Part shown: positions 1-64,000 of the stretch, in pieces | Position numbering within the stretch: the first letter of the stretch is position 1 | Layout of the letters: each line of letters starts with the position of its first letter | Source of the DNA: Synechococcus sp. | Lineage (GTDB): Bacteria > Cyanobacteriota > Cyanobacteriia > PCC-6307 > Cyanobiaceae | NCBI GenBank assembly: GCA_047285535.1 | Contig: JBJBDC010000001.1 | Span: 1,664,136-1,728,135, forward strand | Direction: 5' to 3' | Length of the DNA: 64,000 nt | Program-made: the position numbers and the translations under genes | The notes under the pieces: model-generated | What the model saw: the letters and a program-made list of their open reading frames with translations, nothing else | What the model was told of the DNA's origin: nothing | Database searches by the model: none

Positions 1-1899
1 AGATTTGTTTTTTACACAGAATCTGATAGCAACAAGGTAAGGCTCTTCCTAGAGGCGTATCAAGGCGAAGAAGGTGAAGTCAATTTCGATGATGTTTCCG
101 TCGTCGAAGGTGTTTTACCTCTGCCTAGTGCGTCATCTGGTGAGGGATGGGAATCTCCTCCTTTGTTGCCAAAACTTGTCGACGATGGTGATGAAATGAT
201 TTTAAATCATGATTTTGCAGAAGGTCTAGACAAATGGGTGACCGATCATGCCAGTTGGACGGAAAGTGGTGAGCTGACCTTAACGGCAACTCAGGATGAA
301 ACAGGAAGGGCAGTGCAGGATATTCCATTCGCACTCGCCCCTAATACCACATATACACTTCATGCTCGAGTCAAGGCGACTGGAGAAGGGGCGACCATTG
401 GGATTACTGATCGCGATGAACTAACTGCCTCATTGCAAATTAATAATAGTGAATACAACGATTTAGCACTGTCATTCACAACTGATGATGAATATAGGAA
501 AATTCGAGTTGTTTTAGAGCAATACAAGGGCTCGGAAGGTGAGCTCTCGATAGAGAATATTTCACTATTGGCAGAGGGTGGGGAATGGTTGGATACGCCG
601 GAACCAATACCAGCAATGACCACTGATATTCTCTTTGACGATTTTAATTCTCCTCTGGATCCGCAAAAGTGGTTGGTGGTCGATAAAGCCTGGGGCGGTG
701 ATAATGGTGGCCTGGTTCCAGAAAATGTCGAATTAAAGGATGGGTTGCTGTTGTTGCATGCACATGGTGATGAATACAATGGTGATGTAGTTGGTCATAA
801 TGAACGCAAGACTCGTGTTGGTTCTGGTATTGCCACTCGCGATTATTATGCATCTGGACGGTATGAAGTTCGAGCACGCATTCCTGAAGACTATGGCGCT
901 GCTTCTGCATTTTGGACTTTCCACTATATGGAGCACTTTCCCAGTGAGACAGAGTATTGGGAGGAACCAAGCCGTGTTCGCAATTCAGAAATCGACTGGG
1001 AATTCCCTACTGCTTTGCAAGATGGATCTAGCCATGACCCAATTTCCTTCGATAATGCCAGGTTAAATAGTTGGGGAGGAGAGCTTGGTGGTGAAGGTGC
1101 GCATCATCCAGGACGACTTCAAGTCATTAATGATGGAGAGTTTCATACATATGGTATTGATTGGCATAGTGGTGATGAAGCAACCACTCCTGCTGTGATT
1201 TGGAGCATCGATGATCAAGAAGTATATCGACATGAAGGCGTATCTTTTGGTCAAGACAATATCCCTTCAATAGCCTCCCGTTTTTGGCTAGGGATCTGGT
1301 TTCCAGCTGCAGGATACAAAGAGCTTATCGATGGTGAATATGTTGATCGTGTTGGATGGGCTGGCAATCCTAGCTTTGATGAAACGACGTTAGAAATAGA
1401 CTGGGTCCGTATCACACCTTTTAACGAAGGAAATGATCGTTGGCTTAGCGAAACATGGCCTAATGGCTGGTATGCCTTGCCACATGAATATCCTGATTTT
1501 GCTGCACAAACTTTTCTCCAGCCATTGACCGAAAGTCCTAAGGGAGATCTGCTGATAGGGACTGATGCGGTTGATATTTTTGAATTTAAGCCTGGTGATT
1601 CCACCTCTTTGCATATCGACCATATTATTGACTATACAATCGGATTAGATCGCATTTTGGGTTGGAGTACTGACAGTTCTGTTGACTACTTAGGTGAGCT
1701 TCAAGATATTCAACGAGAAACACTCACAGCACCTATAAATCAAAATGCTTTGGCCGCAAATGATGCAGCTAGCTTTACGGTGAATGAAAGAACATATTTA
1801 TTGATGAATGATAGTCAGCCTGGGTTCGACTGGGATAAAGACACTTTGATTGAAATTACTGGCTTTAGTGGTGACATTAATCAGCTATCAATAGGCTAA
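1..1899 (+). CDS. Glycoside hydrolase family 16 protein with CBM4/9-like modules and a C-terminal bluetail/RTX-like domain (5' partial)
   Basis: Frame 1 is open from base 1 (RFVFYTESDSNKVRLFLEAYQGEEGEVNFDDVSV..). GH16 catalytic motif SEIDWE, YEVRARIP and FHTYGIDW are present. The C-terminus DLLIGTDAVDIFEF..TYLLMNDSQPGFDWDKDTLIEITG resembles the tails of cyanobacterial secreted proteins. Confidence 0.8.
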   Translation, partial: RFVFYTESDSNKVRLFLEAYQGEEGEVNFDDVSVVEGVLPLPSASSGEGWESPPLLPKLVDDGDEMILNHDFAEGLDKWVTDHASWTESGELTLTATQDETGRAVQDIPFALAPNTTYTLHARVKATGEGATIGITDRDELTASLQINNSEYNDLALSFTTDDEYRKIRVVLEQYKGSEGELSIENISLLAEGGEWLDTPEPIPAMTTDILFDDFNSPLDPQKWLVVDKAWGGDNGGLVPENVELKDGLLLLHAHGDEYNGDVVGHNERKTRVGSGIATRDYYASGRYEVRARIPEDYGAASAFWTFHYMEHFPSETEYWEEPSRVRNSEIDWEFPTALQDGSSHDPISFDNARLNSWGGELGGEGAHHPGRLQVINDGEFHTYGIDWHSGDEATTPAVIWSIDDQEVYRHEGVSFGQDNIPSIASRFWLGIWFPAAGYKELIDGEYVDRVGWAGNPSFDETTLEIDWVRITPFNEGNDRWLSETWPNGWYALPHEYPDFAAQTFLQPLTESPKGDLLIGTDAVDIFEFKPGDSTSLHIDHIIDYTIGLDRILGWSTDSSVDYLGELQDIQRETLTAPINQNALAANDAASFTVNERTYLLMNDSQPGFDWDKDTLIEITGFSGDINQLSIG

Positions 1900-2355
1900 G
1901 AAAGTAGGCCATTTACAAAATGGATAAATCAATTCAAAACTGCTTGTGAACTTGCTCAATGGAGACGCGCCGAAGTGATGCGCTGGCAAGAAAAGCTCGA
2001 CGAGGAAGAGTTCGCTGAGAGGTATGAAATAGAGCATGGCATCACCTATGGGTGCATTGAACAGATGCTGAGCTGTATCGACTAAAAATTTGTGCTCGAG
2101 CTATTGACCTAAATAGGTCAGCTGGATTAGCCAGTCCAGTCCTATGCCGTGCTGACGAAAACCTGGAGTGGTCTGAATGCTGATGGCTGATTTGTCACTT
2201 TCACCCAAATGGCAGATGTGGAGGTAGGGGTTCAGCTGCGATCATTGGTTAATTCGTGACAGTGAACAGCGACCATTGACCGAACATGCAAAATTCATCA
2301 ATGACAGCTAAGGCTTAAGTTCAATCATGATTGAACAGTTTTTCAGCAGCCAATC

Positions 2356-2379
2356 AAAAACACCGCTCGCGGCGGGGTT
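2356..2379 (-). terminator. Degenerate intrinsic terminator of peptide cassette copy 1
   Basis: aaaaacaccgctcgcggcggggtt; homologous to the terminator at 5043-5067. Confidence 0.45.
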
Positions 2380-2405
2380 AGCTTTACAACTAAACCAGCG
2401 AATGA

Positions 2406-2552
2406 TCAGCTAGCACGTGCAGCAAGCTTGGCTGGTGACTGATGAGCTGACGTGTAATCGATGACTTCTGAATGGGCAGCAAAATCACCCTAAACTTGAT
2501 GCAGGCGTTGTGACTTCAGCTCTTTTTCTTTAATCAGGAGGAGGGTATTCAT
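2406..2552 (-). pseudogene. Small riboswitch-linked DUF4278-like peptide gene, copy 1, with premature TAG at codon 21
   Basis: MNTLLLIKEKELKSQRLHQV*GDFAAHSEVIDYTSAHQSPAKLAARAS*; colinear with the intact copy at 5094-5240. Confidence 0.7.
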
Positions 2553-2570
2553 GGGAACCACCAACAACAC

Positions 2571-2624
2571 CTCAAACCCTGTTGCTTATTTGAGATCGAA
2601 CTACGTCCCTTTGGAGGACCAACT
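2571..2624 (-). ncRNA. Glutamine-II (Downstream-peptide) riboswitch, degenerate copy
   Basis: Minus strand AGTTG-GTCCT CCAA AGGGAC-GTAGTTCGAT-CTCAAAT-AAG-CAACAGG-GTTTGAG has the same P1/P2/pseudoknot layout as the copy at 5259-5313. Confidence 0.65.
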
Positions 2625-2818
2625 TACCTTGACAATCAGGGGAGTTCTGGGATTGCAAAGAGTAGGAACCGAATCCCGGCTGACGTTAAAACCGATCCCT
2701 TGGATTCACCAGTGGCATGGCTTGACGCGCAGAGGCAAGCCGTACATCTTCTAGCGGATAACCGATCTATGGAAGCAGGGAGTCCAGATCTAGACCTAAA
2801 TCATCGCTTGAGGTCTAC

Positions 2819-3067
2819 ATGACACTCACTTTCCGCGGATGTAACTACGAGCACCAAGCTCCAGCGACCGAAAAGCCTTCTGTGCAGCTGACCTACCGTC
2901 GCAGCCACTACCAAGCCCATCAACTACAAGCCTCATTCACTCAAGATCTTCAGGTACCCGCCGGGGGGTTCATTCGCTCTAAAAAGACTGCCGAATTGAT
3001 TGGCCTGTCATTAGAACCTTCCTTAACACATCATTTAAACTATCGAGGAGTTGAATACGTCAAATAA
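2819..3067 (+). CDS. DUF4278 domain small protein
   Basis: Repeated LT(Y/F)RG-like motifs: MTLTFRGCNY, LTYRRSHY, LNYRGVEY; GAGGT RBS upstream. Confidence 0.8.
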   Translation: MTLTFRGCNYEHQAPATEKPSVQLTYRRSHYQAHQLQASFTQDLQVPAGGFIRSKKTAELIGLSLEPSLTHHLNYRGVEYVK

Positions 3068-3134
3068 TCGCTACGAATACCAATTTTAGTGATTTCTAAC
3101 AGTGCAATAATGACATTGATTAAATATATTCTTC

Positions 3135-3164
3135 AAAGCCCCGGTCATTGCGGGGCTTTATTTT
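3135..3164 (+). terminator. Intrinsic terminator
   Basis: aaagccccg-gtcattg-cggggcttt followed by atttt. Confidence 0.7.
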
Positions 3165-3285
3165 GCCATAGGGTCATTAGTGAATTAGCGCATTGCAGTC
3201 AGAACCTGAACTAGCTTTTGGCTACAGTATCAATGATGACTGCTCATTCCAAGACATTGTTCACCTACAACACTAAAAGAAATCC

Positions 3286-3531
3286 ATGACTGAAATCAAA
3301 AGAAATATACAAGACCAGCCAAGTCTGCCCCCCGAAAGATACATACAAGCAAAAACCTTCTTGGATAATGGGGTAATCACCGAGGAACAATTCCTAGAAA
3401 TGACCCGTGGCCAAGCCAATCTCGAAGAAGAGAATGACTCTCATATCTTAGCCAACATGCAGAAGACTATCCTGGACATTGACGCGCGGCTAAGGAGAAT
3501 GGAGATAATGATGACCAAGATGTCCAAGTGA
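3286..3531 (+). CDS. Hypothetical protein (SHOCT-like segment plus coiled coil)
   Basis: 81-aa ORF; FLDNGVITEEQF resembles a SHOCT motif. Confidence 0.55.
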   Translation: MTEIKRNIQDQPSLPPERYIQAKTFLDNGVITEEQFLEMTRGQANLEEENDSHILANMQKTILDIDARLRRMEIMMTKMSK

Positions 3532-3542
3532 ACCCTTCTAAA

Positions 3543-3623
3543 ATGGAAGCATTTGTGATTTTTCCTACAACATTAACAACCGCCTTGATACTGCTAAGCC
3601 TTTTTTTGGTCGCATCTAGTTGA
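3543..3623 (+). CDS. Putative 26-aa membrane peptide
   Basis: MEAFVIFPTTLTTALILLSLFLVASS*, one hydrophobic stretch, 11 bp downstream of the previous ORF. Confidence 0.3.
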   Translation: MEAFVIFPTTLTTALILLSLFLVASS

Positions 3624-3747
3624 TTCTCAACTCAACACCTGGCCCAAAAAGAGTGAATCAATGAGTCATGTCTATTGTCAGGCAAAGAGAATGCCACACT
3701 TCTTGCATAAGCACAGTTACCAGTATTTACAACGATCGCAATTGAGA

Positions 3748-4098
3748 TCAAATGCTACTTTCTTTAATCAACTGAATTGCAGCATGAGCAATCGAGGACT
3801 TGTGATTCTTATACAATTCAGCAACTAAGTTTGCTGCCATCGGCGAAGTAGCAAATGGAATAAAAAGATCCAATTCTGGGCAATATGCAAAACAAGTGTC
3901 GATAGTTTTATACCCATTATTTTTTGATATGTGTTCTGCCAAAAGATGCACTAAATGAATTTTTGTCAAAGCCATTTCAATGTTGACAGCAACAGTGACT
4001 TTCCCGCCAGACCAGGCACCATCAAGAAGACCAACAGCAAACCATGAAGCAGCAGGAATGTCTCCACTCTGATCATTCATATTGAGGATGCTTTTCAA
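3748..4098 (-). CDS. Hypothetical protein
   Basis: 116-aa ORF (ATG at 4080 is an alternative start); no recognised motif. Confidence 0.5.
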   Translation of the reverse strand: MKSILNMNDQSGDIPAASWFAVGLLDGAWSGGKVTVAVNIEMALTKIHLVHLLAEHISKNNGYKTIDTCFAYCPELDLFIPFATSPMAANLVAELYKNHKSSIAHAAIQLIKESSI

Positions 4099-4484
4099 TA
4101 CTAGTATACTGCTGTTTTAATACATATAATACGACTCAGGGATAATCAAAAAAGAATTCAAAAAAATCCTGCTCGTGGCGGAGATGGTGAATATTTAGTC
4201 GGGAGATCGATAGCGACATCCAAACCCCTAGTTTTTCCTTAACGATGCTGGATAGCTCTTACCCAAATTGCTGCAAAGGTTGATGCGGATGCAAGTTAAT
4301 GCTGAGCTAGTTAATCAGTACAGATCGCCCAGCCATGAGCGGGTTTTTGCGTGCAATTGAATCGATAGGTCAGACCTTCGGATGATGGGCCCGACGATTG
4401 TCCATAGATTGGGAGTCGCGTGCTTCTATCGGTTCAAGCTCAATAGAAGCAGCGGCTCTAATCCTCTTGAGTGGCATAGGAGCA

Positions 4485-4509
4485 GAGGGATCGAATCCCT
4501 CCCTCTCCG
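4485..4509 (+). other. tRNA-Ser-like 3' fragment (T-arm plus acceptor strand), probable att scar
   Basis: GAGGG ATCGAAT CCCTC CCTCTCCG matches a T-stem/loop plus the CCTCTCCG acceptor of cyanobacterial tRNA-Ser; no 5' half upstream. Confidence 0.65.
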
Positions 4510-4516
4510 TTACTCG

Positions 4517-4541
4517 ATCGGTTCGAATCCGACCCTCTCCG
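4517..4541 (+). other. Second tRNA-Ser-like 3' fragment
   Basis: ATCGG TTCGAAT CCGAC CCTCTCCG, 7 bp after the first fragment. Confidence 0.55.
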
Positions 4542-4685
4542 TCGAAGCAAATTGAGGGAGCTCAACCACTCAGGCAAAGACCAAGCTTTGGTAGAGCACC
4601 TACATGGCATTCAGGGCTTGAGCAAAGACGGCTGATTAGAGCGTGGGATTCATAATTATCAAATTGTTTGTAATGACTCTTGCTA

Positions 4686-4874
4686 TCACCACTCACTGAT
4701 CGGATAAGAGCGGAATGATTTCCTTGACCGATGCCATGGAAGGAATGCTTTCTGTCCACTCATATTGTTTGACGTCTGCATCCAATTTCTCCTAGGCATA
4801 TTTGGGTATGGTTGCCGATTGATGCCTCCGCTGACTGATTGCAGTTGATCGAGTGTGAGTTCGTTGTTAGTCAT
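4686..4874 (-). CDS. CCRG-2-like RiPP/bacteriocin precursor with double-glycine leader
   Basis: MTNNELTLDQLQSVSGG leader followed by a 45-aa basic core. Confidence 0.75.
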   Translation of the reverse strand: MTNNELTLDQLQSVSGGINRQPYPNMPRRNWMQTSNNMSGQKAFLPWHRSRKSFRSYPISEW

Positions 4875-5042
4875 CGTTTTGAGTAAGGATTGTGGAGGTC
4901 TCCCTCCGATGCACACACCATCGTCTGAATCAATCGGAGAGTTAATGTCTTGAATCAAGCAGCGCTGTGATCTTGCTCATAGGGGCCGACCAAGCCAGCT
5001 GCAGTCTGTGGTTTCTGGGTTTCTGACAGTTCATCAGGCACT

Positions 5043-5067
5043 AAAAAACCCCGCTGATGGCGGGGTT
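5043..5067 (-). terminator. Intrinsic terminator of peptide cassette copy 2
   Basis: Minus strand AACCCCGC-CATCA-GCGGGGTTTTTT. Confidence 0.75.
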
Positions 5068-5093
5068 AGCGTTACAACCAAACCAGCTGAAGA

Positions 5094-5240
5094 TTAGTCA
5101 GACGATGAAGCAAGCTTGGCTGGTGACTGATGCGCAGAGGTGTAATCGATGCCCTCGGAATGGGCAGCGAAACTGAGCTGAGCATCAAGCAGGCGTTGTG
5201 CCTTCAGCTCTTTTTCTTTGATCAGGAGGAGGGTGTTCAT
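5094..5240 (-). CDS. Small riboswitch-linked DUF4278-like peptide (48 aa), copy 2
   Basis: MNTLLLIKEKELKAQRLLDAQLSFAAHSEGIDYTSAHQSPAKLASSSD*, lying between a riboswitch and a terminator. Confidence 0.7.
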   Translation of the reverse strand: MNTLLLIKEKELKAQRLLDAQLSFAAHSEGIDYTSAHQSPAKLASSSD

Positions 5241-5258
5241 GGGAACGACCGACAGCGC

Positions 5259-5313
5259 CTCAAACCCCGTTGCTTGTTTGAGATCGAACTGCGTCCCTTT
5301 TAAGGGACCAACG
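5259..5313 (-). ncRNA. Glutamine-II (Downstream-peptide) riboswitch
   Basis: Minus strand CGTTG-GTCCC TTAAAA GGGAC-GCAGTTCGAT-CTCAAAC-AAG-CAACG-GG-GTTTGAG: P1 CGTTG/CAACG, P2 GTCCC/GGGAC, pseudoknot CTCAAAC/GTTTGAG. TAAACT -10-like box just upstream. Confidence 0.8.
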
Positions 5314-5414
5314 TGAATCAAGTTTAAGGGACGTTTGCAGATTCTCGAGAATAGGAACCGAATCCTGACTGGCGAAACAACCGAATTCAATCCCAATCAG
5401 CTCTCTGATGCAGA

Positions 5415-5622
5415 GCGAACTCCGCTTGGGAGGAGACAACCCACAAAGCTTGTCCAGCTGCGACACAGCACCAACCACTGCACCGGGATTGTTTTGCACC
5501 AAACCCATTCGTGCACTCTGCATCAATAAATGAATGGCCTGTGCAACTAACTCAGTCCTTTCAAGATTGCATTGATCAATATCCTTGCGAATCAAGGCAT
5601 CAGCCTGTTGCACAGTATTCAA
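5415..5622 (-). pseudogene. Truncated helical mobile-element-type gene fragment
   Basis: ..ADALIRKDIDQCNLERTELVAQAIHLLMQSARMGLVQNNPGAVVGAVSQLDKLCGL; cut at the BCCT fragment. Resemblance to phage/satellite small proteins is from recall only. Confidence 0.3.
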
Positions 5623-5624
5623 CA

Positions 5625-6314
5625 GGTCATCACGTGGCTATCGGAGCTCAATGTGTGGCTCACCCTGGCCATGGAGGCGGGCCTGTCACTATTGGGCCCG
5701 GGCCTCTGGCTGATTTAGCACGTCTTCAGCAGCTTCATCACCTACCTGATCCATCTTCCGCAGATGGCTCTCACACCCAATGCCGTGCCGGCGAACTGGG
5801 TGAGTGGCTAATGGGGCTGGTTCATCGGCTATGCCCCTTGATGGGGCTGTTCACCTCCAGCGTCAGCCGGGGTCGCAGCATCCGTGAACTGGGGCTGGCG
5901 GTAGCCATCCTCTGCCCGATCGTGACCAACCTTTGGTTCACCCTGCTGGGGGCACCGGCTTGCATCTGGAGTTGGCCGGAGGCGGCATCAGCGAAGCCCT
6001 CGCCGAAAACAGAGCCGCCGCTGCACTGCTGACCATCCTCAGCCAGCTGCCCCTGGCTGGCCTGCTGATTCCGATCGGCCTTGTGCTGGTAGTGCTTGTT
6101 CATGTGCACCAGCGCCGACTCGATGAGTTACGCCACGGCCATGGTGGTGAGCGGCCGCAACGAGCCCCCTGCTCTGCTACACCTGTTCTGGGCCTTGATG
6201 ATCGGCAGCCTCACCTTGGTGCTGTTGCACATCGGCATGGGCCTGGGGGACAGCACCTCCATCGATGCCTTGCAAGCCTTCATCGTGATGACCGCAGTGC
6301 TGGCCACCCCCTGA
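5625..6314 (+). pseudogene. BCCT family (betaine/carnitine/choline) transporter, C-terminal fragment
   Basis: WGWFIGYAP / LMGLFTSSVSRGRSIREL..CPIVTNLWFTLLG / GGTGLHLEL..LSQLPL / FMCTSADSMSY are split across frames; in-frame stops at 5716 and 5809. Confidence 0.8.
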
Positions 6315-6383
6315 AGCGCGCCACGGCTGGCCTGGAAAGAATGGCGGCGGGGCACGGTCACTCCGCAGTGATGCCGCTGCCAA

Positions 6384-7082
6384 TCAACGCAGGCAGTAAT
6401 CCAATATGAGGGTGAGGCTCTGACTTGGCTTGGGAGCCTCCGCAGGCTTGAAGCTTGCCGCCCCCATGCGTGCAGCGATTATGGGCTGATAGGTCGATCC
6501 ACGCTGGTCAATCAGCAACAACTCCACCTTGCGCAGGCCTAGAACCCGAGCGGTGAACTGAGCACGACGTCGTCCCGTCTCGAGAGCTTGTTTCAGCAAC
6601 TGATCCGCCAATGAGGCACGGCTATCACTCGACGCCAAAGACGTCATTCCCTGCAGTCGAACCCCCGGCAAAAGACCAGCGGCCTGGATCAGCGCGTCGT
6701 AATTGTCACGGCTCACCTCGCCCGTGATGGTGGTGCTCGCACGTTCCAGCCGTGGTCCCGACGTGCCTCCCCCAACGGCATAGCTACGAGGTGCAGGGAT
6801 CGTGAGCTGAGCCAGAGCGAGCGGCTGAATGACCTGACGCGCCTCTGCCAACCGGGCGTTAAGGGCGCGCATCGCAGCGTCCTTACTGGCATTTTCAGCG
6901 TCGAGCCCGAGCGAAAAACGAAAACGATCACTGCGGGTGGTGCCACGCTCATTCACCTGGATCTGAAGCAGGGTTCCATTGCAAACACGCTCTGCAGCCA
7001 GCAGCGGGAATGGCGCCAGGACATTGAGCCCGAGCAGAACGGGCGCGACGACCTTGGCAGCGCCCCAGGGTCGAGAATTCAT
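6384..7082 (-). CDS. SIMPL (DUF541) domain protein
   Basis: Signal-like N-terminus; LLKQALETGRRRAQFTARVLGL is typical of SIMPL. Start may extend to 7145. Confidence 0.7.
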   Translation of the reverse strand: MNSRPWGAAKVVAPVLLGLNVLAPFPLLAAERVCNGTLLQIQVNERGTTRSDRFRFSLGLDAENASKDAAMRALNARLAEARQVIQPLALAQLTIPAPRSYAVGGGTSGPRLERASTTITGEVSRDNYDALIQAAGLLPGVRLQGMTSLASSDSRASLADQLLKQALETGRRRAQFTARVLGLRKVELLLIDQRGSTYQPIIAARMGAASFKPAEAPKPSQSLTLILDYCLR

Positions 7083-7624
7083 GGCGAACCTTCTGTTGAG
7101 ATCGCCATCCTGGCGAGCTTGGAGCGGCAAACCCTGCGCAACCATGACCGGCCTGTGTCAAGCCGTGACTGACCCGGGAGCTCAACCGTCGCGCTCAGAT
7201 GGCGACGGCGTACAGAGCAAAAAAACGACGCCGCAACCGCCAGGAGAAACGCAACTCCCGCAGCACGCGGACCATGACACCGCGCATCTCCTTACGCTCC
7301 TCCTCGGTCTGAGGCCCCGCTTAAACCCGTTGCGCAGCAGGCCGCACCGGGAAAAGACTGTTCCAGCTGACACCCCATTGCTACTGGGCAAAAGCTTCGT
7401 TGGAGCTGGCGTAAAAGGCCGAAACCCGGTCTTGAAGCGGTTGATCGAAGCCGGCAAATTTCTCCCGGGCCCCGAGCTGGATGTTCTGCTTGGAGGAACG
7501 GCCCGCAAGCCAACCCTCACCGCCCGGTTTCTCCTGCGGGGGATTGGTGGCGCGGTCCTTATTGGGAATGGGATTGAGTCTGACTAAAACCCCCGCCAAA
7601 CAGAAGGCTTGCGATTGATCGCTG

Positions 7625-7948
7625 ATGTCAGAGGCCACCACGTCCCACGTCGAGATGACGTGTCCTCAGGGGTTGACAGATTTGGAGCGGTTAGAGGGGC
7701 CATGGCTGAATTGCATGGGTGCCGGTGAACCAGAAAGTGTTGCCACGGTGATACGCCTGATGCTGGCTCACATGGCGGTTCTCAATAAGAAGGTAATGAG
7801 CGCGATGGTGCTTGACCGCCTGGACATGGAGTTGGGGATGTCCACAACGATGTCCACGCCTCAGGATGTCCACCGGGATGTCCACCGGGATGTCCACGGC
7901 CCCCTAAGCAATAAAAAGCGGACCCTTGAGTCCGCTGCGCTGGAATGA
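7625..7948 (+). CDS. Hypothetical protein running into a repeat array
   Basis: 107-aa ORF whose C-terminus is a translation of the GATGTCCAC repeats. Confidence 0.25.
   Translation: MSEATTSHVEMTCPQGLTDLERLEGPWLNCMGAGEPESVATVIRLMLAHMAVLNKKVMSAMVLDRLDMELGMSTTMSTPQDVHRDVHRDVHGPLSNKKRTLESAALE
7837..7897. repeat. Five direct copies of GATGTCCAC
   Basis: Copies start at 7837, 7849, 7865, 7877 and 7889 (spacing 12, 16, 12, 12). Confidence 0.9.
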
Positions 7949-8225
7949 TTTAAGGGGGCATTCCACCCCCACGAGTCACTTGGGTGATAAGGCTGACTTC
8001 ACCCCATCTCCCTTAAAAGGGTCAGGCAGCAACAGGGGCTGCTTGACGGGAGAAACGTACGATGTTGTTCGCAGTTACGGAATTTGCTCTGACCGAGCAG
8101 GCTTCAGTCACCCTCCTTATGCCCCGTCGAAACCATTGCAGCCCCGAGGGGAGAATGGAGCTGAGCGGAATCGAACCGCTGTCCGAAACACCGGTGTGGA
8201 CCACCTAGTCCGTTCAAGAACGGAC
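7945..8225 (-). ncRNA. ssrA: tmRNA, two-piece (circularly permuted) form
   Basis: On the minus strand the acceptor piece ..GCGGTTCGATTCCGCTCAGCTCCA (ends 8156) precedes GGGGCTGCAATGGTTTCGAC (starts 8145). Tag ANNIVRFSRQAAPVAA*. Outer ends approximate. Confidence 0.92.
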
Positions 8226-8549
8226 AACATCATTCTGACATCAAGCAATGCTCCTTGCCCATCCCCACACGCCAAGTACTCCAGGCCTGAGAGCAAGTTG
8301 GTAACGACTTAGCGAAAAAGCCGCAACAATCAAAACATCTGCGTCTCAGGCCCCAAGAGACGAGACCATCAAAAGCTTCGCATCAAAATCTGTCTGCACA
8401 GATCTTATTTCCGAGCCATATTCAACTCGCTATATGTAGCTTTTCGATCTCCACGAACGATCATCATTAGAGATCAAGCTGAAGGGTATCAGCAACCAGA
8501 CAAATGCTATTTCCCTACCTAGAATTTTCAAGCCATCAAAAAGTACTTT

Positions 8550-9017
8550 ATGCAGGCAGGAAAACATCTCACTCGAGTTGCCATTTGGCTTATGGGAGTG
8601 GGCTATCTTTTGATAGAAGTTCACGAAGCAATCACCACCAAACAGCTAGCAAATATTACCATTTTTGCCCTTTTATTTATCCTAGCCAGCCACCAACTTA
8701 GCCACTCACGCCTTTACCTTACTCTTCGGAAAATACCACTAGCAACTCGTTGCTATCGCGCATCATGCCTCATGTTTATCGGCTCACTAATGGCAGTTTT
8801 CGACGCTTCACTTGACTTTATTATCGGGTCCTTTCAACCCAGCTCTTTGGGCACACTACCTTTAGCCACATTACTGATAGCAGGGCGAATCGTGAATCTC
8901 CTTGAAGTCATCCTAGCGATCCGTTCAATGGAACTTTTCCTGCCAGTCATATTTAGTGGTCCCACAACAACAGCTGACGACTGGAGCTGGGATAACGTAC
9001 CAATGAGCAATGAATAA
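8550..9017 (+). CDS. Hypothetical membrane protein
   Basis: 155 aa with about four hydrophobic segments. Confidence 0.6.
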   Translation: MQAGKHLTRVAIWLMGVGYLLIEVHEAITTKQLANITIFALLFILASHQLSHSRLYLTLRKIPLATRCYRASCLMFIGSLMAVFDASLDFIIGSFQPSSLGTLPLATLLIAGRIVNLLEVILAIRSMELFLPVIFSGPTTTADDWSWDNVPMSNE

Positions 9018-9031
9018 ACAAAAACACTTCA

Positions 9032-10186
9032 GTGAAGAAAAAACATGCCAAATCTAAACTTTTAAAGGGCGTCTGCGTACTGCCACAAGGATTGGAAGAG
9101 GTCGGTGTTAATGAACTTGTTGCACTTGGCGCCAAAGAGGTCAAGCCCCTACGCAGAGCAGCTGCATTTGAAGCCGATATGGCTTGCTTGTATCGACTTC
9201 ATTTGCAATGCCGTCTTCCCTTTCGATTACTTAGAGAAATGGCGCGCTTTCGATGCGATGGCCGCGAATCGTTGTATTCAGGTGTTCAGGAAGCGATGAA
9301 CTGGGAGCGCTGGCTGCATCCCTCCATGAGTTTTCGAGTTGATGTCAATGGCACCGCTCCAGGCCTAAACCACAGCCACTTCACCGCGCTACAAGTCAAA
9401 AACGCAATTATCGATCTACAGCGCCACATCTGGGGAGAGCGCTCATCCATTGACCTGGAAGGCCCCGACGTCTGCCTCCATGTTCACCTAAGCCGAGATG
9501 GAGGGGTGTTGAGCCTGGACGGATCAGGAGGAAGTCTTCACCGCCGCGGCTACAGAGCCGCCATGGGCATCGCTCCACTCAAGGAGAATCTGGCCGCAGG
9601 CTTGATCCGCCTCAGTGGATGGACAGGCACAACGCCTCTCGTAGATCCTCTCTGTGGCTCAGGAACCCTGCTGATCGAGGCGGCATCTCTTGCTGCAGGT
9701 CAAGCCCCTGGACTGAACCGCAGCTTTGCCCTTGAGAGTTGGGCTGATTTTGATCACGATCTCTGGACAGAAGAACGCGAGCGCGCACGCAAGCGTCAAA
9801 AACAGGGGGCATTGCATCCCCTCATCATCGGATGCGAAAAAGATCCCTCCATTGCGCACCAGGCTCGCCGCAATGCGGAGGCTGCTGGACTTTCTGATTG
9901 GATTTCAATCCAAACAGGAGACTTCCGAGACCTCAAACTCCCTGAAGGGCCTGGAACACTGGTCTGCAACCCTCCCTACGGAGAACGCATCGGCGCCGAT
10001 GAAGATCTCGACTCGCTGTATGGCGATCTCGGTGTGATGGTGAAACAGCAGGGCTCTGGGTGGGATTTTTGGTTACTCAGTGGCAACCCTTCCATCACTG
10101 GAGCACTGAGGATGAAAGCCTCGCGTCGTATTCCAATCAACAATGGCGGCATCGACTGCCGCTGGCTGCATTATCAAGTGCGCTGA
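9032..10186 (+). CDS. THUMP-domain class I SAM-dependent RNA methyltransferase (RlmL-like)
   Basis: SLHRRGYR, APLKENLAAG, DPLCGSGT, NPPYGER. Confidence 0.9.
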   Translation: MKKKHAKSKLLKGVCVLPQGLEEVGVNELVALGAKEVKPLRRAAAFEADMACLYRLHLQCRLPFRLLREMARFRCDGRESLYSGVQEAMNWERWLHPSMSFRVDVNGTAPGLNHSHFTALQVKNAIIDLQRHIWGERSSIDLEGPDVCLHVHLSRDGGVLSLDGSGGSLHRRGYRAAMGIAPLKENLAAGLIRLSGWTGTTPLVDPLCGSGTLLIEAASLAAGQAPGLNRSFALESWADFDHDLWTEERERARKRQKQGALHPLIIGCEKDPSIAHQARRNAEAAGLSDWISIQTGDFRDLKLPEGPGTLVCNPPYGERIGADEDLDSLYGDLGVMVKQQGSGWDFWLLSGNPSITGALRMKASRRIPINNGGIDCRWLHYQVR

Positions 10187-10196
10187 ATCGAAAGGA

Positions 10197-10595
10197 TCAA
10201 CGGCCCATAACGGCACGGGTGGTTTTGGCAAGGCCCTCAATGGTCTGAGGCAAATAGGGACCCTTCGCAAGCTGGCCCCCGACACGCAAACTCACACCAG
10301 CAACCACCAAGTTCAACACCGCAAGACCAATCAAAGACTGCATCAAAGTCCAGTTCAAAGCCGCCCAGGACCAAACCACAAGGGCCATCTCGGCAGCCAC
10401 TAAAGCGAGGAGCATCAAGGTTCCTCCGATGGCCAGAAAAACTCCGCCACTAATGAGGCGTCGCTTTTCTCGATCGACTTCCTGCAGAGCGATTCGGACA
10501 TGCAGATCCATCACCGAACCAGCCAAAGCGGTCACCCGACCCGCAACTCCGAAGCCGCTTGGTCGACTCTGTTTAGACCTGGGAAGTTCAGTCAT
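10197..10595 (-). CDS. Phage-holin-like/YqjE family membrane protein
   Basis: DLHVRIALQE followed by two TM helices; paired with a YqjD-like gene. Confidence 0.75.
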   Translation of the reverse strand: MTELPRSKQSRPSGFGVAGRVTALAGSVMDLHVRIALQEVDREKRRLISGGVFLAIGGTLMLLALVAAEMALVVWSWAALNWTLMQSLIGLAVLNLVVAGVSLRVGGQLAKGPYLPQTIEGLAKTTRAVMGR

Positions 10596-11020
10596 GAGGA
10601 ACGACGACCTCCCATTAACAGTGCGCCCAAGAGCACCCCAACACCTGTAGCGATAGCCAACGAAAGCAGCGGCCTCTCACGAACGGGTTTTTCAATCTTG
10701 GGCCGCAAGGTGGCATTTAGGTCATCAAGCAGCTGCTCCAGTTGCTCCTCCAAAGGCTCAAGGGTGTCAGCAAGACCTTGCACACGTTCACCAGGCTGGA
10801 GCATCAGATCTTCAAGCTGGTGCTTCACGGTTTGCACCGCGCGATCACCCTGGGAAGCAATCAACTCCACGACGTCATCAAAACTGCCTCGGGTAGCCTC
10901 CAATGCCTGATGCGTCACTTCTGGCCAACGACGCTGGATCTCAGGAGCAAGGCTCTCAAAACGGTCGCGAAACCGATGCGCGAAATCCTGTTCTTCCTCT
11001 GGTGATGGAGCTGAGTCCAT
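10592..11020 (-). CDS. YqjD/DUF883 family protein
   Basis: C-terminal PVRERPLLSLAIATGVGVLLGALL anchor; ATG at 11020. Confidence 0.75.
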   Translation of the reverse strand: MDSAPSPEEEQDFAHRFRDRFESLAPEIQRRWPEVTHQALEATRGSFDDVVELIASQGDRAVQTVKHQLEDLMLQPGERVQGLADTLEPLEEQLEQLLDDLNATLRPKIEKPVRERPLLSLAIATGVGVLLGALLMGGRRSS

Positions 11021-11064
11021 GGATAGGTACAACGCTTTTCTAGGGTAGAGATGTTCTCTAGAAG

Positions 11065-11487
11065 ATGAAACCAGCGACAGTGTCTCTGTCTCGATATCTC
11101 TTCCTAGAACACACCAATGATCCAGATGATCCGACCGGTCGGCATGTGGATTTGCTTCTGGAAGATGGCGAAAGCTGCCGCACCTGGCGGCTTGCAAGTG
11201 TGCCCCTTCCAAATGGCCCCAGCCTCAAAGCCACCCCACTACCAAGGCATCGATTGATTTGGCTTGAACGAAAATCAGCAGGTGTATCTGGAGGACGCGG
11301 CTGGGGGCGCCGCATTGTGAGCGGACGCTTCCATGGGGTCTTACCAGACAGCTCAGAAGAGCTGATCAGAATCCAACTCCTAGGCACTGGCGTCCTCGGA
11401 TTACCGGACCCTCTGACCCTCGAGTTAGTGAATGGCGAGTGCAGGCTTCACTCATCAGCTGATAACCATCCAGCGAAAAGGACTTGA
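11065..11487 (+). CDS. Hypothetical protein (LigD phosphoesterase N-terminal-like)
   Basis: LEH..HVDLLLE..TWRL..HRLIWL..VSGGRG pattern. Confidence 0.6.
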   Translation: MKPATVSLSRYLFLEHTNDPDDPTGRHVDLLLEDGESCRTWRLASVPLPNGPSLKATPLPRHRLIWLERKSAGVSGGRGWGRRIVSGRFHGVLPDSSEELIRIQLLGTGVLGLPDPLTLELVNGECRLHSSADNHPAKRT

Positions 11488-11537
11488 GCTTTTCAAAAGC
11501 TCCGCTAGTTTTGATTCGCTAACAGCAGTGTCCCCTG

Positions 11538-14500
11538 TTGGTTCATATCAATCAGGTAGGACTTACCAACTTCAAGTCCTTCGGTGGGGTGATGACAATC
11601 CCCCTAGAGACCGGGTTCACCGTCGTGACCGGTCCCAATGGGTCTGGGAAGAGCAATATTCTTGATGGGGTCTTGTTTTGCCTTGGTCTGGCAAACAGCC
11701 GTGGAATGCGTGCTGATCGCCTGCCTGATCTGGTGAATAGCGGCATGCTGAAAGCAGGGAAATCGGCTGAAACCACGGTCAGCGTGCGCTTCGATCTGAC
11801 CGACTGGCAGCCAGATGCTGCAGAAGAGGGCCTCGAATCTCCTGAGGACGGCCCATGGATTCAAGCTGATGCCAATGAATGGACCGTGACTCGCAAACTA
11901 AGGGTCATGCCAGGAGGCTCATACAGCAGCAGTTACAGCGCAGACGGTGAACCCTGCAACCTCCAACAGCTGCAGACCCAGCTGCGCAGATTGCGCATCG
12001 ATCCGGAAGGCAGCAATGTCGTGATGCAGGGTGATGTCACGCGGATTGTCTCGATGAGCAATCGCGATCGCCGCGGCCTGATTGATGAACTAGCGGGTGT
12101 CGCGCTGTTCGATACCCGAATCGAACAAAGCCGACGAAAGCTCGATGATGTGCAAGAAAGTCAAGATCGATGCCGCATCGTGGAGCAGGAGTTGCTCACT
12201 GCGAAACAGCGTCTCGAAAAGGACTGCGCAAAGGCACGGGCCTATCAGGAATTACGCGAACAGGTGCAATGTGGTCGACAGCAAGAGCTCGTGCTGGCCT
12301 TTGAAGCCGCTGAAGCTGAACTGACACACCTCAACAGTCGCCAACAACAACTTAGTGAACAGAAGATCCGCGACAGCGAAGCGATTACTGAGAAGGAAAA
12401 AACCCTATCTGAAGCGACAACACGCCTAAAGACACTGCAGGAGAACGTCAAGGCTCTCGGCGAAGACAAGCTGCTCAGCGTCCAAGCGGAACTGGCTGGC
12501 CTCGACCCCCAAAATCGCGAACTGGAACGCCAATCGATCCAGCATCAACAGGAAGGTGAGCGTTTGCAGGGGCTGCGCCACAACATCATCAATCGACGGA
12601 ACCAACTCAAGGTGGACAGCGAGCACCTGAATCAAGCCAACGAACCAGAGGTGCTCAAGTCTGCAGAGCAGACCTGCCGCGATGCTGAGGCTGCTGTTGA
12701 AATCGCCCGCCGTCGCTTGGGGGATATCGCCGGGAGATCCGGCGCCTGGATGGATGAACAACGTCAAAGGGCAGCGCGACGCTCCGACCTTCAGAGAACG
12801 CTCACGCCTCTCCAGGAAGAGCAACAGCAACTGCAGGAACGACTGCGACAGGACGAGGACCGTGAATCTGAATTACAGCTGGAACGCGACCAAGCCAGTG
12901 CAGAAGATCGAGACGTGCAAGACCAGCTTGAGCAACTGGAACAGGAGTGGCATGCGCTGCTGGAACGACTTCGCAGCGGCAAAGAACAACTGCAAGAGCT
13001 GGCTGAGGCTGTTGCGATCCAACAGCGCACCCGCTCCAGACTTGAAGAAGAGCAGACGCGACTGGAACGCGATATCGCCCGTCTAGAAAGCCGACGTGAG
13101 GCCTTGCAGGAATCACGGGGTACCGGGGCCTTGCGCCTTTTGCTTGAAGCTGGATTGGATGGCATCCATGGTCCGGTCGCTCAACTCGGCGAAGTGGAGG
13201 ATCACCTGCGACTGGCGCTGGAAGTAGCCGCCGGTGCCCGCATGGCACAGGTCGTGGTTGAAGACGACCGAATCGCTGCGCGAGCCATTGACTTGCTCAA
13301 GAGTCGAAGAGCAGGTCGTCTGACGTTTTTACCCCTCAACAAGATCCGATCCCAGGCTTCAGGAGGTGGAGCCGCGATGGCCCGCGGTCGTCGTCCAGAG
13401 GGAAGCAACGGGGCCGGATTAATCGGTCGAGCTGTGGAATTGATCCGCTACGAGCCGATCTATGCCGAGGTCTTCGGATACGTCTTCGGGGACACTCAGG
13501 TCTTCAGTGATCTAACCAGTGCGAGGCAACAACTGGGACGATTCCGTGCTGTCACCCTTGAAGGCGAACTGCTCGAGAAGAGTGGCGCGATGACGGGAGG
13601 CAGCTTCAGCCAAAGGAGTGGAAGACTGAGCTTCGGGGTGAGCAGCGAAAACGATGAGGCAGAACCTCTGCGACGACGGTTGCTCGAGCTAGGCGAGACT
13701 CTCGCGGCTTGCCGGCGTGAAGAAAGTCGACTGTTGCAAGCCCTGGAACTAGAGCGTCCGCTCCTTCGGCAATTGGAACAGAGACAAGCGGGTCTGGATG
13801 CAGAGCGGACGGCCGCCAATCGAGCCCATGGACCTTTGCTGGAGCGTTGCCGCCAACGCGGTGAACGTCTCAACAACCTCCGAGCCAACCGAACAGAGTT
13901 GGAGAAACGTCTCCAATCCCTCAAAACCAGCATGGCCCCGCTGGTGCAAGAACTTGAGCAGATCGGGGCAGCAGAACACCAAGTTCAAGCCGAAGCCGAT
14001 GCGGGGAACTGGCAACAACTCCAGGTCGAACTGGAACAGTCCGATCACGCCCTAGAACAGGCCCGGCGCAACCGTGATGATCTCCTTCAGCATCAGCGAG
14101 AGCGCGAACTGGCACAGACCCGAATCGGCGACCAACAAAAAACCATCGAAGACGAAGAGAAAAGCCTACAAACAGCTGTGAATGCACTGGCAGAAGCTCA
14201 TCACCGTTGGCAGGAAGAACAGAAGGAATTGCAGTTGCGCCGCCAGACACTGGAAAGCCAGCAAAAGACCTTGCAAACGCAATTTGGAGAAGAGCGTCGA
14301 GCACGGGATGCAGCGGAGGCTGCAGTAGCCGAACAACGTCAATCCCTCCAGCAAGCCCGTTGGGAACTGGAGCGTCTCCAAGAAGAGCTGCAAACCATTC
14401 AGGAGCAGCTGCGTAGCGGAGGCATCCGCTTGGAAGAGCTCAAACCAACCCTTCCTGATCCTCTTCCACAGATTCCCGAAGAAGTCCGCAATGCAGGCCT

Positions 14501-15143
14501 TGAAGCACTGCAAGAGCAACTCCAGCAACTCATGAAGCGGATGGAGGCCCTCGAACCGGTCAACATGCTGGCTCTCGATGAATTAAAAGAACTGGAACAG
14601 CGGCTAGGAGACCTTGGAGAGCGCCTTGATGTTCTCAGCCAAGAGCGTGAAGAACTTCTACTGAGAATTGAAACTGTGGCCACGCTCCGGCAGGAAGCGT
14701 TCATGGAAGCGTTTCAAGCCGTAGACAGCCACTTCCGAGACATCTTCGCGAGCTTGTCTGAAGGCGACGGCAAACTACAGCTCGACAATCCAGATGAGCC
14801 CCTCGAGGGAGGCCTCACGCTTGTCGCCCATCCGAAAGGCAAAGCGGTCAGACGCTTGGCAGCCATGTCTGGCGGAGAGAAGTCTCTAACAGCACTGAGT
14901 TTTTTGTTTGCGCTCCAACGCTTCCGGCCCTCACCCTTCTATGCGCTTGACGAAGTAGACAGCTTTCTTGATGGAGTCAATGTTGAGCGGCTTTCAGCCT
15001 TAATTGCCCGTCAAGCTGAACAAGCCCAGTTTCTGGTGGTTAGTCACCGTCGCCCAATGATTGGTGCCTCACAACGCACCATTGGCGTCACCCAGGCTCG
15101 AGGCGCTCACACTCAGGTTGTGGGATTACCCGATGCAGCCTGA
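11538..15143 (+). CDS. smc: Chromosome segregation protein SMC
   Basis: GPNGSGKSN Walker A, coiled coils, hinge GRLTFLPL, MSGGEKS signature, LDEVD. Confidence 0.97.
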   Translation: MVHINQVGLTNFKSFGGVMTIPLETGFTVVTGPNGSGKSNILDGVLFCLGLANSRGMRADRLPDLVNSGMLKAGKSAETTVSVRFDLTDWQPDAAEEGLESPEDGPWIQADANEWTVTRKLRVMPGGSYSSSYSADGEPCNLQQLQTQLRRLRIDPEGSNVVMQGDVTRIVSMSNRDRRGLIDELAGVALFDTRIEQSRRKLDDVQESQDRCRIVEQELLTAKQRLEKDCAKARAYQELREQVQCGRQQELVLAFEAAEAELTHLNSRQQQLSEQKIRDSEAITEKEKTLSEATTRLKTLQENVKALGEDKLLSVQAELAGLDPQNRELERQSIQHQQEGERLQGLRHNIINRRNQLKVDSEHLNQANEPEVLKSAEQTCRDAEAAVEIARRRLGDIAGRSGAWMDEQRQRAARRSDLQRTLTPLQEEQQQLQERLRQDEDRESELQLERDQASAEDRDVQDQLEQLEQEWHALLERLRSGKEQLQELAEAVAIQQRTRSRLEEEQTRLERDIARLESRREALQESRGTGALRLLLEAGLDGIHGPVAQLGEVEDHLRLALEVAAGARMAQVVVEDDRIAARAIDLLKSRRAGRLTFLPLNKIRSQASGGGAAMARGRRPEGSNGAGLIGRAVELIRYEPIYAEVFGYVFGDTQVFSDLTSARQQLGRFRAVTLEGELLEKSGAMTGGSFSQRSGRLSFGVSSENDEAEPLRRRLLELGETLAACRREESRLLQALELERPLLRQLEQRQAGLDAERTAANRAHGPLLERCRQRGERLNNLRANRTELEKRLQSLKTSMAPLVQELEQIGAAEHQVQAEADAGNWQQLQVELEQSDHALEQARRNRDDLLQHQRERELAQTRIGDQQKTIEDEEKSLQTAVNALAEAHHRWQEEQKELQLRRQTLESQQKTLQTQFGEERRARDAAEAAVAEQRQSLQQARWELERLQEELQTIQEQLRSGGIRLEELKPTLPDPLPQIPEEVRNAGLEALQEQLQQLMKRMEALEPVNMLALDELKELEQRLGDLGERLDVLSQEREELLLRIETVATLRQEAFMEAFQAVDSHFRDIFASLSEGDGKLQLDNPDEPLEGGLTLVAHPKGKAVRRLAAMSGGEKSLTALSFLFALQRFRPSPFYALDEVDSFLDGVNVERLSALIARQAEQAQFLVVSHRRPMIGASQRTIGVTQARGAHTQVVGLPDAA

Positions 15144-15161
15144 ACAACCAGTGCCCAGGTC

Positions 15162-16394
15162 TTGCGTCAAAATGATTCGAATTGCTCCGGCAGAGGCCTG
15201 CATTTGAGCTCGTCCCAGTCCCCTAACGACCCACCAGCGACCGTGCCCAGTGACAGGCTGTGGCTTCGATCTGAATTGATGGGGACCCAGGTCATCACCC
15301 GCGATTCCGGCAGACGCTTAGGTGTCGTGGGTGAAGTCGTGGTCGATATCGACCGACGTGAAGTGGTCGCCCTAGGACTGAGAGACAACCCGCTCACACG
15401 TTTCTTACCGGGACTACCTCGCTGGATGCCCCTTGATCGAATCCGGCAGGTGGGCGATGTGATCCTTGTGGATTCAGCCGATTCTCTAAGCGAGGCCTTC
15501 TCCCCAGACCGCTACAGCAGGGTCATCAACTGCCAGGTGATCACAGAATCCGGACAGACTCTCGGGCGTGTCTTGGGTTTTTCCTTCGACATCGAGACCG
15601 GAGAACTCACCACTCTTGTGATGGGAGCCGTCGGCGTTCCTTTACTAGGTGAAGGCGTCCTCAGCACTTGGGAGATTCCTGTCGATGAAATTGTCAGCAG
15701 CGGAGCCGACCGAATCATCGTGTACGAGGGTGCAGAAGACAAACTCAAACAATTGAGTAGCGGAGTTCTGGAAAAGCTGGGCGTAGGAGGCCCCAGCTGG
15801 GAGGAACAGGAGCGGGAGCGTTACAGGGTCAACATTGTTCCTGTTGAAAATCAACTCACCTCTGGCCAAGCGGTTGAAGAAGAACCAAGGCTGCTCGAAG
15901 CCTCTGAATCACAGAGCTTCGACACCGAACGCGAGCTTGAGTATGTCGAACTTGAAGATCGCCGCAACCAAGAAAGTCGCCAACGTCGCTACCTTGATGA
16001 AGCTCCAATGCAGGGGCGAGAAGAGTCTTACGGAGAGCGTGATCGAGACCCCTCGGGTTATTACATCGAACAGAATTCTTTCAGCGAACCAAAGGCCTAC
16101 AGCGAATCTCAATTCGCTAATCAACCTCAAAGGAATCGAGAACCCGAGCCTATTCAAGAGGACCGCCGCTATCAGCAGCCTGAGCGCACCCCATCCCCAT
16201 TTCGGAGCGGCGAACGGAGCATCAATCAGGGAATCAATGCGGATCCTCGCTTCGAACAACGCCCAAGACCGGCTTCTAGGCGACCGATCGAACGTCCCGG
16301 TGAACCGCTGGATGTTGAACCGCTGGATGTTGAACCGGTGGAGCCCAGTTCATTCAACGACCAAGAGAACCAACCGCTTGATGATCCCTGGTAG
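15162..16394 (+). CDS. PRC-barrel domain protein
   Basis: Two PRC-barrel repeats (LMGTQVITRDSGRRLGVV; VINCQVITESGQTLGRV) plus a disordered tail; start uncertain. Confidence 0.85.
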   Translation: MRQNDSNCSGRGLHLSSSQSPNDPPATVPSDRLWLRSELMGTQVITRDSGRRLGVVGEVVVDIDRREVVALGLRDNPLTRFLPGLPRWMPLDRIRQVGDVILVDSADSLSEAFSPDRYSRVINCQVITESGQTLGRVLGFSFDIETGELTTLVMGAVGVPLLGEGVLSTWEIPVDEIVSSGADRIIVYEGAEDKLKQLSSGVLEKLGVGGPSWEEQERERYRVNIVPVENQLTSGQAVEEEPRLLEASESQSFDTERELEYVELEDRRNQESRQRRYLDEAPMQGREESYGERDRDPSGYYIEQNSFSEPKAYSESQFANQPQRNREPEPIQEDRRYQQPERTPSPFRSGERSINQGINADPRFEQRPRPASRRPIERPGEPLDVEPLDVEPVEPSSFNDQENQPLDDPW

Positions 16395-16417
16395 AGAGAG
16401 ACGTCAAAAGCTGAGAG

Positions 16418-16843
16418 TCAATCTGAGACCTTCTTTTTAAAGTCCAGTGAGGCACTGTTCGTGCAGTAGCGCTGCCCCGTGGGTGATGGTCCATCATTGA
16501 ATACATGTCCCAAATGGGCATCACAACGCGCACAAAGGATCTCAGTCCTCACCATGCCGTGACTGCGATCCTCCAGGGTACGAATCGCACCATTGCTGAC
16601 ACCATCCCAGAAACTCGGCCAGCCAGTGCCTGATTCATATTTTGTGCTGGAACTAAACAGGGGAGCGCCACAACAGACGCAGTGGTACATCCCTTCCTCT
16701 TTGTTATCCCAGTAGGCTCCGGTGAACGCGGCTTCCGTTCCGCCCTGACGAGCCACTTGAAATTGTTTTGAAGTCAGTTGCTGCTGCCATTCCTCTGGAG
16801 TGCGTTCCACCCGATCGCCACTTGCAGCTGCAGTACTGGTCAT
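16418..16843 (-). CDS. msrB: Peptide-methionine (R)-S-oxide reductase
   Basis: [26 protein letters not shown]. Confidence 0.95.
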
Positions 16844-16870
16844 GAATGAAAAGGTCTATAGGAGCGGACC

Positions 16871-18157
16871 CTAGTCGGAAAGTGCCAAAGGCAAGAGCCC
16901 TTGAACCTCCTCAGCCAGTGCTCTGACGGCACCAGGCTGGCCGCGAAGGCTACGCAGGTCATCGCGTTGACCTTGCAGCCTGTCTGGTTTCGTGAGCCAG
17001 GACTCAGCCTCTCGTGCGATCTGCTCAGGGGTGATTGGTCCCACTCGTTCGGGAACCACCATTCGTCCAGCGCTGATGTTCGGCCAGGCCATCAATCCAT
17101 GGTTACGCAATCGCCAAGCACTCAGCAGCAGACCAATCAATCGCCGCAAGCCTGGCAAACGAGCCAGGAGACCGAGCCAGCCATCCCAAGCCTGCATGAC
17201 ACCCAAGTGTTGCGTTGGGACCAACACAATCATGGGAACGCCCAGAGCTCCGAGTTCGGCCGTATTCGCCCCCACGGTGGTGAGTGCAAGTTTGCACTGA
17301 CTCAGGGCTCCATGAGCTGGAGGATTTTCCTGCAAGTGAATCTCCGTGCCCTGCCGCGTCACCAACCGTCTTAAACCCTCTCCAGTCCGAGCCGGTTCAA
17401 TTGAGACGACACCTGTGTCATAAGACGCAGCAATGGGATTCAACCGGCTTGCATAGCGCTGCAGGTCTTCGACTGTCGTGGTTGGAGCCACAGGAAGCAA
17501 AAAACGACAACCAGGGCGTTGGACCGCCAAACGATCTGCTGTCTCCAGCAGGAAGGGAACACCCACAGTGAGCTTGGCAGCCTTGGAACCGGGTAACAAA
17601 GCCACCCATTCACCCGCTGGAAGTGGCGACTCTTCCCGGGCATGGCTCGACAGATCCGCCATCAAATCTCCCACCACATGGCAACGAGAACGAAAACGTC
17701 TGGGCAGTTGATCCCTGACGGCAGGTGCCATGGCAGCGATCCGATCGTTCCAACGCGGCCAGCGAGCCACCCATTCGGCATAGGTGATATGGCGATAGCC
17801 CAGTCGAGCCGATAACAAAACGCTCCAAAACTGATCTCCACCCAAAAAGACCACCACGCCTCGCTCGGGCCAAACCCCGAAACTGGAGGGCCGCAGCAGC
17901 AAGGACCAAAAATGCCGGGCCGGGGTGATGCCTTGAAACAAATGCCAACGGGCGGCAGCAGTGGCTTCCGTACCCGTTGCGTTTGGACATGGAACCAACA
18001 CAAGTCGCATGCTGATCAACGATCTCGGAGCACGGGGCCGCATCTGCAGACAGCGATGCAGATGTTCTGCAAGAGGACGAACCCAAGTCGTGAGTTCTCC
18101 GGGGCCGTTGGAGACGAACACCACAGACAGGGTTTCATCCGTGGTGCTTGACGTCAC
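16871..18157 (-). CDS. Lipid-A-disaccharide synthase-related glycosyltransferase
   Basis: VSNGPGE, LLPGSK, TTVGANTAELG. Confidence 0.8.
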   Translation of the reverse strand: MTSSTTDETLSVVFVSNGPGELTTWVRPLAEHLHRCLQMRPRAPRSLISMRLVLVPCPNATGTEATAAARWHLFQGITPARHFWSLLLRPSSFGVWPERGVVVFLGGDQFWSVLLSARLGYRHITYAEWVARWPRWNDRIAAMAPAVRDQLPRRFRSRCHVVGDLMADLSSHAREESPLPAGEWVALLPGSKAAKLTVGVPFLLETADRLAVQRPGCRFLLPVAPTTTVEDLQRYASRLNPIAASYDTGVVSIEPARTGEGLRRLVTRQGTEIHLQENPPAHGALSQCKLALTTVGANTAELGALGVPMIVLVPTQHLGVMQAWDGWLGLLARLPGLRRLIGLLLSAWRLRNHGLMAWPNISAGRMVVPERVGPITPEQIAREAESWLTKPDRLQGQRDDLRSLRGQPGAVRALAEEVQGLLPLALSD

Positions 18158-18186
18158 TCGATGGCGATTGTGCTGGTAAAGAAAAA

Positions 18187-18268
18187 TGCGGATGGCGAGA
18201 CTTGAACTCGCAAGGCCGAAGCCACACGCCCCTCAAACGTGCGTGTCTACCAATTCCACCACATCCGC
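18187..18268 (-). tRNA. tRNA-Leu(GAG)
   Basis: GCGGATGTGGTGGAATTGGTAGACACGCACGTTTGAGGGGCGTGTGGCTTCGGCCTTGCGAGTTCAAGTCTCGCCATCCGCA; anticodon GAG, variable arm present. Confidence 0.95.
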
Positions 18269-18369
18269 GTGGCGACTCTGCCTTTGGGCTTTGTCGAGGG
18301 TTGAGTATACCGAGCGGGCTAGAAGGGACTTACCGCTGATACGATCCGCCCTGGCTCTGATGCTGCGGA

Positions 18370-19713
18370 ATGCCCATCGGCAAGGTGCTGATCGCCAACC
18401 GCGGCGAGATCGCCCTAAGAATCCTGAGAAGTTGTCGAGAACTCGGCATTAGTACGGTCGCGGTGTACAGCACTGTTGATCGGACGGCCCTTCACGTGCA
18501 GTTGGCGGATGAAGCCGTTTGCGTGGGCGAAGGGCCCAGCAACAAGAGCTACCTCAACATTCCCAACATCCTCGCTGCAGCGACCTCCCGCGGTGTGGAT
18601 GCCATTCACCCCGGCTATGGGTTTTTGGCGGAAAACGACCGATTCGCAGAAATGTGCCGCGATCACGGCATCACGTTCATTGGCCCGTCTCCGCATGCCA
18701 TCCGATCCATGGGAGACAAATCAACAGCGAAAGCCACCATGCAGTCCGTTGGTGTGCCAACGGTGCCTGGTAGCGAAGGCCTGTTACCCAATCCCGAGAA
18801 AGCTGCTGAGCTCGCTGAGGCCATGGGCTACCCGGTGATGATCAAGGCCACCGCTGGAGGCGGTGGGCGGGGAATGCGGCTCGTACCGAGTCCAGATCAA
18901 TTGATGCAGCTGTACAAAGCGGCCCAAGGCGAAGCCGACGCAGCCTTTGGCAATCCAGGCCTCTATCTAGAGAAATTCATCGACCGTCCTAGGCACGTGG
19001 AAGTGCAAGTTCTCGCAGATCGTCACGGCAATGTGGTTCATCTTGGTGAGCGGGACTGTTCAATCCAGAGACGTCACCAGAAACTGCTGGAGGAAGCTCC
19101 GAGCCCGGCCCTCGACCCTGAGCTTCGCCGTCGGATGGGTGAAGCTGCCGTCGCTGCGGCGCGAAGTATCAATTACGAAGGTGCTGGAACAGTGGAATTT
19201 CTCCTCGACCGTAACGGCGGGTTTTATTTCATGGAGATGAACACCCGCATCCAAGTGGAGCATCCCGTCACAGAAATGGTGACGGGTATTGATTTGATCG
19301 CTGAGCAGCTGCGTATCGCGGGCGGGGAATCAATCAGCGTTCAACAGGACGACATCCAACTGCGCGGACATGCCATCGAATGCCGAATCAACGCCGAAGA
19401 TTCCCTGCATAATTTCCGTCCAGCGCCAGGGCGAATCACAGGATGGTTACCGCCTGGTGGGCCTGGAGTGCGTGTGGATAGCCATGTGTACACGGGCTAC
19501 GACATCCCTCCCTTTTATGACTCTCTGATCGGCAAGCTGATCATTTGGGCTCCCAATCGCGCCGCTGCTCTTGAGCGCATGAAGAGAGCTCTGAATGAAT
19601 GTGCGGTCACGGGAATCCCCACGACAGTGGACTTCCATCTGCGCATGCTGGATCGCCCTGAATTTCAAAAGGGCGACGTTCATACCAAATTTGTTGAACA
19701 GGAAATGTTGTAA
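18370..19713 (+). CDS. accC: Acetyl-CoA carboxylase biotin carboxylase subunit
   Basis: [41 protein letters not shown]. Confidence 0.97.
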
Positions 19714-19719
19714 AGCAGC

Positions 19720-20040
19720 TCAGGCGATGGACTGGGCTCGCAGGATCAGCAGTGAGAGCAACCCCTGCTGGCCGATCAACAGTTCTCGAATCAAACTCAG
19801 AACACCCACCCAAATAACGGGAGTGACATCCACACCGCCGATGGGAGACACCACCCGACGTGTCAACGCCAAGATCGACTCCGTCGGCCAGGCCACCACA
19901 GGCCACAACCCGTGGGTGAGATCCACCTGGGGATACCAAGTGAGCACGATGCGAACAAGAAATGCGAGAGTCCATGCAGCCAACAGCAAGCCCAGTGTCA
20001 AGTGAAGAGTCGGAAGGATGGCAACCAGCGTTGGCGTCAC
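19720..20040 (-). CDS. YggT family membrane protein
   Basis: RIVLTWYPQ..PTESIL..PIGGVDVTPVIW. Confidence 0.85.
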   Translation of the reverse strand: MTPTLVAILPTLHLTLGLLLAAWTLAFLVRIVLTWYPQVDLTHGLWPVVAWPTESILALTRRVVSPIGGVDVTPVIWVGVLSLIRELLIGQQGLLSLLILRAQSIA

Positions 20041-20155
20041 AAAGCCCTAAGCAATACGATCTTCATCGTAGAAAGTTGATCTCAATCCCTAAGATCGCTC
20101 CTAACCAGGCCTTTTTGAACGCATCCGGTCCTCAGTCCCCCGGTCTTAAATCCCA

Positions 20156-20278
20156 ATGACGCCATCCCTATCCAATTTTCTGACCAGCCTTGTTGCAGGT
20201 GCCGTGATCGTTGTAATCCCTGCTTCTATAGGCCTCTTTCTGCTCAGCCAAACCGATCAGGTCGATCGCAAACTTTGA
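20156..20278 (+). CDS. psbX: Photosystem II protein X
   Basis: MTPSLSNFLTSLVAGAVIVVIPASIGLFLLSQTDQVDRKL* (read by hand; below the ORF-track cutoff). Confidence 0.93.
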   Translation: MTPSLSNFLTSLVAGAVIVVIPASIGLFLLSQTDQVDRKL

Positions 20279-20358
20279 AGACCTTTTCACGCTCCGTAGA
20301 CTGAACCAACTCGACCCGGGCTTCGGTTGTACGCAGGTCGTTATCAGAGAGCTTCACT

Positions 20359-21342
20359 GTGGTTAATGCCAGTCTGAATTGGGCCAGCATTGTTGGCATC
20401 GTGCTGGCTGTAGGTGGGGCCATGCTCTACTTCATGCGCAGCTTTAAGCCTGCTCTTGCTCGCGATTACGACGTGTTCTTCGCGGCCATTGGGCTCCTTT
20501 GTGGAGGAATTCTTTTCTTTCAGGGCTGGCGCCTCGACCCAATTTTGCAGTTTGGGCAGTTTTTGCTCGCTGGAACCACAGTGTTTTTTGCTTACGAGAG
20601 CGTTCGCCTGCGCGGAATTTCAGCCGAGCAGGCTCGTCGATCGGCTTATTTCGATGACGAGCCAGAAATCGGTAATCCCGCTGGGGGCCTGCGTGGTGGG
20701 TATGACGATCCATACGACAGATTCGATGACCCACAGCCGATCAGTCGCAGGTTTGGCGGGCAAGGTCTTGATGACGATGAACGACCAGAACAGGACTTCT
20801 ACCGCCCAAGACGAACGTCTAGGGCGGCCATTCCTGAACAGGCTGCCAGCAGAAGCCGGCAACGCTCTAATCCCTCTGCTGAGTGGTCAGACAACAGTGA
20901 ACGGGATCGGCGCATGGCCCGATTTGGGCGCAATGATGACGCCCCTCCAAGTGGTCCGAGCTTTGGAGAACGGCGTGCTCAACGTCAAGATCAACGTCGA
21001 GGATCCAGGCCCTCTCCAGCAGCGTCTCCATCTCGGCCTGAACCCTCTGGCCGTTCCTCAGCAGCAGTGGCCACGCCGAACAGTCGGCGACCAGCTCGTG
21101 GGAATAGCGGAGGTCAAAGTAGCGGAATTGAAGGAACCCCTGGAATTCCTCAGGGCAGCCCACTACGACGTGAGCCAGAAGATGCTGCCTACTCACCCAG
21201 CAAGCGCGGCACATCCTCCGCACAGGTGAACCGGCCCGGCGGCCCCAAACCTGAAGACGGGCCTAGCAGCGGTAGAGAAAGCAAGCGAACGCCTCCGCGT
21301 AGCTCACGTCCAAGAGACAACAGTTCTCGCTTCGACGACTAA
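20359..21342 (+). CDS. ycf66: Ycf66 family protein
   Basis: PALARDYDVFFAAIGLLCGGILFFQGWRLDPILQFGQ plus a disordered tail. Confidence 0.9.
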   Translation: MVNASLNWASIVGIVLAVGGAMLYFMRSFKPALARDYDVFFAAIGLLCGGILFFQGWRLDPILQFGQFLLAGTTVFFAYESVRLRGISAEQARRSAYFDDEPEIGNPAGGLRGGYDDPYDRFDDPQPISRRFGGQGLDDDERPEQDFYRPRRTSRAAIPEQAASRSRQRSNPSAEWSDNSERDRRMARFGRNDDAPPSGPSFGERRAQRQDQRRGSRPSPAASPSRPEPSGRSSAAVATPNSRRPARGNSGGQSSGIEGTPGIPQGSPLRREPEDAAYSPSKRGTSSAQVNRPGGPKPEDGPSSGRESKRTPPRSSRPRDNSSRFDD

Positions 21343-21364
21343 TCTCTGCACATCCAAAACAGGT

Positions 21365-21892
21365 ATGACCAGACTGCTGATTCCAGTGCTCTTAGCACTG
21401 GTGGCACTGGGATGTGAAAGCCGAACGAGACGCGCACCATCCACTCTTCTTGCCTCTCCACAGCAGGATCCTGCACTCAGCGGTGATGGAAAGTTGTTGG
21501 CCGTCATCGTGGACCAGAACGGCAGACCAACCGTTCAGCTCCGCAAAATACAAGACGGGGCCCCATTGCGTTTACGCCACCTCTCACGCCATCAACCGCA
21601 CAGCTCACCGTCGTTGAGCTGGAATGGTCGTTACTTGGCCGTCATCACCCAACGCGGCAACCGCCGACTGGTCTTGATTGAAGACCGTTTAAGTGGCAAA
21701 GCCCACCCAATGCGCTTGCCCTCAGGTCGAGATCCTGTGCAGGTCAGTCTTGCTCCAGATGCGCGCCAGCTCGCGATTCAGACCGCTGTTGAAGGACGCT
21801 GGCGCGTGGAAGTGCTTGACCTCAGCGGATTACTAGAGCCAGACAACCCTGCAGGCCAGCGACTCAAGACTCCCAGCGAGCTGAACCCATGA
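21365..21892 (+). CDS. TolB-like beta-propeller repeat lipoprotein
   Basis: Lipobox ALGC; PALSGDG, PSLSWNG and VSLAPDA repeats. Confidence 0.75.
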   Translation: MTRLLIPVLLALVALGCESRTRRAPSTLLASPQQDPALSGDGKLLAVIVDQNGRPTVQLRKIQDGAPLRLRHLSRHQPHSSPSLSWNGRYLAVITQRGNRRLVLIEDRLSGKAHPMRLPSGRDPVQVSLAPDARQLAIQTAVEGRWRVEVLDLSGLLEPDNPAGQRLKTPSELNP

Positions 21893-22383
21893 GGAAGCCA
21901 AGACAGCCCCTGATCACTTCAGCCCTTTTGCTCTCTGCTCTCGCCTTGGGTTGCAGTCAGAACGGCATCCGACCCATGGCCCGCGTTGGTACAGCGCTCC
22001 AACGCAGTGCAGACAGCCGGCGCCATCCCTCCATGGGACAAGGTTGGCTGGTAAGTCTGGCCAGCCGAAATGGGAGAGAGAGAGTGGAACTGATTGATCT
22101 AAACACCGCAACCCCTGTTCCTCTCCATGGACTCAATCAGGCCGATTCCCAAACCATCAGCCTCAGCGTGAGCGGAGATGGTCAAAGGATCGCTCTCATC
22201 CGCCAAAGGGATGAGCGAACCGAATTAATGCTCTATCGACGGGATGCAAGCGCTTTACAACGACTGCCGATCGATCCTCCTGGCGTACCCCGGTTGGTGA
22301 GCCTCAATGGCAATGGACGGCTGTTGGCCGTTCAGGTGAGCCGAAGAGGACGCTGGGATGTGGATTTGATACGCCTTCCCTAA
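21889..22383 (+). CDS. TolB-like beta-propeller repeat lipoprotein
   Basis: Lipobox ALGC; SVSGDG and SLNGNG repeats. Confidence 0.75.
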   Translation: MRKPRQPLITSALLLSALALGCSQNGIRPMARVGTALQRSADSRRHPSMGQGWLVSLASRNGRERVELIDLNTATPVPLHGLNQADSQTISLSVSGDGQRIALIRQRDERTELMLYRRDASALQRLPIDPPGVPRLVSLNGNGRLLAVQVSRRGRWDVDLIRLP

Positions 22384-22626
22384 TCACGGAACCAACCCTG
22401 CCCAATGCAAAAAGGTGTCATGACTTAAGGCTTCCGTGAGTAGAACAGCCAGGAAACCGATCATGGCGAAACGGCCGTTGATCCGCTCGGCGTAGCCACT
22501 CCAACCAAAGGCAGGCAGATCAGAGGTTGTAGCACTGGGCCCTTGCGCCAGACCCTGGGTGGACTGAGCGGAAGAGGCCTGCTCAGAAGAGCGGCTGTTC
22601 GTTTGATCAGAATTTTTCGGGGTCAT
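22384..22626 (-). CDS. hli: High-light-inducible protein (Hli/SCP)
   Basis: AERINGRFAMIGF chlorophyll-binding motif; ATG at 22626. Confidence 0.9.
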   Translation of the reverse strand: MTPKNSDQTNSRSSEQASSAQSTQGLAQGPSATTSDLPAFGWSGYAERINGRFAMIGFLAVLLTEALSHDTFLHWAGLVP

Positions 22627-24661
22627 AGCTACTTGTAGGAACAAGACTCCAATCGCCATCCCCACGTAGTTCCAACACGTTGGTATGGAAATGCTTGAGG
22701 GTAGGACGATGACCAACACTAATAAAGGAAAGATCTCGATCCACTAGCAACTGGTAAAGCTGCTTTTCTGTCTTGACATCAAGGGCACTGGTGGCCTCAT
22801 CAAGCACCACAAAACGCGGCGAATTTAAAAGTAATCGACCAAACGCTAATCTCTGCTGCTCTCCGAGAGAAAGAATGCGAGGCCAATCCTGCTTAATATC
22901 GAGATCAGGATAACGAGTGACTAGCTTCTGCAGATTGACCTGCTCAAGCACACTCCTTAACTGCTCATCACTAAAACGATCCTCATCTGCTGGGTAACAA
23001 AGCTGCTCTCGCAAGGAGCCCAACAACATATAGGGCTTCTGTGGAATGAATAAAAGATCACCCATCGAAGGACGCTCGACACTGCCTCGACTGGGTTCCC
23101 ATAGACCACTAATCATGCGTAACAATGATGTCTTTCCGCAGCCAGAGGGTCCCACCACCAAAAGCTTGTCGTGATCACCAATGTTGATTGTGAGATCTTC
23201 GATTACCGGATTTTTACCATTTGGTGGATATAGATCGGCTGAGCGAATCACAATGCTGTTGCTTCCAGGCACAACTCTGCTGTTGTTACTCGGAGCCTGT
23301 TGCCCCACATGCTCAACCTTGGTCTGAAATCCTTCAAGACGGCTGATGCCCGCTGCGAATTGAGCAAGTTGTTCAATTCTAGCAACTATAAAGAAGAGCG
23401 AGCTTTCAACCATATTGAACGCAAAATTAGCCTGATTGAAAACTCCAAAGTCAATTTCGCCCGCGAAATACACGGGGGCCATGACCAAGAACGGAAGGAA
23501 AACACCCGCGTAGGAAACCGAACGACGCATCACATCGATGATCACCTGCCATACAATTAAGAGATTGAAGTTTTTAACAACAGATCCAAGCCTTCTATAG
23601 GATTCTTGTTTTTCCTGAGTTTCACCAGAGTAAAACGCAATCGACTCAGCATTATCCCTTATATGGACAAGACCATAACGGAAATCGGCCTCATAACGTA
23701 ACTGATCATAATTAATTCGGACGAGGTTCCGCCCCGCAACAATGAGCAGAGCCGTAGCGAAAGCTGCATACCCGAACAAGGCAAAGGTAAGCCTCGAACT
23801 GATACCCCACAATATAAGTATGTTCAAAGAAAACGTAAGCAGCGCATCAAACAAACCCAACACGAGACTTAAGCTTTGCGCTGTAAAGGCTTCCGTATCC
23901 TGAGTAATCCTTTGGTCAGGATTATCAATATCTGTCTCTTCTTCACTGTTAGGATTAAGAACATAATACGCCTTGTTTTTCATATAATCACCGATCAAAG
24001 ACCTAGACAACCACTCCCTCCAGATAATCCCAAGCTTTTGCGTGATGTAGACCTGAGTCACCCTGATGGGGAGTGCAACCACAAAGCATGCGGCGTAGAT
24101 GGACAGCCGCCCATAAAAGCCTCCCTGATCCTTATCCACCAACGCATTTGTAATGTCTCTGTAAATAAAACTAATCCCAGCATTAATCCCATTAACAGCT
24201 AGCAACATAAAAACAATCGTTGCCAATAAACCCCAATTAAGCCAACGTCTCTGGCGCAATTGCTGACGGAAGGCCACAAAACTGGCCAAACCAATCAGAA
24301 ACAGAGCAACAAAAGCCCCTCCCCACCAACTGGACCAGATCGTGGCGAGTGTTCCAGCAACACCAGCGAGGTACTTTTCCGTTAAAACCGGCTGAAATCG
24401 ATCCAGGCTTCGGATCACTACCGTCAGGACGGCAAGAACCAACCCTCCAACACAAAACAGCAGGCAAATCAACAGCCAGATGAACTGCCAGCCGCTGGCC
24501 TGATCCAGCGGCAGAAAAAAGGGTTGAGCTAGATGGCGCAGCTTCGCGAGCTGATCACGCAGGTTTTTCAACGGGCCGCTGCTGGGCAAAGTAGACGCTG
24601 TCATGTCGACATTCTCCCAAGCGATTCCTTCATCCGGGAGGCCATTCCAGGGAACGCCCAC
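22607..24661 (-). CDS. ABC transporter, fused permease/ATPase (ABCD/YddA-like)
   Basis: IDNPDQRI, GPSGCGKTS, LSLGEQQR, VLDEATSALD; start may be 24604. Confidence 0.9.
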   Translation of the reverse strand: MGVPWNGLPDEGIAWENVDMTASTLPSSGPLKNLRDQLAKLRHLAQPFFLPLDQASGWQFIWLLICLLFCVGGLVLAVLTVVIRSLDRFQPVLTEKYLAGVAGTLATIWSSWWGGAFVALFLIGLASFVAFRQQLRQRRWLNWGLLATIVFMLLAVNGINAGISFIYRDITNALVDKDQGGFYGRLSIYAACFVVALPIRVTQVYITQKLGIIWREWLSRSLIGDYMKNKAYYVLNPNSEEETDIDNPDQRITQDTEAFTAQSLSLVLGLFDALLTFSLNILILWGISSRLTFALFGYAAFATALLIVAGRNLVRINYDQLRYEADFRYGLVHIRDNAESIAFYSGETQEKQESYRRLGSVVKNFNLLIVWQVIIDVMRRSVSYAGVFLPFLVMAPVYFAGEIDFGVFNQANFAFNMVESSLFFIVARIEQLAQFAAGISRLEGFQTKVEHVGQQAPSNNSRVVPGSNSIVIRSADLYPPNGKNPVIEDLTINIGDHDKLLVVGPSGCGKTSLLRMISGLWEPSRGSVERPSMGDLLFIPQKPYMLLGSLREQLCYPADEDRFSDEQLRSVLEQVNLQKLVTRYPDLDIKQDWPRILSLGEQQRLAFGRLLLNSPRFVVLDEATSALDVKTEKQLYQLLVDRDLSFISVGHRPTLKHFHTNVLELRGDGDWSLVPTSSYDPEKF

Positions 24662-24977
24662 CGATCACATGAACATGCAGGTGGAACACGGTCTGTCCTG
24701 CTCCCTCACCGCTGTTAATCACGGTTCTCCAATCATCCAACCCTTCCTGGTGGGCGACCTTTGCAGCCACCAACAGCAAATGACCGAGCAACTCCCTATC
24801 CGCTTCATCTGCCTCCCGCAAACTTTCAAGTGGCTTGCGAGGAATGATCAGCAGATGAACCGGTGCCGCTGGAGCAATGTCACGGAAGGCCAGACATTTC
24901 TCATCGCTATACACCTCATCACATGGAATCTCTCCACGCAGGATGCGGCCAAAAATCGTGTCGCCAGCCATGGTCAA
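24630..24977 (-). CDS. Histidine triad nucleotide-binding protein
   Basis: GQTVFHLHVHVIGGR. Confidence 0.93.
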   Translation of the reverse strand: MTMAGDTIFGRILRGEIPCDEVYSDEKCLAFRDIAPAAPVHLLIIPRKPLESLREADEADRELLGHLLLVAAKVAHQEGLDDWRTVINSGEGAGQTVFHLHVHVIGGRSLEWPPG

Positions 24978-25040
24978 AAACCTGGGCAGAACAGTGAATG
25001 AGACGGGTGGGGCATCAGAGGCCTAACCCACAACATCACA

Positions 25041-26600
25041 ATGCTTGCACGCTGCTCAAGCGCCTCAATTCAAGGCATGGATGCGCATCCCGTCACGGTG
25101 GAAGTCGACCTCGCACCAGGGCTCCCCGGCTTGCAACTTGTGGGATTGCCAGATGCCGCAATTCAAGAATCACGTGAACGCGTTCGGGCAGCGCTGCGTA
25201 ACAGCGGCTTTCGAGGGCCCCTTGTTCGGGTCATAGTCAATCTGGCGCCAGCAGATCTACGCAAGGAGGGACCAGCTTTCGATCTTCCGATCGCGCTGGC
25301 CTTACTGGTTGCCAGCGGTCAGCTGGATCCAAACAGGCTGGAGGGACTTTGTTGCGCCGGAGAACTTGGCCTGGACGGCAGCTTGCGACCATGCCGCGGC
25401 ATTCTGGCGATTGCCTGCCAAGCCAAGATCCAGCAAGCGAAGGCATGTGTTGTGCCGTCGGCCAACGCTGCAGAAGCATCTCTTGTGGCTGGACTCCCAG
25501 TGGTCTGTGCCAACAATCTGAGCGAACTCGTCGAGCAACTACGCCATGGCGTCAAGTTCAACTGTTTCCAACAACCCATCAAGAGAGCAACCACACACCC
25601 GGCGGACTCTCCAAGCGCATCAGAGACTTCAGCCTCAACATCTCTGCATCTTCAGCCTTTAGCGCGCAAGGCTTTAGCGATTGCTGCCGCAGGTGGACAT
25701 CATCTCCTGATGGTTGGTCCCCCTGGCTGTGGCAAGACAATCTTGGCGCAACAACTTCCCAAGATTCTTCCACCTCTGAGCCAGTCAGAGGCCCTGGAAC
25801 TCACTCGGCTCCAATCCATTGCCGGAAAGCTGGGCAGCGTCACAAACCTTGTTCGCCAACGACCGTTCCGTGCACCACACCCCAGCACATCGGCCGCCGG
25901 TCTCCTCGGTGGGGGAAAGAATCCGCGCCCAGGTGAATTGAGCCTGGCGCATGGAGGAGTGCTGTTTCTGGATGAACTAACCGAATTCCCGAGATCGCTC
26001 CTTGACCAGTTGCGTCAGCCTCTGGAGGAGGGGGTGCTCTGGCTCAGCCGAGCCCACTTGCGCTGCGCCTTCCCATGTCATGTCACCCTTGTTGCAGCAA
26101 CCAATCCGTGTCCTTGCGGATGGCATGGTGATCGCTCAAACCGCTGTCGATGTTCGGAGCTTCAACGCAAGCGCTACTGGAGCCGCTTATCTGGGCCATT
26201 TTTAGATCGCCTCGATCTTCAGTGCCGCCTCGAATCAGTACCGACAGCTCAATTACGCCGTTGCTTTCGTGAACCAGATCCTCCTACGGATCAAAGCTTC
26301 GCAGCCGAGGTGGTCCAGGAAGCCCGCCTCAAAATGTGCAAACGCAACCCTGATGGTCAACTCAACAGCCAACTCAACGCAGTAGATCTAGGCCGATACG
26401 GACAGATTCACGAGGATGCATTCAAATGCTGGGAAAAGGTGGTGGCGAAGCGTCATCTGAGCTTGCGCAGCAGTTTGAGGTTGCTGCGCGTTGCTCGAAC
26501 CATCGCTGACCTCGCCGCCCTACCGGTAGTGGGCGAACAACAGATTGCTGAAGCCCTCTGCTTTCGGAGCTATGACAACACTGCTAAACCCTTGATGTGA
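25041..26600 (+). CDS. comM: YifB/ComM family Mg-chelatase-like AAA ATPase
   Basis: VNLAPADLRKEG..DLPIA, GPPGCGKT, RPFRAPH, LFLDE, NPCPCG. Confidence 0.9.
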   Translation: MLARCSSASIQGMDAHPVTVEVDLAPGLPGLQLVGLPDAAIQESRERVRAALRNSGFRGPLVRVIVNLAPADLRKEGPAFDLPIALALLVASGQLDPNRLEGLCCAGELGLDGSLRPCRGILAIACQAKIQQAKACVVPSANAAEASLVAGLPVVCANNLSELVEQLRHGVKFNCFQQPIKRATTHPADSPSASETSASTSLHLQPLARKALAIAAAGGHHLLMVGPPGCGKTILAQQLPKILPPLSQSEALELTRLQSIAGKLGSVTNLVRQRPFRAPHPSTSAAGLLGGGKNPRPGELSLAHGGVLFLDELTEFPRSLLDQLRQPLEEGVLWLSRAHLRCAFPCHVTLVAATNPCPCGWHGDRSNRCRCSELQRKRYWSRLSGPFLDRLDLQCRLESVPTAQLRRCFREPDPPTDQSFAAEVVQEARLKMCKRNPDGQLNSQLNAVDLGRYGQIHEDAFKCWEKVVAKRHLSLRSSLRLLRVARTIADLAALPVVGEQQIAEALCFRSYDNTAKPLM

Positions 26601-26612
26601 GGGTTGAGATGC

Positions 26613-26759
26613 TCAACGACGGCCATGATGCGGAACATCCCGGTAAGGCTGGAATCCAATCGGAGGAGGAACGTTTCTCTTTTCCTCACTTGGATTGCCG
26701 ACAGCATGTGAAATAGTTTCACCGACCCAGTCGCGAAACGATCTAAGCATGAGTTCCAT
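26613..26759 (-). CDS. Small hypothetical protein (48 aa)
   Basis: MELMLRSFRDWVGETISHAVGNPSEEKRNVPPPIGFQPYRDVPHHGRR*. Confidence 0.5.
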   Translation of the reverse strand: MELMLRSFRDWVGETISHAVGNPSEEKRNVPPPIGFQPYRDVPHHGRR

Positions 26760-26880
26760 GAGGATCACCGATGAACTCTCTTTAGTCTCGGAAGCTCATA
26801 AAAAAAAAGGATCAGTCAAAATACTGATCGTTCCATATTTTGACTGAGTACGTCTTAGCGGTATTTGAAACTCGAATCAA

Positions 26881-27051
26881 TCAACGACGGCGACGACGTT
26901 GCTGAGCCTTGCGCTTGTACTTCTCGATTGGAGTTTCGTGATGACGAAGGCGCTTGAGATCAGCAAAGATTCCGGCCTTGGAGACCTGGCGCTTAAAGCG
27001 CCGCAGGGCAGATTCGATGCCTTCATTTTCTCCGACCGTGACCTGAGTCAT
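26881..27051 (-). CDS. rpsU: 30S ribosomal protein S21
   Basis: [56 protein letters not shown] (read by hand). Confidence 0.96.
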
Positions 27052-27104
27052 TCAACAAGCAAGGATGTCCAGCCACGCAATGTAGCAAGCGAAGGGCTCA
27101 CTGC

Positions 27105-27686
27105 TCAGAACGCATCAGAAAGGCTAGGGGCCTCATCGCGATACACATACAGATGCCCAAGTGTGCGCTTGCCGTATTGACGCCTCATCAACTTCCAACC
27201 TGGCTCTAGAACAAGTTGAAGGAAGCCATGTCCAGGACCTCCAGAGCGGGCCACCACCATGGTGGGACGAGATGGATCACGCGTTGGAACCGCGAGCAGC
27301 TCCACATCGGAACCAGTTTTCACTACTGACAGTCGGTAACGTGTGCCCAGGTCATCACCTCCAATACGCAAGGAATAACCATTGCCATCGATGTAGCGAT
27401 TGCAGATTCCTGTGAAGTCAAAACTCGCCAACAGGGGGTCGACGACAGCAGGTGAGGCGCCAGAAACCTCGAAACAAGGTCGGGCGCTGGTGCGCTGCTC
27501 ATAAATATTCAGCTGAGAGCTCTCACCCTTGCCAATGGGAGCAGCCACCATCACAAATTGGCTTTCATCAACGTCTGCAGCAGTGAAAACAGAACCCTGT
27601 GCCTTCACAACTTGCGAGAGGCCTGTAGCAACTGCGGCAGCAAAGACAGCGGCAGTAAAAGCTGACTTCCAAAAAAGGCCCATCAA
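27105..27686 (-). CDS. DUF3747 domain exported protein
   Basis: Signal peptide; VDPLLASFDFTGICNRYIDGNGYSLR. Confidence 0.8.
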   Translation of the reverse strand: MMGLFWKSAFTAAVFAAAVATGLSQVVKAQGSVFTAADVDESQFVMVAAPIGKGESSQLNIYEQRTSARPCFEVSGASPAVVDPLLASFDFTGICNRYIDGNGYSLRIGGDDLGTRYRLSVVKTGSDVELLAVPTRDPSRPTMVVARSGGPGHGFLQLVLEPGWKLMRRQYGKRTLGHLYVYRDEAPSLSDAF

Positions 27687-27743
27687 TCAAAACCAGTGAT
27701 GTCCTCGGATCGTATTAGTCCCTGGTGATCCGAGCACGAGGGA

Positions 27744-27941
27744 TCAGGCCGGTTTGTTGAGACGAATCGCGACTAAAAGTGACCCGAACGTGGCAGGAAG
27801 GCTCAAACCCAGAATCCAACGTGTGGGATTCACTCCCAAATCAGGATCGCCGTACGCCAGTTCGAAAACGCTACCTGTTGCAGCGATACCAAGTACACAT
27901 GCCAGGGCCAAGAACAGGCCTGACAGGGGTTTCATCGGCAT
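27744..27941 (-). CDS. Small membrane protein
   Basis: Two TM helices; GSVFELAYGDPDLG. Confidence 0.7.
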   Translation of the reverse strand: MPMKPLSGLFLALACVLGIAATGSVFELAYGDPDLGVNPTRWILGLSLPATFGSLLVAIRLNKPA

Positions 27942-27945
27942 GGAC

Positions 27946-28554
27946 TTATGACCTCATTGGGCGGACGTCAGAGGCAAGGAATCCATGCTCTTTCAACTCT
28001 TTATTAAGGCCACCGGAATCGGTGACGCGATCCACAAACAACACACCGCGGAGATGGTCCATCTCATGCTGAATGCAGCGTGCCATCAGACCATCAGCCT
28101 TCATGGTGCGAGGTCGACCCATTTCATCTCTAAAACTTAACTGGATTGCCGTAGGACGGACTACATCGAGATAAACACCTGGGATGCTCAGGCAACCCTC
28201 TTCATACGTGTCGACGGATGCGCTGCAGGTTGTGATTTCAGGGTTGATCAATACAAGAGGTGGAGTGCTTGATGTCTCAAAGTCGAGATCAATCACCAGC
28301 AATTGTTGATGGACTCCCACCTGAGGAGCTGCTAGCCCAATACCACGGGCTGTGTACATGCTGCGCAGCATGTCGCGAGCCAAATCACGCACACGCTCGT
28401 CAACCTTGCCAATCCTGCGAGCATCCCCCCGTAATACTTCGTCGCCGAGCTGATGGATGTTGAGCGGAGCGCTATCCATCGGCTCCTTGGGCACGGTAAT
28501 GGCGGAGCTTCTCTTCTCAGCCGATCGTGCCAACTGGGCAAAGCTCCTGGCCAA
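27946..28554 (-). CDS. def: Peptide deformylase
   Basis: GIGLAAPQVG, EGCLS, QHEMDHL. Confidence 0.96.
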   Translation of the reverse strand: MARSFAQLARSAEKRSSAITVPKEPMDSAPLNIHQLGDEVLRGDARRIGKVDERVRDLARDMLRSMYTARGIGLAAPQVGVHQQLLVIDLDFETSSTPPLVLINPEITTCSASVDTYEEGCLSIPGVYLDVVRPTAIQLSFRDEMGRPRTMKADGLMARCIQHEMDHLRGVLFVDRVTDSGGLNKELKEHGFLASDVRPMRS

Positions 28555-28619
28555 AACCTCTCCTACGTTGAAGTTGTCTCGATCTTAGGCAGACCTGATC
28601 TCTGCTTGATCCGTTCGAC

Positions 28620-30539
28620 ATGTCTCTGCAACAGCCACTGCCCGCAACGACCGCCCTCGGACGCAATCCGGTGCTGCGGGCTCCGCAACTCCTGGGAGAT
28701 TGGGTGCTCTGGTTAGAGCAGCGTCCACAAGAGAAAGGTCGCACCACAGCGTTAATCCGCCGCTGGGGGGAACACGAAAGCACGCCCCTGGAGCTGACCC
28801 CTGCACCCATCAATTTGCGCAGCAGAGTGCACGAGTACGGCGGCGCTCCGCTGACTGCGAGCCTGCATCAGGGAACACTTCACTTGGTCTGGGTCGATGA
28901 CAATGACCGTTGCCTTTGGTGTCAATGCTGGCAAGGCCTTGATGGAGCTAGTCCCCAGATGCTGCGCTCACTCGCTGACGCAGAACGACTCACGTCACCA
29001 ACCAATCGTCAAAGCGCCCTTGCAGGAGGAGTTTTAGATCATTCCCGCAATCGATGGCTCGGGGTGATGGAGGACTCCGGTGGGGATCGATTGGTCAGCG
29101 TTGACCTCGAGCAACGAGATCAGACCCCTGTTGTGGTTCATCAACCTGCTGATTTCGCTGGCTACCTCGCCCTCAGTCCAGATGGAGCGCATCTCGCCTG
29201 GGTGGAATGGCAGCAGCCCTCGATGCCCTGGGATTGCTCGCAGCTGCTGCTGGCGCATCTCACGACTGCGGGCGAACTGGACCATGGCCTAGTGATCGCC
29301 GGCAGTGCAGCATCGGTGACACCAGGAATCTCCGTGTTTCAGCCCCAATGGCTGCCGGATGGAAGCCTCGTGGTTGCAGAAGACAGCAGTGGCTGGTGGA
29401 ACCTGATGCAATATCTCAGACCGGGCAGCTTGAACGACCAATGGCAACGCCTCTGGCCGATGACCGCAGAGACCGCCATGCCCCAATGGGTCTTTGGGAT
29501 GAGCACCACCGCTTGGGATGGTGAAAAACTTTTAGCGGCCGTCTGCGATCAGGGTGAATGGCAATTGCAACGGCTTGGGCTCGATGGGTCGGTAGACCCA
29601 TGGAATCAACCCTTCAACGATCTCTCAGAGCTCAATGCCTCAAATGGCAGGGCCGTAGCTATCGCAAGCAACAGCACCAGAGGCCAAGGGATTCTCGAGC
29701 TCGACCTAAGCCGAGGAACCTGGCATCACACTCCAGCCTCGCCAGCGGTCATGGAGACCAAAGACATCAGCGTGGCCCAATCGCTGTGGTTTGAAGGATT
29801 CAGAGGCCAACGCACCCATGCCTGGTACTACCCACCAGCCGGTGGAGGAGATCCAGGGTCACCATTACTCGTGAAAAGCCATAGCGGACCGACATCCATG
29901 GCCCGCCGTGGCCTCAGCCTTGCCATTCAGTTCTGGACTTCGCGGGGCTGGGGGGTTGTCGATGTGAACTACGGAGGATCGACAGGATTTGGCAAGGACT
30001 ACCGCAACCGGCTTCATGGGGGCTGGGGACAGGTGGATGTGGAAGATTGCGCAGCTGCCGCCAGAACCCTGATTGCCGCGGGCTGTGCCCACCCGGAACG
30101 CATTGCCATCGAAGGGGGGAGTGCCGGTGGCTTCACAACCCTGGCCTGCCTCTGTTTTACCGATGTCTTCCGGGCCGGGGCATGCCGTTATGCCGTCAGT
30201 GATCCTGCGGCTTTAGCCACGGACACCCATCGTTTTGAAGCTCGCTACCTGGATGGTCTGATCGGCCGCTGGCCAGAGGAACGCGATCTTTATGAGCAGC
30301 GGTCACCCCTGCACCATGTGGAACAGATTCGCTGTCCTGTGATCTTTTTCCAGGGTCTCAAAGACAAGGTCGTCCTGCCACAGCAAACCGAACGCATGGC
30401 CGATGCCTTGCGCCGCAATGCCATCCCAGTGGAAGTGCACACCTTCCAGGAGGAGGGGCATGGCTTCCGAGATAGCGCTGTGCAGGTCGCCGTTCTGGAG
30501 TCAACAGAGCGCTTTTTCCGCCAACACCTCAATTGTTAG
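28620..30539 (+). CDS. S9 family (prolyl oligopeptidase-like) peptidase
   Basis: HSGPT, GGSAGG nucleophile, DKVV, EGHGF. Confidence 0.9.
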   Translation: MSLQQPLPATTALGRNPVLRAPQLLGDWVLWLEQRPQEKGRTTALIRRWGEHESTPLELTPAPINLRSRVHEYGGAPLTASLHQGTLHLVWVDDNDRCLWCQCWQGLDGASPQMLRSLADAERLTSPTNRQSALAGGVLDHSRNRWLGVMEDSGGDRLVSVDLEQRDQTPVVVHQPADFAGYLALSPDGAHLAWVEWQQPSMPWDCSQLLLAHLTTAGELDHGLVIAGSAASVTPGISVFQPQWLPDGSLVVAEDSSGWWNLMQYLRPGSLNDQWQRLWPMTAETAMPQWVFGMSTTAWDGEKLLAAVCDQGEWQLQRLGLDGSVDPWNQPFNDLSELNASNGRAVAIASNSTRGQGILELDLSRGTWHHTPASPAVMETKDISVAQSLWFEGFRGQRTHAWYYPPAGGGDPGSPLLVKSHSGPTSMARRGLSLAIQFWTSRGWGVVDVNYGGSTGFGKDYRNRLHGGWGQVDVEDCAAAARTLIAAGCAHPERIAIEGGSAGGFTTLACLCFTDVFRAGACRYAVSDPAALATDTHRFEARYLDGLIGRWPEERDLYEQRSPLHHVEQIRCPVIFFQGLKDKVVLPQQTERMADALRRNAIPVEVHTFQEEGHGFRDSAVQVAVLESTERFFRQHLNC

Positions 30540-31218
30540 CGGCTTGGCCATATCCCAAGCCACGGAACTGGCGATGGACCTCTTCCATTTGTGATGCCGA
30601 CAACAGCGGAGGCTCCCCGAGCTGCAGAGCTTGCAAATACATCTGTGCCAGGGTCTCCACCTCAACGGCGATCTTCAGAGCCTGATCAAGATCCCGTCCT
30701 AAACTGACCAGACCATGGTGAGCCAGCAAACAGGCCTGCCGGTCTTTCAGTGCCTGCACCGTATGGGCTGACAACTCAGCGGTGCCGAAGGTGGCATAGG
30801 GTGCACAGCGAATGTCATCACCACCAGCCACCGCTGTCATGTAGTGGAACGGTGGAATCCCCCGGTCATGGCAGGCCAGCGCGGTTGCATGGATGGGATG
30901 GCAATGCAATACCGCCATCGCATCGGGGCGATCAGCGAAGACATCGGCATGCAAGCGCCACTCTGAAGAGGGTCTGCGGTCATGGCCAGGGAGTTCGGTG
31001 GGCAGAGGTTGGCCGCAACAATCGATCACCACCAGATCCTCCGGCTCCATCTGGTCATAGGCCAAGGAGCTGGGGGTCACCAACAATCCCCCCTCAATCC
31101 GCAACGACAGGTTGCCGGACGTGCCCTGATTCAAGCCAGTGCTGTTCATGGCACGGGCCACCTCCACGAGCTCGCGGCGCAAGGCCCGATCGTTCATCGC
31201 AACTCCTAAATCAGCCAC
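30529..31218 (-). CDS. Class II aldolase/adducin family protein (fuculose-phosphate-aldolase-like)
   Basis: GTSGNLS, PSSEWRLH, HCHP, LLAHHG. Confidence 0.88.
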   Translation of the reverse strand: MADLGVAMNDRALRRELVEVARAMNSTGLNQGTSGNLSLRIEGGLLVTPSSLAYDQMEPEDLVVIDCCGQPLPTELPGHDRRPSSEWRLHADVFADRPDAMAVLHCHPIHATALACHDRGIPPFHYMTAVAGGDDIRCAPYATFGTAELSAHTVQALKDRQACLLAHHGLVSLGRDLDQALKIAVEVETLAQMYLQALQLGEPPLLSASQMEEVHRQFRGLGYGQAANN

Positions 31219-32323
31219 GGTTGTAGAGCTCCTTCAGGCCAACTTCGCTGGCCGTCACCACACCAAGATCGGTGATCAGAGCCGTGACAAGCCGCGCCGG
31301 GGTGACGTCGAACGCCGGGTTAAAGCCGGCACAACCATCAGGCGTGAGCTGCACACTCACAATTTCACCTGCCGACTCCCCAGCAGTCATACGCCCCTGG
31401 ATGGAAGTCACTTCCTCAGCAGAACGCGCCTCAATCGGGATCTCTGCCACGCCATCCGCAAGGCGCCAATCGATGGTGGACGTCGGCAGGGCGACATAAA
31501 AAGGCACGTTGTTGTCATGGGCCGCCAGAGCCTTGAGATAGGTGCCAACTTTGTTGCAGACATCACCGCAGCGCGTGGTGCGATCCGTGCCAACGATCAC
31601 AGCATCCACCTGGCCATGCTGCATCAGGTGACCACCTGCGTTGTCCACAATCACGGTGTGAGGAACCCCCTCACGGGCCAACTCATAGGCCGTGAGCGAT
31701 GCCCCTTGATTGCGCGGCCTGGTCTCATCCACCCAAACATGAATGTTCAGCCCTGCTCGATGGGCTTTATAGATCGGTGCCAACGCCGTTCCCCAGTCAA
31801 CAGTTGCTAACCAGCCGGCATTGCAATGGGTAAGCACCTGAAAGGGCTCGTTTTGGCGTGCACTCGGTCGCTGCTCGGCCAACCTCCGAAACAGATCGAG
31901 GCCATGCTCCCCAATCGCCTCGCACATCGCCACATCTTCATCAGCAATCAGCGCCGCCTCCCGCCGAGCCGCAGCCGCTCGCTCCGCTTCCGGCAACGGT
32001 TGCACTAAATCTCGAACCCGTTCCAAAGCCCATAGCAGGTTCACAGCTGTGGGTCGACTGGCATTGAGCTGATCAAAGGCTTGGCTCAATCCAGCATCGC
32101 TGGCGTCGTCTTGAAGAGCAAGCATCAAGCCATAGGCGCCGGTCACACCGATTAATGGCGCACCCCGCACCACCATGGTGCTGATCGCATCTGCCGCCTG
32201 GTCACAACGCGTCAGCGTTCGAGTGATCAAACGATGGGGCAGAAGGGTTTGATCGATCACACCCACGGAGCGCTGATCGGATTCAAGCCAAATCGTCCGC
32301 CAGGCCTGGCCATCAATGTTCAT
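31211..32323 (-). CDS. mtnA: Methylthioribose-1-phosphate isomerase
   Basis: MVVRGAPLIG, RPTAVNL, LTHCNAGWLA, DETRP, NPAFDVTP. Confidence 0.93.
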   Translation of the reverse strand: MNIDGQAWRTIWLESDQRSVGVIDQTLLPHRLITRTLTRCDQAADAISTMVVRGAPLIGVTGAYGLMLALQDDASDAGLSQAFDQLNASRPTAVNLLWALERVRDLVQPLPEAERAAAARREAALIADEDVAMCEAIGEHGLDLFRRLAEQRPSARQNEPFQVLTHCNAGWLATVDWGTALAPIYKAHRAGLNIHVWVDETRPRNQGASLTAYELAREGVPHTVIVDNAGGHLMQHGQVDAVIVGTDRTTRCGDVCNKVGTYLKALAAHDNNVPFYVALPTSTIDWRLADGVAEIPIEARSAEEVTSIQGRMTAGESAGEIVSVQLTPDGCAGFNPAFDVTPARLVTALITDLGVVTASEVGLKELYNRG

Positions 32324-32439
32324 GGTCGAATCAACGGCAAGCGCCGAATGGCTTCTTTCATTCTCTGATGCGCACGATCCTGGAAGTTAATCGGCCAAAT
32401 CGCGCCAGCGCTCACAGTTGTAGAGGTCACATCGGCTGC

Positions 32440-32991
32440 TCAAATCGGTCGATATCCAAACCAGTCAGGCACCTGATTCTGACTTTGACCATTCAGCTGG
32501 CGATGGAGGTGCACGTAAACACTGTTGTTCCCTGTCAACGACAACTGTTCAATCGCCACGCAATCATCCACAGCACTGAGATCGTCCTTGTGCTGCTCAA
32601 GCGCATCCAGCAACCAACGCGTCTTGGCTGCTGATTTAGCGGCTTGCCGCGAAGGAGCTACCACGAGTCCAAAGCGATGCAATTCCGCAAGCGAGTCGGG
32701 CTGGTAGCCCCCGAGGTTGACGAACCACAATCTCTGTTCATTGGAAGCAGGCTCCAGCTCAAGGGTGACGCGCCAGCCGTCGATGCAATGCACGGTCATG
32801 TAGCTATCGAGATGCAACCCTCGACGGCGACCAAACCACTGACGACGAAGCTCGGGATAGGTGTCCTCGATGCAGTGACCCACCACAAAACGCACATCGT
32901 GAAGCTCGATCAAACTTCGATCCGTTCGACCTCCGAGCACCACCAAAAACAGGGTTGGAAGTTCCAAACGCGAGGGGTGGGAAGGGCTCAT
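32440..32991 (-). CDS. DUF1543 domain protein
   Basis: LFLVVLGG..IELHDVRFV..LHLDS; LWFVNLGGY..HKDD. Confidence 0.8.
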   Translation of the reverse strand: MSPSHPSRLELPTLFLVVLGGRTDRSLIELHDVRFVVGHCIEDTYPELRRQWFGRRRGLHLDSYMTVHCIDGWRVTLELEPASNEQRLWFVNLGGYQPDSLAELHRFGLVVAPSRQAAKSAAKTRWLLDALEQHKDDLSAVDDCVAIEQLSLTGNNSVYVHLHRQLNGQSQNQVPDWFGYRPI

Positions 32992-33004
32992 TCAAGGTGC
33001 CATC

Positions 33005-33730
33005 GTGTGGACCAGATGTGAACCATGCGTGGATCTATTTGAAAGGCAATGGGCCACATACCGAATCCTGGTTGAACGCAACCTGATGGAACATGGTGAA
33101 ATCAGTGAGGCCACAAGCGCTGGGATCCATCAATGGCTGGCCCAACGAGAGGACCAGACTCAAACCGTTGCCATGGTTGATCTGGGCTGTGGAGACCTCG
33201 GGCAGCTAGCGCCCCTGCTCCGCACCCTTCCACTCAAAAAGTACGTCGGTTTAGACCTGACAACAGAAGTTCTACCGCTCGCTCAACGCAATCTGGGATC
33301 CGTTCCCTACCCCTGTTTCTGGGAACAGGGCGATCTCCTGAACTGGGCCTGTTCCAGGCCAAACAATCGTGTTGACCTCATCCATTCATCCTTCGCCATA
33401 CACCATCTCCATCAAGACCAAAAGCTGCTGTTTCTAGAGGGTGCAAGGAAGCACATTGAGACCAATGGACTGTTCATCTGGGCGGACGTCTTCCGTCCCA
33501 ATCAAGAATCACGATTGGACTACCTCAAAAGATATTGCAAACGAATCAACCAATGGCCTGGCCTCTCTCAGACCCAACGAAACTCCATCTCCCAACACAT
33601 CCAAACCCATGACTTTCCCCCCAACCGTGATTGGCTCGAGCAGCAAGCGAGAGCCCATGGCTGGTCATTCCGCTGGGCTTGGATCGGTCAACACAATGCT
33701 GAGGCTGTAGCCCTGCTTCAACCCATTTAG
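33005..33730 (+). CDS. Class I SAM-dependent methyltransferase
   Basis: VDLGCGD, SSFAIHHL. Confidence 0.8.
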   Translation: MWTRCEPCVDLFERQWATYRILVERNLMEHGEISEATSAGIHQWLAQREDQTQTVAMVDLGCGDLGQLAPLLRTLPLKKYVGLDLTTEVLPLAQRNLGSVPYPCFWEQGDLLNWACSRPNNRVDLIHSSFAIHHLHQDQKLLFLEGARKHIETNGLFIWADVFRPNQESRLDYLKRYCKRINQWPGLSQTQRNSISQHIQTHDFPPNRDWLEQQARAHGWSFRWAWIGQHNAEAVALLQPI

Positions 33731-33737
33731 AGAATCG

Positions 33738-35006
33738 CTAGCCGTTTTCACGGAAAAACTCGATCACACTCACCAGCTCATCAGCAAAGCGATCGATTTC
33801 AGCATGGGTCGTACAAAAACTGAGGCTCGCACGCGCTGAGCCTGTGACTCCGTACAAGCGATGCAGCGGTTGGCAGCAATGGTGACCACTGCGAATACAG
33901 ACACCGGCCAGATCTAGCATCGCCGCGATGTCATTGGCATGAACACCCTCCACCACAAACGTGGCAAGGGCTCCTCGGCCAGGCTGCTGCTCTGGCGTCG
34001 GACCAAGAATGCGCAGGCCGTTAATCGATTGAAGCCGACTAAACAAATGGCTGGTGAGCTCCGCCTCCCACGCCTGAATCGCATCGAGTCCCAGCGTTTG
34101 CAAGTAAGTGATAGCAGCGCCCATACCGATCGCCTCACCAATGGCTGGTGTGCCCGCTTCAAACTTGTAGGGAAGTTCCGCCCAGGTGCTGTGATCCAAG
34201 AACACCTCCTGGATCATCTCTCCACCACCGAGAAAGGGTGGCATGCCCATCAAGGTTTCTTCCGAAGCCCAGAGAAAACCCATGCCAGTCGGGCCACACA
34301 ACTTGTGAGACGAGCCCACAAGGAAATCGGCCCCGAGGCTCTGCACTGCAATGGATTTATGAGCCAAACTTTGACAAGCGTCCACCAAAACCTTGGCCCC
34401 TACAGCATGAGCCAGGGTTGCAATCTCTTCGATCGGGTTGCAGCAGCCCAGGGTGTTGCTGATGTGGACCAAGCTCAACAAGCGCGTCCTTTCGGTGAGC
34501 TGATCCCGCAAGTCCGCCAGATCTAGTGTGCCGTCAGGGGTCACACCCACATGCCGAAGCACGCAACCGGTCCGTTCAGCGAGCAATTGCCAAGGCACCA
34601 AGTTGCTGTGGTGCTCCATCACGGTGAGCAGAACCTCATCACCAACCTTCAGCTGGGCATCACCCCAAGTTCGAGCTACAAGATTGATGGCTTCGGTGGC
34701 ATTGCGCGTGAACACAATCTCTTTCGAGCTCGATGCGCCGATCAAGCCAGCGGTGATTGATCGAGCCGCTTCAAACGACTCAGTGGCACGTGCACTGAGC
34801 TGATGGGCACCGCGATGGACATTGGCGTTGTCGGAGCTGTAGTAGTGCTGAATCGCATCGAGCACCACACGCGGCTTCTGACTGGTCGCCGCATGATCCA
34901 GATAGATCAGGGGCTGACCAGAACTTGAAGCCTGATCAAGGATCGGGAAGTCGGCACGCACTCGGTCCGCGAGAGTCACGGTGGAGCCACGGGGAAGTGT
35001 CGTCAT
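33738..35006 (-). CDS. sufS: Cysteine desulfurase SufS
   Basis: YLDHAATSQKP, SSHKLCGP, RSGHHCCQP. Confidence 0.95.
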   Translation of the reverse strand: MTTLPRGSTVTLADRVRADFPILDQASSSGQPLIYLDHAATSQKPRVVLDAIQHYYSSDNANVHRGAHQLSARATESFEAARSITAGLIGASSSKEIVFTRNATEAINLVARTWGDAQLKVGDEVLLTVMEHHSNLVPWQLLAERTGCVLRHVGVTPDGTLDLADLRDQLTERTRLLSLVHISNTLGCCNPIEEIATLAHAVGAKVLVDACQSLAHKSIAVQSLGADFLVGSSHKLCGPTGMGFLWASEETLMGMPPFLGGGEMIQEVFLDHSTWAELPYKFEAGTPAIGEAIGMGAAITYLQTLGLDAIQAWEAELTSHLFSRLQSINGLRILGPTPEQQPGRGALATFVVEGVHANDIAAMLDLAGVCIRSGHHCCQPLHRLYGVTGSARASLSFCTTHAEIDRFADELVSVIEFFRENG

Positions 35007-36232
35007 GCCGCCTCCGCCACCTGCAAGCTACCAGCCAACCAGCGCTGGGATGCATCCAGAGGCAAGCGATCCAGCACTTCTTTGCAGTAACCACGCAGCA
35101 GCAAAGCTGATGCCGAGGACTGAGTAATCCCGCGGCTGCGCAGGTAAAAGAGTTGATCTTCCTGGAGCTGACTCACGGTGGCCCCATGCGTGCAGCGAAC
35201 ATCATCAGCCACGATTTCCAACTCGGGCTTGGCATCAACACGGGCGCGTCCCGAAAGCAACAAGCTCCTGCTCAGCTGGGAGGCATTCGTGCGCTGCGCT
35301 GGCCTTGGCACTTGAATCGCCCCATTGAAGATGCTGTGGGAGCGATCGGCAGCAATCGTTTTTTGCACTTGGTCCAGCGTGCCTTCAGGACCCTCAAAAC
35401 GCACAGCGGTATGGACCGCAAACTGCTCATCAGCAGCGGTGAGGGAAAGGCCATGAACCGAAGCAGAAGCCTGGCCATCCACCTGCACAACCCTCGGCTC
35501 CAGTCGTCCAAATGACCAGCCTTGAGTCACCGACACCAGGGAGTAGTGACTCCTCGTCTCTTGCTCCACGGCGAGATTCGCGAGCAAAGCCTCGCGACCG
35601 TCTCCTAAGGCAAGCAACCCGTGGTTCACTTTCGATTCCTGGCCCAGATGAATTTCTAGGAGATGGCTATGGGCCGCCTGGCTCTTAGCCCTGACAACCT
35701 GGAGAAATTCGAGCTCTGCATTTTCCTCCACAAGCAACAAAACCCTGGTGGGAACCAACAAGGGTTCGGCCGCAACCATCACCAGCTCAAGTGGTGGAAC
35801 TTTGCCGCGGATGCGTAACGCCAGAATCTGCTGACTCACTCCGTGATTGAGCTCTACCGGCCAATCCGAAGAGCAGCCACAACGGGACAAGGTGTGACCA
35901 AGGGCTTGCTGCAACTCTGCGCCCTCAATCACAGAAATCCCTTCCGGTAACAACATCCCCTGAAGTGGATCCTGACTGCCATCAATCACAAGCCTCAGAA
36001 CCTGCTCAGGCACGCTCGGCCAGCTATCGGCACTGGAGCGCTGAACCTTTTGATCAACCACTGACAGCTGAAACAAGGCTTCTAAGCGTGAGAGATCAGT
36101 GAGCCTCCACGACTCCTGTCTCCTGCTGGGAAAACCCTGCTCTGACAGAGCCAATCGTCCTCGGCGCTGTACCGGCTCGAGCATCCCCGCTGGTGCAGGG
36201 AGCTGTGTCAACCAACCCTCGGGCATCGCCAT
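35003..36232 (-). CDS. sufD: Fe-S assembly protein SufD
   Basis: KPELEIVADDVRCTHGAT..LFYLRSRG. Confidence 0.92.
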   Translation of the reverse strand: MAMPEGWLTQLPAPAGMLEPVQRRGRLALSEQGFPSRRQESWRLTDLSRLEALFQLSVVDQKVQRSSADSWPSVPEQVLRLVIDGSQDPLQGMLLPEGISVIEGAELQQALGHTLSRCGCSSDWPVELNHGVSQQILALRIRGKVPPLELVMVAAEPLLVPTRVLLLVEENAELEFLQVVRAKSQAAHSHLLEIHLGQESKVNHGLLALGDGREALLANLAVEQETRSHYSLVSVTQGWSFGRLEPRVVQVDGQASASVHGLSLTAADEQFAVHTAVRFEGPEGTLDQVQKTIAADRSHSIFNGAIQVPRPAQRTNASQLSRSLLLSGRARVDAKPELEIVADDVRCTHGATVSQLQEDQLFYLRSRGITQSSASALLLRGYCKEVLDRLPLDASQRWLAGSLQVAEAA

Positions 36233-36234
36233 CG

Positions 36235-37023
36235 TTAGGCCACCCCCTCGGCCGCGAGCTGCTGATCCACCCAGTCGTAACCAGTTTTTTCCAACTCGAG
36301 AGCCAACTCCCTCCCTCCGGTTCGCAAGATGCGGCCAGCCCCCATCACGTGAACGTAATCCGGCGTGATCTCATCCAAAAGTCTTTGGTAATGGGTGATC
36401 AGCAACGTGCAGTTATCGGGACTCGCCAACTGATTCACGCCTCCAGCCACAATGCGCAAGGCATCGATATCAAGTCCAGAGTCGGTTTCATCGAGGATCG
36501 CGACCACTGGATCCAGAAGGGCCATCTGAAGAATTTCGTTGCGCTTTTTCTCACCACCAGAGAAACCTTCATTCACGCTGCGCTCGAGGAATGCAGGGTC
36601 CATCTGCACCACCTGCAAGCGCTCACGCACATGATCATCGAAATCAAAGGTGTCGAATTCCTCTTGGCCTTGCTTCTCGCGCCTGGCGTTGGTGGAGACC
36701 CGAAGAAACTCGAGATTGCTCACCCCAGGGATCTCAACCGGATATTGAAATCCCAAGAACACTCCAAGGCGTGAGCGCTCTTCAGGCTCCAACTCAAGAA
36801 GGTCTCGACCGAGATAGCGCACAGAACCTTCCGTAACGCGATAGGCGGGATGACCCGCCAACACTTTGGACAACGTGCTTTTACCGCTTCCGTTACGCCC
36901 CATCACGGCATGAATCTCGCCGGCTTTTACTTGCAGGGTCACCCCATTCAGGATCGGCTTGCCCTCTACGGACGCATGCAGATCGTTAATTTCGAGGAGC
37001 GGCTCGGCGTCAGGACGGATCAC
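36235..37023 (-). CDS. sufC: Fe-S assembly ATPase SufC
   Basis: [28 protein letters not shown]. Confidence 0.96.
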
Positions 37024-37073
37024 GTCAGAAGAAAACGAAGAGAGGAACGGGTATGCAAAGTTTGGCGCTGGGA

Positions 37074-38522
37074 TTAACCCACCGAACCCTCAAGTTTGAG
37101 GGCAAGGAGTTTGTCGGCTTCAGCCGCAAACTCCATCGGAAGTTGATTAAATACATCCCTGCAGAAACCACTCACCATCATCGAAACAGCTTCTTCAAAG
37201 GCAATGCCACGACTTTGCAGATAAAACAATTGATCTTCGGACATGCGACAAGTACTTGCCTCATGTTCGATTGCAGCTTGAGGCTGTTGAGAACGTATAT
37301 ATGGATAGGTATTCGCAGCGGCTTGGTCTCCAATCAACATCGAATCACATTGACTGTAATTGCGAGCACCTTTGGCGTTCGGGCCTACTTGAACAAGACC
37401 TCTGTAGCTATTACTTGAATGGCCAGCGCTGATTCCTTTGCTCACGATGGTGGAACGGGTACGTGGCCCTACGTGCACCATCTTTGTTCCAGTATCAGCT
37501 TGCTGACGATTATTCGTGAGAGCAACGGAATAAAACTCACCAACCGAATCCGCACCCTGCAACACACAACTTGGATATTTCCAGGTAATCGCTGAACCGG
37601 TTTCAACCTGTGTCCAGCTAATGCGACTTCGTGCGCCCCTACATTGACCACGCTTGGTCACAAAATTGTAGATGCCGCCAATACCATTTTCGTCACCTGC
37701 GTACCAATTTTGGACCGTGGAATACTTAATCGAAGCATCGTCCAAAACAACAAGTTCGACGACAGCTGCATGCAGCTGATTGGTATCAAACATCGGAGCC
37801 GTGCAACCCTCCAAATAGCTCACCGAAGCACCTTCTTCAGCAACGATGAGAGTGCGCTCAAATTGCCCTGTATCTCCGGAATTAATCCTGAAATAAGTAG
37901 AGAGCTCCATCGGACACTCCACACCTTTGGGAATGAATACAAAGGATCCATCACTAAAAACAGCAGAGTTCAATGCTGCAAAATAATTGTCATTACTAGG
38001 AACAACCGAGCCAAGATACTTCTCAATCAAGTCAGGGTGATCAACCACAGCCTCGCTAAAAGAACAGAACACAACTCCATGTTCTGCCAGCTTTTCTTTG
38101 TAAGTGGTTGCGATCGAGACACTATCAAAAACAGCATCGACCGCAACATTGCTCAGCCTTTTTTGTTCGCTGAGAGGAATCCCCAACTTTTCAAAAGTGT
38201 CGAGAAGTTTTGGATCAACCTCATCAAGACTTTGCTTTTTTTCTTGCTGCTTGGGTGCAGCGTAATAAACAATATCCTGGTAATCAATTGCTTCATAACC
38301 CAACTGAGCCCAATCAGGTTCTTGCAGCTTGAGCCAATGACGATAAGCTTTGAGTCGAAAATCAAGAAGAAATTCCGGCTCGTTCTTCTTCGAAGAAATC
38401 AGCCTCACCACCTCTTCGCTGAGACCTTTAGCGATTTTATCTGTTTCGATATCAGTGACAAATCCGTACTTGTACGGCTGACTAACAAGATCTCGTGTGG
38501 AGGTGCTGGTCATGGAGGTCAA
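37074..38522 (-). CDS. sufB: Fe-S assembly protein SufB
   Basis: [29 protein letters not shown]. Confidence 0.96.
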
Positions 38523-38887
38523 CCCGCTGAGGCGTGAATCGTTTCAGTACTGATGGTTTGATCATCACAGCGGAAGGGATTGTCTTCGGTGAGGAACAAC
38601 ATGCAATGGCAATCTTTTCGCTCTCGCATCGGAACACAGGGACAATTCCAAAAGGCCTGAGACACCTCAGCCTTTTTATCTTCGTAATGGCGACAAGGAC
38701 AAAGTGCGCCACCTAGCTCGTCTTTGTGCTTGGCAAGACCCTTCAAGACAACAGCCGTGACTCCAGGATCACTACAAAAGTAGGTACCGGTTCGCTGAGC
38801 GTACGTTTCAGCAAATTTTCGAATGACCTCAAGACTTTCAGCTGTCGGCTCTGTGCTGCCAGCGGAGGCGTCGGACATTGGGCTCAA
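38519..38887 (-). CDS. ftrC: Ferredoxin-thioredoxin reductase catalytic subunit
   Basis: CPCRH, CPC and CHC motifs. Confidence 0.93.
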
Positions 38888-38961
38888 GTGGGGAGAGGAA
38901 GGACGTATCCAGAAATTAAGACCGGATCTATCCCGACAAAGGATCAGGCTTAGGCCTAAAT

Positions 38962-38981
38962 ACGAAACAAAAGGGTTTCGT
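38962..38981. promoter_or_regulatory. Palindromic operator, probable SufR site
   Basis: ACGAAAC-N6-GTTTCGT between divergent ftrC-suf and sufR; spacing matches the known CAAC-N6-GTTG SufR site. Confidence 0.5.
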
Positions 38982-39226
38982 TTTAAGAGACTAAAGCACT
39001 GATCGATTGTCCGGAGCCCCGATCATCCTGCAGGGCCATCCAACCCACGCGCAAAGATCGCTCCAACAGCCCCTCATCCAGCCGAAAGCGGCTGGCAGCT
39101 CCCCGGTCGCCACCAGGCATGGCCCACGCAACGCGTATTCAAATGTTCATATGAACAACGCAGTGGCTGGTTTCACCCTCCAATGGAGGCATTCCCGTGG
39201 CATCGTGAGTTCAATGACTCCATCTC

Positions 39227-39868
39227 ATGGGAGCTCAAGCTCAGGCCCCCACCCGCGAAACAACACTCACCCTGCTTCTCAGGCAGGGTGAAACGAGTGC
39301 CGCGCAATTAGCTGAGACTCTTGGCATCTCAGTTCAGGCCATGCGCCGACATCTCCGCAGCCTTGAGGACGATGAGCTCGTTGAGGCCAGCCCTACAACA
39401 GCGGGACCAGGCCGCCCATCCAACCTGTGGCGACTCACTGCAAAGGGGCATCAACATTTTCCTGATGGCAGCGAAAACTTTGCCTTAGGTCTCCTCGAGT
39501 CGATGGCAACAACGTTGTCACCGGAAGTCATGGCCGATCTACTACGCCAACAAGCTCTGGAGAAAGCCACCCAGTACCGCCAACACTTGGGCAATGCACC
39601 CCTTGAACAGCGCGTCAGAGCACTCGTGAATTTGCGTGTCCAAGAGGGTTACGTCAGCGACATCCAACCAGCCCCGAATGGTCAAGGCTGGTGTATCAAT
39701 GAATTTCACTGTTCCGTGCAGCGGATTGCTGAGGTCTATCCAGCTGTCTGTGATCAAGAGCTGCAGCTCATCAGGCACACCTTTCCTGACTGCCTGGTGG
39801 AGCGGGTGCACTGGCGACTCGAATCAGGACATTCCTGTGGCTTCAGAATCGCCCCGAGACAGGACTGA
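39227..39868 (+). CDS. sufR: Fe-S cluster biogenesis transcriptional regulator SufR
   Basis: N-terminal HTH (SVQAMRRHL..GRP), C-terminal Cys ligands, divergent from suf. Confidence 0.92.
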   Translation: MGAQAQAPTRETTLTLLLRQGETSAAQLAETLGISVQAMRRHLRSLEDDELVEASPTTAGPGRPSNLWRLTAKGHQHFPDGSENFALGLLESMATTLSPEVMADLLRQQALEKATQYRQHLGNAPLEQRVRALVNLRVQEGYVSDIQPAPNGQGWCINEFHCSVQRIAEVYPAVCDQELQLIRHTFPDCLVERVHWRLESGHSCGFRIAPRQD

Positions 39869-39871
39869 GGC

Positions 39872-40303
39872 ATGGGTGAACGAACGCTCTTCGGTTCAGG
39901 ACCCTTATCTCGAGCTGACGCAGATCAGATCGAAGCCACATTGCTTCCCAACCTCGATCGCCATCACCTTCGCCTCTTGGCTCACTGCCTACGCAGTTTT
40001 CAAGTGATGGCTGAACCGCGTTCGTCAGGTCCACTTCCCGACCAAAGCTCGATTGAAGAATGGCTCTTACGGCAGCCACAACTCGTCGATGAGCCTCAAT
40101 TCCGGGACCTGCTGCTCAAGCAATTTCTGGCAGCAGCAAAGCAGCTTGAAGGCTTGGCACGAGACCAAGGTCTCTCTCCATTGGAACTGAGCCTTGGGGG
40201 ACTGATTGAGGCCAGCATCACGTCCAGCAAATCAAGGCTGGAGGACGAGCAAACAACTCTCCCCTCCTGCGAACATTGGTCATCGGAGACCTCTCCCTCA
40301 TGA
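39872..40303 (+). CDS. Conserved hypothetical protein
   Basis: 143-aa ORF in operon; LDRHHLRLLAHCL. Confidence 0.7.
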   Translation: MGERTLFGSGPLSRADADQIEATLLPNLDRHHLRLLAHCLRSFQVMAEPRSSGPLPDQSSIEEWLLRQPQLVDEPQFRDLLLKQFLAAAKQLEGLARDQGLSPLELSLGGLIEASITSSKSRLEDEQTTLPSCEHWSSETSPS

Positions 40304-40911
40304 GCTCGGCCATTCCAGACGCGGTCCATTTCTTCCAACAGAGCTGTGGACGCTGGCGATCACACCGCAGTGTTCATCACCTGTTGCACCGACGAGCCGA
40401 AGCCGGTGGATCCCTCATCGTGGTGGAAGATCTGGATCCAAACGACCCAAGGCTGAAAACCCTTGCAGAACAACACGGCAAAGCATCAAACACGATTGCC
40501 GGAGGTAGTTATGTGCGCTGGAGCGCCTCGATGGCATGGGATCAAAATGAAGATGCCCATGATGGAGAAACGGTATTTGGTTTGATCCCGGATCGCACAG
40601 ACGGACGCAGCGGCACACTCCTACGCGATTTGGGATACGCCGAAAAAGCACCCGCCACCTCCACATTCAAGATGGATGAACAGGACGCTCTGATCCTCTG
40701 CACCAGCTATGAAACCATGACCGTATGGGAACGATTCTGGTTCACAAGTCCAAACGTGAGATTACGTTCCAGCACGGTTGAAGGACTTTCGAACAACGCC
40801 TCCTTCTGCATGGAAACTCGCTTGAGCGATGGCGAAGATGACCCAAGTCAGCTCTCAACACCTGGCACCACAAAGCCGACAGAACCCCTGATGGCCCCAT
40901 TTGGCTGGTGA
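40300..40911 (+). CDS. Phycobiliprotein lyase, CpcS/CpeS family
   Basis: FFQQSCGRWRSHR, LLRDLGYAE, ERFWF..NVRLRSS. Confidence 0.88.
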   Translation: MSSAIPDAVHFFQQSCGRWRSHRSVHHLLHRRAEAGGSLIVVEDLDPNDPRLKTLAEQHGKASNTIAGGSYVRWSASMAWDQNEDAHDGETVFGLIPDRTDGRSGTLLRDLGYAEKAPATSTFKMDEQDALILCTSYETMTVWERFWFTSPNVRLRSSTVEGLSNNASFCMETRLSDGEDDPSQLSTPGTTKPTEPLMAPFGW

Positions 40912-41014
40912 GACTAAGGAGCTCAACTATTACGGACTGTGAGTGCTGGCCTCCGAGCAAGGGGCTCAACGAACTGGTCTTCTACGATCGCGAACGAAGA
41001 ATGCTGAAGTTTGC

Positions 41015-41779
41015 GTGGCCATTCCTCTATTGCAGTACGCACCGATCACCCAAAACGCAAGGGTGGCAGCACTGCGTGTCGCATCCGATGAGGTGCCCCG
41101 TTCGAATTCCATGGATATCGCCATGGATGCTGACAACCTGAGCACCGTCATTGAAAGTGCTTACAGGCAGATTTACTTCCATGCCTTCGAGTCAGATCGG
41201 GACGTCAACCTTGAGTCCCAGCTGCGTGATGGTCAGATCACTGTTCGAGATTTCGTTCGTGGGCTTTGCCTTTCCGACACGTTCAAGCGAAGCTTCTATG
41301 GGATGAACAGCAACTACAAGGTGGTCCGTCACCTTGTCGAAAAGCTGTTGGGTCGTAAAACCAGTGGCAAATCAGAGGAGATCTCTTGGTCGATTCTGAT
41401 CGCCACCAAAGGGATCGAGGGCATGGTGGACGCCTTACTGGATAGCCAGGAATACCTTGACAACTTTGGTTACGACTCGGTCCCGTTTCAGCGCAACAGG
41501 GTGATTCCCGGCAAGGAACTGGGAGATACCCCCTTCAACATCACCAGCCCACGATACGACGAGTACTACCGAGGAATTCTTGGCTTTCCTCAGTTTGTCT
41601 ATACAAACGCGCTCAAAGCCAAAACCATTCCTGCCCGAGCCAAAATCAAGCGCGGCGGTTTCCCCGAGGATTATCTCCCCTGGGTTGGTGGTCTGGCCAA
41701 TACAAGTGGGATCAATCCCAAAGGAAGTGTGGATATTGATTACCTCTCCAAGGTTCCCTATCGCAGCATCGGTCGCTGA
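41015..41779 (+). CDS. cpcG: Phycobilisome rod-core linker
   Basis: AIPLLQYAPITQNARV, AYRQIYFHAF, LESQLRDGQITVRDF; GTG start at 41015. Confidence 0.92.
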   Translation: MAIPLLQYAPITQNARVAALRVASDEVPRSNSMDIAMDADNLSTVIESAYRQIYFHAFESDRDVNLESQLRDGQITVRDFVRGLCLSDTFKRSFYGMNSNYKVVRHLVEKLLGRKTSGKSEEISWSILIATKGIEGMVDALLDSQEYLDNFGYDSVPFQRNRVIPGKELGDTPFNITSPRYDEYYRGILGFPQFVYTNALKAKTIPARAKIKRGGFPEDYLPWVGGLANTSGINPKGSVDIDYLSKVPYRSIGR

Positions 41780-41802
41780 ATTCCAGGAGAAATTCAACAC
41801 GC

Positions 41803-41832
41803 AAAAAAGGGGGGCGGCAACCCCCTTTTTTT
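41803..41832. terminator. Bidirectional intrinsic terminator
   Basis: aaaaaagggggg-cggcaa-cccccc followed by a T-run. Confidence 0.8.
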
Positions 41833-41976
41833 GTGTGTATAGCTGGTGAGAGACCCCAACTCGGGAGGATCACAACCATGAGCTGGAGTCAGAAGATGCT
41901 GACTACAGCAGTCAAACGTGTCTGAAAATTGAAAGTTGGCTGCAAACTGATCCCGAAGAAACTCGGTTGGTTGTCC

Positions 41977-43062
41977 GTGACGCAAGCCCTCACCTCTCTA
42001 GCTCGCCTGACGCTGCGTCAGCTCCGCCAGATGGCCAGTGACTTGGGGGTGACCCTCTATAGCCGCAAGAGCAAAGAAGACCTTGTGAGTGCCATAGCGG
42101 ATCGCCAAGATCGCCTCGATAGAGACGCCAAGGCGATGGAAGCCGAGCATCACGCTCCCACGATTGCCGAGGCCTCAACACGCGTCGTTTTTCTGCCTAG
42201 AGACCCACAATGGGCCTACGTTTTTTGGGAGATATCCGAGGAAGATCGACGGCAAGCTCAATCAGAAGGCGCAGCATTCCTTTGCCTACGTCTCGCAGAT
42301 GTGACCGGCTTAGAGAGCGGCTCGTCCCATCCCCATACTCTTCAAGAAGTTCCGGTCGACAGCCACAGCACTGAATGGTATTTGCCCGTTCCCCTGTGTG
42401 ATCGCGACTATCGGGTTGAGCTGGGATACAAGTCAGAAAACAAATGGATCTCCCTTGCCTTTTCTTCGGTAGCCAGAGTGCCTGCTCTGCATCCCAGTGA
42501 TCAGATCCTTGATCAATTTGTGCCTTTCAGCCTCGAGGCAACCCCTGCAGTGACCCCAGTCGTGCCGACGACAGCACCTGGTCCGGAGCCCGATTCAACC
42601 GACAGCAAATTGCACGAGCGTCTCTATCAGAGTGCTACGACCCACTTCCGCAGTCGACGTGTTGGCTCTGAGATTCTTCATGAGAGTGACTCCCTGAGTT
42701 CTGGTCAGCGTGGTCTTAATGATTCGGGTGTTGGCCTTTGGGCCAGTGGACGTAACGAATCTGGACTTGGCGGAGTGGCTCCACGGCAACGTTCTTTCTG
42801 GCTTGTTGCCGATGCTGAATTAATCGTTTACGGCGCAACCGACCCTTCGGCACGCCTCACGATAGGCAAAGAGGATGTACCTCTTTCGAACGATGGCACG
42901 TTCCGCATTCAAGTGCCATTCCGCGATGGCGAGCAGGTTTACGCCATCGAAGCGACTGCTGCAGATGGCGAACAGAAACGGAACATTACGCTAAAGTTTG
43001 AGAGAGGAACACCAGAGGACAACAGCAACCCTGCCAGCGAAGCTCGCGCTGAGTGGTTCTAA
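41977..43062 (+). CDS. DUF4912 domain protein with Rho-N-like N-terminus
   Basis: LTLRQLRQMA..YSRKSKEDL; LPRDPQWAYVFW; FWLVADAELIVYGAT. Confidence 0.85.
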   Translation: MTQALTSLARLTLRQLRQMASDLGVTLYSRKSKEDLVSAIADRQDRLDRDAKAMEAEHHAPTIAEASTRVVFLPRDPQWAYVFWEISEEDRRQAQSEGAAFLCLRLADVTGLESGSSHPHTLQEVPVDSHSTEWYLPVPLCDRDYRVELGYKSENKWISLAFSSVARVPALHPSDQILDQFVPFSLEATPAVTPVVPTTAPGPEPDSTDSKLHERLYQSATTHFRSRRVGSEILHESDSLSSGQRGLNDSGVGLWASGRNESGLGGVAPRQRSFWLVADAELIVYGATDPSARLTIGKEDVPLSNDGTFRIQVPFRDGEQVYAIEATAADGEQKRNITLKFERGTPEDNSNPASEARAEWF

Positions 43063-43076
43063 CTCTGAACTCCTCA

Positions 43077-43247
43077 ATGTTGCGCTGGTTTGTTGCGATT
43101 ACACCCTTGGCAGGTGCGATCGCATTCCCCATCTTGGTACCGGTCACCATGGTCAAGGTTGGGATCGGGGCTGGTGTGGGCGTAGCTCTTGTTCTCAGCA
43201 CCCTTTGGTTTGTAGCCATGTTGCGGACATCAGAAATGCCTCACTGA
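43077..43247 (+). CDS. Small membrane protein
   Basis: MLRWFVAITPLAGA..LRTSEMPH, two TM helices. Confidence 0.65.
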   Translation: MLRWFVAITPLAGAIAFPILVPVTMVKVGIGAGVGVALVLSTLWFVAMLRTSEMPH

Positions 43248-43283
43248 GGGTGGAACCCTCAGTTAGAGGTAAGCACACTGCCT

Positions 43284-44708
43284 TTGAAGTCATCCCAGAA
43301 GCCCCTGTCTCTATGGGGCTATGTCGTCATCACCCTCCTCAGCATATTGGCTGGAGGGTGCAGCCAACCTGGTGCAGTTCTTGGTGATCCACCGGCAGAG
43401 CCGGCTTTACCGGCTGGGTTTGCAGTGGGCTTTAACCATCACTCAGGACATCGTTATCGCAGCCCGTTGAACGGTCAATGGAGAAATGGAGACGACCTTG
43501 AACAGATGCTGATCGAGGCCATCGAGTCCGCACAACAGGAAATTTTAGTGGCGGTTCAAGAACTCTCTCTGCCAGGCATCGCCCAGAGTCTTGTCGCGGC
43601 CTCCCAGCAAGGTGTGGAAGTCAAGGTGGTACTGGAAAATCACTACAGCAAGCCCTGGAGCCAACTCCACGACCTTGATCTGAACCGTCATGAACGCCAG
43701 CGACTCAAAAGCCTGAGAGCCCTGGCCGATCAAGATCAGAACGGTCTATTAAGCCCAGAGGAAGAACGGCAAAGCGATGCGTTGCTCATCCTTGAACAGG
43801 CCAATATCCCCTGGATTGATGACACCGAAGATGGCAGTCAAGGCAGCGGCCTGATGCATCACAAGTTTGTCGTGATCGACAGCAAGCGAGTGATCACCGG
43901 AAGCGCAAATTTCACCAGCTCAGGCCTGCATGGTGATGCTGGAGCAACACAAACCCGAGGAAATATCAACCATCTCCTCAGCATTCAAAGCTCAACGCTT
44001 GCGTCTTTATTCAGAGATGAATTTGCCCGGATGTGGGGAGATGGACCTGGAAGATCCAGCGACAGTCGCTTTGGACGAGGAAAAGACTCACAACCCCTGA
44101 AAACCATCAAGGTGGGCTCCGTCATCCTCCAAGTGCTTTTCCCCCCTCATTCCAAAACAACTCAAGGCCATGGTCTTGATATCATTGAAGATCAATTAAG
44201 CAGCGCGAACAAGACAATCGACCTGGCCTTATTTGTCTTTTCTGCGCAGCAACTCACGACCCAACTTGCAGAACGAATCGCAGCTGGAGTGAAGATACGC
44301 CTCCTTGCTGATCCTGGATTTGCCAGCCGCTCCTTTTCAGAAGTGCTTGATCTCCTTGGCGTCGCCCTGCCTGATCGCTTCTGCAAATTAGAGAAAGGCA
44401 ATCAACCATTAACCACTCCCATGAAGGGCATCGGCACCCCACGCCTCGCGCGCGGCGACAAGCTCCATCACAAGTTCGCCGTGATCGACAACAAAACCGT
44501 GATCACTGGATCCTTGAACTGGAGCCCGTCCGCTGCGCACACCAACGACGAAACCCTTTTAGTGATCCACTCACGCCAACTCGCCAAACATTTCACGCGT
44601 GAGATGGATCGGATGTGGCGGGGAGCGGAGCTGGGGATCACACCACGGATTCAGCGGAAACTCGACCACCAACGGATCCGCTGCGGCGCCGGGGTGGAGA
44701 GAATTTAA
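43284..44708 (+). CDS. Phospholipase D family protein (two HKD motifs; competence nuclease-like lipoprotein)
   Basis: HHKFVVID..GSAN and HHKFAVID..GSLN; lipobox AGGC. Confidence 0.88.
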   Translation: MKSSQKPLSLWGYVVITLLSILAGGCSQPGAVLGDPPAEPALPAGFAVGFNHHSGHRYRSPLNGQWRNGDDLEQMLIEAIESAQQEILVAVQELSLPGIAQSLVAASQQGVEVKVVLENHYSKPWSQLHDLDLNRHERQRLKSLRALADQDQNGLLSPEEERQSDALLILEQANIPWIDDTEDGSQGSGLMHHKFVVIDSKRVITGSANFTSSGLHGDAGATQTRGNINHLLSIQSSTLASLFRDEFARMWGDGPGRSSDSRFGRGKDSQPLKTIKVGSVILQVLFPPHSKTTQGHGLDIIEDQLSSANKTIDLALFVFSAQQLTTQLAERIAAGVKIRLLADPGFASRSFSEVLDLLGVALPDRFCKLEKGNQPLTTPMKGIGTPRLARGDKLHHKFAVIDNKTVITGSLNWSPSAAHTNDETLLVIHSRQLAKHFTREMDRMWRGAELGITPRIQRKLDHQRIRCGAGVERI

Positions 44709-45120
44709 GAGATGAGCAGAGTGACTTGTATTCTGGCTTGGGAGTTGTCAACTCTGTTTCACCTATATACAACGGATCACTGCTACTCCCGAAACATCGA
44801 CTGTTAGGCATCTGCAGAATCGCTACTCCATCCCTATTCACAACAACAATCTTGGGACAAAGGTATGACCCTTTACCTGATATCCAGAGATCTTGGCTCT
44901 GACAAACTTCTCTTCACGAAAAGCCGAATCAACATTACAGACATTGCAACAGAATCATGTATGAGGCAATTATTGAGACAGCCAATTAAACTCCAAAAAT
45001 TAATTAAAAAATTCAAATTTAACCGCGCAAACAATAAAAGTCACAAGGCCGCCTTGCAAGATGGAAATCAAATCATTATTAGCAATACATGAATATCACC
45101 TATAAAGAAAGAGCATCAGA

Positions 45121-46029
45121 TCAAACAATTCTCTCAAGAAGCTCCTTCGATTCTTCGAAAACCTTGAGCGCAGAATGTAGGCCTACATTGGTAGCATCAG
45201 TGAGTGTATCAATCATTTCGAAGGTGTCACTAACTGACTCAGCTGACGATGACACTTGATCAGCGATGTCGCTAAAAGAGCTTGCGAGCTCGTTTGCTGT
45301 CTCAATTAAATCAGAGATTTGCTCATCGTAACTTGAATTCATGGACTCTACTGCATTAGCAACGCTATCCTCCATCGCCCCCCCCAATTCCTCTAGACCA
45401 TCCTTTAAAAAGAGGCTAGTGTCTTCTGATTTAGAAGCAAACTCGGAAGACTGCTCAGCTATTAGTTCAATCTTACCGTCTTCAACGAGTTCCCCAAATA
45501 CAGAAGCTTCACCTTCAAGTTTGCTGGGAATATCAGACAACAAAGAGACAACCTTATCTGAAATTTCTCCAGTCAACTCGTTCGCACTCACGGTAGAATG
45601 ATCACTAAGATTGATATATCCTTCCAAGAGTGAAGCGTTGTTAGAGCTAATATCTTGCCATGATGACGCCTGATCAGATCTTATAGTTTGTATTAGTTCG
45701 CCGGATTCTTCAGCATGAGTTTTAGCTGCCTCAATTTGTTCAGCAAACGAGCTGCGAATATTCTCGAGTGTATCAAGAGTTTTTGAACAGTTTTCCCCGA
45801 AACCATCTAAGCGATTGGATATGTCATTTCCCAGCTCTTCAATTCTTTCTAAAGCAAGCCGGACAGAATCTTCAAGATCACTAAAACTAGAATTAAATCC
45901 CTCAAAGCTACCATCTGTGCTTTCTGAAATACTTTGGAGGTTGGCATCTAATTCGTCGATTTCCCTCAAGCAATCAGAAGACTTTTCGGCAAGCTCAATG
46001 GCAATAGTTTCAAATTCTGAATTTGACAT
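45121..46029 (-). CDS. Acidic all-helical (coiled-coil/apolipoprotein-like) protein D
   Basis: 302 aa, E/D/S-rich, regular hydrophobic periodicity, almost no Pro. Confidence 0.8.
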   Translation of the reverse strand: MSNSEFETIAIELAEKSSDCLREIDELDANLQSISESTDGSFEGFNSSFSDLEDSVRLALERIEELGNDISNRLDGFGENCSKTLDTLENIRSSFAEQIEAAKTHAEESGELIQTIRSDQASSWQDISSNNASLLEGYINLSDHSTVSANELTGEISDKVVSLLSDIPSKLEGEASVFGELVEDGKIELIAEQSSEFASKSEDTSLFLKDGLEELGGAMEDSVANAVESMNSSYDEQISDLIETANELASSFSDIADQVSSSAESVSDTFEMIDTLTDATNVGLHSALKVFEESKELLERIV

Positions 46030-46069
46030 GATAAAAATTGGACGAGAAGTTTAGACGATAGCCAAGAAG

Positions 46070-46981
46070 TTACTTAAACATACTTGGGAGGCTGTCATAA
46101 AGGCTAGTGACAGAATCAACAAGCGGCTCGAGCTCTCCAACGACCTCTTCTACAAGCCCGCGAATTACGTCAGATTCATCTTTTTTAGAGATCATGTCTG
46201 AACCAGCACGAGTTATCCCATCTGTAAGCGTATTTACGCATTCTTTGACAATCGAATCTATCTCCTCCGTGATTTTAGATTTGAAATCAGAAGAAATCTC
46301 TTCGAGTTTTTCCGACACTTTCTCGCTAGCAAGGTTGGTGAGAACATCAATAAATAACTCACTGCTACTTTCACCATCTGAATTAAAGAGGTCAAGAAAT
46401 GAGCTCACGTCATCAGCGACACCATTAATTGCATCGTCTAAAAGCTTATGAGATTGGTCAATCTGGCCTTGTGAAGCCTTAATCACTGCCTCAAAATGTC
46501 CGGATTGCTCATCCAAGTCAACCTTAACCTTTTGGAAGAGCTCGTTATAAGTATCAAAAGATTTTTGCAGATCAGAAGAGTGACTAACGGCAGAATCCCT
46601 ATTGTCAACAATTTCGCTCAACCGCTGTGTAAGGGATTCGTGCAATTGAGAGGCATCCTGCCTTATGGTATCAACTGAAACTTGGAGATCACTCGAGCTG
46701 CTTTCAATAAGACTATTAAGTTCATCAAAAGATGATTCTAATGAATCAATTAAATCCTTGGATTCATTAACTTTGGAGTCTATTTTAGACTCCATGTCCG
46801 CAGCCTTATCACGAAGAGAAGCAATAAGGGACTCAGCAAGATCCTTTTTGGCATCAATTTCATCTTGATATTCAGAAATCTTGTTTTGAATCGAGGCAAT
46901 AGTATTGGCTGATTCCTTAATCTGATTTGGAAGCTCTGAAGCAGCTTGGGTGATGGACTGAACTGATTGAGCGAGTGTCAT
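46070..46981 (-). CDS. Acidic all-helical protein C
   Basis: 303 aa, same composition as D. Confidence 0.8.
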   Translation of the reverse strand: MTLAQSVQSITQAASELPNQIKESANTIASIQNKISEYQDEIDAKKDLAESLIASLRDKAADMESKIDSKVNESKDLIDSLESSFDELNSLIESSSSDLQVSVDTIRQDASQLHESLTQRLSEIVDNRDSAVSHSSDLQKSFDTYNELFQKVKVDLDEQSGHFEAVIKASQGQIDQSHKLLDDAINGVADDVSSFLDLFNSDGESSSELFIDVLTNLASEKVSEKLEEISSDFKSKITEEIDSIVKECVNTLTDGITRAGSDMISKKDESDVIRGLVEEVVGELEPLVDSVTSLYDSLPSMFK

Positions 46982-47021
46982 GGGTCTATAGAATAATCAG
47001 GATCAATTGAAATTGGAGTAT

Positions 47022-48014
47022 TTAGCAGACAATATCAAGACCATCATTGATTGTTTCCAACACTTCTCCAACTGTTTTCATGGCAGGAAATATTGGTGCC
47101 ATGACTGCACTAACCGATGAGCCTGCTGCCATCGTGACCATCGTTGTTCCTAATTCTACTAATAGAGCGTCCAAAGTATTTTCCAACGCCTCTTGAAAGG
47201 AATCACGCAACTGCTGTTGGATATCATCGTTTAAGCCTGATACAGAATCACTAACAAATGTTGCAAAATTATCTATCATCTCTTCGCCAGCTGATGTACA
47301 AGACTCATCAAAATTGTTAAGCCCATCCTTAAGTTGAGTGGAAAGATTTAAAAGAGGTTCTTCAATCAGACTAGTTTGTTTGTCTGTTAAAGCAGCGATA
47401 GCCGTGTCATAAGCCGAGCCTGAAGAAGTTCTAAGTGAATCTAGAAAATCCTGGACAAACGCATCAAAATTTGATGATATTTTGTTCATCAGATTGATCA
47501 AATCATCGTTGGCTTCCGTGGCTGTTGAATGAATTACATTGACACCATCTGAGAGCAAAGAAATCGCTGACAAAGTATTTTCAATGGATACATTTGTCTC
47601 ATCTCGAAATTGCTCAATAATTGCAATGATTTCGTTAAACGAAGTGGTATATTCACTTTCTTGAGCACTTAACAAAGCCTGGGTATTAGATATTAAAGCT
47701 GTTGCATTGTCAAAATTATCGCTTAATTTAGACTTGCCAGCTTCAATCGACGTATCAAATCTCTCCATTGCTTGGTGAAAATTGCTGGATAGGGATTCAC
47801 TATCTGAATGAAATTTGGAGAGTGACTCGAGCAAGATATTATATTTGTCACGCAGGGCTTGATTTATGCCGTCCTGATTCGACTCTGTTTCATTCAGATC
47901 ATTTAAAGCACTTTCAAGCAAGTCATCAGAATTATCAAGTATAGCTCCAAGTTCATTCAGCTTTTGTGTAGAATCCTCAAGGTCTGATGCATATCCAGAA
48001 AGGTCAATAGTCAT
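47022..48014 (-). CDS. Acidic all-helical protein B with apolar C-terminal segment
   Basis: 330 aa; LGTTMVTMAAGSSVSAVMAPIFPAM near the C-terminus. Confidence 0.8.
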   Translation of the reverse strand: MTIDLSGYASDLEDSTQKLNELGAILDNSDDLLESALNDLNETESNQDGINQALRDKYNILLESLSKFHSDSESLSSNFHQAMERFDTSIEAGKSKLSDNFDNATALISNTQALLSAQESEYTTSFNEIIAIIEQFRDETNVSIENTLSAISLLSDGVNVIHSTATEANDDLINLMNKISSNFDAFVQDFLDSLRTSSGSAYDTAIAALTDKQTSLIEEPLLNLSTQLKDGLNNFDESCTSAGEEMIDNFATFVSDSVSGLNDDIQQQLRDSFQEALENTLDALLVELGTTMVTMAAGSSVSAVMAPIFPAMKTVGEVLETINDGLDIVC

Positions 48015-48052
48015 GATTTAGATCCTAAGTCCATTAAATTGTGAGTTAAAAA

Positions 48053-48928
48053 CTAGGCAATAAGTTCAATGACAGGCTTTATTTCATCGTAAATGTCTTG
48101 TACCTTTTCGGTAAATCCGAGAACTTCCTCAATCTTGGAAGTGTATTGCGCTATGTCATCAAGGCCAAGTTCTTTAAGTGTTTCAGTAGCTTCCTTCCAC
48201 GAAGAGCCACCTTCCGTGATTTGATTAACGATATCTAAGCCAATTATCGATTCAATAGTTGACAATTTTTCTTGATGAAGAGACTTAATACTATCAAGAA
48301 GGTCCTCGCTAAGCGATTTGGCTGCCTCCATCATTGAGGTAAGCTTTTGAGTTAACTCGTCTGTCCTCGTTGTCAAAAGGTTCTTAAGTCCCGATAGATT
48401 TTCGACCGATTCATCAAAACCAACCGTAGTTTTCTCAATTGTTGACACGATAGAAGTGTTAATGGTTTCTTTATCTTGATCCATTGTAGAAATAGTGTCA
48501 TTAAAACTACGCTCAAGCTCCTTGACGCGCTCAAGATAATCTGAGGAAGATGTAATAGCAATTTGAGATGCATTTTCAGTAGACTGGGAGCTAGTGGTCA
48601 TCACTTCGGAGTAAGCAGTTAGCTTAGAATTAATTCCTTCTTCGATAGATTCAATCTTTGCGGCAAAATCAGACAACCTTTCATCTAACTCAGTGATTTT
48701 GCTGTTTGTAGTAGCTCCTAGTGACTCTATTCGCTGCGCTAGTTGGTTGACTAATATTTGATTTTGGCTCATGCTTTCCTTTGCACTTTCTGTTGACTCA
48801 GTGATAATATCTAAAGCTGCATTCATGGTTATCTTATGCTCCTCAATTCCCTTAGAATAAGAGTCCATGCTATTATTAAGTTTCATCATCTTGTCCTGAG
48901 TTTGCTGGATCAATGCATCAAGGTCCAT
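48053..48928 (-). CDS. Acidic all-helical protein A
   Basis: 291 aa, S/T/E-rich helical periodicity. Confidence 0.8.
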   Translation of the reverse strand: MDLDALIQQTQDKMMKLNNSMDSYSKGIEEHKITMNAALDIITESTESAKESMSQNQILVNQLAQRIESLGATTNSKITELDERLSDFAAKIESIEEGINSKLTAYSEVMTTSSQSTENASQIAITSSSDYLERVKELERSFNDTISTMDQDKETINTSIVSTIEKTTVGFDESVENLSGLKNLLTTRTDELTQKLTSMMEAAKSLSEDLLDSIKSLHQEKLSTIESIIGLDIVNQITEGGSSWKEATETLKELGLDDIAQYTSKIEEVLGFTEKVQDIYDEIKPVIELIA

Positions 48929-49482
48929 AGCAAGAACAATTCATATTGAAACCATTAGCAACATCCACCAAGAAGGATGGCAGGCTTTATACTTCTTAAC
49001 CAAAGGCCAATTGCTCCTGTGGCCAATAAATATCAATCTAAGACACAAAAACCATTATCTTCATTAGCAGTGTCTCCTGAGGGCAGGAGTGCAATCACTA
49101 AGTATTGCTCAACGTTTAAAACTACAAAAAACAAATAAAGAGCCGCCAACTCGGAAGTTAAAGAATAAGCAACCGATTTGGGTTGAGATGGTTAAATTAG
49201 CCGATTTAATGCATGAAACCCAGTTGAGTTCAGTCTATTAATGATTTCGAGACTTGGCTTAGCTTGTTAACACCACCTCAGAACAAAAGTCGGATTCTCA
49301 CCCTTAAAGAACTATATGGATTGTTTTTTTCAGCAAGGACAAGCTGAAAATGGTTTGACGGCTGGTGTGTCGCTCTAAGGTACTTACTACCTAACATATC
49401 TGAAGAAAAGCTCAAAAAGCCGAGCTACCTAGCCTCAGTTATGCCTTTACAGGGTACCAATCATAATTAGTGCGAGTCGATA

Positions 49483-50304
49483 TCAATACAAAGGATTGGG
49501 ATCTCTGTGGTTGCGAACCGCGATCGCTAGTGACACATCATCACCACTACCTTCAGCAGAAATTTGTGCTAAACCAGTATGTATTTCGTTCATATCGTGA
49601 AGTTCCGCCACGCCAGCACAAAGCTGCAGGTAGTCGTCATCAGTGGCGCAGGATTTACGCACTCCATCTGTGCTGAGTATGAGTGCTTGTAGTGGATCGT
49701 AGGCATCTAGACGATGCAGCTGAGCTCGCCCTGACCAGCGATGTTGATCCATTGCACTGCAGAGACTTTCGGTCGCTTCACTAAGTTCCAGTTCAGATAT
49801 GGTTTCCTGGCTGAGAATGATAGATGCACCACTACGTTCAACCGCGGCAAGATCCCAATCGCCAACTCCCGTGGTTCCCCACCAACCCGGAGCAAGCAGC
49901 ACTAAGCCAATCGTGCATCCATACGTAAGAGACTTAAACGGTTGGTTCAACGGCGTGCGCTTTTGCCAGTCTGCTTCAATTACGTCTAGCCAAGATCTCT
50001 GTATAGCTTCAGGGAGATCAAGCTGAAGCAAACGTAGCCATCTCTCTACAGCAGTAAGAGGGGTCTGTTGCAAATGCTTAGCAACCACCTGCTGTGCAGT
50101 AGCACATGCCAATGCACTGCCTACATGGCTAAGCCAATAGCGGCTACCGCCGTGGCCGTCAGAAACAACCATCATTTGGAACTGGTCGACGCCAGCCTGG
50201 AGAGTGCAACAAAGTGAGGAATCTTGGCAGGGCTTACCCTGACGCTTGTGAGCAGAACCAATCACAGTGCATGCTCGAGTTTGTAACCATCCTGAACTCA
50301 CCAC
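49483..50304 (-). CDS. PP2C-like protein phosphatase (TerY-P type)
   Basis: VIGSAH..PCQD, VSDGHG, VGD, LSTDGV, GSGDDVS. Confidence 0.88.
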   Translation of the reverse strand: MVSSGWLQTRACTVIGSAHKRQGKPCQDSSLCCTLQAGVDQFQMMVVSDGHGGSRYWLSHVGSALACATAQQVVAKHLQQTPLTAVERWLRLLQLDLPEAIQRSWLDVIEADWQKRTPLNQPFKSLTYGCTIGLVLLAPGWWGTTGVGDWDLAAVERSGASIILSQETISELELSEATESLCSAMDQHRWSGRAQLHRLDAYDPLQALILSTDGVRKSCATDDDYLQLCAGVAELHDMNEIHTGLAQISAEGSGDDVSLAIAVRNHRDPNPLY

Positions 50305-51032
50305 ATTAAGGGGCCGACGTCATCGATCGATTTGTTGAGTTCTGGTGGCAGGTCTGGGAGCCGGATGTTGGCATCCGATTCTGGGCCGGCTGGCGACAAA
50401 CGTGTGGTTGGCATCGATGTAGCCCCCACCACACATGTCGAGGCCCACTGAAGGTATTGAGAGAGCGTAGTAGCGTTGCTCGCCTGCAACGGCCGGCGGC
50501 CTGAGCGCTCATCGCCAGCAGGTGCAGGTCCAATGAATTGCTGCAGCACTTCGAGGTCGGCATCGTGACCCATTGCGATCGCGAGGCGTACTGCTTTTTG
50601 AGCCCAAGGCAAGTGCATTAACTGAGAAAGTCCTGCTTCAAAGTCGTCGGTAGGTTGACCATCGGAAATCAAAACCAGCACCGGTGGTAAAGCCCGCTCA
50701 TCCATTGGCGGAGATTGCAAAACACTGGCTACCAGACCAAGGGCGGCGCCCATGGCCGTTGTACCACCCGCCTCAAGATCCTGCCATTGAAGATTCTGAA
50801 CCGGTGTGGCGTCTTCTAAATGCCAGGCTGCCTGATCTGCGAAACATACAACACGCACCAAAATTTTCGCTTCTGGGTTCTCATTTGCCACCTCAGACAT
50901 GGAAGGCAGTGATTGGCGGATTGCCTGATTCAATGCCTGCATTTTTCCCTGAGCCTCCATTGAACCGGAGCAGTCGCATATATAGATGAAATGTAATGGC
51001 CGACTGCTAAGGCGAACTTTAGGGAAAGGCAT
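50298..51032 (-). CDS. vWA domain protein (TerY-like)
   Basis: MIDAS DCSGSM, GGTTAMG, LISDGQPTD. Confidence 0.88.
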   Translation of the reverse strand: MPFPKVRLSSRPLHFIYICDCSGSMEAQGKMQALNQAIRQSLPSMSEVANENPEAKILVRVVCFADQAAWHLEDATPVQNLQWQDLEAGGTTAMGAALGLVASVLQSPPMDERALPPVLVLISDGQPTDDFEAGLSQLMHLPWAQKAVRLAIAMGHDADLEVLQQFIGPAPAGDERSGRRPLQASNATTLSQYLQWASTCVVGATSMPTTRLSPAGPESDANIRLPDLPPELNKSIDDVGPLMW

Positions 51033-51035
51033 GAT

Positions 51036-52361
51036 TTAAGGGCAAATTACCAAAACAGTTCCCATGTGACTATCAAGACGATGAGTAGAAGCGAGATTAG
51101 AGGTTTTTCCAGGCTCTAGTGAAATTTGTTGACCATTTATTAAGCTTACCTGCCAAGGATGGCGACTAAGATTTTTGAGGCCGAGCAAGCTGGGAACACT
51201 CGGATGTGGAACAATTACGGCAATAGGGTGATCAATAGTTTCTCCTGATAAGACATCAAAATGATGCGGATGCAATTCATTTCCAGCCGAAGCATAAACG
51301 ACTCCATGCGGCAACTTTAAAAGCGTTGGATTAGGCAATGATCCTCTACAACTCCAACAAATCATCTCTTCTTCAGCGTCACAGAAGACCTCCTGACCAC
51401 AGTGAGGGCACAATTGTCGTTGATCGAGGCACTGGGCTAAAGCCTGCTTCCACTGACCAGTTAATGAACGTTGTTCAGGTTGGCGCAGCCCAAGTGACAA
51501 GCTACGTTCAAACAACTTCTGAATAATGCGAGGATAAATAGGCCAGGTGATGAGAGCAGCAATATGTTCAATAGGATCAGGTCGATTGCTCGCATTAATG
51601 GGATCAAAGATAAAAAGTGCCTCTTCGGCATAAAGACACCGCCTGGCCGGTTCGTCTAAACAACGGATCTCTAGCTCGCGGGCACCACGAAAGGGATCAT
51701 GCCGTGTGAGCAAACGAAACAGAAGAACGGCTAACGAGAACAAATCACTACTGGCACCGGGAAGAGCTTTCCCCAAAAGAACCTCTGGCGCAATAAACCC
51801 GGGGGTACCTAAAATTGTGCCATGCCGCTGTCCATCAATATCAACATTGTCGTTGTCACAAATCAAAATCCGTCCGGTACTCGGCTCAAGAAATATATTT
51901 CCGAGAGAAATATCCTTGTAACAAAGTCCTTTCAGATGCAGCTGATGAAAAGCCTCTGCCAAGCGAAAGCAGGCCTTAAGGACATTCTGCAGACTGATTT
52001 CTAAATCACCAACAGCGTGCAAGTGGGATCCGACGAAGCTGGGAGGTCTCAACGGCATCAAATAACCAATTCCACAAAAATCATTATTCTGCGATTCCAA
52101 TGTTGCTAGTGGCCAAAGGAAATCAGCATTTGGTGAACCAAACCTAATGCTTTGGCGCAAGCGTGAATGCAATCCAGGGTCTCTAGCGATACAGCTGGGG
52201 AAATACCATTTCAAGGCAAGCAGTTGACCGCTGCTAGCCTTGTCTAATTCAACGACATAAACTTGACCTTGGCTTCCAGAACCTATTCCCTTTAATATAC
52301 GTAGTGGTGTGTCTAGACCCTTGAATTTTAAACATGGTCCTCGAGGCAACAACCAGGTCAT
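51036..52361 (-). CDS. Ser/Thr protein kinase (TerY-P type) with Zn ribbon
   Basis: IGSGSQGQVY, ALKWY, YKDISLGN, CDNDN, GTPGFIAPE, CPHC..CWSC. Confidence 0.9.
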   Translation of the reverse strand: MTWLLPRGPCLKFKGLDTPLRILKGIGSGSQGQVYVVELDKASSGQLLALKWYFPSCIARDPGLHSRLRQSIRFGSPNADFLWPLATLESQNNDFCGIGYLMPLRPPSFVGSHLHAVGDLEISLQNVLKACFRLAEAFHQLHLKGLCYKDISLGNIFLEPSTGRILICDNDNVDIDGQRHGTILGTPGFIAPEVLLGKALPGASSDLFSLAVLLFRLLTRHDPFRGARELEIRCLDEPARRCLYAEEALFIFDPINASNRPDPIEHIAALITWPIYPRIIQKLFERSLSLGLRQPEQRSLTGQWKQALAQCLDQRQLCPHCGQEVFCDAEEEMICWSCRGSLPNPTLLKLPHGVVYASAGNELHPHHFDVLSGETIDHPIAVIVPHPSVPSLLGLKNLSRHPWQVSLINGQQISLEPGKTSNLASTHRLDSHMGTVLVICP

Positions 52362-53072
52362 TGCATACTGTCCTCCTGAATCTCACCAATGAAAGAGTAT
52401 AAGCCAGCAATCATATAGGGATTAAGTTGAGGAAAGCCCGCCATGGGGAGCGGATAACCCTTGAGAAACAATTCATAAGTGATGGATGCAAACTTTATTT
52501 AACTAAAACTGCAAAGCCTGTCAGGCCAAGCAGAGACGGAGACAACAACAGCATGAAAGCTGGCAGAACGGCAATTAAGTGAAAACGCTCTAAGATGAAA
52601 AAATCATGAAGAGCCGTAAAAACGGAGCCACACAACCAATCAAAATCCGAAATTACCAACAGACTAATAATTTTTAGGCTGAATTGAAGTTAAAGCATAA
52701 GGGTGTATGCGATAAGTCACTCAAGGAGAAGGGGTGATAAACGAAAAAATGGGATGTATAATTACACAGTTGATCGATCAATAATTACTGCGCCAATTTG
52801 CAAGAGAGGGCAGACCTCGCTGGAACATAAGATACAATCAAACTGCTTTAAAGATAACATCATCCCAGCAACACCAAAAGCACAAACACTTGCAACAAAG
52901 AAGACCATTCAAAGCCCTAAGAATTGCATGGACGTACGATAAGATGTCTAAAAATATAAGTGCACATGGTGACCAAAATGAGCAACAAAAGTGAGCCTAT
53001 AGACGAGACAAGCAATGGCCTATGAATGATACCAGACAACCATAGATAGACTTACGATACTAGACGATTAAG

Positions 53073-53846
53073 CTATAAACTGCACAACGAATCAAGGAAG
53101 TTCTTGTCACCTTCATCGCATAAATTTCCGCCATGTGATTGTTCAGGCTTTTCAGCATCTCCAGAATCAGTTGAGTTCCCTCTAGAGGGATCATCAGACA
53201 AACTACTATTCTTAATACATTCATCGTATGCAGTATTATTTATAATTCCCAGCGCTCTGCACCTGAAAGAAGGATAATAATTCCAAGCGAAAATAGTTAC
53301 AGACAATGCAACCCCAGATCCCAATATCAGGATTCTCTTGTTAATACGAGCCAAAGCTTTGTTTATTATTCTGGGTAATGATTGACTGTTTCGCTGATTA
53401 ATAGATATTTCGCCCGTAGTATCAGCGAGGATTTGAGAAGGACCCTCAATCTTATAGCTAGAATGATCGGCTGTATCAATTGAATCAACACTGTCTTGGC
53501 TCTTTTTGTCAGAGGATCGCGAATCCTCACTTATCTCCAAGTACCCGTTTAATACTTGACTGATCTGATTGACTATATCATCTCTATAGTATGTTTGAAA
53601 TTCTTCTAAAAGGCTGTCCCTCAATAAAGTCGAATGAGATTGACCATTTTTAAAATCATATTCAAGCAATCGCTGGTTCCCAAAAAGATCCCTTAACGGA
53701 GCCAAAAGCCTCTCGTTATCACCTATATAATCGGCCAATGCTGACTGCATAACAGATCTAATATCAATTCGTGAGCCTATTGTCAAACGAAAAGACTTGA
53801 GTCGTGCCCCAATATCTGCAAGGGATAAGTCAGACTTCGAAGACAC
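53073..53846 (-). CDS. Hypothetical single-pass membrane protein
   Basis: Helical N-terminal domain, linker, TM ILILGSGVALSVTIFAWNY, Cys-containing tail. Confidence 0.7.
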   Translation of the reverse strand: MSSKSDLSLADIGARLKSFRLTIGSRIDIRSVMQSALADYIGDNERLLAPLRDLFGNQRLLEYDFKNGQSHSTLLRDSLLEEFQTYYRDDIVNQISQVLNGYLEISEDSRSSDKKSQDSVDSIDTADHSSYKIEGPSQILADTTGEISINQRNSQSLPRIINKALARINKRILILGSGVALSVTIFAWNYYPSFRCRALGIINNTAYDECIKNSSLSDDPSRGNSTDSGDAEKPEQSHGGNLCDEGDKNFLDSLCSL

Positions 53847-54720
53847 TGAAATCTATATTTTTACGAACACTAATTGTATTTCGTTTGCTTGTCAACCGCA
53901 TACACAAAAAATCATGAGGCATGTCTTAAAATTCAATCCCTTTCCATAAGGCAACATTGACTTGTCAGTTTATCCAACGATCTCTATCACAATCGCAGGG
54001 GTAATCATATTTTATACGTTGATCAGCCCAGCCCTGAATATTTAATTACAAAACGAACATATACAAGTCCATCAATAAGACTAGAGCGCCGCGAAGGAAT
54101 GAGAACATTGTGGACATAGTTACAAAATGCCGTTATTTATAAAAAGCGCTTGAAACGTAAGGGTTAATGGCAATACTGAGAAATTTTCAAAATTTCAACT
54201 GATGCAAGCAAATACTCAACTGGATAGAGACAAGCATAGAAATAAAAGCTGCAACTCATCCAACAATCACTTGTGAAGCCATTGATCAATGGGCGATATA
54301 AATCACTATTAACAATAGAAAAAGCGTCTCATAAAAACAAGACTATAGGACAGCACTAAGCACACGACAGCAATCATTGGTCATATTAGTTGCTCAATAT
54401 GGATAAATATCACTGGGTTTAACCAATATTTTCTATTTAATCGATAGGCCCAATAGAGTTAAACCTTTAAAGCGCCTGGAGCTTAAGCTAAAGCCTGATC
54501 AGAAAACTACAATAGTTTTCTTGAGCCAATATATTCTTACACAAAGGAATTTCCCTTGAAGACAAGGTGTTGCAAAAACTTTTTATCATAGTTAATATTT
54601 ATCGTCAATCTCAGTTTTCTCAAAGTCAGAGTTTCATTATTACCAGCACCATGAACCAAAGAAAAGCGGAAAACAAGTTAAACCCATTAATGAAGATAAA
54701 ATTGTGATAATTGACTATAA

Positions 54721-56271
54721 TTGGCAGAGACCTTCAGGGGGATAGCAGTGGAAGGCAATTTCTTTGCTGAATTAACAAAGTCAAACGGTAGACTTCTGAA
54801 GAAACTTAACAATAGCGCCGAGCAAGTCTCAATTGGAACCAGCATTGATTGCGATATCATTATTGATAAAAATATCTATCCAACAGTTTCCAGGGTGCAA
54901 TCGTTTATTAGAATCATTAAAGAAAGTGAGACAATTACAGCTTATATTTTCGATGCAGATTCACGAAATGGGACATATGTGAACGATTTGCGAGTAACAA
55001 ACAAACAGGAGCTGAAAGATGGAGATAAAATCAGTCTTAGCAAACATATCCATGCATGCGAACTTAATTTTAACTACCTCAACACTGAAGATCAGATTCT
55101 GAAGCCTCTGGAAAACTACTACCCAGACAGTAATAAGAAAGACGCTAGAGGATCATCTCCTGTGAAGCTTAAAGAAACAACTCAGAAGGAAAGTACTAAA
55201 AGTAATACAAGTCGGCTTCAAAAGAATGCTCCAATCAATCTCAATTCAATGCTAGCAGAGACTAATAAAATGAAAAACAATCACGAAAAACTAGTAAAAT
55301 CAGATAAAATTGAAAACACAGAAGTTGATGAAAAACAAATAATTTCACAGGGCAATGCGCTTATAATGGACATAAGCAACGAAACAGTACAAAGCAATCC
55401 AAAGCAGACGAATATCAGTATCAGAAAGACATCTCAAGACTCAATAGACATAAATAATACTATTCATAACTCCCAAAAACCGTTAGAATTTGATAGTGAT
55501 CGAGACGATAATGATAGTTTGTTTGTTATTTCAGAAGGTCTAATCGACGCAAAGTCAATAGCTGTCGACTCCCAGGCTTCTCAGATTGCATACTGCTCAG
55601 ACAATGGATATTTAAATTTGCAAAAATTTGGACAATCAGAACCTTTTGCTCATACGGATTTGGGTCAAGCTTCTACGGCAATACGATTTTCAAAGATTGG
55701 AGAATTAATTGCAATCGCAATGCAAAATAAAGATATAGCTATCTGGGATATCAGTCTAAGAAACAAAATAAGTGTGCTACAGGGTCATAAATTACGTATC
55801 ACGGATATTTCATTTAGCCCTAATTCAAACAACTTGGTAAGCTGTAGCTTGGATAAGACAATTCGCTGTTGGGATATACGCTCTGGAAAAGAGCAGAAAG
55901 TAATACGTACTAAGGGTCTTGGGGCTACAGCTATTGACTATATTCAAAATGGTACAAAAATAATTTCTGGAGGAAAAGATCGAGTCCTTAGGTTATGGGA
56001 TTATAATAGTATGGAGGAAGCGCGTCAATTAAGCGCTAACAAGATAAATGCCGGAATCGAGAAGATTTGTTGCTTAGATCAAAGGAATGAGATTCTTGTT
56101 GCAACGGCAGATCATATTATTCACAAACAATCACTTAAGGCCATTGGCATAGACTTGAGCAGTGTGAATTATCCAAGACAAAAATCGATACTTTCAATAT
56201 GCAATAGTGGTAAGCTCTTAAGTCTACTTGATGCAACTGGCCGGCTACAAGGATGGAATATTAATTGTTGA
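54721..56271 (+). CDS. FHA domain plus WD40 repeat protein
   Basis: FHA-like VSIGT..VSRVQ..DSRNGTYVN; WD40 GHKLRITDISFSP..SLDKTIRCWD and SGGKDRVLRLWD. Confidence 0.85.
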   Translation: MAETFRGIAVEGNFFAELTKSNGRLLKKLNNSAEQVSIGTSIDCDIIIDKNIYPTVSRVQSFIRIIKESETITAYIFDADSRNGTYVNDLRVTNKQELKDGDKISLSKHIHACELNFNYLNTEDQILKPLENYYPDSNKKDARGSSPVKLKETTQKESTKSNTSRLQKNAPINLNSMLAETNKMKNNHEKLVKSDKIENTEVDEKQIISQGNALIMDISNETVQSNPKQTNISIRKTSQDSIDINNTIHNSQKPLEFDSDRDDNDSLFVISEGLIDAKSIAVDSQASQIAYCSDNGYLNLQKFGQSEPFAHTDLGQASTAIRFSKIGELIAIAMQNKDIAIWDISLRNKISVLQGHKLRITDISFSPNSNNLVSCSLDKTIRCWDIRSGKEQKVIRTKGLGATAIDYIQNGTKIISGGKDRVLRLWDYNSMEEARQLSANKINAGIEKICCLDQRNEILVATADHIIHKQSLKAIGIDLSSVNYPRQKSILSICNSGKLLSLLDATGRLQGWNINC

Positions 56272-58408
56272 TATTAGACTTATGGATGTCTTCCATGATC
56301 TGAGTCAGTGCATCTAACTGACGACTCATTTTTTTTATATCTATCCTGGTTAGTTTATGATCAGAATCTGCCGAAAGTAAACCATCTGAGCCTATATCTA
56401 CAGTGCTCTTTTGGTGTGAGGAGATATTTGAGGATGTTGCCAATCGACCTTTGAAAAGTTCCTTATGTTGAACAATCTCAGCCAGCAGATATGATCGAAT
56501 CTCATCAATACGAATTTTCATATATGTGATATAATAATTTCTAACTTCTTTCTTGAGTTTTCCTAGAGACTCTTCGCATTTTTGGTCAAGCTCTGAATTA
56601 TAAGTAAAAAACATTAGGATAAGAATTAAGGGTAAAATTATAGGAAGCGCTTCTTTTTTTACATTGTCAAAGTTAAACAAACCCGCAATTATTGAAATAA
56701 TTCCAACTGAGGCTAGGACCTGGCTTCTTAATTGTTTCCAGATATAGCCCGGAAAGTTCGGGAAGAGGATGTAAGTAGAAGTAACGGGAGGAGCCACATC
56801 TGTTTGCAAGATCTTACTAAGATCAAAAGAAAGATTAGGAGTTGTTGACTGTTTTTCATCATTAGCAATGTAAACATTTTTTTCGGTGCTTTGAAACGCT
56901 TCGGAATAAAGACCCTTAAGGCTGTCACTATCATTCTCTTTACCAAGCAAAACTGCATCTAGAGTTGAAGTACACCAATTCATAAGATGACCATGGCACC
57001 AATCAAGCATATGGTTATGAAGATATTCAGTATCCGGTTCATTCTTATGCTGTGCTAAATAAATAATCAATTTATTTCCATTGCGCTTCCTAATTTGTGT
57101 CAATCCTGAAAGTTCGCGATCTACGGATCTCCTCAATGCATTTGGGGAATATTCATCAAGAAATGTCTCTTTCCCTTCCTCTAATGAACTCTTAAGCGTT
57201 TCAATAAAATTATCATAACGAGACACAAAATCAGAACCAAAAGAATTAGCTGCCCCTTGGACTTTGGTCAGTTTAGGATCGTCAGAATTAGTATTCATAC
57301 TCCTCTCATTCTCTAAGTGAGCATCTAAAGTCTCCTCATACAACTTGTGTAGGCTAGAAGTAATCCAGTAAATAGAGCGGGAAATGGAGTTCAACCAATC
57401 TTGGTCATTGCTAGACCCTCTAATTACATTGATACACTCATCGTATTCAGGCTGAGCCGCTGGAACCAGCATTGTCGTCCCATCAGAAGGAACAAAGGGT
57501 GACAAGTAAAGAGGGAAGAAAGAAATCATCGGACTAAGTTCAGCAATATAAGAGCTGAGCTCCGAAACATGATCATTACCAGCAGTCAATATAGAACAAT
57601 TAACAACTACTATAAAGTTAGAAGCTGAACATGAAGACAATAGATATTCAATTAGCTTTAGCACAGATTCGTGATCACTATCTGACAATAAAAGCAAAGC
57701 TGTTGTCACAGCTATGGAATAATGGGAAACATCAGGGCACTCTATATACTTTGTGTTTCTATTATTAATAACATTAAGACTGGCAGAGCCATTCATAGGA
57801 GCATGAGCTCCTAAAGTTATTTCATCATTGGCTGTGAATTGTATCCATTGATTTTGCTGACACTTTTTATTGTTGACAAAAGTCCCATTAAGGCTCCCCA
57901 GATCTCGCAAAAATGTATCATTCTGGGAATTAATTTTAACTTCCGCATGAATTCCGCTTATTAGCGTCAAGTATTTGTCTACAGCCAACGAGCACTTTTG
58001 CTTATTTCTACCAATGGTTTGAACAGAACCTGGAACCAAATCAAGCCTTTTTGACTCATAAACCCCTTCCGAGTTCACAAATTTAATATACATTTCTACT
58101 GAATTATCAATCCTTAGGTGACTTAACCTGTCGTCATCAATCTTGATGTCGAACTCATTGATTTGATTCGACGCAAGCAAGTCCTTTAACAAAGCATATT
58201 CATCTTCTGATTGTGCGCGCAACAACAGAGACCGGGATCGTTCTGTGAGGCAATTTTTGCACAAAGACAAATCGTCAATGGTTAAATCGAGAAATTGCTT
58301 TATTGGCGAATCGTTGACTATTTTCTCTAATTTGACAAGCAACCTTTCGAGTCTACGTGTGACCTTGGCAGTGTCATCCATGTCGCGATTATTCTCCAGG
58401 ACATTCAT
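56261..58408 (-). CDS. FHA domain membrane protein with dynamin-like layout, no visible P-loop
   Basis: FHA TIGR..ISGIH..DLGSLNGTFVN, then an alpha/beta segment, a long helical region, a hydrophobic hairpin and a C-terminal helix. Confidence 0.75.
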   Translation of the reverse strand: MNVLENNRDMDDTAKVTRRLERLLVKLEKIVNDSPIKQFLDLTIDDLSLCKNCLTERSRSLLLRAQSEDEYALLKDLLASNQINEFDIKIDDDRLSHLRIDNSVEMYIKFVNSEGVYESKRLDLVPGSVQTIGRNKQKCSLAVDKYLTLISGIHAEVKINSQNDTFLRDLGSLNGTFVNNKKCQQNQWIQFTANDEITLGAHAPMNGSASLNVINNRNTKYIECPDVSHYSIAVTTALLLLSDSDHESVLKLIEYLLSSCSASNFIVVVNCSILTAGNDHVSELSSYIAELSPMISFFPLYLSPFVPSDGTTMLVPAAQPEYDECINVIRGSSNDQDWLNSISRSIYWITSSLHKLYEETLDAHLENERSMNTNSDDPKLTKVQGAANSFGSDFVSRYDNFIETLKSSLEEGKETFLDEYSPNALRRSVDRELSGLTQIRKRNGNKLIIYLAQHKNEPDTEYLHNHMLDWCHGHLMNWCTSTLDAVLLGKENDSDSLKGLYSEAFQSTEKNVYIANDEKQSTTPNLSFDLSKILQTDVAPPVTSTYILFPNFPGYIWKQLRSQVLASVGIISIIAGLFNFDNVKKEALPIILPLILILMFFTYNSELDQKCEESLGKLKKEVRNYYITYMKIRIDEIRSYLLAEIVQHKELFKGRLATSSNISSHQKSTVDIGSDGLLSADSDHKLTRIDIKKMSRQLDALTQIMEDIHKSNINN

Positions 58409-58784
58409 CGTTATTTTTCAATTTTAATTGGCCTGCAAGCCTTGTCAACACAAGCGATGATGTTACAGAGTAATATACTTTTAGAGCAGTTAAAGATTTC
58501 TCGGTGATCACAAGTAACAGGCGGGAGAACTCATTTAATGGAGCATATTATTGCCTTATAATTAATACTGGGTGATGCCCAATGGAGGCCTAAATCTGTT
58601 TTTATCGGACATCTTATTACACCCAGGGGTATTGGATGTATTCAAGTTATCGAATAAATAACACAGTGGTAATAACAATCATAGTTCTACTTAAGGCCTG
58701 CCAAAGCCTTTAGGATCTCTTCCTTTCCTAGGGATCTTACTTCAGGCTTCTTGTTGGTGTCTTAATTACCACTCAAATAATCAT

Positions 58785-59227
58785 TTTGTTCTTCGGTTGA
58801 TCACTTCGGGGCGTGCTGAGGGGCATAGATTGCCTCGATGATGCCAACCACCTCAGTTTCATTCACTGCAAAAAGGATCGAAGCTCATGCATGATCATCC
58901 GTGTAGATCCAAACCTCAGAACAGTTCTACAAGTATGGATGCTGGTGCCTGCTTCGTTTACTCCATCAACTGTTTGAGTGCCTCCAGCAGATCAAGATCT
59001 TTCCCATCCACCAGAGGGCAATAGCCGTTCAACGTTGCATCAAAATCAGCCCACTGAAAATCCCTGCAGATCTTCGCTGAGATCGACACTGCTCGTGCTC
59101 TGGCAACGAGGGCATCAAACCTGCCCAAGCTGTTGACGAAGTGATCTTGACCGTCCAGAAGGACCCTTACCTGTAAAGCACCATTGTTGTTCCGGAGGGC
59201 TGATGCTTTTCTCAAGATCCATCTCAT
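58785..59227 (-). pseudogene. Tyrosine integrase N-terminal remnant
   Basis: LRNNNGALQVRV..LGRF..PLVDGKDLDLLEALKQLME* is colinear with the N-terminus of the 60700-61755 integrase; similarity continues across stops and frameshifts to QPKNK. Confidence 0.75.
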
Positions 59228-59434
59228 CACTGGGATCTGGCTTAAAGCCGGCCCTAGGCATATGCCAAGATCACTTAGTTTTCTGCAGCTCTATCGCATC
59301 TCGGACAATCCACTTCGTGAGATTGGCTTGGGCTCTGGCTTTGAGTGCCTGAGGGTGGCTGAGAACCAAGGCAAAAAAAGGCGCGGCGACAAGCTGCATC
59401 AAAGAGTGCGACGGAATGATTCTCAACTTCATTT

Positions 59435-60280
59435 TTACTTCCCAGGCATTTTTTGTTTTTTTAGGTAAAAATAGCTTTTGCCGTATAAATAGCATTTGGT
59501 GGTAGAGGCCTTTTCTAAATCACCTCTAATGTCAATCGGTGCGATTTCTTTGATGCCACAATGGGCACTTGCGTAATCACCAATCTCTAATGCATGCTCA
59601 ATGTGTTCTGGTTTTATTTTGCGCGATGGATTGCTCATATCCCAAAAGCCCTCGCTGCTAACCACTTCTATGCCGTCAATTACCGTGCTACAGATTCCAT
59701 CCGAAATGCAATGTAGTTTTACATTATTTACCCTGCCAGTGACCTTTAATTCAAAAATAAATTCAGGCTCTGTTTTGGCATTGACTTCATGTTCTAAGCC
59801 AGAGCGCGTAAACCAAAATTTTCTTTCGGTTGGAGCATAAATGTTGTCATCAATTTTTTTAAGTCTTAGCTTGTATGTATTGCCAGAAATTGGGAATGCT
59901 GACCTAGTGCCTCCGGGTGGCGCAAATTCCCTACCCCATGAACAATAAGTTTTAGATAACCCATAGTTTTTCATCAGTGGGTTGCTGCGCCCACGGCCCG
60001 AGCAATAATAATCCATGGGATTATATGATGGCAATATAGTTATTATCCGATTATCATTAGGCATGGGAAGCTCAACGACTAATTGAGTGTATGTTTTGCT
60101 GCCATCAATATATTGAGTCAACTGCAATATTTTGGCATTGGAAATTAGGTCGGATTTTTCTTCTATTCTTTGTATTGCTTCCTTCTCGACTATTTCTTGC
60201 AGCCATGGCGCAATAGCGGAATATGAACTAACGGGAGTCAAAAAGACCGCGACTAGCGAAGTAATTATTTTGCCCTTCAC
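59435..60280 (-). CDS. Hypothetical exported protein
   Basis: 281 aa with signal peptide MKGKIITSLVAVFLTPVSSYSA; several Cys. Confidence 0.7.
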   Translation of the reverse strand: MKGKIITSLVAVFLTPVSSYSAIAPWLQEIVEKEAIQRIEEKSDLISNAKILQLTQYIDGSKTYTQLVVELPMPNDNRIITILPSYNPMDYYCSGRGRSNPLMKNYGLSKTYCSWGREFAPPGGTRSAFPISGNTYKLRLKKIDDNIYAPTERKFWFTRSGLEHEVNAKTEPEFIFELKVTGRVNNVKLHCISDGICSTVIDGIEVVSSEGFWDMSNPSRKIKPEHIEHALEIGDYASAHCGIKEIAPIDIRGDLEKASTTKCYLYGKSYFYLKKQKMPGK

Positions 60281-60699
60281 GAATTGCGCTCAATTGGTAG
60301 ATAATATAATTGGATAGCCTGCGGTGCGCTTGATCTTCATGCGGCCTTAACATGCCGACTAAATCCTCAAAGAGATTGCCACTTCCTTTAGCGATATGAG
60401 CTTTGAGCTGAATCCCGATCGCTGTTAATTACAAGAGACTGATAGTGCAGGGAATACTTACCTGGGCATCCAGTCCCTATATTGAAATAGGCGAAATCCG
60501 CAGTTGTGGATTATTTGATTTGATTGAATTAGCACCTACAGGTGACAGCGTTTGACGCAGAATCCTCCTGCCTGTCAACACTGAAATAATGCTTCGGTGT
60601 TTCGATGAGTCAAACTTTTTTCATGTTTGGAACCCCTCGTTTCGATAGCTGTTAGCTGTGCCCTTATCGTCAACACTACAAGGCTAAACTTTAAGGATG

Positions 60700-61755
60700 C
60701 AAAGTCATCTATTTTGCAAGAACGTTTGGCATACTTCAGCAGCTAATGATCAACGCTAAGTCCTGCTACTGATGCAAGGTCTGCAGAAGTATTTCCCATA
60801 GCAAGAGCGTGTGAGAGGAACGAATGCCTTTGGGAATACAAACTCTGACAGGTATCCCCAACCGTCTCTGAGAGCGTTTCCATACTTGCTCAAGCCGCTG
60901 TCATCCAAATGCCCATAAGACCTTGGGGTTACGAACACAAGACCACTCTTGGTACAGAGACCAAGTGCCTCACTCGTGGAGCGATGCTCTCTCAGCATCT
61001 CCACCACCTGGGGGGTGATCGGAACCACTCTGTTCTTCCCAGTCTTGGTGGATGCCCAAATCCTCTTGTGGGTAGCAGTCCCTTCTCTCTTCAACGTCTT
61101 ACTGATCCAAAGTTCAGCGTCATCCAACCGAACGGCATCCCTCGTCAAACCAATCAGTGCTGAATTCCGCAGTCCTGTACTCATCCACAGCAAGAAGGAG
61201 GGGTAGAACCATTCCTCATGGGTCTTGAGGTGTGCCAGAACCTGTTGAATCTCTTCCTTAATGAGAACCTCCTGATGAACACTTCTCGTTGGCACCTTGA
61301 TCACCGCTGATAGCAACGCCTTGTTCTTCGGTTGAATCCTGCGAATAATGCTGAGGATCATGGACTGGGTAGACGGCCAGCCCCCTCTTATCCATCCACT
61401 CCACAAACCTCCGAACTTCCAGTGTTGTCTTAAGGGGACTTCCAAACCTCAAGACAGGCCGATAGGCATGGATCACACGTCCTTGCTTGGTCTGCTCCAT
61501 CAACTGCTTGAGTGCCTCGATCAAATCCAAATCCTGACCATCCACCAGTGGTCGGTTACGGTTCAAACTCAGATCCAGGTCACCCTGCTGGTCATCACTC
61601 CAGATCTCAGCAGTGATCGCCTCTGCTCTTGCAATCGCAACCGCAACCGGGTAGAGCCAACGACCCAACCTGTAGATCCTCCGTTCTTCCCCATCGATCC
61701 GCACTCGAACCACGATGCTGCCATTGTTTGTCCGCAGCGAAGGTCGTTTCCTCAT
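60700..61755 (-). pseudogene. Frameshifted tyrosine recombinase/integrase
   Basis: Arm-binding-like N-terminus (61258-61755 frame); TGLRNS and KTGKNR (60756-61445 frame); YSQRHSF..LLKYAK in a further frame. Confidence 0.85.
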
Positions 61756-62000
61756 GATCCAGCTCCGGAATCCGGCCTATCAGTTCCACGCTCAGAAGCC
61801 AAGCTAAAAACGTATCTGTTCCCTACAGAACACCCCTCGTAGGCCCGCCTTCTGGCTCACTGCAGCTGAGCTGCCCTCAGATCTCCCATCAGAAGGGGAT
61901 GGGGCACATCAAGAAAGGGTGAGAAAATGATGAAAGCTTGTTTTAATATGGTAGTTTCTAAATGTAAAGTTTAAGAGGCCAAAGAGGGCCTCTCTTTGGC

Positions 62001-62447
62001 ATGCTGAGTACAAGATCTATTTCCGTAATGGCAATTCATCCCAAGAATTTTGCGCTGTTAGGCCTATTGGGAGCTCTTTTTGTTTTGGGCACCTCTAAGG
62101 CAGAAGCGCAGTATGGATTGACAAGTCCAATTGAGCAAACACCACGTATATCTAAGCCAAATGAGCCAAATAGAGGCAGCAAAATCAATGAGATAAAACT
62201 AACCAACAACACCCGTCTTAAGGTATGGTATGACTTCGGATCTAAGGAAGATCAAAGCCTTACTCCTGGGAAATCAATAACATGGAGACTCGGTGGCCCA
62301 AACCAAAGCATGAGAAAAATATTATTTGATCGATTTGTCGATAAGCCAGGCATTCAGCATGTTGAATATACATTGAAGTCAGGCAAGCAATATACTTTCG
62401 ACTTAGTCAGAACCAGGAAAGGGGATGAGATCATGGTGCACGATTAG
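62001..62447 (+). CDS. Hypothetical exported protein
   Basis: Signal peptide ending KAEA-QY; beta-rich mature region. Confidence 0.7.
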   Translation: MLSTRSISVMAIHPKNFALLGLLGALFVLGTSKAEAQYGLTSPIEQTPRISKPNEPNRGSKINEIKLTNNTRLKVWYDFGSKEDQSLTPGKSITWRLGGPNQSMRKILFDRFVDKPGIQHVEYTLKSGKQYTFDLVRTRKGDEIMVHD

Positions 62448-62985
62448 GCAACATCGAAGGATTTTGCTTCAACGAAAACTGCTCACGCAAATCCTTTGAA
62501 AGGATCGACACTTTTGCCATGCTCAAAGTCGCATTTAATGAAACTTTAAGCAATTTGGAGTTCATCTGAGGCATAGAGCCCCTCTCAACCACACATCCAA
62601 AACCAAATTAATCGTCAACGAATACGCTCTGGCGATGGAGTAGAGAGGGGCTGAGAAATCGGGAGACTCGCTTGAGTTATGACTGGGGGGGGGGTTAGCA
62701 ACTCTGTTAGACCTATAGGCGTTGAGACCAGGACTTCCAAAACATCGTCTTTGAGGCATCTCCAGAAGAGCTTCTGCGTCGCCGTCTCAAAGACGAGGGA
62801 ATGGAAGCAATCAATTCAACAAGTCTTTTTATAAAGGCCACAGAAAATGGATCGAAACAAAAATTAGTGTCTTGAAAATTTTACGCTATACTCTTCAAGA
62901 AATCAGTTCGAATTCGCTTGGAAATACGAGCAATTGAATACAATGAGATCATAACCATGCTGTGTATTGCGCTGGACTGTTGATC

Positions 62986-63867
62986 ATGCCTGTTCACGCC
63001 TTCCGACATCTGGCATTGACTTCGCACTTGATTCTAGGAGTGACTATAACGGCTTGTTCGGCGCCTAAAAACACCCTTACTCTGGAAGAAAGAATTGAAA
63101 AATACAGCATTGCAATCAAGCAAAACCCACAGGATGCTGATGCATTGTTCAATCGTGGTCAAGCAAAGATTGAGGCAAAAAAATATCAAAAAGCGCTTAA
63201 TGATCTCCAGGCAGCGATTAAGATCGATCCCAAGAATGCCCCCGCGTTCTACAGCAGTGGTTACGCAAAGCGTAAATTAAATGATTTCAAGGGTGCGATA
63301 GCCGATTACTCAAAAGCAATTGAGATGCAGCCTGAGCACATTGGCGCACACTTCAATCGCGGTTACGCCAAGCATGAATTAGGAGACTACCAAGGGGCAA
63401 TTAATGATTACAACAAAGTGATAGATTTTTATCCTCAGCATTACGCCGCCTACACTAGACGAGGAATTGCAAAAGAGAGACTAGACGATTATCAAGGAGC
63501 AATCAATGATTACACCAAAGCAATAGAAATCAACCCAAAACATGGGGAAGCCCAAACTAAGCTAAACAAGGCAAAGGATACATTAAAAAAATCAAAAGCG
63601 AAACCAACGGCTACGCCAAGACCAACGCCTACGCCAAGACCAACGCCTACGCCAAGACCTACGCCTACGCCTACGCCTACGCCTACGCCTACGCCAAGAC
63701 CTACGCCTACGCCAAGTCTCACTCCGACGCCAAGACCTACGCCAAGTCTCCCTCAGACGCCAAGAGGTACGCCAAGTCTCACTCCGACGCCAAGACCTAC
63801 GCCAAGTCTCCCTCAGACGCCAAGAGGTACGCCAAGCCTCACTCCGACGCCAAGACCAACTCCGTAA
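62986..63867 (+). CDS. TPR repeat lipoprotein with Pro/Thr-rich tail
   Basis: Lipobox ITAC; repeated [20 protein letters not shown] units; PTPT tail. Confidence 0.85.
63603..63864 (+). repeat. Nested tandem repeats (6, 18 and 60 bp) encoding the PT tail
   Basis: cctacg runs, ccaacgcctacgccaaga units and a 60-bp unit repeated about 2.5 times (63721-63780 nearly identical to 63781-63840). Confidence 0.9.
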
Positions 63868-64000
63868 CCAGAATGGAGATAGTAAAAACTACTACTTGCG
63901 CTAGTACTAACCGAGCCAAAGCCGTTGAACAAGCATGCAGATCATTGACTTAATTTTGCACCAAAAGCAGCTGGTCTAATACTTTGGCAAGATAATGAGT

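Follow-up and report, generated by a model that had tools for sequence, protein, structure and literature searches.

Genes and base composition of the locus

The window, which is the whole analysed stretch of 64,000 nucleotides of Synechococcus sp. DNA, holds a cluster of ten genes. The kinase, vWA and PP2C genes, the four helical genes, the membrane protein gene, and the two FHA genes described in the initial annotation are all present where it placed them, as confirmed by open reading frame calls, translations, and Pfam matches, and all ten reading frames are intact. The features are:

45121-46029, minus strand: h4, fourth predicted helical paralogue, 302 aa, pI 4.05 (open reading frame, positional orthologues, alignment A6)
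46070-46981, minus strand: h3, third predicted helical paralogue, 303 aa (open reading frame, AF2 model, family profile)
47022-48014, minus strand: h2, second predicted helical paralogue, 330 aa (open reading frame, alignment A5)
48053-48928, minus strand: h1, first predicted helical paralogue, 291 aa (open reading frame, alignment A7)
48929-49482, minus strand: spacer of 554 bp that separates the quartet from the triad where the GC content steps
49483-50304, minus strand: PP2C phosphatase, 273 aa (PF13672, 6.5e-23)
50298-51032, minus strand: TerY-like vWA protein, 244 aa (PF00092, 2.8e-7)
51036-52361, minus strand: Ser/Thr kinase, 441 aa, ending in a Cys4 zinc ribbon and a beta-rich tail (PF00069, 6e-16)
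53073-53846, minus strand: 257-aa protein with one predicted membrane segment (hydropathy 1.63, residue 172)
54721-56271, plus strand: FHA-WD40 protein, 516 aa (Pfam FHA 2.4e-12, WD40 3e-18)
56261-58408, minus strand: predicted FHA-bearing, GTPase-dead dynamin-like membrane protein, 715 aa (FHA Pfam 7.3e-14, AF2 model and fold search)
60756-61755, minus strand: tyrosine integrase remnant in two overlapping frames (PF00589 1.3e-8, phrog_1 1.2e-19)

The GC content is 0.35-0.41 over 45.0-49.0 kb and 52.5-58.5 kb of the window, 0.53-0.54 in the triad of kinase, vWA, and PP2C genes, and 0.51-0.57 in the left flank, and it steps from 0.38 to 0.53 and back across the triad. The 554-bp spacer contains a terminator-like hairpin after the PP2C gene (49426-49409) and a promoter-like site (49270-49241), both of which are consensus matches with counts not above those in shuffled sequences. 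Because of the hairpin, the triad and the quartet may be separate transcripts of separate origin. Searches with tblastn detected no gene remnant in the spacer and no second kinase or kinase remnant between 44.7 and 60.5 kb. The AT-rich insert, a mobile island of this marine cyanobacterium, directly follows a core gene of the PLD family and occupies a hotspot for islands in the genus. The integrase remnant lies to the right of the AT-rich genes, and the homologous stretch of genome G016 adjoins a repeat of the 3' end of the PLD gene.

The dynamin-like protein, the helical quartet, and their conserved module

The 715-aa protein is modelled as a bacterial dynamin-like or mitofusin-like protein with a membrane hairpin and a degenerate G domain that is devoid of GTPase motifs and houses an FHA domain. 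The top Foldseek matches of its AF2 model (mean pLDDT 70.4) are the BDLP structures 2j68 and 2j69, with E-values of 1.9e-7 and 3.5e-7, and VIA aligned the model to Fzo1 with a Z of 14.4 (rmsd 5.8, 266 residues aligned) and to Campylobacter DLP with a Z of 12.7 (431 aligned). The dynamin-like layout suggested in the initial annotation was thus borne out by fold search. In the model, the FHA domain follows the second strand of the degenerate G-domain head as an insertion, and a membrane hairpin is predicted from the model and hydropathy at residues ~552-610. Walker A (G1) and NKxD (G4) motifs are absent at the aligned positions in 18 of 18 members of the family. The pThr-binding residues of the FHA domain, G133, R134, S151, H154, and N174, are nearly invariant in the family alignment.

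None of the four helical proteins has a Pfam family above the cut-off. All are modelled or scored as all-helical, with a structure model for h3, and their hydrophobic periodicity of 3.55-3.75 residues is far above that of shuffled sequences. The proteins contain 20-23% Ser and Thr and little Cys or Trp, and their pI is 4.05-4.4 in all orthologues. Direct binding to anionic membranes is unlikely because of this extreme acidity, with Lys and Arg making up only 3-9% of the residues. The alignments of the helical families contain no conserved Thr or Ser, and the proteins are therefore not obvious FHA ligands or substrates. The all-helical AF2 model of h3 is of low confidence (mean pLDDT 54.5), and only eight matches to h3 at E<=1e-3 were found among 1.84 billion representatives. 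A hydrophobic, Pro-containing C-terminal tail is conserved in h2 (alignment A5), where the hydropathy over 19 residues peaks at residue 291 (1.42). Profile comparisons by hhalign connect h3 to h1 over the full length (E 2.8e-17), to h2 (E 1.5e-15), and to the h4 family (E 1e-17), whereas the control comparison of h3 with the dynamin-like family yielded a probability of 0.2%. Judged from these profiles, h1-h4 are four ancient paralogues in a fixed order.

The distribution of the genes was determined in 401 sampled genomes of the class using the h3 profile at E<=1e-17. The profile is positive in 21 of them, from nine families, and in none of the 39 other genomes of the family to which the window belongs. 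A full-length dynamin-like homologue occurs in 24 of the 401 genomes, 20 of which are h3-positive. Colinear orthologues of h1-h4 and the 715-aa protein were found in genome G048 (E-values of 1.8e-9, 8.6e-13, 8.6e-9, 3.7e-5, and 1.9e-7); positional orthologues of h4 are the 298-aa protein of G048 (1.8e-9) and that of locus L042 (5e-20). The FHA-WD40 gene is convergent with the dynamin-like gene in the window, and its orthologues keep this arrangement in L041 (5e-43), L043 (5e-42), L059 (4e-48), and L060 (4e-46). Gene content and order thus indicate one conserved cyanobacterial module, made up of the quartet, the 715-aa protein with its FHA domain, and the FHA-WD40 protein, and colinear orthologues in 20 other cyanobacterial genomes confirm the earlier suggestion that the quartet and both FHA proteins belong together. 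Literature searches found no published description of the module or of the combination in the window, in agreement with the initial annotation, which did not recognise it as a described one.

Neighbours were counted in loci of at least 12 kb, 19 besides the window, and in all 19 the helical array has a Pkinase gene as well as a dynamin-like homologue beside it. The module's own Hanks-type Ser/Thr kinase in other loci is usually fused to a WD40 or PPC domain, and in L041 and L043 it is encoded directly upstream of h1, a position kept in the window by the kinase of the triad. Since the module is always linked to a kinase in loci with enough flank, the writer-reader logic is real. Neither vWA nor PP2C genes were detected at the 20 other module loci.

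The triad and the composite origin of the locus

The PP2C translation contains DGHGG and DG/DD metal motifs, and the vWA protein has the DxSxS MIDAS motif in the form DCSGS; they are 63% and 73% identical, respectively, to the corresponding genes of locus L061. The kinase, 69% identical to a G018 gene, has the invariant residues K51, D150, N155, D169, E193, C318, C321, C335, and C338 (alignment A9). The three genes are retained together in all 11 other triad loci, and the quartet is absent from every one of these. Pfam-confirmed FHA proteins are encoded near the triad in L061, L062, L064, L068, and L070, and a small FHA gene directly 5' of the kinase gene in L061 and L062 is missing in the window. 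As judged from its neighbourhoods, the triad is a portable, free-standing cassette of sister picocyanobacteria that works with FHA partners. The 257-aa protein has no Pfam, PADLOC, or NCBIfam match; phmmer matches to a 391-aa protein of L061 (8e-12) and a 321-aa protein of L062 (7e-5) identify it as a distant relative of a gene 3' of the triad in sister genomes.

Among the genomes searched, the triad and the module occur together only in this one. The co-occurrence of the quartet with the triad expected in the initial annotation does not extend beyond it: the triad stands alone in 11 of 11 other loci, an outcome named beforehand as refuting. The claim of a single system holds for the quartet and FHA module with its linked kinase, but not for the TerY-P triad, which is not a conserved member (0 of 20 loci). 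Independent accretion, the fallback of the same annotation based on the GC step, is correct as history. From the absence of vWA and PP2C genes in the 20 module loci and the lone triad in the 11 others, it follows that the window is a composite, in which a module without its usual kinase lies beside a host-type TerY-P triad without its small FHA partner. The triad, with its host-like GC content, occupies the kinase position just upstream of h1. Functional coupling of triad and module through pThr and FHA in this genome is plausible, on the grounds that the module has no other kinase here and the triad lacks the small FHA gene of L061 and L062.

Proposed mechanism, alternatives, and related systems

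We propose, with a probability of about 0.5, that the module is a pThr-FHA-gated pseudo-dynamin scaffold that acts with the helical quartet and is switched by the kinase and PP2C of the triad. The kinase would be activated when its zinc ribbon and beta-rich tail, or the vWA protein, sense a signal, and phospho-threonine on the kinase or on module proteins would be bound by both FHA domains. This binding may dock or unlock the pseudo-dynamin scaffold at the cytoplasmic membrane, where it could organise a hetero-assembly of h1-h4, and PP2C would reset the system. The most likely output would be to remodel the membrane or envelope, or to protect it, when the cell is stressed or attacked by phage. 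If the mechanism is true, this dynamin-like protein is in effect switched by pThr and FHA where true dynamins use GTP. A precedent is provided by L042, in which a kinase of the same clade (41% identical, 3.2e-98) is encoded beside a quartet and an FHA-less dynamin-like gene. Counting against the mechanism are the union of triad and module in this genome only, the GC steps, the hairpin after PP2C, the helical families' lack of conserved Thr or Ser and their strong acidity, and the low pLDDT of the h3 model.

It is possible, although less probable, that the triad and the module are mere neighbours, functionally independent cargo of one hypervariable island. The triad might then serve other FHA targets elsewhere in the genome, and the module might be orphaned and inactive or be served by a kinase encoded elsewhere. 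The occurrence of each without the other (11/11 and 20/20 loci) agrees with such independence, as do the restriction of the similarity to the G018 locus to positions 49507-52362, the GC step, the hairpin and 554-bp gap, and the accumulation of unrelated cargo at an integration hotspot. However, the ten frames are all intact, the module is kinase-linked in the 19 other loci, the kinase keeps its position directly upstream of h1, L042 pairs the same kinase clade with a quartet, and the small FHA gene of L061 and L062 is gone here while the module contributes two FHA genes.

An unlikely alternative is that the locus serves envelope biogenesis instead of conflict: under Ser/Thr phospho-control, it would regulate or scaffold how a surface polymer or peptidoglycan is exported or assembled. 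FHA-regulated envelope enzymes offer a comparison. In six loci (L035, L038, L040, L044, L049, and L050), the helical array is separated from the kinase-WD40 gene by a Wza-like (Poly_export and SLBB) and a Wzc-sized (~700-725 aa) gene, and the Wzc-sized gene is Pfam-confirmed (AAA_31/CbiA) only in L035, L038, and L040; SLH-domain surface proteins adjoin L046 and L047, and sister triads adjoin an FHA-fused class A penicillin-binding protein, an FHA-ABC transporter, and an FHA-PrsW protease. In contrast, the module is patchy (21/401 genomes, 0/39 in its own family), and lies within an AT-rich integrase-associated insert and has no export genes in the window. In L004, L036, L037, L038, and L043 its neighbours include CHAT, caspase, or DUF1822 genes, a pattern that fits accessory conflict islands better. 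Far less probable is that h1-h4 are secreted or pore-forming effectors, either multi-component alpha-helical toxins or small helical secretion substrates, with the FHA membrane protein as part of an export gate. Four distant paralogues in one operon, the hydrophobic tail of h2, the low Cys and Trp content, and a weak match of the h3 profile to ESAT-6-type helical hairpins (E ~1e-4) would fit this, but the profile matches are within coiled-coil noise, beside apolipoproteins, designed bundles, and haemagglutinin. Signal peptides and a secretion ATPase are absent from all loci, no pore-forming toxin is among the best 50 rows of each fold search, and two toxin-complex (Tc) components have Foldseek E-values of 0.1-0.3, far above the 1e-3 threshold.

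The proposed pseudo-dynamin scaffold resembles several known systems in part. Type VI secretion is controlled by threonine phosphorylation through the PpkA kinase with a vWA domain, the PP2C phosphatase PppA, and the reader Fha1. The logic proposed for the window is the same, with assembly of a membrane-associated machine controlled by a kinase with vWA, PP2C as the eraser, and an FHA protein as the reader, but the window has no type VI genes and its FHA domains are built into the putative effector proteins. In eukaryotes, BAR-domain proteins work with dynamins. The h3 gene adjoins a dynamin-like gene, and BAR, I-BAR, or F-BAR domains make up ~17 of the best 50 VIA rows for the low-confidence h3 model (Z 9.4-12.2, 181-210 residues aligned), with Z values within the helical-bundle background; unlike BAR domains, the helical proteins are acidic, not basic.

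The vWA-kinase-FHA-PP2C operon DRA0331-0334 of Deinococcus radiodurans, which according to the abstract concerns DNA-damage signalling (bioRxiv 10.64898/2026.01.23.701218), unites the same four domain types as the picocyanobacterial cassette of small FHA, kinase, vWA, and PP2C genes; unlike the window, it is not known to have a dynamin-like or helical partner. TerY-P triads are defined in the available text of PMC11090510 by a TerY-like vWA protein, PP2C, and a Ser/Thr kinase with a C-terminal zinc ribbon, and are also found beside DO-GTPase systems in that of PMC7159879, so that the same triad is attached to quite different systems. The triad of the window shares the adjacent, co-oriented domains, the kinase with its invariant Cys4 ribbon and beta-rich tail, and the portability among varied systems, but differs in its kinase-vWA-PP2C order, in that its clade travels with FHA-domain proteins, and in that its vWA and PP2C proteins have no PADLOC match. 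The modelled alpha/beta head, long helical bundles, membrane hairpin, and C-terminal helix of the 715-aa protein are like those of BDLP (2j68/2j69), Campylobacter DLP1/2 (5oxf), and Fzo1 (9kfd). The accessible text of a P-loop-based census of cyanobacterial dynamin-like proteins does not include this type and mentions 'FHA' 0 times (PMC5827413). Unlike dynamin-like proteins and mitofusins, the 715-aa protein lacks G1 and G4, contains the inserted FHA domain, and is partnered by helical proteins and kinases rather than by a second dynamin. Whereas the TerY-P triad is already known, the gene set that combines four very acidic helical proteins with a membrane protein predicted to be dynamin-like and GTPase-dead is undescribed as far as the literature searches show.

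Gene content and conservation of the module

The initial annotation had placed ten genes between positions 45121 and 58408, and the ORF list and translations bear out all ten as intact. They are listed here with neighbouring features of the island:

43284–44708: core PLD-family gene, ending at 44708 (left flank, which also has a DUF4912 gene)
45121–48928, minus strand: four helical genes, h1–h4 (the quartet)
49483–50304, minus strand: PP2C phosphatase
50298–51032, minus strand: vWA protein
51036–52361, minus strand: kinase
53073–53846, minus strand: 257-aa protein with one predicted membrane segment
54721–56271, plus strand: FHA-WD40 protein, 516 aa
56261–58408, minus strand: FHA dynamin-like protein, 715 aa
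59435–60280, minus strand: 281-aa ORF
60756–61445 and 61258–61755, minus strand: tyrosine integrase in two overlapping reading frames

Pfam confirms the assignments of the kinase (Pkinase, PF00069, 6e-16), the vWA protein (VWA, PF00092, 2.8e-7) and the phosphatase (PP2C_2, PF13672, 6.5e-23), as well as those of the two FHA proteins (FHA at 2.4e-12 together with WD40 in the 516-aa protein, and FHA at 7.3e-14 in the 715-aa protein). The four helical proteins, described as unexplained, have lengths of 291–330 aa and reach no curated Pfam cut-off; the 257-aa protein likewise has no Pfam family at a curated cut-off. The GC content is 0.53–0.54 over the triad of PP2C, vWA and kinase genes, 0.35–0.41 on either side of it, and 0.51–0.57 in the left flank, so the triad is richer in GC than its neighbours, as had been noted.

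PADLOC-DB v2 recognised no defence system among the window proteins and returned only matches at the level of coiled coils (ZorA, JetC, and LeoBC; best 3.9e-6) and generic kinases. PADLOC includes TerY-P models; the vWA protein and the PP2C phosphatase were unmatched, and the kinase was hit by generic kinase models only. PADLOC and NCBIfam together yielded nothing past generic kinase, FHA, and coiled-coil matches, and the PHROGs scan gave only tape-measure-like coiled-coil noise. Rfam and tRNA scans of the 38–64 kb part of the window produced no match, and promoter and terminator counts show no excess over shuffles. The 281-aa ORF, located between the module and the integrase frames, has a signal-like hydrophobic N-terminus; Pfam, NCBIfam, PADLOC and PHROGs assign it to no family.

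Homologue searches across 401 genomes of the class show that the quartet and the two FHA proteins belong together in one conserved module, as proposed in the initial annotation. Searched as a single sequence, h3 has eight matches at E ≤ 1e-3 among 1.84 billion representatives, and none in 36 genomes of the window's genus. A single distant match, in genome G048, leads to a colinear four-gene helical array, which has a kinase and a 553-aa protein related to the 715-aa one beside it. The profile of the h3 family detects 33 of the 401 genomes at E ≤ 1e-5; 21 of these, including that of the window, match strongly (E ≤ 1e-17) and span nine families. The family to which the window belongs has 39 other genomes in the set, and none of them contains a match. 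Twenty-one loci were fetched from 20 other genomes, and ORFs of at least 90 aa were called and compared with the proteins of the window. The Pfam scans covered 108 non-helical ORFs, most of them at least about 200 aa long, in batches of 16, 43, and 49 proteins; the four helical genes of locus L004 were included in the first scan, and smaller ORFs and other helical ORFs were left out.

Two of the 21 loci, contigs of 3.0 and 5.8 kb, offer too little sequence for a verdict. In each of the remaining 19, the helical array, which comprises four genes or, in some loci, six, has one or more Pkinase genes and a homologue of the 715-aa protein next to it. The module kinase is mostly a kinase-WD40 fusion of 707–792 aa. 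Two loci (L041 and L043) have a kinase-PPC protein in its place, and there a separate FHA-WD40 gene converges on that of the FHA membrane protein just as it does in the window. Searching in the opposite direction, from a 715-aa family profile, found full-length matches in 24 of the 401 genomes: 20 are h3-positive, one match is on a truncated contig, and three (G093, G430, and G229) encode the protein beside kinases but without helical genes. One h3-positive genome, G117, which is 61% complete, has no match to the 715-aa family.

The FHA dynamin-like relatives without helical genes (loci L055, L056, and L057 of G093, G430, and G229, respectively) are 702–706 aa long, and their neighbours are kinases, one with a DnaJ_C domain, and uncharacterised proteins of 402–484 aa. 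This set may represent a sister system. In locus L046 of G155 (7753–12752), two kinases, one fused to HSP70 and one to DO-GTPase2, lie between the quartet and the FHA dynamin-like gene; they link the module to parts of published conflict systems. Six loci (L035, L038, L040, L044, L049, and L050) have six helical genes rather than four. In these loci a Wza-like gene (Poly_export and SLBB) and a Wzc-sized gene (~700–725 aa), the latter with a Pfam match to AAA_31/CbiA in three cases, separate the helical array from the kinase-WD40 gene. Alignment A8 matched one 1.9-kb contig (L072) in metagenomes and nothing among genome contigs. Protein homologue searches returned only the query itself for residues 220–715 of the dynamin-like protein and no match at 1e-10 for alignment A3, probably because low-complexity candidates had overloaded the word index.

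The FHA dynamin-like protein and the helical proteins

The AlphaFold2 model of the 715-aa protein, computed from an 18-sequence alignment, has a mean pLDDT of 70.4. A small alpha/beta head begins with a strand (59–65), a helix (68–79), and a strand (88–92). The FHA domain (104–215) is inserted in this head and is followed by three further strand-helix units (236–329), then by long helices, a hydrophobic hairpin at approximately 552–610, and a C-terminal helix some 100 residues long. Foldseek places BDLP, a dynamin-like protein of cyanobacteria, first (2j68 and 2j69, E 1.9e-7 and 3.5e-7, ~800 columns), with chains of the Campylobacter DLP next at ~1e-5. VIA-align matched mitofusin Fzo1 with Z 14.4 (rmsd 5.8, 266 residues aligned) and 5oxf with Z 12.7 (431 aligned). 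The dynamin-like layout proposed for this protein is thus borne out by both programs, and the head, helical bundles, and membrane hairpin are all present.

The GTPase motifs of dynamins are given in the dynamin passages of PMC5827413 as G1 (GxxxxGKS/T) and G4 (N/TKxD). Each was absent from 17 of the 18 family members when searched as a regular expression; the single G1 match (L037) lies in an N-terminal helix rather than in the loop after strand 1, and the single G4 match (TKRD at residue 447 of L048) lies outside the head. At the aligned positions, GxxxxGK[ST] or NKxD occurs in none of the 18. The phosphothreonine pocket of the FHA domain (G133, R134, S151, H154, N174, G175, and T176) is nearly invariant in the family alignment, and the domain matches a solved FHA domain with VIA Z 16.0. 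Because the G motifs are missing in the 18 members and the FHA pocket is nearly invariant, the 715-aa protein can be read, from sequence and model, as a putatively GTPase-dead dynamin-like membrane protein with a working predicted phosphothreonine reader.

The four helical proteins are distant paralogues (hhalign of h3 against h2, h4, and h1: 1.5e-15, 1e-17, and 2.8e-17, respectively). They have strong amphipathic periodicity, and every orthologue is extremely acidic (pI 4.05–4.4, D+E 20–25%, K+R 3–6%). The gene order h1-h2-h3-h4 is kept in the loci examined, and its fixity over nine families argues for an obligate multi-subunit structure. Complex prediction from alignments of h2 and h4 with h3 as partner gave scores of 0.30 and 0.29, against a mark of 0.32, and so speaks neither for nor against a complex. 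The h3 model, the sole one computed for a helical protein, is all-helical and of low confidence (pLDDT 54.5). Its Foldseek search found nothing at E ≤ 1e-3, and a PDB profile search with the h3 family found only apolipoprotein, designed-bundle, and haemagglutinin-type matches. With VIA, the same low-confidence model matched many BAR, I-BAR, and F-BAR chains at Z 9.4–12.2, values within the helical background; these BAR-type matches are a possible lead, not a result.

The idea that the helical proteins are detached dynamin stalks was dropped because hhalign between the h3 and dynamin-like families gave a probability of only 0.2%. P0001, encoded on a 6.5-kb contig and at 42% identity the closest relative of h3, bears the label 'MlaD' in one source. 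The label was judged spurious because neither Pfam nor NCBIfam finds an MCE domain in the four helical proteins of the window. The four helical families are unannotated and so far occur in cyanobacteria only.

The TerY-P triad and the origin of the composite locus

The triad has the features of a TerY-P system. The vWA protein also matches PF13519 (4.1e-6), and its MIDAS motif DxSxS is present as DCSGS; the PP2C match exceeds the 24-bit cut-off. The kinase keeps the invariant catalytic residues and has a C-terminal zinc ribbon, whose cysteines C318, C321, C335, and C338 are invariant in nine of nine aligned homologues. The tail after the ribbon (residues ~345–441) carries PHH and GLKNLS-like motifs in all nine, and may be a degenerate FHA-like or other beta domain.

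The initial annotation had joined the triad and the quartet in a single system, while allowing that the two might have accreted independently. Close homologues of the kinase (E ≤ 1e-78) number 12 among the 401 genomes, six of them in the window's own family (57–69% identity). vWA and PP2C homologues accompany the kinase in all 11 fetched triad loci, in the same order of kinase, vWA, and PP2C in the six picocyanobacterial ones. None of the 11 contains helical or dynamin-like genes: the triad is a separate, portable cassette and not a conserved partner of the quartet. The twelfth homologue (L042 of G264) has no vWA or PP2C gene with it; its neighbours are an FHA-less dynamin-like gene and a quartet.

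The locus of the congener G018 shares only the stretch 49507–52362 with the window. In G018 and G222 (L061, 5992–9259, and L062, 10639–13911), an FHA protein of 233–234 aa precedes the kinase, a class A penicillin-binding protein with an N-terminal FHA domain is encoded divergently upstream, and a distant relative of the 257-aa protein lies 3' of the triad. The FHA and penicillin-binding proteins beside these triads suggest phospho-control of wall synthesis. Other triad neighbours are an FHA-FHA-ABC transporter (G124), an FHA protein and an FHA-PrsW protease (L068), and a 674-aa FHA protein (L070).

Of 40 congeners, 39 have the DUF4912 and PLD-family genes of the left flank. In several congeners (G016, G018, G006, G035, and G002), the terminal ~200 bp of the PLD gene are found again downstream as additional copies, and in G016 a stretch matching the broken integrase of the window (60724–61611) lies just before such a copy. 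The split tyrosine integrase is probably a frameshifted remnant. Because of the PLD 3'-end copies and the integrase-like stretch beside one of them, the locus looks, at the sequence level, like an integrase-served island hotspot at the end of the PLD gene. No second PLD 3' end occurs in the window, which leaves the right border of the insert without an att repeat to fix it.

The module genes are AT-rich, and the triad agrees in GC content with its relatives in picocyanobacteria and with the left flank. Most simply, a foreign module and a triad typical of the family came to lie together in the island. This agrees with the independent accretion considered earlier, to which the GC step and the triad loci without the module both point. 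The triad would have taken the place of the kinase upstream of h1, with loss of the small FHA gene; the intergenic stretches contain no remnants of a lost kinase or small FHA gene. Such a history would amount to a natural module swap, with a portable TerY-P cassette where the module's own kinase would sit. It makes the long-standing question of the targets of TerY-P triads directly testable, with the two FHA proteins as candidate readers.

Proposed function and comparison with known systems

The sequences and models establish the anatomy of the locus, its conservation, and the combination of a predicted dead GTPase with a predicted live FHA pocket. In the proposed mechanism, kinase activity would create phosphothreonine sites that the two FHA domains would read. 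Where or when the helical proteins and the membrane-anchored scaffold assemble would depend on this reading, and PP2C would undo the effect. Three features favour an output at the membrane or envelope: the hairpin, the envelope-related FHA partners of triads in sister genomes, and the six loci with Wza/Wzc-like genes. An accessory role, possibly in defence, is favoured by the patchy distribution, by the location in an island, and by the five loci with CHAT, caspase, or DUF1822 neighbours. If the output were protective, the finding would matter for the dynamics between phages and oceanic cyanobacteria.

The current view of dynamin-like proteins in bacteria is that they remodel membranes and are driven by GTP. 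A conserved branch in which GTPase chemistry was lost and an inserted phosphopeptide reader, the FHA domain, was gained, and whose gene invariably adjoins that of a Ser/Thr kinase, would represent a different gating of the dynamin-fold machine. A more specific reading, in which a dynamin/mitofusin-fold scaffold has exchanged its GTP switch for a phosphothreonine/FHA switch and works, as a membrane-remodelling machine, with four BAR-like crescent proteins joined in a hetero-assembly, is rather unlikely. Full-text literature searches found neither this gene set nor a dynamin-like protein with an FHA domain described. Both are also absent from the relevant passages of PMC7159879, PMC11090510, PMC5827413, and bioRxiv 10.64898/2026.10.19.760177; supplements on TerY-P neighbourhoods might list such loci.

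The window kinase fits TerY-P as defined in the corresponding passages of PMC11090510, and the triad fits those that PMC7159879 describes, in its passages on the subject, beside DO-GTPase systems. The 715-aa family has its fold in common with the BDLP/mitofusin branch of the dynamin superfamily, but the G1 and G4 motifs of the GTPase are missing. BAR domains are dimers of crescent three-helix bundles with a basic membrane-binding face, whereas the helical orthologues are acidic. The signalling layer is of a known kind, and the effector set is not. Were the membrane-remodelling reading true, the locus would encode a kinase-driven bacterial counterpart of the eukaryotic dynamin-BAR partnership, working without nucleotide hydrolysis and mobile between cyanobacteria.

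Follow-up and report, generated by a model that had tools for sequence, protein, structure and literature searches.

A conserved cassette of four length-matched, acidic helical proteins in Synechococcus sp. and Acidobacteriota points to an undescribed rod-like assembly

We describe here a cassette of four adjacent genes in a 64,000-nucleotide stretch of Synechococcus sp. DNA (GCA_047285535.1 JBJBDC010000001.1:1664136-1728135), referred to below as the window. All four open reading frames (ORFs) lie on the minus strand, co-oriented as a preliminary description had stated: gene A (48053..48928, 291 aa), the first in the cassette, is followed by gene B (47022..48014, 330 aa), gene C (46070..46981, 303 aa), and gene D (45121..46029, 302 aa). 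The minus-strand spacers between them are 38 bp (A-B, 48015..48052), 40 bp (B-C, 46982..47021), and 40 bp (C-D, 46030..46069) long and are mutually unrelated in sequence, again as described. The encoded proteins have net charges of -28, -44, -36, and -51 (A to D, with D the most acidic), comprise 18 to 23% Asp plus Glu, 4 to 9% Lys plus Arg, and 12 to 17% Ser, and are nearly free of proline, with 1, 3, 3, and 1 residues, respectively. Protein A carries the A-type motif (..KPVIELIA) at its C terminus. A terminator-like hairpin, detected by consensus scan only, lies ~60 bp past the stop codon of D (45041..45059, minus strand).

The impression that the four proteins share no obvious pairwise identity was slightly overstated. 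Both A/B and C/D can be aligned at ~25%, A with B colinearly (24.8% over 294 aa; pairwise E value, 1.5e-4) and C with D over 264 aa (25%; pairwise E value, 0.003). No signal peptide had been noted, and in a hydropathy scan every 19-aa Kyte-Doolittle window of A to D stayed below 1.6, so that by this measure the proteins carry no N-terminal signal-like or transmembrane-grade segment. The best 19-aa mean is 1.42 in B (residues 291 to 309) compared to 0.68 to 0.76 in A, C, and D, which bears out the observation that an apolar C-terminal segment is unique to B.

The GC profile places the quartet in a low-GC island, beside a TerY-P-type triad and two FHA genes. Upstream of A, a 554-bp noncoding region (48929..49482, minus strand) separates it from the triad (49483..52361), which occupies the same strand as the quartet. 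By Pfam, the triad consists of a Ser/Thr kinase with a Cys-rich, zinc-ribbon-like stretch (52361..51036, minus strand; Pkinase, 6e-16), a vWA protein (51032..50298, minus strand; VWA, 2.8e-7), and a PP2C protein (50304..49483, minus strand; PP2C_2, 6.5e-23), all above the Pfam cutoff and contiguous on one strand. The Cys-rich stretch (residues 315 to 348) follows the kinase domain and gives sub-threshold Pfam matches. Passages of PMC10542128 that treat TerY-P give the triad as vWA, PP2C, and a Ser/Thr kinase with a C-terminal zinc ribbon and describe the module as defense-associated. The likeness to TerY-P and FHA threonine-phosphorylation modules, one of matching domain composition, concerns the neighbors of the quartet alone, and the TerY-P systems described in those passages do not include the quartet. 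Known TerY-P partners, McrBC/CoCoNuT and Ter genes for instance, were absent among the genes scanned; using PADLOC, the vWA and PP2C proteins matched no model, and the kinase matched mad6 and PD-T4-6. The two FHA genes (Pfam FHA, 2.4e-12 and 7.3e-14) encode an FHA-WD40 protein (54721..56271, plus strand) and, on the minus strand (58408..56261), an FHA protein of 715 aa whose hydrophobic segments include a pair at residues 560 to 601. A promoter dedicated to the quartet is probable, since a consensus scan placed a terminator-like hairpin between the PP2C gene and A, just 3' of the former (49426..49409, minus strand); this is weak evidence, and the four terminator-like sites found are no excess over shuffled sequence (3.1±1.8).

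The preliminary description made its case depend in part on whether the four-gene order is conserved elsewhere. From 24 pattern-matched stretches we retrieved four confirmed loci of Acidobacteriota (L001 to L004), and in 4/4 of these A-B-C-D are present and co-oriented. They hold five further quartets, with two complete cassettes in tandem in L001; L002 and L003 are closely related, so the loci represent effectively three independent contexts. Because the whole cassette is conserved in another phylum, the quartet is more than a chance arrangement. The matched lengths are conserved to standard deviations of 1 to 3 residues per type (A, 295.2±2.0 aa; B, 327.3±1.7 aa; C, 309.3±3.3 aa; D, 303.2±1.3 aa; n = 6 each), and this length locking persists at 12 to 28% identity in almost gapless alignments. 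All gaps in the D-type alignment are 1 residue long, and 7/8 of the internal gap runs in the A-type alignment are 7 residues long. Conservation is highest in the blocks at the two termini of all four types, with a variable middle. Of the composition first described as rich in Asp, Glu, and Ser, the acidic part holds family-wide: all 24 quartet proteins are acidic (net charge, -11 to -66). Since neighboring gene products range only from -22 to +7 (excluding one Arg-rich ORF judged spurious), acidity is a trait of the family and not of the host. Ser-richness, on the other hand, is confined to the low-GC copies of the window, the 20 acidobacterial homologues containing 3 to 9% Ser. The near equality of the window spacers likewise looks incidental, given that intergenic gaps in the five other quartets vary from 8 to 67 bp. 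No extra copy of any type was found outside the cassettes, either in the window or in the retrieved loci, and together with the retained gene order this suggests that one of each is required.

We define the quartet family as co-oriented A-B-C-D genes for acidic proteins of ~295, 327, 309, and 303 aa with a hydrophobic period of ~3.57 residues and type-specific end motifs. Best match, tree, length, and motif all place window B, C, and D in it. Their best matches are the same-position proteins elsewhere, over 303 to 312 residues, and in the tree C and D form clades with all five acidobacterial third-position (support, 97/94) and fourth-position (support, 98/95) proteins, respectively; B joins the acidobacterial B proteins with weak support. 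Window A belongs to the family by position, length (291 aa), and C-terminal motif, and it can be aligned with the five acidobacterial proteins in first position. The tree groups it with the B clade (85/78), away from the other A proteins, and an A clade that includes it is not rejected (p-AU, 0.134), which leaves its orthology to the A type ambiguous in the tree. The proposal that the four types are ancient paralogues is suggested by profile-profile comparison, in which the types align end to end with scores of 82 to 109 over 252 to 304 columns. These scores lie modestly above those of reversed-alignment controls (54 to 87), so that part of the signal reflects composition and periodicity, and the case for paralogy is not a clean one.

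In the Acidobacteria, the quartet closes an operon of FHA, Hsp70-like, FHA-TM, and PDZ genes. FHA genes occur in the quartet operon or locus in 3/3 acidobacterial loci with upstream sequence, accompanied by Hsp70-like and PDZ genes, with 4-bp overlaps. The FHA-TM protein has the layout of YscD/TagH/GltG, the PDZ protein is periplasmic, and the Hsp70-like protein is an ATPase; the operon is chromosomal and syntenic, with respiratory-complex genes flanking it. No Hsp70-like, PDZ, or 651-aa partner genes are present in the 64-kb window. There, we infer a link of the quartet to the triad and the FHA genes from proximity within one island, with the terminator-like hairpin lying between triad and quartet.

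Continuous hydrophobic spacing was confirmed as one unbroken amphipathic stripe per protein. The hydrophobic period, 3.55 to 3.59 residues, spans the entire length of A to D with a spectral power of 120 to 292, compared to a maximum of about 58±13 in shuffled sequences and to 8 to 12 at period 3.67 in the window quartet. Across the six quartets, 23/24 proteins show a coherent period of 3.54 to 3.64 (z > 5). The phase of the stripe is constant over the first 125 to 200 residues of each window protein and shifts thereafter, in agreement with the helix breaks in AlphaFold2 (AF2) monomer models of B (residues 212 to 217) and D (residues 171 to 185). These low-confidence models place helices at residues 6 to 211, 218 to 305, and 308 to 329 of B (pLDDT, 66; pTM, 0.26) and 3 to 170 and 186 to 301 of D (pLDDT, 57; pTM, 0.30), in neither case with a compact bundle. 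Large hydrophobic residues make up just 25 to 31% of the sequence and are concentrated in ~3/7 of the angular sectors, with acidic residues in the remaining sectors. The stripe, its phase shift, and the narrow apolar seam are coiled-coil-like physics.

For B, homologues were retrieved as 46 representatives among 1.84 billion proteins, most of them colinear and 322 to 341 aa long. One carries the source name "gas vesicle protein." The most conserved block of the family is the apolar C terminus, a Gly/Pro motif at residues 291 to 330 (47025..47144, minus strand) comprising G298, P307, and P310, then ..INDGL; across 29 sequences G298 never varies, and conservation is at least 90% at P307, P310, and L326. 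The suggestion that B inserts into membranes fares poorly, as the apolar stretch is short and less hydrophobic than a typical transmembrane segment, with Gly, Pro, and Lys conserved within it.

No Pfam, NCBIfam, PADLOC, or PDB family was matched above threshold by A to D, and only generic long-helix matches were returned. Profile matches to the PDB were complete at an E value of ≤0.001 for A and C and comprised, at an E value of ≤1, the best 60 of 772 for B and of 200 for D; Pfam matches at an E value of ≤1 were complete for A and B and comprised the best 25 for C and D. Among the Pfam, NCBIfam, and PDB matches listed, there was no PspA/IM30 protein, which speaks against the PspA/Vipp1/ESCRT-III relationship considered earlier. 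A tape-measure role was likewise disfavored, with TMP_2, TMP_3, and Tape_meas_lam_C at 13 to 18 bits against cutoffs of 23 to 41; a tblastn search with B found nothing in 50,697 phage records, and the scanned neighbors included no phage structural genes.

The recurrent quartet suggests a rod-like assembly of four parts, as yet undescribed. In the reading we prefer, to which we give an even chance, the cassette encodes a 1:1:1:1 helical rod of defined length with specialized ends, tied to phospho-threonine signaling. Its parts would be four protein types, each present once, that diverged anciently and are probably paralogues, every chain acidic and all-alpha, with an amphipathic helix of ~170 to 210 residues, a break, and a second of ~90 to 115 residues, and every type with distinct conserved motifs at both termini. 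Packed through their apolar seams, the chains may form an elongated bundle, a rod tens of nanometers long, which would act through its conserved ends. The Gly/Pro-containing apolar C terminus of B could dock or anchor the rod to a membrane or a partner. Because all chains are acidic and poor in Lys and Arg, interchain salt bridges should be scarce, and bundling would therefore need counter-ions or a basic partner. The rod would act together with FHA-based signaling: in Acidobacteria as the distal end of an operon that also encodes membrane-anchored FHA, PDZ, and Hsp70-like proteins, and in the cyanobacterium-like genome of the window as a bare cassette that was probably acquired laterally into the low-GC island beside the TerY-P triad and the two FHA proteins.

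Two alternatives would have the proteins act on membranes or surfaces. Tripartite alpha-pore-forming toxins are laid out as tandem paralogous helical components, and the quartet might be a membrane permeabilizer of this kind, as proposed in the preliminary description, or else an abortive-infection effector; its soluble acidic components would come together on a membrane, with B inserting and the kinase, PP2C, and FHA proteins perhaps in control. The toxins of the ClyA superfamily (Hbl, Nhe, AhlABC, and SmhABC) are likewise tandem, all-helical paralogues of ~300 to 400 aa in which only some components carry a hydrophobic element, and in the quartet a conserved apolar C-terminal element is found in B alone. 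The location of the window cassette in a putatively laterally acquired island adjoining TerY-P, a module that passages of PMC10542128 describe as defense-associated, fits as well. We nevertheless consider a permeabilizer unlikely. Among the matches listed, the quartet has no sequence or profile similarity to these toxins: a ClyA/Hbl/Nhe-type chain is absent from the PDB matches listed for the four type profiles, and the corresponding Pfam families are absent at an E value of ≤1 for A and B and among the best 25 for C and D. The toxins form a compact, elongated bundle whose head carries a hydrophobic hairpin; the low-confidence AF2 models of B and D show very long single helices. The quartet is far more acidic, and its net charges (-28 to -66) disfavor binding to anionic membranes. 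The apolar element of B is C-terminal, Gly/Pro-rich, and, at ~20 residues, short, and it is interrupted by its conserved Gly, Pro, and Lys; N-terminal signal-like segments are absent by hydropathy scan. The acidobacterial cassette sits in its syntenic operon and not in a variable island, and PADLOC gives the quartet generic coiled-coil matches only. Alternatively, four independent amphipathic proteins resembling apolipoproteins, apolipophorin-III, phasins, or LEA proteins might coat a surface with no defined hetero-rod; lipid bodies, granules, thylakoids, and gas-vesicle-like surfaces are candidates. ApoA-IV, ApoA-I, ApoLp-III, and designed helical bundles are indeed the best sequence matches listed for all four profiles, Pfam Apolipoprotein matches 21/29 B-family members at an E value of ≤0.001, D has a sub-threshold match to the sll1863 stress-protein domain (26.5 versus 35 bits), and the source name of one B homologue would suit such a role. 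Exchangeable apolipoproteins (ApoA-I, ApoA-IV, and ApoE) and apolipophorin-III do share long amphipathic helices with the quartet, but the scores fall far under the curated cutoffs (PF01442, at best 28.7 versus 90 bits; PF07464, 19.3 versus 36.3 bits), the period is 3.57 with near-zero power at the 11-residue period of 3.67, proline punctuation is absent, and the apolar face is narrow. Neither length locking to ±1 to 3 residues nor exactly one of each type is obviously needed for coating, and both the apolipoprotein fold considered earlier and surface coating in general appear improbable.

The remaining alternatives concern export and charge. The proteins might be helical substrates exported by an envelope apparatus, similar to type VII WXG100/LXG/Esp or type III axial and translocator proteins, their termini serving as export or assembly signals. 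Conserved termini around a variable middle in all four types, the YscD/TagH/GltG-like FHA-TM, periplasmic PDZ, and Hsp70-like proteins of the acidobacterial operon, and weak matches of D to WXG100_2 and EsxA are consistent with this possibility. The WXG100 scores are sub-threshold, however (WXG100_2, 17.3 versus 27 bits for D; TIGR03930, 14.7 for B and 10.8 for D versus 44.85 bits), WXG100 proteins are a third as large as those of the quartet, and membrane partners are entirely absent from the window. An FtsK/EssC-type ATPase was found neither among the proteins scanned at 40 to 64 kb of the window nor among the neighbors in L002 to L004, and the genes examined included no type III-type export ATPase or gate. 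The WXG100/LXG assignment offered earlier lacks specific support, and export is quite improbable. Very improbable, finally, is a polyanionic rod that acts by its charge, as a nucleic-acid mimic or decoy sequestering basic nucleic-acid-binding proteins or as a cation-buffering scaffold. It would account for the extreme, conserved negative charge that the long helices bear on their solvent-facing sectors, and the window cassette does sit in an island; composition is nevertheless its sole basis, the quartet showed no resemblance to known DNA-mimic proteins, and its adjacent genes in the acidobacterial loci included neither restriction nor nuclease genes.

A four-part rod would have parallels in characterized systems. 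The Mce heterohexamer needle is a multi-paralogue coiled-coil assembly encoded by tandem genes, and, like the quartet, it combines paralogous genes in fixed tandem order with long helices that need matched length. Quartet matches to MCE and to the helical regions of Mce4_CUP1 are weak (20.7 versus a cutoff of 140.5 bits), and the quartet differs in having four components rather than six, all strongly acidic, with no MCE beta-barrel or transmembrane anchor. In Foldseek searches of the PDB, the B model gave no matches, and the top neighbors of the D model, none significant, were the cytoplasmic domain of methyl-accepting chemotaxis proteins (MCPs) and SMC arms (2ch7, E value of 0.49; 5nnv, E value of 0.66). 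These antiparallel hairpins are ~300-residue chains of two long helices that pair with other chains into four-helix bundles; the quartet, in contrast, lacks sensor, HAMP, and ATPase head domains and has no signaling motif above threshold (MCPsignal, 15.8 versus 34.6 bits).

We put forward more tentatively, as a possibility that is probably not realized in full, that the cassette forms the core of an undescribed bacterial apparatus spanning phyla: a heterotetrameric, length-calibrated polyanionic rod, serving as a molecular ruler or strut, with FHA/Hsp70-governed docking. If so, the four N-terminal and four C-terminal motifs would build two different specialized tips. Phospho-threonine/FHA signaling would govern assembly of the rod or its docking to a membrane, and the full form would add an Hsp70-like ATPase. 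The cassette would also be mobile enough for an island of a marine cyanobacterium to have picked it up alone, with rewiring there to a TerY-P kinase/phosphatase switch.

The four adjacent minus-strand genes A to D of the window (A, 48928..48053, 291 aa; B, 48014..47022, 330 aa; C, 46981..46070, 303 aa; and D, 46029..45121, 302 aa) form a cassette with spacers of 38, 40, and 40 bp (A-B, B-C, and C-D, respectively) whose sequences are mutually unrelated. All four ORFs encode strongly acidic proteins (D+E, 18 to 23%; K+R, 4 to 9%; net charges of -28, -44, -36, and -51) that are rich in Ser (12 to 17%) and nearly free of Pro (1, 3, 3, and 1 residues). The preliminary description, made from the nucleotide sequence alone, was accurate on acidity, Pro content, and spacing, as well as on the hydrophobic periodicity of the proteins and the restriction of an apolar C terminus to B. 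Its statement that the proteins lack obvious pairwise identity was too strong: A and B align colinearly at 24.8% over 294 aa (pairwise E value, 1.5e-4), as do C and D, more weakly.

Relatives were sought by using B as the query in a full phmmer scan of 1.84 billion cluster representatives, which retrieved 46 proteins at an E value of ≤0.001. The three closest (E < 1e-30) share 46%, 46% (a fragment), and 30% identity with B; the remainder are mostly 322 to 341 aa in length and align end to end. The most conserved element of the B family is its apolar C terminus (consensus G...T.A..P..P.L.AAK.....INDLL), in which G298 never varies and P307, P310, and L326 each reach 90% conservation or more. One 329-aa homologue, P0051, is named "gas vesicle protein" by its source; our guess is that this is an automatic label inherited from generic helical families. 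A genome scan seeded with four B relatives matched 24 stretches, four of which were confirmed (designated L001 to L004). All four are contigs of Acidobacteriota MAGs, three from Vicinamibacteria and one from Thermoanaerobaculia, and in each the B relative is the second of four co-oriented genes (∼295, 327, 310, and 303 aa). The four-gene order, on whose occurrence elsewhere the preliminary description had made its reading depend, is thus present in every confirmed locus. On the L001 contig, from a Vicinamibacteria MAG, two complete A-B-C-D quartets lie in tandem (472-8289); the second is more divergent and has shorter gaps (8 to 10 bp) and a B protein of weaker periodicity.

Protein length is locked within each type (A, 295.2 ± 2.0 aa; B, 327.3 ± 1.7 aa; C, 309.3 ± 3.3 aa; D, 303.2 ± 1.3 aa; means ± SD, n = 6 quartets), and all 24 quartet proteins are acidic, with net charges of -11 to -66. 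Neighboring gene products in the same loci carry charges of -22 to +7 (a range that leaves out one Arg-rich ORF judged spurious), and acidity is therefore a trait of the family rather than of the host proteome. Beyond the cassettes, neither the window nor the four loci contain a further copy of any type. A 330-aa ORF in L002 (626-1618) was considered as a fifth member and rejected, as it is Arg rich (net charge, +63), contains 40 Pro residues, and occupies a spurious-looking frame. Two properties emphasized in the preliminary description hold for the window but not for the family: Ser content falls to 3 to 9% in the acidobacterial proteins, and the gaps between genes vary from 8 to 67 bp across quartets. 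Equal spacing was therefore rejected as a meaningful feature, and Ser richness, being peculiar to the window copies, was rejected as a mark of phospho-substrates.

In an all-against-all BLASTP comparison, window B, C, and D best match the proteins at the same position (E values of 7e-16, 7e-10, and 9e-8, over 303 to 312 residues), and window A ties at 3e-6 between an A-type and a C-type protein. In an IQ-TREE tree of the 24 quartet proteins, the six C proteins and the six D proteins each form a clade (support, 97/94 and 98/95, respectively), as do the five acidobacterial A proteins (98/97), and all six B proteins lie to one side of a weakly supported branch (69/81). Window A, whose branch is very long, is placed next to the B group (85/78); a tree grouping all six A proteins was not rejected by the AU test (delta lnL, 2.9; p-AU, 0.134). 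With its A-type length and A-type C-terminal motif (..KPV.E..), this protein probably belongs to type A. Between types, hhalign gave end-to-end colinear alignments scoring 82 to 109 over 252 to 304 columns. Reversed-alignment controls still scored 54 to 87 over 153 to 269 columns, so much of the between-type signal reflects composition and periodicity. That the alignments are full length and in register, and that the types share one architecture, suggests the ancient paralogy proposed in the preliminary description but does not prove it.

Fourier analysis of hydrophobicity revealed a single dominant period of 3.55 to 3.59 residues in each whole window protein, with a power of 120 to 292 versus a shuffled maximum of ∼58 ± 13. 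A coherent period of 3.54 to 3.64 (median, 3.575; z > 5) is present in 23 of the 24 quartet proteins, the sole exception being B of the second L001 quartet (z = 1.4). The phase of this signal barely changes across the first 125 to 200 residues of each window protein; it then jumps, and a second coherent segment follows. AlphaFold2 monomer models of B (helices at 6-211, 218-305, and 308-329; pLDDT, 66; pTM, 0.26) and D (helices at 3-170 and 186-301; pLDDT, 57; pTM, 0.30), both of low confidence, agree in outline with this segmentation. Foldseek comparison with the PDB returned no hits for the B model and 11 hits at an E value of ≤10 for the D model, none of them significant; the neighbors of the latter include long hairpins such as an MCP cytoplasmic domain (E = 0.49) and an SMC arm (E = 0.66). 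Along the long helix, large hydrophobic residues (25 to 31% overall) are concentrated in approximately 3/7 of the angular sectors; the central sector is 50 to 77% hydrophobic and almost free of charge, and the other sectors are mostly Asp/Glu. This pattern is that of a coiled-coil or helical-bundle seam rather than of a broad lipid-binding face. In all four types, the most conserved alignment columns are the first 20 and the last 20 to 40. Internal gaps are rare, comprising single residues only in type D, and seven of the eight internal gap runs in type A span exactly 7 residues.

None of A to D scored above any curated cut-off in Pfam, NCBIfam, or PADLOC, where only weak, generic long-helix matches were obtained (ApoLp-III, ATG17-like, Baculo_PEP_C, DUF1664, ZorA tails, JetC/SMC arms, tape-measure proteins, and WXG100_2, all below threshold). 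Against PDB sequences (matches complete at an E value of ≤0.001 for A and C; best 60 for B and D), the type profiles retrieved a designed three-helix bundle, ApoA-IV, ApoA-I, a tape-measure protein, a ZorA tail, MCP hairpins, and viral fusion cores. A clear match to a characterized family, which would have spoken against the preliminary description, did not appear among the matches listed from these four resources. Word-indexed homology searches returned only the window's own protein for A and for the D profile and six proteins, including B itself, for the B profile; homologues that were part of the D query alignment were not recovered with the D profile, so the word index is apparently ill-suited to these low-complexity helices. 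The best ESM Atlas scores (0.77 and 0.76) lay under the useful range, tblastn matched neither a B relative to plasmids nor B to phages, and Rfam gave nothing across 44 to 61 kb of the window. No library searched includes a model for the quartet family, and no relative of it has a solved structure. Literature searches on TerY-P, FHA/PDZ/Hsp70-like neighborhoods, and paralogous coiled-coil operons, together with passages of PMC10542128, 10.64898/2026.10.19.760177, and PMC7159879, yielded no description of such a quartet. The quartet would belong with the known multi-chain coiled-coil or helical-bundle assemblies whose subunits are encoded by tandem paralogues.

In L002 and L003, the quartet closes a co-directional operon with stop/start overlaps of 4 bp. 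The operon comprises a small FHA protein (seen in L002), a protein of ∼630 to 650 aa with one TM segment and no known family, an Hsp70-like ATPase (509 aa; HSP70, 5e-72) without a full lid, a ∼178-aa protein whose N terminus carries a TM segment, an FHA-TM protein of 428/441 aa, and a PDZ protein whose N terminus is hydrophobic (L003 and L004, at a threshold of 1.6), after which A, B, C, and D follow. L004 carries the same upstream set at 25 to 44% identity, plus two additional genes ahead of A, a LuxR-type gene after D, and, on the opposite strand, a Ser/Thr kinase and a double-FHA protein. This upstream set (L002, 2393-8850; L003, 19-6443; L004, 1-5896; 4-bp boundary overlaps) appears to be an uncharacterized envelope module in its own right; its 651-aa protein retrieved nothing from PDB sequences. 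The flanking sequence of L001 is too short for its neighborhood to be judged. Homologues of the Hsp70-like, PDZ, 651-aa, and 178-aa genes are absent from the 64 kb of the window, the sole match being the common FHA domain.

The window cassette lies in a low-GC stretch (39 to 46% GC at 44 to 50 kb versus ∼52 to 60% at 6 to 44 kb). Upstream, on the same strand, a contiguous trio (49483-52361) encodes a Ser/Thr kinase that includes a Cys-rich, zinc-ribbon-like stretch, followed by a vWA protein and a PP2C protein, which is the domain make-up of the TerY-P triad as defined in passages of PMC10542128. The kinase matches the PADLOC mad6 and PD-T4-6 kinase models; no PADLOC model matched its vWA and PP2C neighbors. 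Triad and quartet are separated by 554 bp of non-coding sequence that includes a terminator-like hairpin. Farther upstream, two FHA genes (54721-58408) meet tail to tail with an 11-bp overlap (56261-56271). The plus-strand gene encodes a 516-aa protein with an FHA domain and WD40 repeats, and the minus-strand gene encodes a 715-aa protein in which an FHA domain (131-200) is followed by an unassigned middle region; it also has hydrophobic segments, two of them paired at 560-601, and matched PDB sequences through its FHA domain only. From the acidobacterial and window neighborhoods, the cross-phylum theme is therefore one of FHA (phospho-threonine-binding) proteins, partly membrane anchored, across only three effectively independent contexts. 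Two overlapping minus-strand ORFs (60756-61755; 229 and 165 aa), the first with a partial match to Phage_integrase (profile positions 2-86 of 172), resemble an integrase that has been split or has decayed and that would mark the low-GC island.

Other features of the window were also recorded. A plus-strand gene where the GC drop starts on its left side (43284-44708) encodes a 474-aa protein with two PLD/HKD motifs (PADLOC DrmC-type models, 1.7e-21) and a lipoprotein-like N-terminal hydrophobic segment ending in ..AGGCS. A 301-aa plus-strand ORF (62962-63867) encodes several TPR repeats, after which a long Pro/Thr-rich tandem repeat extends to the end of the ORF. GC is also low (44%) at the left end of the window (1-4000), possibly another island. 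A minus-strand tmRNA gene (7931-8245; ARAGORN asterisk flag; tag peptide ANNIVRFSRQAAPVAA), a minus-strand tRNA-Leu(GAG) gene (18187-18268), and a phycobilisome-linker gene (40943-41779) are also present and jointly suggest a picocyanobacterium-like host.

The quartet is best read as encoding a hetero-oligomeric helical rod with 1:1:1:1 stoichiometry and a defined length. We infer co-assembly of A to D from the one-of-each rule, the length locking, and the seam geometry. The four chains would pack in equal stoichiometry into a rod of fixed length, whose two ends would present four distinct conserved N-terminal motifs and four distinct conserved C-terminal motifs. The Gly/Pro-containing apolar C terminus of B may act as a docking element, and the rod may work with FHA-based signaling at the envelope. 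Against such a rod, chains so acidic and poor in Lys/Arg would repel one another without counter-ions or a basic partner, the predicted monomer structures of B and D are of low confidence, and the type of window A is uncertain.

Four rival readings of the quartet were also considered. For independent apolipoprotein- or LEA-like coat proteins we find no specific support beyond analogy: the weak match to Apolipoprotein reached only 28.7 bits (cut-off, 90), and the period of 3.67 typical of apolipoproteins has negligible power. The same holds for a membrane-permeabilizing multi-component effector, akin to the pore-forming toxin of the preliminary description. The apolar stretch of B does stand out, with a best 19-residue Kyte-Doolittle mean of 1.42 (residues 291 to 309) versus 0.68 to 0.76 in A, C, and D, and no such window reaches 1.6 in any of the four. 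The comparisons that the description had suggested, with ClyA/Hbl/Nhe-type and PspA/Vipp1 proteins, found no such chain among the PDB matches listed for the four type profiles. Exported helical substrates, akin to the WXG100/LXG-like carrier of the preliminary description, and a charge-based decoy are likewise conceivable by analogy, with nothing specific in their favor.

Returning to the rod, gene order, stoichiometry, acidity, and length are near-constant between Cyanobacteriota and Acidobacteriota at only 12 to 28% identity, and such constraint usually indicates a structure that functions through its geometry. If the quartet does form one rod, it would be a new, compact, and genetically portable length-defined hetero-oligomeric coiled coil, which would inform the construction of envelope-associated, FHA-controlled machines and offer a scaffold for protein engineering. 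The quartet is also a testable candidate client for FHA-TM/Hsp70-like operons and TerY-P triads, signaling modules that are widespread and poorly understood.
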